A stretch of 60,905 nucleotides of DNA, the filler included, from Jimgerdemannia flammicorona (taxonomy: Eukaryota): NCBI GenBank assembly GCA_003990765.1. It is 3 parts of 3 records of this genome, joined end to end, with 100 filler letters (N's around TTAATTAATTAA, not from the genome) between each part and the next. Parts side by side here need not be neighbours in the genome. Positions count along the whole stretch, not along the records: positions 20,339 to 40,574 come from RBNJ01001727.1; 2 more parts are not named here. One strand, 5' to 3'. This document shows, piece by piece, positions 1 through 60,905 of the stretch. The translations under genes were made by a program, and so were the position numbers. The notes beneath the pieces are model-generated. The model was not told the DNA's origin, did no database searches, and saw only the letters and a list, made by a program, of their open reading frames with translations. Numbering within the stretch: position 1 is the first letter of the stretch; each line of letters opens with the position of its first letter.

Positions 1-290
1 TTTTTTTTTTTATAGTCACTTGGACTTGTCCTTTATTACACCCATCTATCCTATATAAATACAATACACCCACCCCCTATCCAATCCCCCTAGGGGGGTC
101 TCTCCCTCCTACCTCTTCTCAATGAAGCACTACTCTATCGAATACAATTCCCACCCTCCCACTACTCTGTTCATATATCCTTGTCACCAAACCATGCTGC
201 CACCCCCCTGAGAGACCCCAACCTATCCACCATCCAGTCAACAGATCCCCCAACAGCTCCTCCCACCTTACAACCTTCTCCTGCAGGTAG
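1..290 (-). mobile_element. 3' end (about 290 bp with poly(A)) of an L1/Tx1-like LINE
   Basis: Poly(T)+ATAGTCACTTGGACTTGTCCTTTATTAC is the reverse complement of the 3' terminus of the + strand LINE (GTAATAAAGGAAAGTCCAAGTAACTAT-An, 5731-5786); similarity continues to about 290. Confidence 0.85.
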
Positions 291-3200
291 GTCAACCTTT
301 GCTGATAAGGTCAAAATAGGGAGAATGGCCTCTGGTCTGAATGGTTGGCTGGGCTGGGGGAAGGCATTGATGGCTGCTGCTGCGGGATAGGAAGGAGTGC
401 CCAGGAGAGTGTCTGGTGGTAGGGGAGGGGGGGGAGTAGGGGCTAGAGATGTGACTGTTGATGGGGCTGTATCTCTGAGAATCTGGCAAAAAATCCAGAT
501 GTGATGGCAGTTGCTGATTCAGAACAGGGGGTGGGCATGAGGCCTGGAGATCTGGCAGATAGGGTGACTGGCATGGTGTCAGTACTGTTACTCAAGAAAT
601 TGAGGTCAGAATTCACCATCACAATGTGTTTCAGAGGCTTGGCAGTGACTGTAAGGATGATCTTGGGGCTGGTAGTGCAGGAGGTAAAAGGGGCAGCATT
701 GGTGAAGTTTTTGAAGGGGAAAGAAGGGGTCAAGGTGGGGTTTAAGAAAGAAGAAGCATTGCTGGTGGCCATAGAGTAGGGGGTAACAGTGGGCAGGGTT
801 GTGGTCCCTATGGCCAGGTGCATGTGCTGGAACCCTTGAGTGGTACAGCTGACAGTATTGTACTTCCTATAGTGTCGAAGGAGAGGGCTAGAGAGTTGAT
901 TGTAGAGGCAGTCAAGGAGTATGGAGAGATTGTGGATGTTGGGTTCAAGGTCTGGGAGGGTTTGGAGCTCTCTGAAAAGGAGAACATGGGGAAGTCGAGG
1001 GACTAGCCATCAACTCTGAAGTAGGGACCAGTGGAGTGCAAGGTCATGAGGGTGAAGGGGACTCTGGAAGAGGAGGAAGACTTGCTTGAAGCCCTGGAGG
1101 ACCTGGATGAAGTGGTCAAGAGGAGGAGATTGGCTTAGAAGGAGTATGAGGCCAGGACAGTGGTGGAAGTAGTAGATAGGAAGAGGGTCAGGATGGATTG
1201 GGTGGTCTGGGAGAAGATGCAGGGGAGGAAAATCCAGAAGGAGCTGCTGGCGAAGTTGGGCAGCAGTGAGGCAGGCAGCAGCCCAGGGGATGGGAAAGCA
1301 GGATTGCAGGAGAGTGCCTGGGCTGGGGGAAGTGGGATGGCCCAAGGTGGGGCACAGGATAGAGTGAGAGAGGAGAGAGTTGGCAGTGTGGAGGCAGATG
1401 CAGAAATGGGCAAAGGAGTACACCCTCAGTATTGTGTCCTGGGTGGAGCAGGGGGGAAGGAGGAGTTACTGGATATACCAGATGAGGAGTGGGATGAGTC
1501 AGTGAGGAGGAGCGCTTTTGTGGACCCAGAGGTGGGAGGTGGTCAGGTTGCCAAGGGTGTGGCTGAGGCAGTAGATGAGGAGAAGTAGCTGTGGAAGACT
1601 CTGGAAGGAGTGGCAGCAGAGGAGCTGGGGGGAGAGGATTTCCAGGTTATGGAAGAGAGGCATTGAGAGGAAATCCTTCAGGGTGAGTAGGTACTAAGGA
1701 AGGTGAGAAATGAGATCCTGGTGGTCTTTTTGGAATCAGTTGAATACCAAGTCGATGATCAGAGGGAGGAGGAACTTAGGGAGATTGTGAATGACCAGGC
1801 AGCATACTTGTGGGCTCGAGAAAGGGATTGGAGAAGTAGAGGGTGGTCTGCATAGAATATCAGTCAGAGATGGAGGTGGTGGATGGGGTGGAATCTCAGG
1901 AAATCTTGGAGGCATTGGATGCTCAGGCTGTCACAGAGGGAGATTTAGAAGCAGAGCAGTACTTGGATCTGGCTGGGGATGAGATGATATGGAATACTAG
2001 GCTGGGATCTCAAATTCAAACGTTTTTTCAATATGAATAGTACAACTAGAATTTTCTCTTTGAATATGAATGGGTTATGGGAGGTGGCTAGGAGGAAGTA
2101 CATATTTAAATAGCTAAAGGGACTGGATGTAGATCTCTTCTTACTGCAGGATGTCCATTATGAAGTAGATGTGGACTTATAGGATTGGGCTAAGGAATGG
2201 GGGGGGGCTGCAGTATGGATGGGGAGGGTGGGTATTCTTGTTCAAAAAGAGATAGGGGACATTGAGGACATTGGACATTAGGGGTCTCAGTTGGTGTGGA
2301 GAGTGTGGAAGAGGCCTGGATGGAGCCCATTGACAGTTGGGTCGTGCTTCTGCCCAGTAGAGAGAGGGGAACAGGTATATTGGATTTGCAGTTTGAAAGA
2401 GGCAGGTGTCTTGGGTGAGGTTCGGTTGGACTGCCTGGGGAGTGACTTCAACATAGTATGAGATAAGGAGATGGACAGGACAGATGGAGGAAGAGGAATG
2501 AGGTGCTAGAGTGGTAGATTGGATGACTGGCTGGAGGTAGAGAGGCTGAGTTCTTTAGTTGATTAAGGGAGACAGTTTTGGGATGATCATCGAATTTATA
2601 CTCACTGGGCAGCAGAGCTGGGCTCCAGGATTGACTGGATATTGATGGTGGATTGCTGGAGAGTGGATGTCTAAATGATGCTGGAGGTGGTTTGGTGTCC
2701 ATGGTCAGATCACTGGGGTCTGTTAGGAGAGGGGAGGTTTGGGGGAAGTGGGGATGGGCCTGGATATTGGTGACTCAATTCTTCTTTATTGGAGGATGAG
2801 GTTTTGTGGGCAGAATGGGAAAGGGAGATTATTGGGAATATGGGAGATAGCAGGACCAGGGCCTGGTGATTGAGGACTGCTGGAGGAGGCTGAAGGCAAG
2901 TGCTCAGGGGTTTTGGAGGGAAGTAGAGAAAGGAAGATGTGCCCAATGATTGCAGAGGGTACTATAGGCCTCACAGTATTTGGTAGTGCTCATGGGGAGA
3001 TGGGCAGGGATGCTGGAAGATTGGGAGATGACTAACTGGCATATTGTGAGGATTTAGAAGGAAGTTGAGGAGCTTAAGGAAGTGTTATGAAGAGAGGAGG
3101 AGGTTAGGCTAGGAGATGGTGGTATGGTTGCAGTGGTAGGGGCTTGAGGAGGGGGAGAGACCTACTCAGTTTTTATTGCAGATGTTACAAGCATGATAAA

Positions 3201-5754
3201 TGAAGCAGCAGTAGGATGGAGTCCTGGGTGTGGATGGGGAGATGGTGGTGGGCACTCTAGCTATTCTGGGATTACTGAGGACCCATTGGGAGGATCTGTA
3301 GAGCAAGAAGGAAGGGGGGGAGGATGCTTTGAACATTGAGAGGCAGCTTGGGGATTGGCATCTGGACCCTGCTTTGGGCCTGGGGACTTTGGGGGGACCT
3401 GGTGAGGGGGGAGGAAATTTGCAAGGTTTTGGCTATGATGAGTAAGGGGATGGCTCTGAGGGAGGATGGTCTTTCCTGGGACTTTTGGAAGAAGATGGCT
3501 GGGGTGGGCGAGGTGTTGAAGGAAATGACAGATATGTATGATGAGGTTCTTCAGTCTGAAACTTGGATTGGGGACCAGTACCTAGGGCTGGTCTCCTTGC
3601 TCTACAAGAATAAGGAGAGATGGGAAGATTGGAAGAACTGGTGGCCAATTATGCTACTTGACATGGACTGCAAACTGGTGACAAAGATACTAGTGATGAG
3701 GCTGTAGGGAATTGCTCAGCAAGTGCTTGGTGTGGAGCAATGAGGATTTGTTGGTGGTCAGTTGATCCATGATGGGATGGCTTGGGTATATGGCATGATT
3801 GAAGGGGCCTAGGCTGCAGAAGTGGATGGCCAGTTAGTCTTCTTGGATCAGGAGAAGGTATATGATAGAGTGAGGAGGATCTGGTTAGCAGAAGTGTTGA
3901 AATGGATTAGTGTTCCCCTGGGGTTCTCAGGTCATTGATCAGTCTTTCAGAAAACAGTCAGGCAGTATTGGTAGTCAATGGCCACAGGGGGGTGACCTTT
4001 CCTCTTAGTCGTAGGGTGCCACAAGGTGATCCTTTGTCACCCATCTTATATGCCCTCTCCCTGGAGCCCCTACTGGACAGGATTCAGCATTGAATTGGGG
4101 GATTGGACATTCTAGGGATAAATTGAAAGGTGGGGGCCTTTGTAAATAATATAGTGGTTGGACTGGGCTCATTGGCAGATGTGGGGGAATTACGAAGGTC
4201 TGTTGAATGGTATGAGAGGGGATCTGGTGCTAAACTCAATTGGCACAAATGTGAGACTCTGGTGCTAGGTAGTGGAATTGTTGATGGTGATGTGATTTGG
4301 ACAGTGGAGCTAGCAGGAGAGCCAGTGTATTACTTGGGGATCTACTTCTTGGTGTTTGGGTCACTTCTCCCCTGTGTATAGTGGGACCAACAACTTCTGG
4401 AGTGGGGAAATGTACTTTTGCAATGGGGTGGTTGGCATATATCCTTGGCAGGAAGGGTGATGGTGCTGAATGTGTATTGGCTGCCGAAGTTGTGGTATGT
4501 GGAGTATCATCTGGACTTCCTGGCTTGAGTGGTCAGGGGGCTGTTGAAGATGATGAGATTGTGGATCTGGGGAGGGCAGCGAAGTCAGATAGGTTGGGAG
4601 GTTCTTACCCCATCAGTGGAAAGAGGTGGGCTGGGTTTAGTGGACTTTACCAAACAGCTTCATTGCTTGAGAGCCTGGTGGCTGAGGAGGGCGAGTGAGT
4701 TGAGGGGCCAGGAGTGGGTACCACTCATGCAGAAGGTGTGGGAGACCCAGTATTCCCCTTATAGAGCTTCTGGTGACCTGCTTGTGATGGTGGCCATGGA
4801 TGGGAGCAAGAGGATGTGGTATAGGGGCTTTTGGTGGAGGGTGGTGGATGGTGCTAAGAGAATTGGACTCTAGTGGTGAGGTGAGGAAGGAGAGGAGGAT
4901 TGGGGACCATGGATGTGGCAATGGGACAGGCTACTGCTGGGTGGTGCTTTGGTGGAGAACTTCCAGCTTAGTGATGGTATGGAGTATATACAGGGCTTGA
5001 GTGGCAATCTTTGGCCTGAAGCCTGGCAGAGGGTTGGTATTGGCAAGAAGTGAGACTGGAATGGTCTCTGGCTTTGGAGCAAGTGGGTGATGCAGTGGCT
5101 GCCCCCCAAGTTCTGAGTGGTATGGTGGCGAGTTCTATGGCTGAATGTGATGTTGAATTATAAGTCTGGGCACTTGGTGGCTGGTGGCATGTTTGAGTGT
5201 GAGGAATGTTTCAATGTTGGACAGGAAGGGGGAGTGATACAAATGTCTGAACATTGGCTTAGTGAGTGTGATATTTTGGGGGTATTTTGGTAGCATATCA
5301 TGGACCAGTTAGGGCTATAAGCCCTGGAGGGAGGGGAAGGGGGGAGATGGGGAGAGCTCCACCAAAGGCTGGTTGGAGGGGTTGGAGATGAATGGCTGAC
5401 CCTCAGTTGAGCTCTGGCCATATGGGTTGGGATGGCTGGGCATTGGGTACATGTATTTGAGGAGGGCTGGCAGGTTGGTGTTGGAGATAGGGTGGTACAT
5501 TGGGAATGGTTATTACTGGACATTTTGAATGGCTGATGGTGAGGGTGGGGGCTAGGTGGGGGGAGTCACAGGGGTTTGATATAGTGTATCTCCAGGAAAA
5601 GTGGCAGGAGGATTTGGGTGGTGGGCGAATGGGTTGTCCTCTAGCAGAGGGGCATAGAGGGGGGAGGAGTAGATCTGAGGGGTATTGGTTGAAGGGATGG
5701 GGTGATATTGTATTATTATTATAGATAGCAGTAATAAAGGAAAGTCCAAGTAAC

Positions 5755-5786
<32 letters not shown>
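291..5786 (+). mobile_element. Degenerate L1/Tx1-clade non-LTR retrotransposon (ORF1 remnant, APE endonuclease, RT, poly(A))
   Basis: ORF2 fragments carry APE-like IFSLNMNGL and LLLQDVH (about 2050-2160), RT motifs KNWWPIMLLDMDCKLVTKIL, FLDQEKVYDRV, PQGDPLSPILYALSLEPLL and GGLGL; AATAAA and poly(A) at 5758-5786; many stops from C-to-T/G-to-A changes. Confidence 0.9.
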
Positions 5787-5788
<2 letters not shown>

Positions 5789-5938
5789 TACAGTAGGAAT
5801 GGAATGGCAGTATGGATATAGTCAGATATAGTAGGAACAGAACACCCAGATACAGATATAGCCAGATACAGCAGGAACAGAATACCCAGATACAGATATG
5901 GCCAGATACAGCAGGAACAGAATCCCCAGATACAGATC
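5787..5938 (+). repeat. About 40-bp tandem repeat, about 3.8 copies (GATACAGCAGGAACAGAATACCCAGATACAGATATGGCCA)
   Basis: Visible directly after the LINE poly(A). Confidence 0.8.
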
Positions 5939-6759
5939 ATAGATTTAATTTCATGATGTGATAAATAAGAGCTTCTGGTGGGGAGTAGTTTATGGGATAC
6001 ACTATATCAGAATCACTGACAGGAGGATGAAAGAGAGATGCCTTGGGGCCTGGTAATATGGAGATGAGATCAAGTGTTATTGGGGGGTACTCTCCCCATT
6101 GACTTCAATATTAGTGATGAGGTTGAGTGCCAGAGGGAGCTGGGCCAGAATATATGACCTAGTGGTTGACAGATGACAGATATTGGTGAGAAGTGGGACT
6201 AGAATAGAGTTTGGGCCTAGAGAGTAGAGATAAGATAATGGCTGCTGCCTAAGTACTGGGTGGTCTAGTTGTGTATGCTGCAGAGAAATATCATACTCAA
6301 CTTTTTCTCAGGCCATCTGGTGGAGGGAGAAAGCTTTGACTGTGAGGAGTATTATAATATAGGACAGGAGGGGGGTTTAGAACAGATACCAGAACATTGG
6401 CTAAGAGAGTGTAAGATAATTAGTAACTTTTGGTTAGTAGTTGGAAATCAATTTGGTGTTGTGAGAAGGAGGGATGGTGAGAGGGGTCAATGAGAGAATC
6501 TGAGGGATAGACTGATGGGGGGGGTTGGTAAGGAGTGGCTCACTATAAGTTGGGTGTTGGCTGTATAGATGGGGTTAGCAGCATACTGGTTGTTTGTTTA
6601 TGAGAAAGAGAGGTATTTGGGTTAGAGAGAGTAGCTGGTGAGGTTGGAAGGGTTGATGGAGGATGTCTTGACAGGTTGGTGCTGGGATGGGATCTGCAGA
6701 GAGGTTGGCAGTATTGTTTGGTAGAGAAAATTTATGAGCAGAGTAGGGGAAGGGTTGAA

Positions 6760-8400
6760 GTAGTGCTTCTCACCCTGGAGAATTTCCTCCCAGTATATTG
6801 CCCATAATCTGGAGGTCCTCCCCCCCCAGCTTCTTGGCTGCCACCCCCTCCAGAGTCTTTCACAGCTACTTCCCCTTGTTCACTGCCTCTGCAACACCCT
6901 GGGTGACCCCTTCGACCCCCACCACAGGGTCAACCAAAGTGGTCCTCCTCACTGACTCATCCCACTCCTCCTCCAGTACATTCTGTAGTTCCTTCTCACC
7001 ACCTGCCCCACATGGGACATTATACCAAGGGCATACTTCCTCACCCATTTCAGCATCCTCCACCACACTGCCCTGTCCCTCCTCACTTGAACCACCTTGG
7101 GCCATACTCTGAGCCATCCTGCACTCCCTAGTCCAGGCTCTCTTGCTCAATCCTACACTACCTTCTCCTATACCACTGCCTGCCCCACCCCCACCCATCT
7201 TCTCCAGCAGCTCCTTCTGGATTCACCTCCCCTGCATCTTCTCCCAGATCAACTGGTCTATTCTGATCCTCTTTCCATTCACAATCTCCACCACTGTCTT
7301 GGCTTCATACTTCTTCCACACCAATCTTCTCCTCTCTACTACTCCTGCCAGATTCTCAAGAGTCTCCAGTAAGTCCTTCTCCTCCTCTGGTATCCCTTTC
7401 ACCTGTAAGACCCTGCATTCAACCTCTCCACTTGAGAGTCGCCAGCCAGTCCCTCATCTTCCCTATATTCTTCTTCCCAGCCAGCCTCACCCTGATATCA
7501 ACATCTCCTGTCCAGAGTTCTGTACCCTCCCAGACTCAGAACCTGATATCTATGATCTCCCCATACTCCTTGACCACCTTCACAATCAGCTCCCTGGCCC
7601 TCTCCCTCAATACTATAGGAAGATCCAACATCATCAACTGGATCACTTAGGGGTCTCAGTGTATACACCTTACTATAGGAACCACTACTCTGCCCACTAC
7701 TACCCCTTTCTCTACAGCCTCCAACAATAGTGCCTCTTTCTCAAAATCAATCTTGATCTCTTCCTTCCCCTTCAAGAACTTAACTGAAGCTGCCCCCTTC
7801 ACCTTCTGTGCCACCAGCCTTAAGATTATTATCACAGTCACTACCAAGCCTTGGAAGTACAACATGATGATAAATTCTGACCTTGACTTCTTGAGTAATG
7901 GTGCTGATACTATGCCAGTCATGCCATCTGCCAGGTCCCCAGACCTCATGCCCTCCCTCTGTCCTGATCCACCAACAACCATCATATCTAGATTTTTTTC
8001 CAGATCCCCAGTTACAGTACCATCAGTAGTCACATCCTAGCCCCTACTCCCCCTCCCACCCTACCACCCAACCCTCCCATGGGAGCCCCTCTCTGTCCCA
8101 CAGCTGAAGCTATCAATGTCTTCCCCAGTCCCAACCAACTATCCAGACCAGATGCCATCCTCCCATCTTGACCTTATTAGTAAAGATTGTCCTCTCCCCT
8201 CCTTGTTGCCTCAATCCGCCCCTCCCTCCACCACCATTGCCACAGCCCATCATAGGAGGCTCTGGTATCCCGAAACCATCTTCCTGCCTCCTCTTGACAT
8301 ACTGCCAGTTGAAGGCACTGCTGCTCCCCTGGCTGGCATGCTCACCAGAATGCTCATTGCTGTCTATATTGCTATTCTTCTTTCACCAAAAACATTGCAG
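6760..8400 (-). mobile_element. LINE 5'/ORF1 fragment of the same family as 291-5786
   Basis: ORFs 6866-7198(-) and 7656-8033(-) align by eye with + strand ORFs 1160-1588 and 501-779 (EEWDESVRR, GAASVKFLKGKE). Confidence 0.85.
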
Positions 8401-8439
8401 AAAGTATTGTCTAAGTCTTGTGTCACCTGAATATTACTG

Positions 8440-11400
8440 GTGAAAGGTGCCTTATCTACTATCTATACCACTGCTAAGTATTCAAGCTTGCATGACTCCT
8501 AGTTCTGTTCTGCTCCATGGATACCTTGGCTTGCATAGAAGATGACATATTTATATCTATCTTTCTTCTGAGCTAGTACTGCTCTAAGTCCTATAGTACT
8601 TAAATCTGTCTGCAGGATGAACTCTAGGTTCCAATCTGGTCTTCTGAGAATAGATGCTTGGGTCAACTTGGTCTTGAGTTCATTGAAGGTTTCTTGATAT
8701 TCCTTGGTCCATTCAAACTTAATCTCCTTCTTCAGTAGTTCATAGTTATATACTATAATGTTAGAGTATCTATTGATAAATCTTCTATAGTAGGAGGTCA
8801 GTCTGAGGGAGGCATGTACTTCTGTAGTTGTTCTGGACCTTGGATAGGCTATAATAGCCTCAATCTTCATAGAGTCTATATAAATTCCAGTCTGGTTGAT
8901 AATGTGTCCAAGGTAAGTGATTTCTTAAGCTATAAACTTGTACTTCTTGGGCTTGTTTAGAGGTCATGCTCCTTGAGCTTCCTGAGAGCTAGCTATATAT
9001 GGTTAATATGATCCCATATAGTATTTCTGAAGATGATTACATCATCAACATAGACAAAGAGCTATTTTCCAATTTCATTACTGAAGACACTATTCATCAT
9101 TCACTGAAAACTTACTAGGGCATTGCACATTCTAAATGGTATTCATAGGTAAACATAGGTAGCATTAGGTATGATGAAGGCTAATTTCTCACTGGCATCT
9201 TGAGTGGGACCAATCTGAATCAAGCCTGAGAACAGATCCAAGGTAGTGTAGTATTTTGCTTTACTTCTAATAGTGGTAAGGATTTCTTAAAAATTTGGCA
9301 AGAGCTGTCTATCCTTCTTAGTAATTGCATTGAGCTTCCTGTAATCAATACAGAGTCTTGGGGCAAATTCTCCAGACTTGCTTTCTTTCTTTGGAGCAAG
9401 GACAATAGGTAAAGCCCAGGGGCTGATATGTTGCTTAATGATACCAACTTCTTCTATTTCTTTGAGTTCTGCTTATAGCCATTCTCTGTAGTTAGGTGGT
9501 ATGGATCTGGCTTTCTGGTAGATGGGCTTAGTATCACCAGTATCAACTTCATAGTAGTACTTAGGTTCTTAATTTTGGATATCCCTGAAGTCTGTAGTAA
9601 GTACTCCTTTATTCTGGTACAAGATCTTGAGAAGTTGTTCTTCTAGGGGAAAGTTTTCTCTAATGGTATATGTATGCTTGTTCTGGTTCTTATCTTCTTA
9701 TGCTTGAGTTCAGTAATCTTGGTAACAGTATAGACTCCTCTTCCAGTAGATCTAAAGCCTTATTTTCCTCTCTTAGTCTTAATGAGTTCTATGGCTTCAA
9801 TGATCTTAGGCTTTTTAACTTCTTGGATCAGCATTTGGTCAATCCTGTCATACTTCTTGACTTTGAATGGAGTGGTGGAGTTGTAATTCCTGACTATAAG
9901 AAAGATCTTACCAATGTAATCAGAGTCAATAACTCCTCCTTCAACTGAGATTTTGCTCTTGATCAGACTACTCCTGGTCTTGATAATTCTAGTATGGTTT
10001 TTTGAACTTGACTCCAATTCTAGTGCCAAGTAGAGTGGTGATTTGTGGTTGAAGGATAGTATCTTGGATGCTAGCAAGGTCTATTCCTATGACTCCTTCA
10101 GTCTTATATTCTAGGATCTTGGCTTTGGGGTAAAACTTCTTAACCTTGAGAGTGATGTCTTGTTCTTGTTTCTCCTCATCATCACTATCAGCTTGAAGCT
10201 CTGGGAACTGGTCCTTTTTTGCTTCAGCTGTTTCTTACTCATACCTTTATTGAAAGATTTTCTGACTTCACTGATACAGGACCAGCTGTCATTTATATAT
10301 ATAGAGCAGTATATCCTAGCACTATAAGGATATCTTTCTTGAGGGGTATTGTCATCAATGATCTTATTCATCTGTAAGCATAGTTGTCTTGCTCTTGTTC
10401 TTGTATACTGAGTATATGAAGACTTCTATTTTGTCTTCATCTCCTTTCTCTATGTCTGGAATTACTACTTGTGGATATTGATAGAGACTCATACCTTTCT
10501 TTCTCTATAGTTGATTTACATCTTCTAGACATTGAGCTCAATGATAGCTTTGGCCTTATAAAGATGAGGATATTATAGTTACATAGTAGTACTTGTAATG
10601 ATTATATACTGAGATAGTAGCTCTTCTGTTCTTGATAGAGACTTCTTGGATCTTGTCTAGGAGGGTGGCTTATGTACCATCTACTGTAACATAGACTATT
10701 TTGGTAGATTCTTAAATATCCTAGCCTAGGTGGTCAATTGTCTTCTTACTTATAAGGCATCCTCTAGCACTAGTATCAATAATAGCATCAAAGATATAAT
10801 CTTCAATCTGACATTAAGTATAGGCTAAGATCTTGCACTAATCTTCAGATTCTTTACCTGAGTCTTCTTATTCATCTTTTTGTATATTGGGAGCTTCTAT
10901 GATATTATACTCTTAGTTCTTAATAGTGATTGCAAGTTCTGCTCTCAGCTGCTATCTGAAGGTGGAGACTTCTGTAGTTATCTCAAAGTAGTATTGATCT
11001 TCTGTTTCTTGTGATCCTTGTAGATATCATACTGATGGACCTTGGTCTTACACAGCTTCTGTCCTTTCTTACTTTCACTTTTATCTGAGACTGGAGTAGT
11101 ATCTCAATAATTTGGCAGGTAGCTTCATCTAACTCAATGTCTTGATCAATCTCCTCAGATTGGGTCTTACTTTGAATAGTGATAGCTGAGATCTTTTTTG
11201 GTCTTTCTACAGGCTTACTATTACTCTTCTTATCATAAGACTTGGACTGGGTTCTGGTATCTTCAGTAACAGAGTAGAATTTGGACTATTCATAGTATTT
11301 TTCATCATCAGTATTACCAATATTCTCAATGACTACTGTATTGGTTTGTTCTCTAGTTCTGGTAGTATTACTTAATGGACTCTATACCTTATTTCAGTTA

Positions 11401-13897
11401 TACAATTCTTTACATAGGGGTCTTCTTTTCTATATTGAAGCATATGATAGTACATTCTTCTATAGTAGCTATAAACTTCTATACTGATCTTCTGTTAGTA
11501 CTTTGTACTTTTCTAATAACATCACTAAGATATATAGTTATCTTGATCAACTGCTGGGTGAGTTCCTCCACTGAGTCAGCTTTGGCCATCTTAGAGATAG
11601 GTCAGAATAGTTGTCTATATTGAGAGCTATGGTGGGTATGATACTGATTGGCTTTGGTGACTCTATCCTGATACTAGTTATCCTTTCTATTGAGTGTTCA
11701 GTAGAGTGTCTAGTAGTCCAATATCTCTGTGCAAAGACCACTTTCTGGTCAAGGATCAGAGTAGCTAGGATAGACTAAATTGCTAGGGTGATTTTATAGT
11801 AGACTTCTTTTAGAGAGATTGAATCAGCTATCTGTTCCTTGAGGGCATTATCATAGCCAGCCGAGACAATCTGGTGTCAGATTTGGGTATAAAATGAGTT
11901 GGGGTCTTCATTGAGTCCTTGACAGATAGTGTTGAGTTGATCTTTAAGAGCTTACTTGATCTCTTCAATATAGTATATAGTTCTGAGAAAGTTCTTCATA
12001 TTGGTAAGTTTAGCTGCACTAGTGTTAACAATGGTGGCTGCATTGAACTTATCTCTAGCAGGTCCTCTGAGGCTGATAGATAGGAGAGTCAATTATGCTT
12101 CAACATTAAGAGCTCATATAGTGGTAAATTGTTCAAAGTCTTCAATAAAGGTCAAGATTGACTCTTTAATAGTAAATCTATAGAATGTGGTTAGATGTAT
12201 TTTATTTTATCTTGAATTCCTACATGGGTAACTCTTGTAGTTAGGGCAGTTATTGTGGTAGTTGTTTATTATTCAGCTTGAAAGTGAAAGATTTTAATAA
12301 TAACACTAGCCAATAGTTATCAAGTTTTCATATAGTAGACACTTAGTTCTCCAAGTACATCACATTCTCTTCAAGATATATCTCTTAGACCAACTATAGT
12401 TTCTTATAAGCAAGTTCTATCAGAGTACCTTCCTAAGGTCTTATAGTCTTCAAACTTCTTAACTTTAAACTATTCTATTGCCTCTTAGATTTACTTATAT
12501 GGAATTAAGTAGAAGACTGAAACTTTGTACTCTTGAGTAGTTGGATACTTGAATACCTGAGTGTTTTTAATACTGACTTTATTTCAAAGGAAATGAGAGG
12601 AATGTTTATACAAAATATAATTCAATAGTTGTTAAGATATAAAGCTAAATATAAAATCCAATAACCAAATAAGATATTTCAATACAAAAAACTTCAGGTT
12701 GTAAGTATAAATTTGAATACCCATATAATTGATTGTATAAGATCACAATACTGAAATAATTTCTGAGAGTTATATAAGGTCAGAATGTTGGAATATTCAA
12801 GTATTTAAACAAATAGTTATATAAACAAATTAGAGTAAAATATTCAAAATCCTGAGGGCTTTGTCATCTTCATTGCTGTCATCAAGGCTAGAGGTCAGGG
12901 ACAGGATGTCTTCAAAGGAAATAAGATCAGCAAATGTTTCTATTTTGTTCACTTTGTATGTGTCAATTAGTGGGATGATGTTATTTCTGGTGACATTATC
13001 TTGTTCAATAGTAGTGAGAAGAAGATCAGAGGCTCTCTAATCTATAACATTTTCCTCCACAAAGTAGAGGACAAAGGTGGGATCTTGAGGGAGTCTTACC
13101 TGGATACTGGGCCCTTGAAATACTGAGATTAATCTTTTCAGAAATTGATCTAGATTGTCCTTGAGAATGAGATTCCAGAACTCTTCTACCTTATTACTTT
13201 TGAGAGTAATAGTGGATTAGGCTTCTGTGGCCACAATAGCTTCTAGTGCATCTATGCAACAGACTAAAGTTTGAGACTCTGGTATTCTCCAAGTTGGAGA
13301 CTGACTAAGATGTATACCTGAAGACCTGGTAGATCTTTTTGGCTACTCTTAATTCACATATATCTATAGGAGTAGAATCTTGTACATATCTCTTAAAGAT
13401 GCCTGAGAGAATTATTGGCAGAGGAGGTTTCTTATTTCATATTTGAGCCACATCCAGAGGTATTTGGTAGTGGTAGTGATCATTGTCTCCATTTCATAGC
13501 AGTAGAGGTTAAAGTGGTAAGAGTCACCAGAGGCTAGAGATCTTTCTGGTTTGGGTTCTCATTGCTTTTCTGATATCTTGAAACATTCTTTCTTAGACTG
13601 GGAAGCCTTAGTGATTCCTGGATCTTACAGTTTGACAAGCAGTAGATATTTTGTTTATAGAGAGTCTTTGAACTATTACAGGATTTTGTAAGTTTTGGTG
13701 GATTTGCTACTACTATAGTTTCCTAGTCCTTCTTTTATATTCCTTGAGATATCTATCTTATGGTCATCAAGACTCATGGTTGGTCATCATTGCTCATCTT
13801 GTAGCCTGGGTGAGTTATGTCTTATGCTCTAATCTGGTGACTTATAAGGAAAGGCTGTCTCTTATGATCATGATACCATTCTGAGATCACTGTTACA
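8440..13897 (-). mobile_element. Degenerate Ty3/Gypsy LTR retrotransposon (gag-zinc knuckle-PR-dUTPase-RT-RNase H), truncated before integrase
   Basis: Protease FDAIIDTSA (about 10770-10795), dUTPase (9760-10080), RT VYVDD (about 9040-9055), RNase H YYRRFI...LTQASILRRPDWNLEFILQTD (8499-8870); candidate LTR start TGTAACAG at 13897. The outer boundary is uncertain. Confidence 0.8.
9760..10080 (-). pseudogene. dUTPase domain within Gypsy pol, between protease and RT
   Basis: TRSSL...ISVEGGVIDSDYIGKIFLIVRN...DRIDQMLI...KRG matches trimeric dUTPase motifs 2 (RSS), 3 (GVIDxDYxG), 4 (RIAQ) and the start of motif 5 (RG). Confidence 0.85.
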
Positions 13898-14099
13898 ATA
13901 GACAATAGTATGTAAAGAGTGAGTAAGCCTTTTAAAAGGTTCAAATTTCAAAAAAGGTTGAAAGGTTGAGTTTTTCAAAAAGATTGAGTTTTTTTTCAAA
14001 AAAGGTTAGATCTTTGAAAAAGGGTCAGGTTTTTGAAAAATAGTTATTTTATATTTTGAATAGTTGATTTTTCACTCTAGATATTGGCTATAATAATAG

Positions 14100-14746
14100 A
14101 TAATACATTCAAGAATAATATATTTTTTAAAATATTTAAAATAGAGTTTGATTATAGCTTCAACTATCAGCTAATACAATATATATATATACTACATAGT
14201 TCATATTATTAATCTGGCTGTTTAAGTTTATTTAATCTGTCTGAAGACTGATTATGATGGAGAAATAATTTCAAGGCTCTGAATTAGCATTATTTAGATC
14301 TAGTTATTACTACAGCATCATAAGAGATTTACTATATAATATAAAGTCTATAGAATAAACAATCCAAAGGAACTTATTTTAGATATTAAGACTCAGTAGA
14401 AATTGAGATATTCAATAATTAAATGGGCCATCAAATTATTAGAGGCAATTATATTTAATTAAATTTAATTTATTAGTTAAGCATGGGTCCATAATTATAC
14501 CTGGGTCTTATCTAATGAATTAATTTTTATTAATAGCTCCTAAATTCAACAGTTATAGTTGATAAGGATTTGTAACTATATATTATTAGAGATTATACTT
14601 TGCAGTTATTAAAAGATATTATTTTGGTGTTAAAGAGTTTCCAACATATAACAGATCTTATAACTCAGCAAAAATATCTAACAATTTATTCTGGTATTTT
14701 GATTTATAACTTTTTACTAAATATATTAGATGATAATTACAAAGTA
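14100..14746 (+). mobile_element. AT-rich hAT transposase relic
   Basis: Decayed PKELILDIKT..(TRW region) and LLKDIILVLKSFQHITDLITQQKYLTI, typical of the hAT catalytic region. Confidence 0.55.
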
Positions 14747-16742
14747 TTTTTATTTTATTTTTTTTATTTTTATTTTTTTTTTATTGTCTCTTGGACTCCT
14801 TTCTTTATTAATACACCATCTATCCTTAATATACTGTACCCACCCCTACCTGATCCCCCTAGGCCCCCCCTCCCTCTCCCCACTCTCTCTTAATGAAAGA
14901 TCACTTTGTCATTCACCATCACCACCTATCCACCACTCTGTTCACAGATCTCTTCTACTAGATGGTGATGTCACCTACCCTGGGGACCCCAACCAACCCA
15001 CCATTCAATCAGTAAATCTCCCATCAATCCCTCCCATCTTAATAACTTCTCCTGTATACCCATCTGCTGTCCCTCCTCAAAAACAAAGAGCCAATGTCCA
15101 GCCAACCCTATTTATACAGCTAGCATCCACCCTACAGTGAGCTATCCATTGCCCACACTACTCACTAACCAAGATTTCAAATCCTCCCAGCGACCTCTCT
15201 CTCCATCTGGCCTCCTCTCTACACCCATCCAGTTCCCTACTGCTATCCAAAAGTCCCCCAGAACCTTACACTCTCCTAGCCAATATTCTGGCATCTGCAT
15301 AAATCTCCCAACTTACTCTATATTATAACACTCCTCACAATCCAATCATCCACCATCTACCAGATGTCCAGCATGGAAATTCAACATGACATTACTCCAC
15401 AGCATCTGCTATCATACCACCCAGAACTTAGGAGGAAGCCACCTCTGCACCTCAGCACTCTATGATCAGACTTCTGCCCAGTCCCACTTCTTACTAATTC
15501 TCACTGCCTGCTAACTACTCAGTCATAGATCCTGACCAAGTCCCTGCTGACACTCCACTCCTTTACCAATGTCAAACTCAGCAAGTAGAATACCCCCCAG
15601 AAGAAGTCTGTCCTATTGCCATATAGTCAGACCCCACAGCATCTTTCCCTCATTGCTCTGCCAGCACAGGCCTATTCAGTATACTCTATTTACCACTCTC
15701 TACTAGAAGCCCTTATACCATAGCCATCAGCTTCCATCTAGACCTATCAGAGATAGCAAATCTCCTGAAGACTCTTGTGGAGAGAATCTCATCTCTCACA
15801 CCTTCTGCATCAGTAGTACCCAGCACCCTCCCTGCAGTTCAATAGCCCTTTTCAACCACCAAGCTCATAGGCATACAGCCTCTTAGGAAAATCCACTAGG
15901 CCTAGCCCTCTCTGAACCACTGGTAATGCAAGAGTGTCTCAACTGATCTGAGACTGCCATCTTGCCCAAATCTAATCTCTAGTCAGTTTCATCAGTCTCT
16001 TCACTACCCAAGCTGGAAAGTCCAAATGATAAGCAACATACCACAGCTTGGAGAATCAGTAGACATTCAGAATTGACACCCAGCCTGCTAGGGAGATGTG
16101 GTGACCTCCCCAACCTCTAAGAGCCTCCCCCCAAATGGCCACCCTCCTCTCCCACCACACCCATGGCAATACCGAACCATATATAGAAAGGAAGTTGCCC
16201 AGATATCTCACTGTCTCTCCTGTAGGGACAATTGTTCCAATGATGTCCTCTCCCACAAGCCCATTCTCCAGCACTATCATCTCACACTTATGTCAGTTGA
16301 GTTTCGCCCCAGAGTATATCTCATACCATTCCACCATCTTCTTAAGTATCTTAATATCTGCCACTGAGCCAAGTCCAACTACCATATCATCTGCAAAGGC
16401 CCCAACCTTCTACACCACACTATATACAGAGAGCCCTGCCACCTTCTGTCATATCCTATCTATCAAAGGTTCTAATGAAAGAGCATAGAGGATAGTAGAC
16501 AATAGATCTCTCTGCGGAACTCCTCTTCCTAAAGGGAATGCTAGACCCCAGTGATCATTACACATCAGTGCTACCCTACTTCCCTTCAACAGATTCAACA
16601 TAGAAGCTTGAAATTGTGAGAGAACATCAATTCTATCCAGCACCTTACCCAGCCACACCCACTAAATATAGTTATAGGCCTTTTCCTGGTCCAAAAAGAC
16701 CAGTCTTCCATCCAATCCACAAGCTCCTACTTCTTCAATAAT
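14747..16742 (-). mobile_element. L1/Tx1-like LINE 3' part (RT C-terminal half + poly(A)), interrupted by an LTR element
   Basis: FPLGRGVPQRDLLSTILYALSLEPLIDRI and VRYLGNFL motifs; T-rich tail followed by ATTGTCTCTTGGACTCC, a variant of the family 3' end. Confidence 0.85.
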
Positions 16743-18798
16743 TGTAAGCGCACAACCTCCAAGCCACCGAAATTACACGTCACCCTCTGAACAAGCCACC
16801 GAAATTGCATGCGACCTCTGAACAAATCTGGAAATCACCTGCTTGATCACGAAGCTGAGTCAAACCGAAGTCACAGCACACAAAGCTGAGTCAATACGAA
16901 GTCCCGGAATACAAGATCTACACAAATGGAATCTTACCAATCAGAACCAAATGCATATATACCGAGCACCGAGACGCATCGAATCAGAGAACCAAAACAA
17001 ACAATAACCACAACTTCCAAACACACAAACATGACCACTGAGATCTACAACCATGTCCGTGCTGATATTTGGAATGCCATTATCAACCGAGCTACACCCC
17101 CTCTGCCCCTCATGAATATCTATAGCCTGGCACCCCTCTACTTTGTGGAAGCCCGATGGAACACCCTGAACATACTTAGCGAGGCCCACTGAATCGGACA
17201 AATCTCAAGCTACTACCAGATCGGCCGCCTCCTGGAAGACATGGTCGAACACCACCATGATACAGACATTACCCAGATGTCTCAACACCAGAAGCTCATC
17301 ACCTGCAAACATTGAGAACTCTTCTATAAGTACAACACCTTTATTCCCCGCCTCCGAGTCACTACCAGCGAAATGATTGCTATCCTGTCCTATGGCCAAA
17401 TCGACGACATGATACAAGAACTCAACCACAAGTACCTCGAATATGTCCAGACCACAGACGGAACCTTCCTGCACCCTTATCCTACAAATGCCTCAAGTCG
17501 GATATACCATGAAGGACATCTATGATATAATCCACTTCGATGAAGATGAAGCAGAAGACAATGATCCCTCTGATACTGACATGACCTCTAGCCAAGGATC
17601 TCTGCCAACCCTGATCACTCCGCCAACCTTGCCAATGAACTTACAACAGTTCATAACAGCATACAAGACTTATTAGGACAATGACCACTGGCACGAATAC
17701 CAACCTGCGTTCACCCCTGATTACTTCAATTACAATGAAGAGACCAGAGAACACAACCTATACCTCCAGACAACTCTCGAGATCGAACCAACAACCCCAC
17801 CACCTGAGTATGAGCGACATGAACCACAGCCGCCAGCTTACTACAATCTTGCAACTCATAGTGCTGTAACCTATAGAAGGTACGCAGACAGCGAATCTGA
17901 TGAAAGTGAAGACAATACACCCATCCTTTGCCTACCAACACCTTATCCAGCATACAAACAGACGATGCTATCCTGTGGGATAGAGATGAAGTCCCAATGT
18001 ATTACTACCTCAGCCAACAAGGAGAAGTAATCCGCGAACCATTATTCCTAGATGATTACTTCATCAGAGATGATGCAATTGATGGTGATGTCATTGAAGA
18101 CTACCCAGACAGTGCCTAAACCCATAAATAGCCTAGCAGTCATAGTATAGTTAGATTAGCCTTATACGATGTGACTGTGAACTGACTCAGCAGTCAGATA
18201 ATCTCTTGACATATCAGATCACACTTGTACTACATGACTGCATTCTGACTCAGCAAAGCACTTAGTGCTATATCCATATTCAGCATAGTCCAGATAGCCC
18301 CTCACTAGTATAAATACCCCCTCCCCCAGACCTCAGAATCTCAGACTTGAACAATCCGAATACAACTCCTGAGCACTTCCCCACAATACTCCCTGATACA
18401 AATACTTCTAGTATAGCAATACCATGAATAGCAAATAAATCTATTCCATAACCCACAAACCACTCTTAAGTAAATCTACTCCCTGTTAGGTCCCACTCCT
18501 AACCCCCTCACGAAATTTCCTAATTGGGTATTGTCTGCAGTGATACGCCAATTCAACTAAGCTGGTCTTAGTTTCTTGAACTTCCTGAAATACACAAAAT
18601 CCTGAACATCCAGAACTAGTCCGAAAAAAGGACTTTGGTTGAGACATCAACCCAAGCTTGAAATCAATAAGCGTAGAGGATGTACTCCATATGAAATTGA
18701 TCTTGACCATAAGAAAACGGTCTTCCAGAACATCCAGAATATCCAGAAAACTTTTCCAGAACTACATAATGGTCACCCTAAAAAGTAACCCTCTTACA
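16743..18798 (+). mobile_element. 2056-bp 5' LTR of an LTR retrotransposon
   Basis: Terminal inverted hexamers TGTAAG (16743) and CTTACA (18798); internal TATAAATA (18309-18316) and AATAAA (18434-18439); PBS follows 3 nt later; inserted into a LINE RT. The 3' LTR is lost in the gap, so the LTR cannot be confirmed as a direct repeat. Confidence 0.75.
16926..18119 (+). pseudogene. Decayed ORF(s) of unknown function inside the U3 part of the LTR, with acidic tracts and two PPxY motifs
   Basis: ORF pieces 16926-17192, 17443-17676 and 17928-18119 extend through single TGA/TAG stops; frame 1 reads IEPTTPPPEYERHEPQPPAYYNL at 17782-17850. Confidence 0.6.
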
Positions 18799-20238
18799 AC
18801 TTGGTAGCAGCAGTTTACAATCCAATTCCACTTCAAGACGCTTCCTTACCCTACTACAAACCCCTCTGCGAATTCCTACAAGTTGGTATAAAGCCCAACC
18901 TCTGAACTGGAATTTATCTGAACCATCTGACAATCTGGAGAGAATTGAACCTGACATACAAGGACAATTTGACCTCCACACCTGCAACAAGTGGGACAAA
19001 CTTCATTCTAAGAAAGAAATACTCCAGTTAAACCAGCAAATAGGTGAAACCCTATTCACCAAACTCCTTGCACTACATCCAGCAAGCCAAGATGAAGAAG
19101 GTCTTATTGAAGCCTTCTTTACTCTTCTCAACAAGAGTTTTGTCAGCTCCACAAATCCGAGCGACCTAGGACAACCAGCAGCAGTCTTTCTAGCCTTAGT
19201 TCCTCACAAAGCCCAAGCCTCTGTAGCCAAGTGGCTCAACTCTACTGACTTTCACCATACCAGGACCAAGACTGCATTATACTACCGATTCCAGAACAGC
19301 AAGGCCCGCCATATTCTTAAGGAAGAAGCAAGAGAAACCCTTCACCAACTACCTGACCCCGAACCTGAAGCAGGCCCTGCTATAGCTCTACCTGAATCTG
19401 AAACCAATACCGAACCTGAACTTGACTTTGAATTAAGTCCATCCAAAATCAGATATACAACTGATTCTGTCTACTTTGACGCTGAGCAAATCCAATTACA
19501 CAGGGACCAAACCGAAGAAGAGGAGGAGTATCTCACCGAATTCAATCCCGGATATACCACTGAGGGAGACACACGTCCATCAGGACAGAATACACCTACA
19601 CAGTAACAAACAGTTATCTATCAAGCTCTCACTCCAGATCCACAACTACTACTCCAGCAACTTACACAGACACAAAGGACCCCATCACACTCTGCACCAG
19701 TACCTCAAGTAGTACCAGTAACACCACTACCAGCAGTCGAGCCGCCTCCAGTAAACAACATGGCGAACCAACAGATTCTAGACCTCACAGCCCAAGTAGC
19801 TATAATGGCAGCAACCATTACTGCCTTAGCCGAACAGACCTGACCTACCAAAAATCTGAGCCTACTACCTACCTTCAATGGTACTGCACAAGAAGTCTAA
19901 AGCTTCATTAGTGTAGTTGACACCAACTTCGAAGCCAATCAATGGACTAATGAGTGAGTCGCTGACCACGTTCTGACAAACAATCAAGACCACACTCTGG
20001 AACAACTCTTTGCTACCACTACAGCCTATGTCCACCGAGTTGTTACATTCTTCCGAGGACCTGCCGAAGAATGGTGGTGAACCCTTCCTGAAAAACCCCT
20101 CCATGGGATATCCGACCTGCAGTAGTTGCTCAGAATGCAGCAAACAATGCCCCAGGATATGGAGCCCATCCTGCAGCCCCTGGACTCAAACAACTCATGA
20201 TTGCTCAATACCACAGCAAAACCATGATTGCTGAATCT
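18782..20238 (+). pseudogene. gag of the LTR element (first ATG at 19760) with an in-frame Met-free extension of about 325 codons
   Basis: Frame open 18782-19603, single TAA at 19604, then in frame to MANQQILDLTAQVA...LPTFNGT...FRGPAEEWW (retrotransposon gag-like); cut by the gap. Confidence 0.7.
18802..18813 (+). promoter_or_regulatory. Primer-binding site TGGTAGCAGCAG, probably initiator tRNA-Met
   Basis: TGG start 3 nt after the LTR end; TGGTAGC is complementary to the GCUACCA 3' end common to eukaryotic initiator tRNAs. Confidence 0.7.
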
Positions 20239-20338
20239 NNNNNNNNNNNNNNNNNNNNNNNNNNNNNNNNNNNNNNNNNNNNTTAATTAATTAANNNNNN
20301 NNNNNNNNNNNNNNNNNNNNNNNNNNNNNNNNNNNNNN
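20239..20338. other. Assembly gap with artificial TTAATTAATTAA spacer
   Basis: N runs flank a 12-mer that puts stops in all six frames; the same construct occurs at 40575-40674. Confidence 0.95.
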
Positions 20339-20355
20339 AAAAAAAAATAAAAAAA

Positions 20356-20392
<37 letters not shown>

Positions 20393-22562
20393 TAAAAAAA
20401 TATATAAGAGTTATATAAGAGGAGTGGAATACAGTAAAGAAAGCTCTAGATTATAAGTATAAATATAAGTATAAGTATAAGTAAGATTTGTAAGTATAAG
20501 TACTCAGTCTGCTTAGCTAGCTCAGTCTACTCAACTGATAGCTGATATTATATATAAGTAGCTATAATATCAGCTATATATATATCATATTAGTTTATCT
20601 GACTGAGCTTGTTCAAACTTGTAAGTATAAGGCTTGCAAAGCCTGGCTTATATAAATCTTATTTTAATTCTACTTATAAATCTTACTATAAATCTCACTT
20701 AAACATTATTATAAACTTTACTCAATTGGAGCTTATACAGAATATACTAAATCTTTAAAGTATATTTACTATTTGTAGTTGTATGATAAGTATCAGTTCA
20801 CTATCTATATATATTTATTTATTCATTCTCTATTCATCTTTAGATAATAAAATTAGTAATAAGAAATTATATACTTATTACTATTAATTAATCTTTAGCT
20901 ATCATATCTTATACTACCACCTTACTACTCTCTATTTTGTTATCTTCAAGCTTACTGACTTCTGTTCTAGGTCCTACAGTTTCTGGCTTCTTCTGTCACT
21001 TATTACCTCTAACTCTCTCTCTAGTTTACTATTCTTTAGCTCACTTACTATTTCCAACTTCTATCTTCCAGTTTACTGCCCCCAGCTCATTTCTCACTAC
21101 TATTCAGTTTACCTCACTACTTTCTAGCTACTTTCTAGCTCTCAGCCTCTCACTCAAGCTCTTAGTCTCTACTATTATCAAATTCTTTTTTGAAATATCT
21201 AAAGATTAAGAACTAAATTTAAGAGAAATTTCTGAACTATTAAATGATATATATATATCTAAGAATATATCAGAGAATATATCAGATATCTCTACTAGTT
21301 TGTTATTGCTAATGAGTATAAGAAAAATAATAAAAATAAAACCTGATAATAGCTAAGTGTGAAATTATATCACAAAGGTAGTTTTATATATTATACTAAT
21401 TATTGCGGTTATAAAGATAGTCAATTATAAGAGTAGTTAGTTATAAAGATAGTTAGTTATAAGTATATATAGTTGAGATTCTAATATAGTCTCATATATC
21501 TCTATTCAAATAGAATTTATAAAGCAAGCTTATTAGTTACAACTATTATATAACTTAAAGCTATATATTGAAGAATAGCAATATTAGTAATTTTAAATAA
21601 TATCTCTGAAAGTATTACAATACTATACTCTTATCTTTCTAGTATACTAAGAATTCCCACTGGTCTAAGAAAAATAATATTATAAGTATAGATAGAATGA
21701 AATTCATAAAGTACTTAGGAGATTATTAGAAAAATAATTTATCAAATTTTATTATTATAAATAGGAATATACTAGTAAGACTTAAGTAATGAGAATTTTT
21801 ATTAATTAATTGCCAACTTCATTATCACTGGGTATCAGTTATTTTCTACTATTGAAAACTCTAACTTTAAGTATCTTCTTCATATATTATGCCCTAATCT
21901 GATCCTTCTATCAACTGATATGATTTCACAAGTTATTCAAATTATTGTAAACTCAAGTAAAAGTAAAACTAGTAGAGCTCAAGTTGAAGATATTACTTAT
22001 ACTTAATTATTAGATATTGGATGTTAATATTAAAATCTTTCTTAGAATAACAGCCTATTAGATTAAAAGATATATAATATTATTTTAGACTTTATAAATA
22101 TCAGTAAAATAATATATATAGGTACTAATCTTATGAAGAGTCTGAAGCTGATAATAGATAATTTGTTACCTAGTAACAATTAAATTATTACTATTATATA
22201 TAATAATGCTAGTAACAATAATACTCTATTTGAGAATCTCTATCATCTACTTACTTATATATACTATTTTAGATATATATTAAATCTTGTTATTTCTCTT
22301 AGTTCTCTTAATAAGCTTATTAGAAAGCTACATAAGTTAATAAAAAAGATTAAAAATTTAGTATAATAATAAGCATAACTAATAAAAGTCTATAAATCCT
22401 TCAGAATTTCCATTTTGAAGTCTCTCTTAGATATTATAATAAAATAGTATTATATATATATAATATTAGTACATACTCTAAAGATTCATAAGATAAGATT
22501 TTGAATTTATTTGTATAGATTTTAGAATATAATTTAAAAGTATTTTAGTACTAAATAAATTA

Positions 22563-22899
22563 AGAGGAGGAAGAAGGCCCAGCGGGAGCCAAGGGAGCGA
22601 ACCCAGAGCCAGTGTCAAAGCGAATGGAAGACATGTGGAAAAGTATGTATAAGGGAGATGAACAAAGAATGTAACTGAAATTGCATCAGCCATTTATTGC
22701 CACGTAAAAACACGGTCCTTATATACAAAATACAACATCCCAAAAGAGAGGACGCGCCACAACTCGGGGCAAACCAAATTAGGAACCACATGACCGCCGG
22801 AGATAGGCGGAGATAAGAGGGGAGCCAATCCCAGTTGCAGGATAAAAATCACAAACAAACACAAATAAAACAAATCCAAATCGAGATTAAAAAACATCC
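22563..22899 (-). repeat. 337-bp inverted partial pLTR (left terminal inverted repeat)
   Basis: Reverse complement of 26709-27045 and of 23051-23387. Confidence 0.95.
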
Positions 22900-23387
22900 T
22901 TGCCCCCTCCGGGGTCTCGCGCTCGCTCCGGGGTCTCGGCCTTACTCTGCTCCCCTCTGCTGCCTTTGGCCCCTCGCTTCGCTCGGGCTCGCTGCAGCTC
23001 GCTCCATTTCGGCCTCACCCCTCACTCATGCTCACCCCTCCGGGGTCTGCAGATGTTTTTTAATCTCGATTTGGATTTGTTTTGTTTGTGTTTGTTTGTG
23101 ATTTTTATCCTGCAACTGGGATTGGCTCCCCTCTTATCTCCACCTATCTCCGGTGATCATGTGGTTCCTAATTCGGTTCGCCCCGAGTTGTGGTGCGTTC
23201 TCCCTTTTGGGACATCGTATTTTGTATATAAGGACTGCGTTTTTATGTGGTAATAAACGGCTGATGCAATTTCGGTTACATTCTTTGTTCATCCCCCTTA
23301 TACACGCTTTTCCACATGTCTTCCGTTCACTTTGACACTGGCTCTGGGTTCGCTCCCTTGGCTCCCGCTGGGCCTTCTTCCTCCTCT
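22885..23387 (+). repeat. 5' pLTR, 503 bp, with TATA-like GTATATAAG (about 23224), AATAAA (about 23252) and the first 72 nt of ORF1
   Basis: Direct repeat of 26543-27045. Confidence 0.95.
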
Positions 23388-24533
23388 GCTGTACCACCTG
23401 CCCTCGGGGCCTCCGTCCTCGTCAACAAGCTCATGGATGAGGTGCTTCCTCCTCCCCCTCCCCCTGCCTTTACCCCTGCCACTGTCTCCTTCGAGACCTA
23501 TGTCTCTTCTGCTATCCTTTCCCTCCCCCTGGACCTTCGTCCTTCTGGTCGTCCGCTCCTCTCTCAGTTCCGGTCGGTTCTTGCCCTCTCCGCCAAGGAG
23601 GCTCGTCTCCGCCGTGATGTCGACATCATCACTCCGCCCACCATCCGCTACTCTGTTCTCCCCGAGGCCCGCCGCCAAGCCCTCTCCGAGGAGGTCCGTG
23701 CCGCCACTGCTGCCGCCAAGCTCGCCGCCGCTGATACCGCCGCTGCTTCTGCCGCCACCACCTCCACCTCCTTCCAACGTGTCTGTGCTGCTTTCATGGC
23801 CTTTGCCTCCTCTTGCCTTTCAGATGCTGCCCCCTTCTGCAGCTTCGCCATCCAAGACGTTTCTTCTGTCGCCGCCGACATCGACGCTATACATTGCTTC
23901 CTCCTCGCTGGCACCTCTTTTGTTGCTCACCTTCACGAGCAGGAGTCTTCTCGTGCTGCCGCCGCTGCTCGCGCCGCCACCACTGCTCCTGTGCCTGCCT
24001 CCCCTGAGGTTTCGGTCTCCGAGGCTATCCATGCCGAAGCTTGTGCTACTGCTCATGCTGAGGTTCGTTCCTTCGCCACTGCCGCCACCAAGGCCCCCTT
24101 CAAGACCTCCGCCAAGACCCCCGCCAAGCCCAACCAGGCTTCGTCGGCCTCTTCCCGGTCCCTCTCCCCCACCAAGGCTTCCTCCTCCGTTCCCCCTGCC
24201 CCCAAGCGTGGCCGCCAACTTGGTTCTCGCCCTGTCGGGGCCTGGCCTTGTGCTGTCTGCTCCGGTCACCTCCACCATGCCTACTGGCACCCGGCCAAGT
24301 CCATCTGTCCTCATGGTGGTGTTCCTCGCACTGCTGCCCCTTCAGCTGCTCGCTCGCCTTTGGCCTCCTCCACCAGTTCCTCCTCCGCCTCCTCTTCTCG
24401 TGCCCCTGAATATAAGGGCTGCATGAAAGCCTGTGGCCGCAAGGTCTGGCACTCTGACGGGGTGTGCTCTCGTTCATCGAGTTTGCCATCTTCAAAAAAA
24501 GTCAGAGGGAAGGAGAAGGCCTCCCGCTCTTAA
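23316..24533 (+). CDS. PLE ORF1, 405 aa, Ala/Ser/Pro-rich with helical core and two C-terminal Cys/His clusters
   Basis: Intact ATG-TAA ORF; CAVCSGHLHHAYWHPAKSICPH and CMKACGRKVWHSDGVC; basic C-terminus. Confidence 0.75.
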   Translation: MSSVHFDTGSGFAPLAPAGPSSSSAVPPALGASVLVNKLMDEVLPPPPPPAFTPATVSFETYVSSAILSLPLDLRPSGRPLLSQFRSVLALSAKEARLRRDVDIITPPTIRYSVLPEARRQALSEEVRAATAAAKLAAADTAAASAATTSTSFQRVCAAFMAFASSCLSDAAPFCSFAIQDVSSVAADIDAIHCFLLAGTSFVAHLHEQESSRAAAAARAATTAPVPASPEVSVSEAIHAEACATAHAEVRSFATAATKAPFKTSAKTPAKPNQASSASSRSLSPTKASSSVPPAPKRGRQLGSRPVGAWPCAVCSGHLHHAYWHPAKSICPHGGVPRTAAPSAARSPLASSTSSSSASSSRAPEYKGCMKACGRKVWHSDGVCSRSSSLPSSKKVRGKEKASRS

Positions 24534-26548
24534 ACTTCCCCCCGGCGTGGTTCTCCCCCGGTGTCCCCATCCCTTCTCAGATTCTGTCGTCACTTCTGGT
24601 GCACCCTGAGTGGTTCCTCATACTGTCCCCCCTTCGCCTTTCCCAGTTACTTGTCCCGAATTTTTGGGTTTATTCTTCTCTTGGAACACTTTTGTCTCCT
24701 CCTTTTTCTTCGGCTGACTGTCCTCTTTCTCCCCTTCAAGTCTTTGTCTTATTCTTGGGTCCTCGCTTTGTTTTTCCTACAACTCCCTCACAATTCTCCT
24801 TCACTGATCTGGCTCGTCTAACATGTTTTCATCGTGCTCTTGACCTTGCCATTTTCTTTCAAGATCGTAGTGAGATGCCCTCTCGCTATTTTGTTCCTAG
24901 TGATTGGGTCCCCCCTCCCAATGTCTCTTCACACTGCGTATTCCTCGACATGGCTTGCTCGCTGTCCGTTCCCGGACGAGCTTGCTCTTGCTTGGTTTCG
25001 GACCATGCCATGCATACCACGCTTAAATCGGTCAAGCAATTGCCTATGTACTTGCTCACAGTCACTGATAAGAATCAGAGTTTTGCACTTATTCCTAAGT
25101 CGCTCTACCTTGATGGCCTTACTGCCCTCCTTCGAGCCATGGCTTACGAGCCCAGTGCTCTTGGATTGGATGAGGTTCTTACTCTTCTTCGGGTTTCTCT
25201 GGCTCACGCTAGATCGCTTTCGGACTCCCTGTTCGCGAACCCCATTTTTAACTTCTTCCAGGACTCTTTGTCCTCTCCAGATGTTTCTCTTCTGGTTTTC
25301 TATGCTCTTCCTAAAGTTCACAAGCCTATTTTGGCTTGGCGTCCTATTATGGCTGCTTATAGTTCTTCTACCACTGAGATTTTGAAGTAGTTATCCCGCT
25401 TCTTTCTCTCCTGGATGGCTCTCTTACAACACCATCTTGGGCCTGAGTATACTATTCTTCATGATACTCAGGAGCTCGCCCTTCTCTGCTCCACCATTGT
25501 GCCTGTTCACCGTTTCTCCCATTTGGCCTCTGGTGACTTCTCTTCCTTCTATACTGCTATTCATTTTGATGAGATCAATGATTGCCTTCGCTTCTTGGGT
25601 TCCTTGGTTTTTCCTTTGGATTCCCCAGTTTCGCTGGCTTCCATTGTTGAGCTTACGCTCCTCGTCTGCAGCTCCAATTATTTTGAGTCGGCCCTTGGCT
25701 CCTTCCACCAGACTTCTGGTATTGCTATGGGTATGAATTGTGCCCCCACTCTTGCCAACCTCATTGGCCTGGCCCACGAATTGCGTGCGTTATATGATAT
25801 TACTTCACCTCTTTCCATTGCATTCCAGGCTGGGGATATCTTCTTTCACCGATACATTGATGACTTTATTGTCTTCGCTGTTGCTAGTGTTGATATCTCT
25901 AGTATATTCCTAGGCATCTACCCTCCCCACCATTCTATTACCTGGGTGTGTGGTATGACTAGTATTCCCTTTTTGGACCTTTCCATTTCTCTTTCTCCTT
26001 TCCAAACTGTTGTTTATTCTCGTTTTCCCCATTCCCAACAGTTCCCTGACTTCTTGTCCAACCATCCTCGTCGCACTCTTCTTGAATGTATTCGGGGTGA
26101 GGCTCATTGTCTTGCACTTTGCTGCTCCCGTCGTTCTGATTGGGTGTCTGCTGTTCGGGTTCTTGGCAACTTCATGGTCCATCATCGTGCCTACCCTATT
26201 TCTATCATTCGTGATCTGCTTGCTTCTATTGAATGGTCTGTTGTTTGCTCTACCCTTCTCTCTCCTCTTTATCTCCCCTTCCTTCCCTCTCTCCCCCCTT
26301 ACCCTCTCCATACCCCCTCTTCTTTCCCACCCCCGATTCTCGTCGTACCATTTGATCATGCTCACTGGGTCGCTCAACGCCCTGATACCATCCTGCGCTC
26401 TTCTCTTTCACGCCATGGACTTTCATCTCTTTCCCGACGCCCTCTGATTGCTCGTTCGCATCTTCCTTCTATTTCTTCTTCAATCCATCGCTCTCGCTTT
26501 GCGTTTTCGTCACCTTCTGGTACCTCCGGTTCTGCCGGAGAGGATTAA
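24464..26548 (+). pseudogene. PLE ORF2 reverse transcriptase, one in-frame TAG at 25388-25390, no GIY-YIG domain
   Basis: TDKN, FYALPKVHKP..WRPI, SGDFSSFYTAI, SNYF...GIAMG..CAPTLANL, RYIDD, PFLDL, SNHP; ORFs 24464-25390 and 25415-26548 share one frame, which is -1 relative to ORF1. Confidence 0.9.
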
Positions 26549-27045
26549 AAAACATCCTTGCCCCCTCCGGGGTCTCGCGCTCGCTCCGGGGTCTCGGCCT
26601 TACTCTGCTCCCCTCCGCTGCCTTTGGCCCCTCGCTTCGCTCGGGCTCGCTGCGGCTCGCTCTATTTCGGCCTCACCCCTCGCTCATGCTCACCCCTCCG
26701 GGGTCTGCGGATGTTTTTTAATCTCGATTTGGATTTGTTTTGTTTGTGTTTGTTTGTGATTTTTATCCTACAACTGGGATTGGCTCCCCTCTTATCTCCG
26801 CCTATCTCCGGTGGTCATGTGGTTCCTAATTCGGTTCGCCCCGAGTTGTGGTGCATCCTCCCTTTTGGGATGTCATATTTTGTATATAAGGACCGCATTT
26901 TTACATGGTAATAAACAGCTGATGCAATTTCAGTTACGTTCTTTGTTCGTCCCCCTTATACACACTTTTCCACATGTCTTCCATTCACTTTGACACTGAC
27001 TCTGGGTTCGCTCCCTTGGCTCCCGCTGGGCCTTCTTCCTCCTCT
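26543..27045 (+). repeat. 3' pLTR, 503 bp, starting with the 15-bp inverted repeat GATTAAAAAACATCC...GGATGTTTTTTAATC
   Basis: Direct repeat of 22885-23387; IR arms at 26543-26557 and 26709-26723. Confidence 0.95.
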
Positions 27046-29218
27046 ATATTCAAATAGTGAATATATTATATACTATGAATATATAACTAAGTAATATATA
27101 TATCTAAAAATATATAGTAATAATTTGAATTAATTTACTAATTTCTTAAGTCTTTTACCAAAGTAATAACTATAATATCAGCTTTGAAGTATTCTACAAT
27201 AGCATAAGTAGCCAGAATTAATGAGAAATAAGACTAGGCAGATATCTAGTTCTGGAGTACAGAGATATGATAGTGATTTTTTCTAAAGTTTTAAGTAGTA
27301 TAGTGATGTTTACTGAGGAGAAATATTATACTGAACTTTAGATCAGATTATTTAATAGATAGCAGGATATTTGATTGTGAGGAGTACTTTAATATAGGGT
27401 AAGAGAAGAGTTTTATACAGATGTCTAAACATTAGCTAGGTGAGTATGAGATTCTTAGTAACTTCTGAATAATAATTAAAAATTATCTAAGAGTGGTGAG
27501 AAAGACAGATAGTGAGCAGAGTTGGTGGGAGAATTTGTAAGAATAGTTGATAGACTATATTAGTAATGAGTAGCTTACTATTAGGTAAGTCTTAGTAGTA
27601 TAGGTAGATTTGGCTGAATACTAGTTATATATATTTAAGGAGAGTAGGCAGATGAGTTTAGAGGAGTGTCTATTATAGTGAGAAGAGTTGATAAGAGATA
27701 TTCTATCTAGTTAGTAAGTAGGGTAGAACTTTTAGAGAGATTATTATCATTATTTAGTAAAAGAGATTTATAAGAAGAGTAGCAAAAGAGTTGTAATAAT
27801 TAATAACTTAATGATCTTTAGTTATAAAGAGGTGAGAGAGAGCTCCTTCAGAGAGATTGAGTAAGAATGAGGCTCTTGTATTTTATATGAATTAGATTGA
27901 TTTAATAATAAATATAGAAGAAGAAAAAAAAAAAAAATCTACAATAGTAGCTATTATTATACTATTTAATTAGCTATATGATTATCTTGAAGATATTATT
28001 GATATATATTAAACTGGTGAATATTTTAATTAAATATATATAATTTTGAAAGTAATTTTATTTTAAGTAATTGAGAAGTAATATATATATATTTTATTTA
28101 TTTTTTATTTTTTTATAAATAATGCTTACTACTGCTGAGAATATATATGAAATTTCTAAAATATTACACTATTATATAGTATAGCTTCAGTCTTAGATCT
28201 ATATACTAATATATATTATTTTTATTATAAGTAATGAAAAAAATTCTTAATTAATAAATAGAAGAATCAGATGGAATATATGTATTTGGAAAAAGGAGTA
28301 TAAGTCTGTTAATGCTATTATTATATCTTCAATATTCTATAATATTAATAATTTTATCAACTCAATATACATATATATAAGAAGAAATAGTATATTGATA
28401 TAAATGATGGGCTTGAATAATGAGTGGTATTATTATGTATTTTGATTGGCTTGATTGATTTTTATTCATATTTCTCTATTTTAGTTATTTGTTAGAGAAT
28501 TTAGCTGATTTTTATATAGATATACTGAATTGATAGCAATAAAATCAGTTAGTATATCCTAATCTTTCATGAATAGATTGTGATTATCTTGCTATTTTGG
28601 CAACATTTGTTCAATTTGAATGTATTTTTTCTATTACTAGTGAGCTGGTGACTGAATATCAAAACAGCTTATATATAAATATAATTTGTATATATATATA
28701 TCTGGATTCTTAGTAGTCTTTAGATATTTTCCACTTTCAATTACTCTGAATATTATCCAAATATTATCTGAATCATTTTTTCAAAGTTGGGTTTAGGGTT
28801 AGGTTCAGGAGTCAGGTTCAGAGTCAGGTTTAGAAGTTAGATTCAGAGTTGGGTTAAGGATAAATAATAGGTTAGATTAAAGACATATGATATATATTTC
28901 TGGGTCAGGTTAAAGATGGGTGATGTATAATTCTGGATCAGATTAAAGATGGGAGATGTATATTTCTAGGTCAAGTTAAAGACAGATGATATATATATCT
29001 GGATTAGATTAAAGATAAGTAATGTATAATTCTTAGTTAGATTAAAAATGAGTAATATCTAATTCTGAGTTGGCTGTTTTATGGGTCAGGTTTCAGGTTA
29101 ATTGGGTTGGGTTTGTGGAGCACTAATTCTATCTCATCTCAATCATCCCTATTATTCATTTTAATACTAATATCAACATTAACTCTAACTCTAATCTCAA
29201 CTCAAACCTCAATAGTTC

Positions 29219-29389
29219 GATTTGAACCTTAATTTTCAAAATGTAATAACATGATGAAATCTCATCCAAATTTAACATATTTTAGCTTGTTAGATTCACT
29301 GTATTAATGTGATTCTAACAAGCTAAAGTATGTTAGATTTGGATGAGTTTATGCTGAGTTATTGCATTTTGAAATTTAGGGTTCAAATC
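29219..29389. repeat. Foldback/MITE-like palindrome, arms about 81 bp, 9-nt loop
   Basis: 29219-29299 is the imperfect reverse complement of 29309-29389. Confidence 0.85.
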
Positions 29390-29861
29390 AGACCAATCCC
29401 AACCCCCAACCCATTACTCATCATTGTATTCCACTAACAGTAGTTTGGCTTCTTCATCATTTTAGTCTTAGTTATAGTTTTATATAGTGATTTTATTTTC
29501 CTCCTCCGCCGAGCACAGGAGGACATCACAAAATGACGTCACGCAAATTCCGACTGTTCCCTGTTTCAGCTGAAACCCCCTATAAACAACAGCCGCAGGG
29601 GCCACAAAGCACAAAGTGCTGAGCTAGGCCGTACGGGTGCCGGATACTGTGGTCGCCAGTTATAATTTTTTCGGATTGCGGAATGTACTGTATGAATTCG
29701 TTGCAGTCGCGAAAGTTAAAGGCTAGAAATGTGCGCGTGATGTGGTGTGCCCGCCTCGCGTAACATGATGTTCCTGTTGCAGGAAAAAGGAACTCCGGAT
29801 CACTGTGGAGAACGTCGGTCCTTTTTAGGGTTGTGCAACGATGGCACTCGTATTCGGCCTC

Positions 29862-30186
29862 TCAATTCCCGCCGTCCATCTCGACGTGCCTGTATTCTAC
29901 AGCGAGGTGAAGTGGCGTTAATCCATTCTTGTCTTGGCATTGTCCTCGGTCACGAGCAGAGATAGTGGAGCGACGTTCATAAATTGTTGTCCTTGGCGTT
30001 AGCGTCCACCCCGTGCGCAGCCTTGTCCCCCTGCCGTACTGACGAGATGCCAACCAACGAAATTCCCACACTAATGAGACCCCTCTGCTGACAACTGCTG
30101 AAATCGCTTTGTGAGTACCTCGTAGTGATTGGTCTTCTAGGTTGACGCATGTAGAGCACTATCATCGTCATTCTGTACTTAGTCAT
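29862..30186 (-). pseudogene. Ankyrin-repeat relic
   Basis: HGVDANAKDNN and DKNGLTPLHLAVEYRHVEM lie in different frames with stops. Confidence 0.65.
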
Positions 30187-30866
30187 CGTTCATCGCCATT
30201 CCGTGCTTAATCGTAGTTATCGTTCTGTGCTTGTTCATCATCCGTGGGGTTATGATTTGTGTTATGTATTGCTTGATTATTGGGGAGTTGTTGGAGGTAG
30301 TGGGTCTGACTAGCAATGATGTGGGGATGTCTCTGATATCCGATGCAATTGATCCAGATGTCATTACACATCGTACTGCTACCCATGGTAGGCATAGAAG
30401 TGGAATACGTACGTCACGTGTTGAAAATATACTGTGTTGTATCTTCAAGGAGCAAACTCCTTGATAACATAATTTCTTTAACATAGGTTCTGCATAACAT
30501 ATTCGGTTTGCATAAAGTTTGGTCAGCATTATCGAAGAAACCATTTGTACTTGTACTGATACATGCGTTGTCACACGGCGACTGTCTACATACTCTATAC
30601 GCCAAAAGGCCACGGGGTGGGTGAGCGAATTTGGTATGAACAAGCGGAAAAAGAGATATATAGGGGCGCCAGACGTCCTCGTGACAGAAATCACTGGCCT
30701 CGATCAAAGTTTTTCCATGGCCAAAGAGGTTGCGAGGGATCAAGCGCTACGCGTCCACCATCCATTGCCTGTGACGATTGCCAAACACAATACATATAAG
30801 CAAATTCGACAGACCAAGCAACCGCTCGTACCAAAACTAAAATACCCAGTATCGCCACACACTCAC

Positions 30867-32976
30867 TCACCTCATCGCGTGATTGTTCAGCATGATCAAT
30901 GCGGCCGTGCCCATCCCCGCCCCGACAGCAAGGAGAGTCCAAAGTGTGCGGTTCTTCAACACCAGACGCTCCTTGGCGTTGCGGGCCGGCCCCTGGTCGC
31001 CAAATCGTGAGGGCTTGCGCTCGGCAGGCGGAAGGCTCAGGATGCGCTCAGCATCCGGTTTGGAGGGTACATCACCTGGCTGGAGGGAGGACCAAAGGGT
31101 GGCGTAGGTATTGACGGTCGAGCTAAGGGGTATGATGGAGGGTCAAGATGTTGTGCGTGATGGAGTAAACGCACATGTATGTAACAACGACCTTTGGGCA
31201 AGGTGATACTAACGTCTCGTCTAACCCAGCCCCCGCCTTACGTTGCAACTCCTCGGGTGAGAACTTGATTTCCAGCTCGATCGCGTGCACCACCAAAATA
31301 TCGACATCCACATCTTGCGGGAACTTTGACAAGAAATGGTGCACCAGCGCATTATCCGGCTCCATCTCCAAAAGCTCTTTGCGACGCGAAAGAACGACCT
31401 GCAGGTAGAAAAATCCGACAAAGTGAGAACCAACAGGCCAGCTTTTTCCGGCTTTACGTCAACCTACTATTGCGCAGAACGTACCGCGGTCGCAAAGTAT
31501 ACAGGCATGAGCGGGTTAGACGCGATGAAGAAGTCGAAGAGTCGAGCGACCTTGGCGAAATCAGTAATGTCGTGACTGCACCAGGTCAGGATCCAGCTGA
31601 GGCAGTAGTAGGGGAGGACGCCGACTCTATGATGAGGTAGAAGTGAAGGTCAGCGCCTTACACCTTGGCAAGCAAGGTAAGTGCAAGCAAACACAAAAAC
31701 AGAGGAACTGGTACTTGTATCGGACCAGAGACCACCTACTCATCAATGAAATCAAACACTGGCGGGTCCTCTAGCTTCAATAGTGTGTTGATCAGCGTCA
31801 GCTGTCGCAGAATAGGCTCGAGAGAGTCAAGCATCGCGTCTGTGTGAGAAAGGAAGTCGTTCCGGTAGTTAAGGTATATATACGGAGAAAAAAAAAAGAG
31901 GGGGGGGGGGGGGAGACCACTATAGCAATCATGTAAGGTTCTCCTTTCATCTGACAACCAATCAAATGCATGACCATATATATTTGTTCCTAAAAGGATA
32001 TCTTATGAGGAATAGCGAGACATTTTCGATGGCGGGAATAGCGTTGGTCTTGCCCATGACGATGAGGAAACACGTGCAAACATCGTGGTAGCCCTGCGGA
32101 AAATAATAAAGGTGCTTGATCAATCTATTTGATCACGTTAGAATTGGCGGCTACCTAATTGTTGGCAAATCATTGATGTAACATAATCATGCTGTCAAGG
32201 CCACCAGGGCAATGAGGCCTGAGTACACAAACCTCACCTGGTAATAGTGCAGGAGCGGGTACTTTCGCAGTACCTCAACGATAATATCATTTAAATCGTC
32301 TTGCTTCTGTTTCTTGGTCACAGGGGTTAGATCTGAAAACCATGAAACGACGACGTGTCTGATTGACTACTTGCGCAGAAGAGTATGGACGTTACTAGAA
32401 ATGCTAATTTCCGATAAGACCCACCTGTAGGGTAGTTATTCAACGACCTTTCAACGTCTAACAGAACCTGGCGCTCATCCTTGTGTTCTTCTATCAGGTG
32501 AGAAAGAAGGAAAAGGTTGAGCAGCAGTGGAGACAATAGCAGATTTCTCGAGTGGCTTCGTCATAAAATAGAAAACACACTCTGCACATACCTGCCTTAT
32601 TTTCATCCCAATCGTCGATGACCTTCCCACAATGCAGCAAAAGAGGCCTACGTGTAGTGCAGAACTTTAGCTAATAAGTTCCCTAAAGATTCGCGAAGAC
32701 AATCTCGGCCCAACAGTGCCTTCACTGCCATACGCCGGAAGGCTGCGTGGGTTTGCTCCAATCGGGAGTGCGCCATCCAACATACCACGCGCGCCTTCTC
32801 AAGCCATCGTTGACGAAACCATTATCGGTTCTCGCCAGATGGCGTAAAAGATCGAGTTCCTTGCTAGAGATGGCCTCGTTAATGCGACGTATCCTTCGGT
32901 TGAGTTCGATGTCCTCTTTAGTTTGAGTGACCTTGCGGAGACGCACGAATTTAGCGTTTGTGTGGCGCTTCTTCAT
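30867..32976 (-). CDS. GYP8: TBC-domain Rab GTPase-activating protein, Gyp8/TBC1D20 family, multi-exon
   Basis: Exons encode GFVNDGLRRRAW, DERQVLLDVERS, LHYYQ/GYHDV, DAMLDSLEP and a C-terminal hydrophobic anchor (WTLLAVGAGMGTAALIML); GT-AG introns. The last-exon boundary is uncertain. Confidence 0.85.
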
Positions 32977-33064
32977 GGTTGTTGGCTAAAGAGAACGAAA
33001 CAAGCCACATGTATGCAGACAGCCACATGTTTGCAGGCCAGTCACAAATTCGACATTTTATTTT

Positions 33065-36000
33065 TCAAAATTCCTCCACTGTCTCAATCTTCATCCGATC
33101 CCACGGGCACGCCCCTCTGCCCATCTCGCTCAGCTTTTCTGTACAGGCTCCGCAGATACGGTGTCCGCATGGGCGAAATACTGCAGGGAAATACACAGAT
33201 AACAGTCAACATCATGAGTTGAACAGAGACGGCAAGGCTCAACGTTTGGAAAACTGCAAGGATACCAACCTCGACTCTCCTGCTCCGCACAACAAAGCTG
33301 ACATTCCCCGTGCGGATCCCCCGGAGCCGGTGATGCTAGTGCACTCATGCCGGCCGCGAGGGCTGGTGCTGTTGCTCGCAACGGCGACAGGGGTGGATCT
33401 GCCGCTGTAACAGCGCCTGTTGACGATGATGCTATAACGGCCCCTCCAACCGCGCCCTCCTTCTCTTCCTCTACCTTCACCTCCACCTCCACTCTTCTCC
33501 GCTTTCTCCCCTGCATTTCGCTCATTAGGCGCTCGACCGTATCACGGTACTCTTCCTCTGCCGCGCGAATTGTTTCGTCACGTTTCCGCTTCGCCTCAGA
33601 CAGCACGAGCCTTGATGAAGTTGGGGTAGGGTAGGAATCCAGATCACAACGAATGAAGATGTCGTTTTATCAGATATAGAATCCCTATTGCAAAACAATA
33701 TGAGATATCGCTAAGCCAGTGGGGATTCATTCTTACCTGAAACCATCGTTCCCACCATCATCGTCTTCCATATCAGAGACCAGCGCTGCATTCGTTGTTG
33801 CGACCTCCACAACCGCCAGACCGACCCCCTTACCCCCGGATCCTCGTGCCAATTCGTCGCGCTCATGCCCTCTCGCCATCCCCAACGACGATTCGAACGA
33901 CGCCGAGGCACCACGCTTTGCGCCCACGTTCTCTTTCCCCATCGGTGACCCATCACCCACCATCCTGCCCCCTCGACCCGCCGCCACACCGACACCAGCA
34001 CCCGAAGATCCGCCCGCTGCCAGGGTGGGCAACGCTGAGACACCATTACGGACCCGTAACGAACGCGTTGCAAGTAAGCCCGTCGTCCACACGCGACTTG
34101 CGGCGGCAGCGTTGATAGAGTCTGCCTTCTTGGTACTCACAGCAGCGGGAGCTGCACCGACCGTCAAGCTAGCTCTCGGGGCCGGAAGGACCCGCCGGCT
34201 AGCCTCGCCAAGGTTGGTCCCCGTACTGACACCGGCTGCCACCGTAGTCGGTTTTCTCAGCATGCTCTTGGTTGCTGTGGGAACCGACGACATTGCTGGT
34301 GCAGCTGTCGATCGCGTGGCGGTTGTAGTTTTGGCAGGAATGATATGTTTCGGTGCCGGGATAGCCGTTTTGGTGCAAGATTTCGATAACGACGATGAAC
34401 TTCGCGCGGATGTTGAGGAATACGAGGTAGAGGAAGAGGTCGAGGTGGATGGTATGGGAATAAGGCTGGGCCGGATAGCTTCACATAGTGGAATGGAGGT
34501 AGTTGTAGTTGTGACCACAGAGTTGGTTTCGGTTGGGGTTGTCCTGCAGGAACGAAAGAAGGTAGGAACATAATGTCACGAGCAAGATCTCCCGATTTTA
34601 TGTCGTAATCAATGCGGCGAGAAAGATATCGTCATGCGAAACCTGTTACCATTACCTGCCTGCATTCTCCACGGCTTCACCAGTACGTGACGAAGAGTCG
34701 ACCTCGACAAAGGTCTGTTTTTCCACGGGCCTTCTTATCCTAATTTCCATCTGACCTCGAATCGCCTCCGCGCATCGTGCCGGCTCGTCTTCTTTCCCTG
34801 GGGGGGTCAAAACAAGGTCGGCGGGATTGAGAATTAACCGCGCACCACCAATCCACCCGCCGTTTCTGATTATAAAACGAAAACAACCATCATTGGATCT
34901 CACCTTCCCGAAATACAACCTGCACAAACACGCTCTCCCCAATAGTCAGTAACACCATCGGCGGTGTCCGCCCATCTGGCACGACCTTGGCGCGGACGTC
35001 CGACAACACGGCGAGTGGGTACCGCAACGTCGTTGGCAAGACGGAAGCAAGATCTAAAAGATGACCACGCCACGTGATCGTGGTGTGGGTCAGCGTGAGA
35101 GTGCCGGTGCCCAAGGTGACCTGTTGTGCATCATGATGAGAGAGTGAACACAATAAAAATAAAAAAATAAAAAAAAATAGAAATAATCGAACGAACTTGA
35201 TGCATACAAAGTTGTTGCATATCTGTACACTATCAAAGATTGCCACCGCGTCCTCATCCGGTTCGCCCGGCTCGCTGAGCGTCAGTAGGGATTGCGTTAG
35301 CTCCGATAAAGTATCTTCACGGGTTTTGACCTCATCATCGGGAAGTTTCTCCTGCGCTTTTTTCTGGATTTTTTCAGTCGAAAATAAAATTTTATAACGC
35401 GTTTTCTACTCTTCGATTGATTTATTAAATCACGCAATTCAAAGACGGATAATGGACCGTAAACATGCTCTGCCGAAAAAAAAAAAAGAGACAAATACCA
35501 AGTCAGCATCGGTGATAAACACCTCGTCGAACGAGCCAATCCCAAATACGTCCGTGTTCTCATGCAACGAAGGCCGTGGCGGTGCGGATGGAGCCAACGC
35601 CAACGAAGAACGATCCGCGAGAGACGTTGCCTGGGTGTGTGCGGAGATGGTCACCGCTGCTGGTGGCTCTTTCGGGGGCCCTTTCGCAGCCGAGGAGGCT
35701 TCAGAGAGCAGCCTGTCCAACTCCTGGAGATCTCCCGTGTCGAGGGTGATATCGTGCGGGAGTTTGGCTTTCGCTGCGGAGGCGAAGTCTGTGTTCTCGA
35801 GCCTGTTATCGTGGAGGAAGGACGCAAAACGTCTATTTGCGTGCGGATGAACACGAGACGCACTAAGGGGTGGCTTGTGCTTGACCTCCGAAAAGCCCAT
35901 ATCAAACGGTGAAGCGAGCACGTCGTCCAGGGTCAAATCCAGTTCGTCCGCGATGGCAATCGCGTCCGGTTTTTTGGGTGTCCTGTAGAAGGACGAGGCG

Positions 36001-36248
36001 AGGGGCGAATCCGGTGGGATCATGAACTGATGTGGCGTCGTCGAGTTGGGTTTGGTGTATTGCCGTGGGGTGATGTTCAAGTCGAGGGTGGCCAAGGCAT
36101 TATCGCGGGCGGCCGGAGATGCGGCTGAGGGCTTTGGGCGCGGTGAGGTGTTTGCGGGACCGAGGTCGGGAGGAGTGAAGCCGAAGGCTGAGGAGGCGAG
36201 AAAGTCGGGGTTGAAGTCGAATAGGTTCTGAAAGGGCGGGGTTGCCAT
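33065..36248 (-). CDS. Multi-exon protein: disordered N-terminus, PH-like beta segment, Ser/Thr-rich linker, coiled coil, C-terminal RING finger (putative E3 ligase)
   Basis: ATG at 36248 (MATPPFQNLF); exons in ORFs 35439-36290, 34890-35246, 33733-34518 and 33130-33606; spliced end ECQLC...RPCGHRICGAC...CPWDR, stop at 33065-33067. Confidence 0.75.
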
Positions 36249-36600
36249 TGTTTTTGAGTGTTGGGTTGCAAAGTGGCACGCGACCAACAAAACGCGTGCA
36301 TTCCGAATTTGGTCGGATTTTGTTTATTTTATTTTTTGAATATAATGACATAAATTAGATGACCATCTCGAGGATATCTGCTTTACAAAAAAGCGTACTC
36401 AACTTCAGCTCCTCTCCAAGAAGTTCATGACATGGTGCTTGAGAAAGATGGAAATTTCAACCACTCTCTTCAAAGTAATTACGATGCTTCGTCTCTGGCT
36501 AAGCGAGCACAATGAGTAGCTGTATATGGTATAGTCGTGATGTCATTCTAGGCTTGTCATTTCTCTTGCCATTTCTCTGTCCTTTTTGATCCATTTCAAA

Positions 36601-37618
36601 ATGTCCGTCTTTATTCCTTGCCTTGCCGTCCGTCTGCTGGGCACCTCTCGCTACACCTTCGTCCCTCATCTTTCGGCCCTGCACACTCCGGCTGCAGCCA
36701 CTCAGGCCCAAACCGTGTTGGCTCGCCGTGGTATGTGTTCGCCGCTGTTGTCTTGCAGGCTCTAAACAGGTTCTCACCCTCACTATCTCGGTTTCTAGCA
36801 GCCATTGCATTGACGAGACAAAACATTGCTATTGGACTCGGTGCCATATCTCTGAGTGTTTTGTACGTCCCCTGGGCAAAGAATACCGTCTACTGCGCTG
36901 GTAAGTCCCCCCCCCTCTCTTGAAAGAGTCCCAGTATTTCTGCACGATATCAATAAAATGTTCCTTATTTATCTTTCAGGCGAAACGAAGGAAGCCACTC
37001 GCGCCACCTCCTCGATACCCAACTCCTCAACTGACAAAAAACCGTTGACACCTTCTGACAAGGACACTTTTGGAGATAGCCTTTCTTCCTTTAATGGCCA
37101 GCAACTTTCGTTTGGAACCACCATGGGGTTCTGTTCTGGGTATCTGGTAAAGAAGGTGGGCAAGGTAGCCGCGTTGACTGTGGGGGCTGGATTTATCTTC
37201 GTGCAGGTATATATATCGTGTATCTTTTTTTTTTTTTTTTTTTTGGTTTCTGTCCCTGTTTTACAATGAGGGTGATGGAGACCGCTTTATATATAGATTA
37301 TTTCACGCTGCCTCTCGACCATCGTGTGTTATATTGCGAGATTCTCCCTTTTAATAATTATTATTATTCGCTTCCGTTTCCTCGTTATCATCACTACTAC
37401 CACAACTCAAGATACTGGAATCACAAGGCTACATCCAAATATCATGGGACAGGTTTGAAAAAGGCTATATCAAAGCCCTGGACGTGGACAAAGACGGCAA
37501 GGTGACGATCAAGGATGCGCGCATAATTGTCAACCGTATTTCACAGTACCTCGGGCGCCACCTGCAGATGAACTCGGGGTTCATCGTCGGATTTGCGTTG
37601 GGGCTGAGGTATGGTTGA
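36601..37618 (+). CDS. FUN14: FUN14-domain mitochondrial outer-membrane protein, 4 exons
   Basis: QLSFGTTMGFCSGYLVKKVGKVAALTVGAGFIFVQ + ILESQGYIQISW...SGFIVGFALGLRYG; introns 36731-36798, 36901-36979, 37207-37411. Confidence 0.88.
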
Positions 37619-38215
37619 AGAAGAATCGCTGGGATTTTTCGGCGGGCTGATGAAATTTGAGGCCGAACAAGAGATGTATTGTGTATTGCGAATGCGAGAT
37701 ACAAACATACGAGATTCATCAACATAACATATAAACAGTCTTGACAACAAAGGCGGTTGGGGCACCGGGGAGCTTTGGAAAATTTGTAGCGTTAACTTTA
37801 TGGTTGATCAGAGTCATAGCTTGACGTTTTAATACATGTTCTATCGAAAAAGAAAGTGATTCGCGCGGTCACAACCCGAGTACTCTCAAATAAAGCACGT
37901 TTCGCCCCACTGACGTGCCAGCCCATGTCACCTCGGAATTGCTGATCACATGATAAACTCCAACTATCTTTGACGCAAAAGTACCGAACCTCACGCAGTA
38001 AAACACATGACTTAATTTTTAGTACCGAACCTCACGCACTTTCCCAAAAATATCAGAAACGGCGCTTTTCCAATTTCTGATTGGCTTCCAAGCTCTAATT
38101 ACCTTTATCTTTTCCAAGCCATATTCAGCCTAGGCGACCATGCGTTCGCGACTGGCTTTTATGTGGCTTTTATCTGTTCATGACTGGCTTTTATCGTTCC
38201 ACGTCTCTTCGTCTC

Positions 38216-38220
<5 letters not shown>

Positions 38221-38248
<28 letters not shown>

Positions 38249-39364
38249 GTTTTACAGACCTGAAGTCCTGTGGATTTTATTGGAAGAGAACCTAGACTAT
38301 ATAGGCCAAAACCCTCCCCCACCATCCCCCAAGCACTACACCCCCATTAAACCTAGGCTAGCTATTGTCTAGTAGCTCAACTATATCAGATGCAGCAGGG
38401 CAAAGTTGCCCACACCTCATTCTATGGACCATGCTCTTCCTACCACCAGAGAGTAACAAACATATGCTTTAGGCACATACCTGAAACCCTAACATATGTA
38501 CAAGGCTATGCCTGAGTCAATTTGCATAGCTTAAAGTATAGAACAGTAGGTAGGACTTAGTTCTCTCTGATGAGATGAGTAGAGAACTTACATGTGAAGT
38601 AAGAGGAGACCCCTAATACCCCACTACTCAAGTCTGTAGGCCTTGATCATGTTATCATATCAGCTCTTAATTCTAGTTGAGTGCAGCCAAGATGCTTGAT
38701 CTGAGTAGTTTTGGACCCTTTAATCACTCTTAATAATTAGAGCTCAACTCTACAAATTGTCAAAAGCAGCTGAGAGTAATACCTACCATCTAACCACTCT
38801 GTACTAATCAGAAGGCCCCACTGATACAGTACCTGCCCCAGCCCCAATGACTGCCCCTAGTCTGAGACCCTACTGGTTTACTATAATTACTCTTTCTTCT
38901 ATCTATAATGGTCATCTCTCCTCTCATCCTGACTCTACCTGAAAAGTAGTTACTTATGCCAGAATTACACTTGCTGAAAAGCTTGCCAAAGCTCAGAGGG
39001 CCCCACCACAGATACTGGAGACCTGTAGGTAATCTATACTAGCACTTGATACTTAAGATCAGCTGACTCTATATATAGCTCATAATATATCAGATATTAC
39101 CTCATTAATAATAGTAAAGGAAGAAGGTACTATATCAAAATGGATATACTTCAGATATAGCTGAAGGTACTAGAAACTATGAAAAAGTATAAAAAACACT
39201 AATCCAATAATAATAAAGGAGCAACTTAATACTATTACCTCTCTCTCACTATATCCTTATAGGTATAGCAAATTAACTTAAGATAAAGAGGGTAATAATA
39301 GAGGAAAGGAGACTCAGAAGATTGTCTACCAAATCTTGTAACTAGTAAGATAGTAGAGAAAGAG
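38221..39364 (-). mobile_element. Non-coding polyadenylated retroposon, about 1.15 kb, copy 1
   Basis: Poly(T) then TTACAGACCTGAAGTCCTGTGGATTTTATT; colinear with 47351-48526 and inverted relative to 39457-40574. Confidence 0.8.
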
Positions 39365-39456
39365 ATTATCTTTATCTTTTCTCTAGTATTCCATTTACTT
39401 TATACTATAAACCTACTCTTATAATAGAGTTATCTACTATAAATAAAATCCACATC

Positions 39457-40574
39457 CGCTCCTTTCTCCACTACCTTACTGGTCACAAGGTTTGGTAGGT
39501 GACCTTCCAAGTCCCCTTTCCCCTAATATTACCCCCTCTACCTTAGGTTGGTTTGCTGTGCCTGCAGGGGCATAGTGGGAGGAGGGCAATGGTGATGAGT
39601 TGCCCCTTTATCGGTGTCAGATCGGTGCTTCCTCCACTTTTTCGCGGATTCTGGTGCCTTCAGCTGCATCTGGGGAGTACCCATTTTGGTGTGGTGCCTT
39701 CTTCCTTTTGCCATCGCCAACAAGGAGTTGTCTCGGTGTGTCTTGGACTACATAGGGAGTCGGCCGACCTTGGGCGTCAAATGCTCAGTGTAGGTTACCT
39801 GCAGGTCCTCGGTGCCTGTAGTAGTGCCCTCTGGCTTTGGCGAGCTTCCCGGCGAGCGTGGTTCTGGCGTAGGTAACTACTTTTCGGGTGTTGTCAGGAT
39901 GAGAGGGGAGATGGCTGTCACAGATAGGTGGAAGGGCGATTATGGTGAACCAGTAGGGTGCCAGGCTGGGGGCAGTCATCGGGGCTGGGGTAGGTGCTAC
40001 TTCGGTGGGGCCTTTTGATTGGTGCAGCATGGTTAGGTGGTAGGTGTCACTATCGGCTTCTTTTGGCGGTCAGCAGGGTTGGGCCCCAGTCATCAGGGGG
40101 GGGTCAGGAGGCCCGAGGCTACCCATTTCAGGCATCTTGGCTGCACTCAACTAGAACCGGGAGCTGACATGGCAACGTGATCGAGGCCTACAGGCTTGAG
40201 TAGTGGGGTATTGGGAGTTTCCTCCCGCCTCATGTGTAAGTCCTTTACTCACCTTGACTGGGAGAACTAGGCCCTACCCACCATGTTGTGCTTTGATGAG
40301 GGTTTTTTATTTGCTTGTCATTCTCTTTGGAGTGGCAGGGGCTATTCTATTCAGCTTGGGTATGACCTTGTACATATATTGGGTTCTCAGGCATGCACTT
40401 TCAGTCATTGGCATATGGTTGGGTTTCCCCTAGTGGTAGGGAGAGTATGGTGCGCAGAATGAGGTGCGGGCTTATCAGCTCTACTGCACCTGGCATGGTT
40501 GAGCTGCTGGACAATAGCTAGCCTAGGTTAATGGGGGGGCAGTGCTTGGTGGGTGGTGGGGGAGGGTTTTGGCC
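39457..40574 (+). mobile_element. Same retroposon, copy 2 (least mutated), head-to-head with copy 1, 3' end in the gap
   Basis: Reverse complement of copies 1 and 3 over about 1.1 kb; retains many CpG. Confidence 0.8.
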
Positions 40575-40674
40575 NNNNNNNNNNNNNNNNNNNNNNNNNN
40601 NNNNNNNNNNNNNNNNNNTTAATTAATTAANNNNNNNNNNNNNNNNNNNNNNNNNNNNNNNNNNNNNNNNNNNN
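40575..40674. other. Assembly gap with artificial TTAATTAATTAA spacer
   Basis: N runs plus 12-mer at 40619-40630. Confidence 0.95.
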
Positions 40675-40743
40675 AAAAAAAAAGAAAAAAACGAATTTTA
40701 GTTATAGTATCCCCGAACACAAGAGAACGACAGCCTGTACTTA

Positions 40744-43503
40744 CTTGGTTGACAACAGCCTCTAAAAATGGTTCGGCAATCTCAACCAATTTCCGCTTAG
40801 CCATGATCTCGGCAATCTTGGCAAACGTACTCTTCTCGTTGTCCTCGTAGGAGCATAGACGGAGGAACGGGACGACACAGACATGGCCAGATCTCAGGTG
40901 CGGTGCAAACATCGGAAGATTCTCTAGCAATGCAAAAGGCAATCTTCCGAGACGCGTCACGTTCCGCCAGACGAGGCACGTAATGGCCGACCTCAGAAAT
41001 GAGAGACCGTCAGGCAGATCGATGTGGTTGGTGAATTGGATGATCGGATGCAAGTTCTTGTACTGAGTCAAGATCTCTATGTCGAGGTTTTTAATGTCTC
41101 CAGCGGGAGGAAAACGTTCTTGCCTCAAAAAAATTGAATCTTGAACATTAGGAGCAACGCACACCTGGTATGATAGAGCCCGCGCAATTTCTCCAACTAA
41201 TGTCGGGTTATCATACATCAAATTTGGCAGGTGTTGCTGGAGTAGAAGTCCGTATGCAGTTTCGCCGCGCTGGACTTGGCGGATCAGCCAATGAATAATC
41301 TTGGTCTCGACAACGGAGTCGCTCACGTAGGAGAAAAAAGCGTTTGGGCCATCGTCGGATTCGAAAATCCAAGAGAAAATACAACGGCGGTAGTTTCGGT
41401 ACTCGGCAAAAACAGCATCGAGATTATTGAAGTTGAAGAGGAAGATAATCGGAAAGCTGATCAGTTGGATATCAATACGGGGAAACCGATACCTCGGGAT
41501 ATATTGGTGGAGAATTTGATAAATTTCCAAAGTGAGATCTGGCGCATTGGACACTGCGGCCCACCCACACCGGCGTTCTTGAGCCATCCTAGAAAGTAGC
41601 AACAAGTAGCGGCAGCCGTTGAACGCCTTCTGTACCAAATTAGAAGCTCCCATGACGAGCTCATGATGCCCTTCGACAGGTTGGTTCTCCGTCGGCATTG
41701 TTGTGCGTAGGAAAACTCTCACTCTATTGGGCTGATTCTCCTTGGGCTGGTTCTCCTTGGGCTGGTCCTCTTCTGCCTTCATCCCGGACCATTCTAAGTC
41801 GATCAAATTGGGCCTATCATCTCGGAGCCCACCAAGCCTGCTGATGCACCAGAAATCTTCGAGTTCGTAGTCGGAATTCTTGTCCTTGTTTGGTTGAGAC
41901 CATAGCTGTACGGTTACGCTTGTAATGACGAGGATGGCACCACTGGCAGTAACTGCAAATTTGCTCTGATTTTTGAAGGGAGTTTTGTCGCTGACTGGCT
42001 GAAACGAAAACTTTTTCACAGACTCGTCCCTGCCCACGACGCAACAGACATTCTGTCCGCTGAGGTGCTCAATTTGCAGGGACCATCGGCCATTTTGAAA
42101 GGGAGCTGACAGCTGGGATTCCAGCTTCAGTTCAAGATTTGCGTCTGAGTTTTCCGCCTTGGGCTTAGGCACCAACGTTCGGATGGCGATTCCCCCCTCC
42201 TCCTGCTTGAGGCTGTAGTGTTTCTGGCTATTGAGCCAACAATCCATCGTGCGCTCGACTGGATCAAAGAGTCGTAGCCCTGTACTCACGTCGTAAACGT
42301 GGATGAAATTGGAAGCTACGATAAAGAGCTTGTCGCCTGCGTCGTGAAAGCACAGTTTGTCAGGTAGGATCTTGGCTCTCCATCGCATAATCTCGAGACC
42401 GGTCTTCATGAGTAGGATATGCACGGTTACATAACGGCTACCCAGATGTTCAAGAGCGTCGAATGAGTTTAGAGTAGTGCAAGCGCGTGGGGATAAGCGA
42501 ACATCATAGAAACACTACAATACTAAACATACCATGGAATAGTAGTCTTGTTAACATTTGAGACAACCGCAAGCCGAGTCCCATCCGAGGACAAGGCAAA
42601 ACGCGGTCGCCACAACCGATTCATTGCGCCAATATTGTGCAGCAGCGATTTTCGGAGCTGGTACGATTGCTCGTCAAACTGCGGGATGGACTGGTACATC
42701 AACGATAGGCGATCTTCCTTGCGGTGCAGAGCAAAGACATTGAGATCATAGTCAAGGGCTCGGATAATCTTGTCGATGTCGAAGTAGATTGTACGGACGA
42801 CAGTGAAATCCTCCAGGCGGTATATGCGCACGTAGGGCGGATAGGAAACGACCATAGTTTCGCAATCGAGGATATTGTCATGGTCAAAGAAAACGATGCC
42901 AATACGTAGGTTGAGCTTGGAAATGTTATCGTTTGCTTGGGGAGTATTTTCTCCTCGTTCAAGGCGCGACAGGACCAGTGAACCTGGCAATTCTTTGTTG
43001 GTGATGCAGCCATATTCGGAGGTGAACTTGATAACGAGAGGCGAAAACTGGTCGTTCTTCTGTGGCGCAAACCAATCGGTTTCGGTTTCGGAATACCAGC
43101 GCTTGAAGGCGGTTCTGACGTGGCCTTGCATCACTTCCTCGTCGAGCTCCTTAAAGTCGTCATTGTTTTTGGAAGAAGGTATAAATGACACGGCGCAGAC
43201 GTCTCCTGTATCCGCGACGGCGATGGAATAGCGAATATCGGAAGTGGCATAGAGATCGATTCTTTTTTCGTGCTGGGCGTTTGTATTATATAGCATCTCG
43301 ATCGACTGGTCACCCTGCGGGGCAGGCCAGATCCGAATCACCCCTTGGCTGCCTTCTTCGCTTAACGATGCCACATAGTTGCCGTTTCTTGATAGCTTGA
43401 CGCACAGAATTTCTTCATCTCCTCCAGGTGAAAGGTTTGATGCCGACGAGGCGCCCGGTATTAGGCATTGCATTTCGATGCCGTTGTTGTTTGGGTCCGT
43501 CAT
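40744..43503 (-). CDS. Beta-propeller (WD40-like) N-terminal part of a TRP-like channel, paralog A; 3' exons cut by the gap
   Basis: Exon 1 (43503 to about 42533) and exon 2 (about 42437-40744) are colinear with paralog B, with the same intron positions (shared DRLSLMYQSIPQ, KTGLEIMRWR, YRNYRRCIFSWI, EIAEPFLEAVVN). Confidence 0.8.
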
Positions 43504-43538
43504 TTTGAAATTTGGAACAAGTTTAGAGTGACGGATGA

Positions 43539-43686
43539 GATGTTAGGGCAACGTTGGCAAGGGATCAATGCTAGGTCACTGTTGGCAAGGGATTAAATGC
43601 TAGGGCAATGTTGGCAAGGGGATCAAATGCTAGGGGCACTGTTGGCAAGAGATTAAATGCTAAGGCAATGTTGGCAAGGGATGAGG
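43539..43686. repeat. 29-30-bp tandem repeat x5 (ATGCTAGGGCAATGTTGGCAAGGGATCAA) just upstream of the paralog A start
   Basis: Directly visible; lies 36-183 bp before the ATG at 43503. Confidence 0.85.
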
Positions 43687-46600
43687 TGTTAACATAGAGG
43701 TTCCGTCGATACTTCAAGGTTTTTGAACAAGTCGGAAACCCCGAGCTTTTTATTATTATTATTATGCATTCAGAGTGGCAACAGAGGGTGGCTTGTGGCG
43801 CACAACGTTAATTCGACTTAGTACACCCATCAATTACGGAAGCATCTATTTTTTATTTATTTATTTAATATTTTAAGAAAATAAACTTCAAAGTGTAATT
43901 GTTGACTGACTACGCCTGATACTTTTCGTTATCTCGAGCCCTTAAACTGTTGTAAAGTCCTATTTTGGGTTACGTTCTTTGGTGCGGGGAAACTTTCATT
44001 CGTGCTAACTAGTATCATCAAAGCCAACAGCATCAACCAAAGAGTATCCTCGACTCAACGCCAAGTGTATCCGCGGGGATATATTATTTTGGGTGCTGTG
44101 CCGTCAGTATCTACAGTGCGCGCCACCATTCGAACTGCGTAAGCTAAATAATGTGCTTACCAGCTTTGGTTTGTATTATGGTTCACCCGCATAATAGATC
44201 AAAATAGAGGAAGAACCAAAACAAGGAATGGACGGGGTCGGCAAGTCCTCTCAAGGTAATCTTCCGAAGTGGTCAAGTAATTATGGCAAGAAGTGGCGAA
44301 GGAAGTGGTTCGTCAACGTTGACGTGATTTCCACGCCACAGCGGGTCACGAAATTTCGCGTCTTTGTTGATCAAATGTTTCTACACTCTTCTGTTTTTGG
44401 TGCTACGCCGCTTCCTCACTCGTCAGGGTACATGCATGGTTTGGTTGCCCGAAACCTGTAATTCGGATATGCACATGAAAGGCGTCATTTCCCAATCGTG
44501 ATTTTGTGATACCTAACCTTGTGAATACTCTTCACTAAACGCGATTGCGTGATAGAAACTCCGCTGGTTAGGAATAAACGACGTTGATGAAAGGTCTCAA
44601 AGGCAATAGAAAAATGTATTGTATGAATGCGCAAACCGGTTGAAGGGAATTTCATTGCGAAAAAAGAAAAAAAAAAAAAAAAATTACCGCTATCCCGGAA
44701 TTCGTTAGATTGAAATTGCCAAACGAAGATCGCACCTAAAGTAGATATTGGATCATTTAGATTGCAGATGTGATAAGATAAATTATTAAATGCAATATAT
44801 AAACGAAAAATGATAGCAATTAGAATAGTATAATAGAGATATACATATATGAAAATAAATTGATATTGATTTTTTATTTAAATCAATTAAAATATTACTG
44901 TTTATAGAATATAAATTATTTTTTAAAAAAATTACAATTTTTTATATTTTTAAAAATAATATTATTAGAATTTTTAAATATTACTTTTAAATATAATAAT
45001 AGTCTGAATTATATAAAAATAAATAATTAACTTTAATATTATTATTAAAATATATATTTTTTATTTTATAAAAGAAAATATAGCTAAGTAGATAATTTTT
45101 ATTTTATTTTATTTTATTTTATTTTATTTTTTTTTCAAAATTATTTTCTGTTAAAAATATAACCTAATTTGTTCAAAAATAAAATATTATTTTTTTTTTC
45201 TGTAAAATTTAACTATATTATAGTTTAAGAGATATATATAATATATTTTTAAATTAAGATATTTATTATAACTTTATAATATAATATAATAATATATATC
45301 TATTAGTTTATAAATATAAATATAGCTAAGTAAGTGATTTTTATTTTGATATATATATTAAATTATATTTTTCTATTATAAATATAACTTAATTTATTTA
45401 TTTATTTTTTTATTATTTTTTTTATAAAGTTATTATTATTTTATAAGTTAAATTTATTAAGATAAAATATATATTTTAAATTATTTACTTTTATTTAAAA
45501 ACTAAATATAAAATAATAACTAATATAACAGTTGATCCAAATTAGAAATAAGAATTAGAAAATAGATATTTGATTATAGTATATATCTGAATTCAATTTT
45601 TATAGTTAATAGTTACCCAATCTAACAGATATAAGAATATATCTATAAAAAAATCTGATAGTTATAAAAAATCCTATAGTTATAACTTATAACTTAGCTA
45701 CTATATAACTAACAAACTTATATATAAATATCTCTAATATCTAAAATAAATAAACCTTAGATCAAAATAGTTCAAAGTAAAGAGATAAGAGAACTAATAA
45801 GTCTAAGGGCAGATATACTTCAAACTTACTCATCTTTATACCTCTAAGAACTCTAAGAAGTCAAATTAAGATAAAAAAATCTACTATACTTCTGAGGTTA
45901 AGTATCTATTATGTTTTATCTTAATATCTATTAATTAATAATTTAAGATAAATATCTTACTTTTAAGCTAAATAATAAATAACTACTACTATTTAAATAT
46001 TTACTTAAATTGAATTAAGATATCTAGATAAGATAGATATAAAACTACTAGTATTTTATAAATATATCTCTAATGAATGATCATTATCTTCCTTAGTAAT
46101 TTTGAGTAATATACTGTTATAAGAACTCTAATAGTAGTATAATAAGTAGTTCTTATATTCTTTAGTCTCTGAGATCCAGTAAGAGCAATATATATTTATA
46201 GTTACAAACTATATAGAACAAGATGATACTATAATACTAACAACTTAAAAGACTTAGTTGCAAATTATCTACTATATAGATAAGACCAAGCAAACTCTAA
46301 AGAACTAATTTAATATAACTTGCTAAAAATTGAGTAAAGATTCAAATATCTTCTATATCTGAATTTAATATTAAATAATTCTTATAGATTATACTGAAGT
46401 CATCAGAGATCAAGTAGTTAAAGTAATCTTTCTAAAAGAAATCTATCTAGAGATAGTTATAGCAATTAGATTATTATTAGTTCTAGATCTATCATAAAAG
46501 TAACTTATATTTAGTTATACTAAATAGTCAGATATATATAATAAAGAAAGTTACTAGAGTCAGAATTGAAGTACTTAAGATAATTAATATAATTTTTATA

Positions 46601-47328
46601 ATTATAGTCAACCATAATACAACTTAGATAAAAACTATAGAGTAGTAAAATAATAGTAATCCTATAGAAGAACTTATTAAGAAGTTTGCTGAAATAACTA
46701 CACACTTAGGAGATATGATAAAGGAAATTAAAGAAAGAGATCATTGTATTGTTCAGAAGTTCACTACTATTACAGATAAGAAGAGAGATATCTATTATAT
46801 ATACTTATAGAGAAGAAGACTACTACCTCTATAAATATATAAGTAAGACTAAGTATAAGATCTAGCTAAGCAATATTACTAAAAACTACAAATAGATCAA
46901 TACTATCATCTTCAAAGAGATTTGAGATTCGGAAAAAGAGCAGAAATGAGAAGTCTACTCTGCTCTAATATTTAAGAAGAATGTCTTCAAGAAGTTCTAC
47001 AAGAGACCACTAGAAAGACTAAAGAAGAATTCAGTAGAAAGGTCTACAGAAGGATAGATAGAAGTAACTATAGAAAGTAAAACTATATCTAAGAAAATAG
47101 ATCAAAATATAGAGCTTGAGTAAGTAGTTGAAGATATTATCTAAGAAACTATCCCTATTAGTGAGAGAAAAAAGTCATAAAAAAGCAAGATCTTTAAGTA
47201 TAATATTTTTAAAATACAACCTTTGGACAGTTGATAGAAATCCTCATCTTCAAATAATAAATGAGACTTAAACTTATAGAAATAGTTAAGGACTAAGGCT
47301 GGAAGATAGTAGAGACTAATAATATATA

Positions 47329-48526
47329 TATATATATATATATATATTATTTTACAGACTCAGAGTTCTATGGATTTTATTAGAAGAGAATCTAGACTAT
47401 ATAGGTCAAAACCCTTCCTCACCACCCACCAAGCACTGCTCTCTCATTGAACCTAGGCTAGCTATTATCCAGTGGCTTAACCATACTAGGTACAGTAGAG
47501 CCTATAGTGGCCTATATCTCATTCTGCATACTATACTCTCTCTACCACCAGGGGGAACTTAGCTATATACTAATAACTGAAAGTGTATATCCCAAACTCC
47601 AATGTATATATAAGACTACATCTGAGCCAAATAGAATAGTCTCTGCCACTCTAAGTAGAAATAACAGATAAAGAAAAAACTCTCCTCAAGGCATAAAATA
47701 GTGGGTAGGGCCTGGTTCTCCTAAGTGAGGTAAGTAGAGGACTTACATGTGAGGTAAGAGAAGACCCCCAATATCCCACTACTCAAGCTTATAGGCCTTG
47801 ATCATATTGCTACATCAGCTCTCAGTTCTAGTTGAGTATAGTCAAGATGCCTGATATGGGTAGCCTCAGGCCTCCAGCCCCCCCTAATGACTGGGGCACA
47901 ACTCCATGAATTGCCAAAAGAAGTCAAGGGTGATACCTATCACCTAATTACTCTGCACTAATCAAAAGACCCCACCAAAGCAGCACTTGCCCCAGCCCCA
48001 ATAACTGTCCCCAGTCTGGTACCCTACTGGTCTACTATTATTGCCCTTCCTCTTATCTATAACAGCCATCTCTTCTCTTATCTCAATAATACCCAAGAAA
48101 CAGTCACCTATGCTAGAACTGTACTCACTGAGAAGCTCACCAAAGTTAGAGAGTCTCACTATAGACACTGAGAACCTGCAGATAACCTATACTAGGTACT
48201 TGATACCCAAGGTCAGCTAACTCTCTATGTAATCTATAACATACTGAGATGATATCTTATTGGTAATAGTAAAAGGAAGAAGGTACTGCACTAATATAGA
48301 TATACTCTAGATATAGCTAAAGGTACCAGAAACTATGAAAAAGTAGAGAAGATACTGATCTAATACCAATAAAGGAGTAACTCATTACCATTGCCTCTCT
48401 CCCACTACTCTGCAATAGGTATAGTAAACCAATTCAAGATAGAGAGGATATTAGTTGTGGAAAGTAGACTTGGAAGATTGCCTACCAAACTATTGTAACT
48501 GGTAAGATAGTAGAGAAAGGGGCCTC
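47329..48526 (-). mobile_element. Same non-coding retroposon, copy 3, inserted in the Gypsy with an 18-bp TSD
   Basis: TSD AGAGACTAATAATATATA at 47311-47328 and 48527-48544; tail now (TA)n. Confidence 0.85.
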
Positions 48527-49383
48527 AGAGACTAATAATATATAAGAAGACTTTAGTATAAAGATTAAAAAGATAATTACAAGACTTCTATCTATACTAT
48601 CTATCAAATTAAAGATAGAATCTTTGAGGTTATTATCAATATAAGAGCAGGAGAATATCTTCTTAGTAAGAAAGTAGTAAATTATCTAAGTTGAAAAATT
48701 AAAGAAGCTATAAAATCAGTATTTATTATAATTGATAATACAAAAGCCACCATTTCTGGAAAATATTCAAGATATCTCTATTAAGTTTGAAGGAGTAACT
48801 ATCTCAGTAGATATAATCATAACTAATACTACTAACTATAATATTCTCATCAGCATATAAGATCAGAGTAATAATTGATATAAATGTTCAGAAGATATAA
48901 ATTGTCTACTATGAGTAGAAGATGGAGAATACTAATTAATATCAATAAAGGAGTACTTCTCAAGATAAAGAAGAAGATAATAAATAAGAAGAAGCTTATA
49001 TAATAACTACTCAGAAAAAGAAAAAGAAGATCAGATAGATCAGTAAAGAAGATTGATATAAGAAGAGTACTGAAGAATATACTCTATAAGAAATCTATTC
49101 TCATAGAATTAGAATATACTATATGAAGTATATTGATGACTATTATTAATATATTATTATATATAATCTATAAGATCTATTATAAAGAGAAGAAAAGAAG
49201 ACAGAAATAGTAAGAAAAAAAAGACCAGAAGGATGAGCATCAGTTCTCTTGGAGGATAGTAATGATGAAGAAGAAATCAAGATCAAGATTCAGAGAATTA
49301 TCTATATATAGTTTTGCTAGAATATAAATTAGAAAATATAGCTAAAATAGATATCTCTATAGTTGAGAAGATAGTTCTTAAAT

Positions 49384-49386
<3 letters not shown>

Positions 49387-49454
<68 letters not shown>

Positions 49455-49466
49455 GTCACTTGGACT
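49387..49466 (-). mobile_element. Minimal LINE insertion: 15 nt of 3' end + 65-nt poly(A), 17-bp TSD
   Basis: T65-ATAGTCACTTGGACT matches window positions 1-26; TSD GATAGTTCTTAAATCTC at 49370-49386 and 49467-49483. Confidence 0.92.
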
Positions 49467-52400
49467 GATAGTTCTTAAATCTCAGATAACTATACTACTT
49501 ACAACTGACCTAGAGATGACTATTTAAAAAGACTATATCAGAATATTTAAGACTAGAAGTAGTCTAAGAGTAAAATTACTATTGAAGAAAAAATTATTAA
49601 TTTAGATTATATTGGAGAAATTCTACTTATTGTTTGAAACCACAACTCTATAGTCAAGAAGAAGGACTAGCTGGTATAAATGCTGATCTTTTCAGTATTA
49701 CAACCTAAGATTATAAAGTCAAAAAGCTAAAGAAAACTAGAAGAGAAAGGAAAGAATTCAGATTTATAGAAAGAGGAGTTTTTGTTAGTATCAAGATCAC
49801 TAAGCTAAACTATAAGAAGGAGAAAATTACAAAAAGATAGCTATACTATTGAAAATGAATTTCTACTTAAGAAGAAACTCAAGTAGCTACTCTATAAATT
49901 TGAGAATATTTTTGCCACTGATTTCAAAAAAAGATACCATACTACTATTATGATATCAATATAGAAAATACTGAGTCAATCTATCAAAAAGTAAGATCTA
50001 TTCTATCAGTCTATCATAAATAGCTTAGAGAAGAAATCAAACAGATAGAGAAAGCTAGTATTATCAAAGAGACTACATATTAGTCTATAGTTATTATCAA
50101 TTATACTAGTTTTAAAAAAAGGAAGTAAGTTTGAAGAATTTATACCAAGACTCTACATAGACTACAAAAACTCAATAAAGTCACTAAGAAGGATTATAAA
50201 TCACTATTTCTCATTAGTAATATTCTGATAATACTAGAAGATAAAGTATAATATTATACTACTCTAGATCTATATTCAGAATTCTATCAAATTGATCTTA
50301 CTAAGAAAGCTAGTGAAAAGTCAGTCTTCATCACTTTAAATAAAATCTATATCTATCTATAAATATTATTCAGAATATATAATATCCCTGCAAGCTTCTA
50401 GAAAATGATAAATAAAGTCTTCTAAGATAAAATAAGAAAATAGATAATAGTTTATATAGATGATATAATTATCTTCAGTAAGATAGTTTAGGAATATCTA
50501 AATTATATCTACTAAATTCTATAGAAGTTAAGAAAGTATAGTTTATTCATCAAGTTTAAAAAGTATAAGTTTATAGAAATCAAGATCTCCTATTTTAGAT
50601 ATATTATTAATTAACTAGAACTTATATAAACTTTATTAAGATTCAAGCTATAGTAGCTTATTTTAGATCTACTATAGTTATTAAAGTATAAACTTTATAG
50701 AACTTACTATATACTATTAAAGATTTATTAAGAGATTCTCTAATATTACAAGTTCTATTTATGAACTATTCAAAAAGAATACTAAATTCAATTGGACTAT
50801 TAGATATCAATAAGTATTCAATTAACTCAAGATCAGATTAACCCAAGTACTTATTTTGAGAAGACCTGATACATTTTAGAAATTCATCCTCTAGACAGAT
50901 GTAAGCTTAATTGTACTAAGAGTGATCTTTATATAAAAAAAGAACAAGGTGAAATATATTATTACATATCTTAGCTAAAGAACTCATAAAGGAGAAAGAG
51001 AGTATAAATTCTATAAGTTGGAGTATCTTATAGTTATATAGACTGTGAAAAAGTTTTACTACTATCTTATAGGAAGATATTTTATTATTCTGATAGATTA
51101 TTTAGCTCTCACTTGATTATTGATTATAAGTAAACCTAAAGAAACTTTGCCAGATAGATTATAAAGCTACAGACCTATAATATAATTATTATATACTATC
51201 TAGGAAAAATTAATACTAATGTCAATACTCTCTTCTAGATATTCTGAAGAAACTATATCTAGTAAAGAAGACATGAATAAGAAACTCTATTACAGAATCA
51301 TCACCTATTTGAGATAGTAAAAGATGCTCTAATATCTAAAAGAATAGCTATAAATGATCATCAACAGAATCTGGAAAAAATTCAAAACTAATAGAGAAAT
51401 ACTAAAAAAGAAAAGCTACTAGTTATATCTAAGTATAAGAAAGAATAAATAATAAAGTCAATATATAAACTTAGTTATCTAAGAGGAATAAATATATATA
51501 ATGAAATAAGAAAAATAATATAATAGTCAGAAATAGAGAAAAATATTAGACAATTTGTCAAAATCTATAACAAATACTAAAAACAAAAGTAAGACCAATA
51601 AAATCAGATCCTGAGATCAGTAGAGATAGAACTAGTACTATTTACTCATATTGCAATAAATGTAATTAGTTCTCTATCTATAATATTGACTAATAACTAA
51701 TATATTATTATTATTATAGATCTCTTTACAAAATGAATAAAAGCAGAATCTTTCAAAAAAGACAATATATAGTTAATTACTAATTTCTTTTATAGAGAAA
51801 TCATCTACTAATTCAAGACTTTAAAGTAAGTAACAATAGATAGAGAAATAGAATTTATAAATCAGCTCTTTGAGATTCTTTACAAAAAGTATAAGATTTA
51901 GTATATTCAAACTATAGCTTATCATCTACAAGAAAATAGATAAGTAGAAAGAACTAATAAGATTCTCAAGAATATTATTACTAAGATTTATAATAACTAT
52001 GAAAATTAAGATTACTATTTGCTAATAGTATTATCTCTGGAATATATAATTATAAAGCACTCACTTTATACTTTAGAAATTACTATTTAGAGAAGAAAGT
52101 TCTGAAGGAATATTATTATTCAATAGAGATATAGTATAGAAATATATAAATAATAAAATATAGAGATTGTACTAAATAAGGAAAAAGACTGAAGATTATA
52201 TATTCAAGATATAGAATTATAATAAAATAATATAGAAAAGATTTATAAGCTCTTAGAGATTATTAAGATAAGAGATAAAGTTTTAATATATTAAAATATA
52301 GTAGAAGCTTCATAGTTATAAAAAACTGAAGTCTAAATAAGAAAATCCTATTTATATAAAATATAAAAAGAACTATCTTTCAACTATAAAAACTCTTAGA

Positions 52401-53454
52401 TATAATTATCTCCACTACTATCTACTGAAACTGACTCAAAAAGTACTATGATTAATAAGTAAAGTATGGCTATAGCTCTCAAGATCACTAGTGCTACCCA
52501 GTGAGTCATAGAAAGATAATGATATTTTGCTGAACTTCTGGCCATAGAGAAATCCTTTAATAGTATTCAAAGTTATATACAAATTTATTTTTTTTATAAA
52601 TTTCTCACTTCAGAGTATACTAATATATATTAAGCAGAATTTCAAGAGTACTTTAAGTTAAGATAACTTTTTAATCAATAATTCAATAAAACAAAAGAAG
52701 ACTAAATTATCATCTGCTAGATATCTTATATCTAAGTCATAATTGCTAAACAAATCTATAAGTTATTCAAAATATTAAGTTAGCCATAGTATACTTCTGA
52801 GAAGTAGTATTAGAAGACTTCATACAAATAAAAAGATATTATTAGGAAAATATAATTGAACAGATTGAGCACTACAAGACCTTATAGAAGATAGAGACTT
52901 GAGAGTTTAAATAGGATATTTTGAGAATAAGATCATCTATTTAGAAGGAAGTTATAATAGTTTATCTGAATTAGGAATAAGAATTAGATAATAGACATTT
53001 GATTATAGTATGTATCTGAACTCAATTTATGATATAGTATAGTATACCTTATGGTTAGCAGTCACCTGATCTGATAGTTGTAAGAAAACTGAAATCTTAT
53101 AATTGTAAGAGATCCTATATCTGTAAGAAATCTGATAATTATAAGAAATTCTATAGTTATAAGATAACTTATAACTTAGTCACTATATAGCTAGCAAACT
53201 TATATAAAAACAAAATATTGAATATTTAATATAAATATCCTTTGAAATTTATACCAAAAACAAAAAGCAAAATCTACTCAACCTAGTTCAGAGTAGAAAT
53301 GTTACCAAGATTTTCTCTTGACACTTTTTTTAATAACTTATCTACTATTATCGTCCTCCAACATATTAACATCAAGTAGCAGCTATCTAAATCTGACTGT
53401 CATAATATATATTTGTTAAAAATTCTAAAGAAACAAAGAGGTCACCCTGTTCCA

Positions 53455-53574
53455 GAAATATGGATCGGATCAACAGCGTTATCCGATCCGATCTGATATT
53501 GAATCTGGATCGGATCGTCCAGATAAGATCCATTCGTTCGGAACCATTGTTCCCAAGAAGTCGCGACATCCCCA
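53455..53574. mobile_element. Possible DNA-transposon terminus with GGATC/GATCC subterminal repeats
   Basis: Clustered GGATCGGAT/ATCCGATCC motifs ending in CGACATCCCCA (TGGGGATGTCG on the - strand, resembling hAT TAGGGATG ends). Confidence 0.4.
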
Positions 53575-53644
53575 ATTTTGGCCTTACCAGCATGCTTATG
53601 TAGGCAATTAGGGACAGAAATGGGCGCGTGCAGACTCGGTTGTA

Positions 53645-53731
53645 CGTTCGGGCTCGGATTCGCGTTCGGGCTCGGATTCGCGTTCGGGCTCGGATTCGCG
53701 TTCCGGCTCGGATTCGCGTTCGGGCTCGGAT
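53645..53731. repeat. 18-bp CpG-rich tandem repeat, about 4.8 copies (CGTTCGGGCTCGGATTCG)
   Basis: Directly visible; bracketed by TGTAC on both sides. Confidence 0.9.
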
Positions 53732-54778
53732 GTACATTCCGCAATAAAACAAAAGCACTACCCGCGTCGAAAATGCTATATTAAAAAAAGAAAGAAAATC
53801 AGGTAATTAGCGCAGGCTACAAAGCAGAGAGGAAGGCAGAATGAATGAGAGGCTGGCGGTGGTCTGTAAGGGGACGCGTTTAATTGCCATATCTATACGC
53901 GATTTCAAACCTGGAAAGCAGATCTATTGGCTTAATATTCTCATATCCTTGCGTACTGTGTGCGTTTCGATACGGGGAGGGTAATGTGTTCTCTGAAAGT
54001 TTTATTTTTGAGAAAGCGTGGTTTGTGTGCTTTACAACAGTGCTATTTCTTAAATGCGATGTGTTGGTTTTAAGGACGACTTCGGGATGTATAGAATATA
54101 GGAATATAGCCAATATGAGTACGTTGGGTCACGTGGAACTAAAGGCCATAAAGCATTTATGTTTTGGAATGTTCCAGAGTGAAAAAAAAAAAAAAAAAAA
54201 AAAAACTCACAATTACTGCCATATCAGGGACTTTACGGCAACCAATCAGAGAGGTTTTCAAAACGATCACATGTATATACGCAAAAGTCCTATCGTGCCC
54301 ATTGGTCAGAGACGTATCCTCGTGACGAAGGCTTTGAAATCAGGTTAACACAAAATGGGATTTTCCCCACATTTGAAATGTCTGGGGTAGCCCAACAACG
54401 ATGATCTTGCACCAACATTCTACCCCGCACGGGTTCAACGTGACCCGAGACATGCGGTATCTTCTTGTGGCACGGAATCAAGAATGACTGACATTCTGGA
54501 ATCAGAAATCCATGGAACGTTGGATTTATTTGGTTGACATCCTAACCAGCCAGAAACATACACAATGCACGAAGAAATTTCTTGTCCCCTGAGAAACAAA
54601 TATTACTACTATTCACAAACACAATCTCTCTCCAAAAAATAAAATAAAATAACAAAAATAAAAAAGGTAAAAAAGGAAATGCGAATACGAATGCGTGGAA
54701 ATAAGGTACGACAAAATATACGTTAAAAAGGGATTGTCAGTGGTGGCTGCCGAAACGATTGTTTGTGTAAATAGTTAT

Positions 54779-55261
54779 TCAAGAGGTAAATTCAGCTGCG
54801 CTGCGTAAACGTTCGTCCACCAGGTGCCGAACTTCTGTTCTTAACCGCTGCTTCCTTACAGTGTCGTGTGCGTTCCGCCGATATTCGAGTTTATCGTTTT
54901 CGTCACCAGTCCCCCACGAGAGCTTGCCGAGCTTTCTGAACATGCCACAACATTGCCAAACGCCTTCCTTGACGGCCTTGACCACGAAGTTCTCGGTCTT
55001 GGAAGATCTTCTGTGGGGCGTTTCTGTAGAGTCGATCGGAGGGGTGTGGCCCTCACAAGGGGGGACTGTTAGCTGGAAGAGAGAAGCGTTGGGAGATTTC
55101 TTGCGGGAGGAATGTCGGTGACGATCAGCGTGGAGGTAACGTAAAGGGTTGAAACGCTTCTTGGCTGAGGTGATATCGGTCGTGGCGGCTTGGCCAGGCG
55201 GATGGATGGTATTTTTGGCGGGAGTAGTGGTGCGTGAGATTGAAGTCGCAGGGTCAGACAT
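54779..55261 (-). CDS. Hypothetical basic 160-aa ORF; a separate small gene or a terminal exon of the channel gene
   Basis: ATG-TGA ORF in unmutated, genic-composition DNA; no recognised motif. Confidence 0.4.
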   Translation of the reverse strand: MSDPATSISRTTTPAKNTIHPPGQAATTDITSAKKRFNPLRYLHADRHRHSSRKKSPNASLFQLTVPPCEGHTPPIDSTETPHRRSSKTENFVVKAVKEGVWQCCGMFRKLGKLSWGTGDENDKLEYRRNAHDTVRKQRLRTEVRHLVDERLRSAAEFTS

Positions 55262-56014
55262 TATAAAGAAGAAAGAGGTAAATTGCTGCAGGTGTTATTT
55301 TATGGTCGCGTGGTATGGCACGAGACATAACTGCGGCATTATCAATAGTCGGTCAACTAATAGAGAATTTGAGCTGCGTGGTAATGCACGGATCCTTCGC
55401 ATTGACGACTAGTTCCGCGAGTCCAAACCTGACATTATGTAATATCAGATCGAAAAAAAAAAAAAAAAATACGCTTCACCTGATCTCCGAACTCTTCGAG
55501 ATCCCCAGCACATTCAACGCTTATGAACTGTGCACGCTAAAATATTGTAGTTGGAGAGAGGAATCGGAATGTAAATCTTGTTAGGAGTTTCAGGACTTAT
55601 GCTTCCGATTTGGTAGTTGAAAGAATCTTCGATTAATGTCAGTTGGTTATTTATCTTTAGTTGTGAATAAAGTTCCGAATGGTCCTGACCCGAAATTTTG
55701 ATCACAACCTGGGTTGTGAGAAAAAGTTTGATGCTCGTTCAAATTAGCCCATCCGGAGCTTTAGTTGTGAATAAATAAAAAGAAAATCACGCGGCTGGCG
55801 AGTAGTCTCAATTTATTCGAATTACCATAAAGCAACGACACGAACCTAACCAGATCAGTGAAAGGATCTACGAGGTACACAACCGGTGCAGTCAACTGCA
55901 ACGTCTGTTATTGGGTTACAAGCACAACTTCTTTTCTGTGTTGACACTGTGAATAAGAAAGATGGATAACGGTGGGCAGTGAAGAAAACGTGCATAAACA
56001 AGCATCTGACAAGC

Positions 56015-59000
56015 TCAATTCCCGGGAATATTGGGCAGCGGACCCTCGGACGGAAACCAGAAGCTCCTTCCGTCATTTTGCGCGCTAATCCGCATTGGCA
56101 AGGTGTTCAACGATGTGTCGGACCCGTTACGGTGTTCCGAAGGCGCGAGCCTACGTCGCGGTTCCTCTGTGCTCGGGCCGACAAAGTTGGAGGGGAAAAG
56201 TCCCTTCCTGTCCTCGCACTCGCCATACCACCAGCCTGAGGGAAAGGCCCTGATAATATCGATAAACTGGCCGCGCTCAAATTTGAGGTGATTTGAACGG
56301 TCGAGCGGTTCGTAGTCAAATAGTGCCTCAACTACGTCAGGGATGTTCTCAAATACTGTGAATGTGAAAGAAATCGAGTGTGAGTGGCAATGAATGCGAT
56401 ACCGGACAGCAGCAAGAAGCTTAAAACGTGTGGCATTACGGAACCTACCATCTGAAAATTGTCCGTCTGGGCCCCACTTCAAGATTTGCGGCTGTCGAAC
56501 ATCTTCATGGCCCCCCTGCTCCTCGCGGACAGTTTTCCTGTAAGCCTCAATTTCGACGTCGTGCGCTGCCATTCCAGCGATTCGATCAATGAACGGGAAT
56601 ATATATATATATATCTTGGACGCTAATTCCGTTGAAAGAGAAAATTGATCAGGAGTCTACAAACCAATGTAGTAAATATACGGCGGGAACCAGTCAGTCC
56701 TGAGGTGCCGCTGGTAATATACGCCGAGGAGCGGGTGGAGTTCGATATCGGCAATGGTTTGGACAATCAGGAGGAGCCAGAGTCGCTGACCGGACTTGAG
56801 GGCTTTGTTATAGAAATCGTTGACTATAATAGTGGTTTAAGTGTAATAAGTTGAGCTTATAATCTGGGAGTTGTCTGAGCATTTTCCTTGGCTTTACTAG
56901 TTGTGACCTTAAAGTCGTCTACTCACGAAGAGCGATGAGGACGTTAAAAAGCAGAATGTTGGTCACCACGGCGAAGACCCCCATCAAGGCCATGACACTG
57001 GGATCCGATTTGAATCTATGCGCATGTGATACAAAGCAAAATATAATATGAAATGTTGTTTAACTTGCGCCAATGACCAAGTCCTCCACCACGGTGGATC
57101 AAAAAGGAAAAAAAAAAAAAACAGTATTTCACGAGCAGTGTCAAACTTACATATCCATTGTCGCATAATTTTGGGATATGAAAAAGAAAACGTCGCTAAA
57201 AACTGTCATAAAGTTTTTAGAGAAATTGTTGCCGGATGAGTCGACCGGGAATATGCTCAAATTGAAGTTTTTGTCGTCTATGGAACCCGTTACGTTGCCG
57301 AAGGCATCGGTGTTTGGGATGGAGTGCTTCAGGTGCTCATAGAAGGCTTGTACAAAGCCCATGAAGGCCACCGCGAGCACGATCAGGAAAGGAGCCATCC
57401 TTTTTATGATCTTTATATACGGGATTAAATTGGATCTATCGTTAGATACGAAGTCGAGGCCAAGAAGGATTTTAGGTGCAAATCGGTACTGGGACATACT
57501 TCACTTATAACAGCCACAAAGATACCAATAGACTTAGAAACGCGGAGCTGCATAAGCTGCAAATGAGGGAAGAAATTCCAAATTTGTTCCGGTTTACAAA
57601 ACGGGAAATATTTACAAACCGTGCACTTACCAGCCGAAACCAGACAAGAAGCACACTAGCAGGACGGAGAAAGGCTGGCATAGGTTCACCATTCATGAGC
57701 ACCGACGCGTACGTGATCGGTAAAATGAATGCACAAAGCTCGAGATAATTGGTAGGAGTGGACATATATGCCAAGGGACGATGAACAATTTTCCCCAGCT
57801 CCATAATGATAAAAACGACAGCTAGTCCGATAAAGATCCGAGACAGCCACAACGGCTCGTCAGATGCTTCTTTGTCAAGTAACACTGTAAAGACCGCCCA
57901 ATAGCCAAGATAGAATGCAAACATTATGAAGAACCTCAGGCGAGCGAACGCTTGCCATTTCTAGAAAGGGCATAAGACAGATCAAGAATTTCAATCACCG
58001 TACTTGCCTAGTACACAAGGAACCGTAGCTTGCTTGTACTTACATGGTTGACAACGGCCTCCAGAAATGGTTCCGCAATTTCAACTACTTTTTGCTGAGC
58101 TGTCATGTCGGCAATTCGGGCGAAAGTGCTCTTTTTATCGCCTTCGTAGGAGCACAAGTTGAGTAATGGGACGACGCAGACATGCGCGGCTCTCAGCCGT
58201 GGCTTGAACATTGGAAGTTTCTTCGATAGCTTTTGTGGGAAGTTTTTGAAATGCCTCACACACCACCCGAATCCACGATAAAGGGCAGACCAGGCAAACG
58301 AGAGTCCATCAGGAACATTGATGTGGTCGGTGAATTGAATGATCGGATACAAGTTGTCGCAGTGGGTCAAGATCTCCACGTCTCGGTTGTTAATATCAGG
58401 CGAGCGTTCTCGACGTAGGAAAATTTGATCCTGAACATTGGGGACGACGCAAACTTGATAGGACAGCACGCGTGCAATTTCTCCAACCAAGGCCGGGTTC
58501 TCATTCAGCATATCCGGGATTTGTTGCTGGAGTAGGAGCCCGTACGTGGTCTCGCCGCGCTGAGTCTGGCGGATCAGCCATTTGACAATCTTGACCTCAA
58601 TAACAGGGTCTCCCACGTAACGGAAGAGATCGTTTGGGCTGTCGGCCGATTCGTAAATCCAGGAGAAGATACAACGGCGGTAGTTTCGGTATGTAGCAAA
58701 GACAGCATCGAGATCTTGATAGTTGAATAGATAAAGAATTGGAGTGTGCAGCAGGGGGATGTCGATGCGAGGAAACCGATGCCGTGGGATGAATTTGTGG
58801 AGTACCTTGTTGATTTCCGCCGTGAGGTCTGGAATTTTTGAAGATACGCCCCATTCGTAATTGTGGTCTGTAATAATCCTCGAGAGCAGCAAGAAGTATC
58901 GGCAGCCATTGAATGCCTTATTTTCTTGAATAGATTCCCCCATTACGATTTCGTGATGTCTCTTGATCCTCACCGGCGTCGTTGTGCACAGAAAAACTCT

Positions 59001-60819
59001 TACAATGGGCTGGCCCGCCTCGGAATTCTCCATATTGAAAGCATTATCCGTATGGAAATCATTCTCGGTATTGAAGGCCTTCGTCTGGTCCATGTCGATT
59101 GTAACTGGCTGCTCGTCGCGAAGCCGGCCAGGCTTGGGGATGCACCAAAAGTCTTGAAGCTCGTAGTCGTCCGTAATATTTGGTGGAGCCCACAGCTGTA
59201 CGGTTATGGTTGTAACAACGAGGACGGCGCCTTTGGTGGTAACTGCAAATTTACTCTGTCCATTAAAAGGGGCATCATCGCTGGACGGCTGAAATGAGAA
59301 CCTTTTTGTGTCGGAAGCAGGCGGATCCGACATACTTTTTACGCAGCAGACATATTGATTCAAATTCTCATCAAGTTCAATTTGCAGCGACCATCGAGTG
59401 TCTTCAAACTGTACTTCCCCGTCATCTTTTGTCACAGTCCTCAGCGCGAGACTATTCTCCGTTGTGGGTTTGGGCACCAGCGATTCGATCGAGATACCTC
59501 CCTCTTTTTGCTTGAGGCTGTAGTGTTTTTGGCTATGGAGCCAGCATTCCGTTGTGCTCTCGACGGGAGTCATGATCCTTAGGCCTGTGTTGACATCATA
59601 GACATGGATACATTTGCAGGCTACGATGACTAGTTTATCGCCTTCGTCAAGGAAGCTTATTTTTTTCGGTATAATCTTAGTCCTCCATCGCATAATCTCG
59701 AGGCCGGTCTTTGTGTGTAGAATGTGCACAGTTATGTACCGGCTTTCCAGTACGTAGAAGAGGGGACGAATCAGTGAAGAAACGGCAAAAAAAGGATGCT
59801 CGAAAGTAAGCAGATACACGATAAGCAAAATACCTATTGATGACAGATTTGGATTTGGTAACGTTCGAGAGAACAGCAATTCTGGAACCGTCGAGGGACA
59901 AGGCAAAACGGTACTGCCAGAGACTATCCATCGGCGCAATGTTGCGCAGCATTGACTCACGAAGCTGGTACGAATTTTTGTTGAGCTGGGGGATGGACTG
60001 GTACATAAGCGATAAACGATCCACTCGACGGTGTAAGACGCCGACATGGACGTCGAGGTCAAGGGATCGAACGATATTGCGAATGTCAAAGTAAATTGTA
60101 CGGGAGACGGTAAGATCTGACACGTTGTACACTTGCAAGTAAGGCGGGCAACAGAGAAACATACTTTCGCGGCCAAGCAGATTATCGTTGTCAAATAAAA
60201 CGGTGCCGCTGCGCAGTTTGTATTGCTCGACCTGCGCAGTCGTATCCATCAATCGTCCTTGCTCAGCGCTATCGTAATCCGGCGTGCCAGGGGCCTCGCG
60301 GTTCATGCCGTCATTGATATCACTTCTCCCGAACCTGACGACGATTGGCCGAAACCTGTCGTCCCCACGTGGTGCGAGCAAGTTGCTTCCGGTATACCAA
60401 CGTTTGAAGGCGCCTAGGATTTGGCCTTTAATCACCGGCATGTCGAAGGACTTGTAGAGGTCATTGTGGGGATGTTCCAAAGGTACGAATGACACGGCGC
60501 AGATATTCCCGGTGTTGGCCACGGTGATCGATATGTTTACGTTCTCGCCAGTTTCGATGATTTCGATCTTTTTCTCGTGAAGGGCGTGCTTGTTTTCGAG
60601 CTCCTCGGTTTGCTCATTACCCTCAGGTGCCTTCCAAATTCGGACTACCCAATGTTCGCCCTCTTTGCTTAACGAAGCCACGTAGTTGCCGTCTCTTGAT
60701 ATATTGGCACACAGGACTTTTTCAGCATTGCTCGGTGAAGGACTAGACGACGATGACGACGACAAAGGGGTTGATGTGATGCCTAGCGATTCGATGTCGC
60801 GCTCATTGGAATCGGTCAT
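56015..60819 (-). CDS. Beta-propeller + TRP-like ion channel + SH3 protein, paralog B, multi-exon
   Basis: Exons 60819-59834 and about 59742-58044 (propeller/linker); TM exons KWQAFARLRFF...NYLELCAFILP...LLVWFRL, LMQLRVSKSIGIFVAVI, PFLIVLAVAFMGFVQAFY, pore region FSDVFFFI, S6 GVFAVVTNILLFNVLIAL (56928-56997), TRP-helix-like RLWLL...IADIEL...DWFP; SH3 VEALFDY...GWWYG...GLFPSNFV (about 56175-56335). Confidence 0.8.
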
Positions 60820-60905
60820 TATTGAGGGTTTGAATGTGTTGGGAGTGATAGAGGTGAGGGACTGACAGGCGGATACGATACTGGTGTAGAGGTTACAGGG
60901 GGGGG

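Follow-up and report, generated by a model that had tools for sequence, protein, structure and literature searches.

How does a Penelope-like element (PLE) without a recognisable endonuclease (EN) come to lie away from telomeric sequence? In the preliminary description of the locus analysed here, every dispersed PLE was presumed to possess a GIY-YIG nuclease. This premise is too strong: EN-less PLE-X elements are described as genome-wide in Chara and as residing in 28S rDNA in Selaginella, and MjPLE01 is also reported to be EN-less (PMC8557442). EN-less non-telomeric PLEs are thus already published, and the phenomenon is not new at the level of the class. Two points in the account of Craig et al. 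2021 (PMC8557442) nevertheless bear on this locus. The integration route of EN-less PLEs away from telomeres was left open there, and the layout with an inverted pseudo-LTR (pLTR) was ascribed to endonuclease cleavage. An EN-less element with neither ribozyme nor telomere tract but with the inverted-pLTR layout makes both points testable, and it bears on how a reverse transcriptase (RT) resembling telomerase can act at internal breaks. Our literature search, mainly of freely accessible papers, returned no report of a fungal, non-telomeric, inverted-pLTR EN-less PLE. The surprise is limited by the class-level precedents and by the locus being a single dead copy.

Structure and state of the copy

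The window, that is, the whole stretch of DNA analysed, is 61 kb long. The element is a two-ORF PLE at positions 22563-27045. These boundaries, as given in the preliminary description, proved exact, and they separate a GC-rich element from flanks with about 25% GC.

Pseudo-LTRs derived from partial tandems and an inverted pLTR, a trait of PLEs as a class, are both present. The two direct copies lie on the plus strand, are 503 nt long each (5' pLTR, 22885..23387; 3' pLTR, 26543..27045), and have diverged by about 5%, through 24 transitions and no transversions. The 5' pLTR contains a TATA-like TATATAA at 23225-23231 and takes in the first 24 codons of ORF1. The 3' pLTR starts at the RT stop codon and ends at +72 of the ORF1 start, where a short hairpin and a tract of pyrimidines precede the end; this end is presumed to be the site at which reverse transcription starts. 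An inverted partial pLTR on the minus strand (22563..22898, 336 nt) corresponds to pLTR nt 168-503 and is 93% identical to each direct pLTR. The overall order is inverted pLTR followed by pLTR-ORF1-ORF2-pLTR, and both ends of the element are one and the same pLTR nucleotide (nt 503). The inverted and direct pLTRs have the 14 bp of the inversion junction in common (22885..22898). Within the pLTR, nt 168-181 read as the reverse complement of nt 1-14, a built-in inverted repeat that forms a 14-bp stem closing a loop of ~153 nt in the MFE fold (whole-pLTR z -3.6).

ORF1 was confirmed to be intact, being open on the plus strand from the ATG at 23316 to the stop at 24533 (405 aa). ORF2 (24458..26548, plus strand) encodes a PLE RT with N motifs, DKN, RT1-7, and a thumb/C-terminal extension, and has no endonuclease domain. 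As described earlier, this RT is complete save for one stop, the sole in-frame TAG at 25388-25390. The two ORFs overlap by 76 nt in the -1 frame (24458..24533, plus strand), with an in-frame slippery heptamer, A AAA AAA, at 24494-24500 followed by a hairpin. A -1 overlap was present in all 12 two-ORF elements examined (the query and 11 loci), and the heptamer in 11 of the 12. The query fold downstream of the heptamer was not significant alone (13 of 100 shuffles were equally stable). ORF2 is probably reached by a putative programmed -1 frameshift. The preliminary description had overlooked the pLTRs, including the inverted one at the 5' end, as well as the -1 frameshift overlap.

That description called the element near-intact. 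The copy is indeed young, as judged from the pLTR divergence, but it is dead: the RT carries a stop, and in five of 44 highly conserved RT columns the query has residues that are absent from close relatives. We hold with high confidence that this recently inactivated copy belongs to a two-ORF, EN-less PLE.

Search for a nuclease and relationships of the RT

ORF2 displays the motifs DKN, LPKVHK..WRPI, GIAMG, and YIDD and retains all three catalytic aspartates (D360, D468, and D469). RVT_1 was its only Pfam domain. A protein search with ORF2 yielded 2369 matches at E ≤ 0.001, and the best 150 of 2369 were all PLE-type RTs. The AlphaFold model (pLDDT 82) contains a TERT-like ring at residues ~73-605, with ~70 N-terminal and ~90 C-terminal residues outside it. 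In a fold search that effectively covered residues 82-615, the top four matches were all TERT (Z 14.3-17.2; Foldseek E 7e-9), the best having Z 17.2 and an rmsd of 3.7 over 316 residues.

In EN+ PLEs (Penelope/Poseidon, Neptune, Nematis, Hydra, Naiad, and Chlamys), the GIY-YIG lies on the N- or the C-terminal side of the RT. In agreement with the earlier reading, no GIY-YIG was found in ORF1 or ORF2 by Pfam or a custom PLE-endonuclease HMM, nor in the AlphaFold fold of ORF2. The HMM was built from 18 EN+ PLE matches, all of which were recovered in leave-one-out controls (18/18 at E ≤ 2e-14). Applied to the six frames of the window, it gave nothing better than E 0.18, and nothing in the ORFs of the element. 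It was trained on C-terminal ENs, and a very divergent EN of the Chlamys type is covered by Pfam and a motif scan only. Among the matches listed, the ORF2 tail beyond YIDD (228 aa) compares with 222 and 226 aa in the closest complete relatives and with 306-403 aa in the 18 EN+ matches. The two nearest relatives in which the C-terminus is complete likewise end without a GIY-YIG. Because the tail is as long as those of the closest complete relatives, the absence of a recognisable nuclease looks like a trait of the lineage rather than a truncation.

The RT phylogeny placed the query in an EN-less lineage. In an unrooted tree, it grouped with four EN-less sequences (P0002, P0003, P0005, and P0006; support 94-96), on a branch distinct from that of the long EN-less sequences with a single ORF. 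The EN+ sequences formed a branch of their own (SH-aLRT 99), and the AU test rejected a clade of the query lineage and the EN+ PLEs (p = 0.008), in a tree without Naiad, Chlamys, Hydra, PLE-X, or named Coprina references and with a query of unusual composition. The nearest named relative comes from a Glomeromycota fungus, and the lineage of the element is probably fungal. The 40 related metagenome loci were all distant (23-32% identity), and of the 19 included in the tree, none joined the branch of the query. A search of sequencing runs listed one soil-metagenome run, with a word share of 0.08, and no RNA run.

The N-terminal part of ORF1 is predicted to form long Ala-rich helices and is followed by a low-complexity Ser/Pro/basic half. 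This second half contains the Cys/His clusters Cx2Cx4Hx4H and Cx3Cx5Hx4C. Pfam detected no domain, no homologue among 8000 candidates, and no match of 0.9 or above in the Atlas; the only family lead was a weak one to zf-CCHC (cosine 0.77). A single-sequence model (pLDDT 47) had no Foldseek match at E ≤ 0.001. Comparison with profiles of 10 related ORF1s and 38 N-termini of other EN-less PLEs gave no match either. ORF1 is probably a gag-like protein involved in nucleic-acid binding or oligomerisation.

The element might instead be autonomous for cleavage, with an unrecognised nuclease in ORF1 or in the ends of ORF2, or with a recruited host nuclease. What speaks for this explanation is that the query ORF1 is unrelated to its counterparts in other EN-less PLEs, whose ORF1s and N-termini do show weak matches among themselves, and that it has a pair of Cys/His clusters as well as two HLH triplets. 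A pattern scan, however, found no PD-(D/E)xK, HNH, GIY-YIG, or LAGLIDADG in ORF1. One HLH triplet falls within a long helix and the other within a Cys/His cluster that is disordered; no alpha/beta fold is predicted, and the only lead to a family is the weak one to zf-CCHC. We consider this explanation very unlikely. An HUH nickase, considered on account of the HLH triplets and a GCTC-rich pLTR hairpin, was rejected since ORF1 has no room for the HUH fold.

Telomeric sequence and the target site

No TTAGGG/CCCTAA hexamer occurs in 22400-27200, and the longest sense-strand (CCCTAA)n match is 6 nt, compared with 6-10 nt in 30 shuffles. A decayed telomere tract was detected at neither junction with TTAGGG and common variants, which may not be the host's repeat, and the window contains no telomere array. 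The earlier statement that telomeric repeats are lacking inside the element and at its junctions is thus borne out. The site is non-telomeric within the scope of the window, where at least 22.5 kb on one side of the element and at least 33.8 kb on the other are free of telomeric sequence.

No hammerhead was found in the element by Rfam or by a structural scan, even with one core mismatch allowed. The same structural scan detected sense-strand hammerhead-like folds in six of 40 related loci; Rfam missed such loci too (20 scanned), and an atypical ribozyme could escape it. Some EN-less two-ORF relatives are telomere-linked and carry CCCTAA tracts. Related loci served as positive controls for the appearance of a telomeric relative: in one of them (L005), the L006 unit is truncated at its 5' end and capped by (CCCTAA)3, and six loci (L006, L007, L016, L017, L018, and L036) have a CCCTAA tract of 10-14 nt at or near the ORF1 start, where the query has 6 nt (background). 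Most EN-less related loci, many of them on short contigs, had no clear telomere tract or hammerhead by scan, which makes the absence of these features a weaker marker.

The left target (21770..22562, plus strand) is an AT-rich relic, heavily depleted in CpG (o/e 0.08), with hAT-transposase-like motifs by eye. The right target (27046..27230, plus strand) is by eye an apparent continuation of this relic and is followed by another decayed repeat. By eye, the motifs occur in the expected hAT order on either side and may be those of a hAT transposase. Searches of the flanks for hAT in Pfam, PDB, and protein sequences gave no match. The insertion inside a dead hAT proposed earlier agrees with the order of the motifs but gained no support from these databases.

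These observations bear on the possibility that the family is an ordinary telomeric one of the Coprina type, and the copy a rare stray, internalised from a chromosome end, or subtelomeric. Its two-ORF EN-less layout is that reported for the telomeric Coprina-1_Alen (PMC13159263), and some relatives are telomere-linked. Against this stand the start site and junctions without a telomere tract, the missing hammerhead, the resemblance of both flanks (by eye) to one interrupted relic, and the host-type genes within 6-30 kb of the element in the window. Moreover, an inverted pLTR implies priming on two sides, which a chromosome end cannot supply. We judge a telomeric origin decidedly unlikely.

As described earlier, there is no target site duplication (TSD) of the element's age at the junctions. 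The best near-duplication, located precisely at the junction, agrees in 16 of its 23 nt, a score also reached by 53 of 5000 random flank pairs. We rejected it as a TSD of that age because it contains 3 transversions, a type of change absent between the pLTRs. It could be a distorted TSD, and is counted as such against our main model. A long TSD was also rejected, as a local alignment of the 660-nt flanks scored 66, a score that 25 of 200 shuffles also attained.

The break at the target could have been made in trans by the nuclease of another element (e.g., the ORF2 of an APE-type LINE, an unseen EN+ PLE, or a stand-alone GIY-YIG), with the PLE providing the RT only. The target is AT-rich, as favoured by PLE and L1 nucleases (PMC11167929), and stand-alone GIY-YIG ORFs are reported from terminons (PMC6431247). 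LINE-like relics were noted by eye in the window, and under this explanation they count in its favour. It is weakened by the missing TSD, by the absence of a GIY-YIG from the window (HMM), and by the statements in PMC3846280 that the PLEs of fungal genomes are exclusively EN-deficient and that no cross-mobilisation of Athena by the Penelope EN was detected. We regard it as unlikely.

A candidate route of integration and known systems

The geometry of this one copy suggests break-primed twin priming at an AT-rich internal site, which we consider slightly more probable than not. A read-through RNA would span pLTR-ORF1-ORF2-pLTR, and a -1 frameshift would yield an ORF1-RT fusion of ~1,080 aa. Independently of homology to the target, the RT would start at a fixed internal position (+72 of ORF1) and would extend the 3'-OH found on either side of a double-strand break that already existed, or of closely spaced nicks, which it had not made itself. 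Both termini do end at one pLTR base past which the internal copy reads on, as expected from two initiations at a single RNA site. The longer cDNA would run as far as pLTR nt 1, the shorter as far as nt 168; the final 14 nt of both, being complementary, would anneal, and the RT or host repair would fill in the remainder. The product would be an inverted pLTR joined to pLTR-ORFs-pLTR, with no TSD, and CpG-biased transitions would later have inactivated the copy. In L1 twin priming, too, the inversion is joined by microhomology.

Alternatively, a single cDNA would have folded back at the 14-bp stem and primed itself to give the inverted arm, in place of a second priming event on the target, so that one target end alone was primed. 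The stem is real, and self-priming at junction palindromes has been proposed for PLEs (PMC3846280). Fold-back gives no reason for a halt exactly at the nucleotide where reverse transcription starts, however, since the template runs on into ORF1. It would alter the second step only, still requiring a nuclease-free 3'-OH, and appears highly improbable.

The preliminary description had suggested a lineage that integrates without its own nuclease, for example at breaks. The apparent lineage-wide absence of a recognisable EN and the fit of the junction geometry to break priming agree with this, but there is one copy only, which is insufficient for claiming that the whole family is dispersed. That a fungal PLE lineage has lost the GIY-YIG, the telomere-pairing tract, and the hammerhead, the three targeting devices known, and spreads internally solely by twin priming at existing double-strand breaks is offered tentatively, as the less probable outcome. 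If true, the RT, rather than the endonuclease to which PMC8557442 ascribes it, would generate the tandem/inverted pLTR layout, and the element would serve as a living model for a telomerase-like RT that heals breaks.

Nuclease-independent L1 insertions at breaks (PMC1920257) provide a precedent, being RT-driven and without TSD, as proposed for the query. Break insertion and twin priming are side pathways of the EN-bearing L1, whereas for the query they would be the sole pathway. In the EN+ Poseidon of Anolis, reverse transcription is reported to start inside the ORF, without target homology and equally on both strands (PMC11167929); a fixed internal start, presumed in the query, and an AT-rich target are common to both elements. 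The query differs from the EN+ Penelope, Poseidon, and Neptune in having no GIY-YIG, no hammerhead, and two ORFs.

Coprina comprises EN-less PLEs of fungi, plants, and protists. Its two-ORF member Coprina-1_Alen of Ascochyta lentis (PMC13159263) resembles the query in its DKN-RT-thumb protein, an ORF1 that is disordered and rich in coil, terminal repeats of 400-500 nt in direct orientation, a length of ~4.5 kb, and a fungal host (probable for the query). Unlike Coprina, the query has no telomeric repeats at its junctions or start site and no hammerhead, and it has an inverted 5' pLTR and an internal site. Athena of rotifers also has no EN and two ORFs separable by a frameshift (PMC8557442). 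It joins telomeres via a hammerhead and reverse-complement telomeric tracts, neither of which was found in the query. PLE-X (Chara braunii and Selaginella) and MjPLE01 (kuruma shrimp) share with the query the lack of an EN and a placement away from telomeres (PMC8557442). According to the same source, PLE-X is Chlamys-derived, with a CxC motif, canonical hammerheads, and a 28S rDNA target in spike mosses, whereas the query has no hammerhead and probably a fungal host; MjPLE01 is Neptune-like, unlike the query. For the EN+ Pen2a of A. vaga, a 9-bp TSD is described, which the query does not have, and some A. vaga copies are also without one (PMC3846280). Pen2a and the query both have two pLTRs plus an overlapping inverted pLTR (overlap of 15 bp in Pen2a and 14 bp in the query), and in both the pLTR includes the first codons (PMC3846280).

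Repeat structure, age and target site

The Penelope-like element (PLE) at 22563–27045 forms a GC-rich island between AT-rich flanks. Self-comparison showed that it contains one terminal repeat (pseudo-LTR, pLTR) in three copies: two direct copies of 503 nt (22885–23387 and 26543–27045), 95.2% identical to each other, and a partial inverted copy of 336 nt (22563–22898; about 93% identity). The preliminary description had the element's outer boundaries right and lacked the tandem/inverted repeat layout. In the alignment, the inverted and 3' copies ended at a common nucleotide, +72 of ORF1 (ATG at 23316), and the internal copy continued into ORF1. Repeat nt 1–14 are the reverse complement of nt 168–181, so the inverted and direct copies have 14 bp in common where they meet. 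In pLTR nt 1–181 (22885–23065), a 14-bp stem closes around a GC-rich loop that contains CTCGC-type repeats.

The two direct copies differ at 24 positions, in every case by a transition; many of these changes fall at CpG, and most are G/A on the + strand. The CpG o/e was 0.72 in the element versus 0.08 and 0.0 in the flanks, and the element is therefore much younger than its target. Across the three copies (22885–23387, 26543–27045, 22563–22898), decay was transitions-only and CpG-biased, and in the 3' and inverted copies G>A changes predominated on the + strand; a strand-polarised process resembling methylation or RIP would leave such a pattern.

The target had been described as a dead hAT. 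Motifs that we take to be hAT-like occur in order across the insertion in both flanks; database searches of the flanks gave no hAT match. No target-site duplication (TSD) as young as the element was found at the junctions. Directly at the junction, 16 of 23 nt agree (22540–22562 versus 27046–27068), a borderline match, with 53 of 5000 random pairs scoring as high. Its seven mismatches comprise four transitions and three transversions, the latter being at odds with the transition-only repeats, and it was rejected as a TSD of the element's age. The reported lack of a TSD thus holds for that age, and the borderline match remains.

Coding capacity and relatives

ORF2 (24458–26548) is, as initially reported, a complete PLE reverse transcriptase (RT) with one stop: it has a single in-frame TAG, keeps all three catalytic aspartates and, with TAG read as X, matched RVT_1 alone in Pfam. 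Its first Met (residue 140) lies downstream of conserved N-terminal motifs. A protein search among 1.8 billion representatives yielded 2369 matches at E ≤ 0.001. The AlphaFold model (63-sequence alignment, pLDDT 82) had telomerase RTs as its best predicted fold matches, over residues about 73–605. Eight of 44 highly conserved RT columns deviated: one was an N-terminal Met artefact, two were common to the closest relative and five were not. Given the TAG and these five unshared deviations, the copy is no longer active but has decayed little, so "near-intact" describes its preservation and not its function.

ORF1 is intact (open, 405 aa); searches with it started one codon before its ATG, which raises their residue numbers by one. 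Pfam, homologue and structure searches returned no family, homologue or confident fold. It is predicted to begin with long helices and to end in a disordered half that carries two Cys/His clusters, and a weak zf-CCHC resemblance was the sole family lead. A 76-nt overlap in the −1 frame links ORF1 to ORF2 and includes an in-frame A AAA AAA heptamer; a hairpin follows the heptamer. A −1 overlap recurred in all 11 non-redundant two-ORF loci hand-picked from the related metagenome loci, and an in-frame slippery heptamer in 10 of these 11 overlaps versus 18 in 3605 upstream codons, an enrichment inflated by Lys-rich overlaps. This recurrence makes an ORF1–ORF2 fusion via a putative frameshift likely.

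The GIY-YIG endonuclease (EN) pattern was present in 18 of 161 proteins examined. An HMM built from these 18 recovered each in leave-one-out runs at E ≤ 2e-14, plus one further protein, and found no GIY-YIG in any of the window's six reading frames (best E 0.18). The Pfam, HMM and structure searches together bear out the proposal that neither ORF carries this nuclease. A cryptic nuclease in ORF1, for which its lack of a confident fold leaves room, is very improbable. The highest-ranked EN-bearing (EN+) protein in the ORF2 search stood at rank 20. From the catalytic DD to the C-terminus, the query has 228 aa. Among relatives whose C-terminus is complete, the closest two, P0002 (46%) and P0003 (33%), have 222 and 226 aa, against 306–403 in EN+ proteins; other close matches are fragments that do not show the C-terminus.

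RT trees were built from 151 cores (two fragments and three duplicates dropped) and 65 cores (a hand-picked subset plus 19 loci). In these unrooted, long-branched trees, which held no named Coprina, Athena, Chlamys or TERT references, the query clustered with the related RT proteins P0002, P0003, P0005 and P0006, away from both the EN+ rows and a group of long single-ORF EN-less PLEs. Joining the query group to EN+ rows was rejected (p-AU 0.008). By RT sequence, the nearest named relative (P0006) comes from Racocetra fulgida, a Glomeromycota fungus; together with the CpG-biased decay of the repeats, this points to a host that is probably fungal. ORF1s of two-ORF relatives (L001–L036) weakly matched N-terminal extensions of single-ORF EN-less PLEs (P0008, P0046 and others; E 1e-5 to 5e-3), which suggests one helical module, fused or frameshifted; the query ORF1 matched neither set.

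Telomere tracts, ribozymes and circular contigs

As claimed previously, there are no telomeric repeats inside the element or at its junctions: no TTAGGG or CCCTAA hexamer lies within or adjoining it, the junctions hold no decayed tract, and the longest (CCCTAA)n match, 6 nt, is background. The 40 related loci provided a control: L005 is a copy of the L006 unit that is truncated at the 5' end and bears a (CCCTAA)3 cap, and six assembled units (L006, L007, L016, L017, L018, L036) have a CCCTAA tract of 10–14 nt where ORF1 begins or close to it. Many others have no tract, and most of those are short contigs lacking flanks. Published fungal EN-less PLEs are telomeric (PMC13159263, PMC4522978); that the present copy is a stray telomeric element is improbable. 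The seven loci L005, L006, L007, L016, L017, L018 and L036 are two-ORF, −1-frameshift EN-less PLEs, in which a structural scan found no hammerhead.

Neither Rfam nor the structural scan found a hammerhead in the element; on the sense strand of six of the 40 related loci the scan did detect hammerhead-like folds, which Rfam missed as well. Fifteen of the 40 contigs (L001–L004, L006, L007, L014, L016–L020, L026, L027, L036) close into circles of about 3.1–5.5 kb with terminal overlaps of 60–132 nt, and in one record (L010/L011) a 3196-nt unit is repeated in near-perfect tandem. Intact EN-less ORF1 and RT are present in most of these contigs. The circles probably reflect tandem arrays that were collapsed, or copies flanked by pLTRs; a true extrachromosomal form is less likely.

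Insertion route and genomic setting

If reverse transcription began twice at a single RNA site, once on each target strand, two outward-facing ends at one nucleotide would result. The long cDNA would end at repeat nt 1 and the short one at nt 168; since nt 1–14 and 168–181 are complementary, their 3' ends could anneal over 14 nt and be filled in. As the element has no nuclease, both 3'-OH ends would have to be supplied by a break already present or by a trans-acting nuclease. Of the two routes envisaged earlier, we somewhat favour the former, break-primed twin priming, and consider a trans-acting nuclease unlikely. Fold-back priming of the inverted arm, proposed for PLEs (PMC3846280), would use the same 14-bp stem but gives no reason for the arm to stop at the RT start site, and is highly improbable.

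For Poseidon, an EN+ PLE of Anolis, in vitro work is reported to show that the protein cuts and extends both strands and starts inside the ORF without target homology, and that its hammerhead is dispensable (PMC11167929). The present element behaves like an EN+ PLE insertion that has no EN. Cleavage by EN is described as very likely to determine tandem/inverted pLTRs (PMC8557442). The element is laid out like A. vaga Pen2a (PMC3846280), and its two-ORF EN-less body resembles telomeric Coprina-1_Alen of Ascochyta lentis (PMC13159263). Unlike Coprina, for which the trees had no named reference, it showed neither a telomere tract nor a hammerhead in these searches; hammerheads are reported in fungal EN-less PLEs (PMC4209133). 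The premise that EN-less PLEs are telomeric and dispersed ones carry GIY-YIG fits the published fungal elements but not PLE-X, which occurs throughout the Chara genome and within the rDNA of Selaginella, or MjPLE01 of kuruma shrimp; the paper describing them leaves their mechanism open (PMC8557442). The element is a real feature: EN-less PLEs off telomeres are already known, and the combination with an inverted pLTR and no hammerhead appears new, a literature search that covered few subscription papers having found no report of such a fungal, non-telomeric PLE. Its significance would grow if family-wide junctions showed break-primed dispersal.

The window holds Ty3/Gypsy and LINE-like relics, host-type genes and no telomere array, so the "internal, non-telomeric" site is upheld within the window alone. 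Two paralogous host genes (40600–43540 and 58000–60905, − strand), about 75% identical with a weak WD40-like N-terminal part, had no confident Pfam family. Joins at 20239–20338 and 40575–40674 each read 44 N, 12 nt, 44 N, and contiguity across both is not guaranteed. A decayed Ty3/Gypsy-like element at 9001–12000 (− strand) retains protease, dUTPase and RT matches. A decayed repeat is present as an inverted pair, along with a third, more AT-rich copy (38247–40538 and 47347–48490; 72–82% alike). Tandem arrays of 12/25 nt and 33 nt at 28790–29067, 1.7 kb from the element, include the window's only near-TTAGGG dimer (28793).
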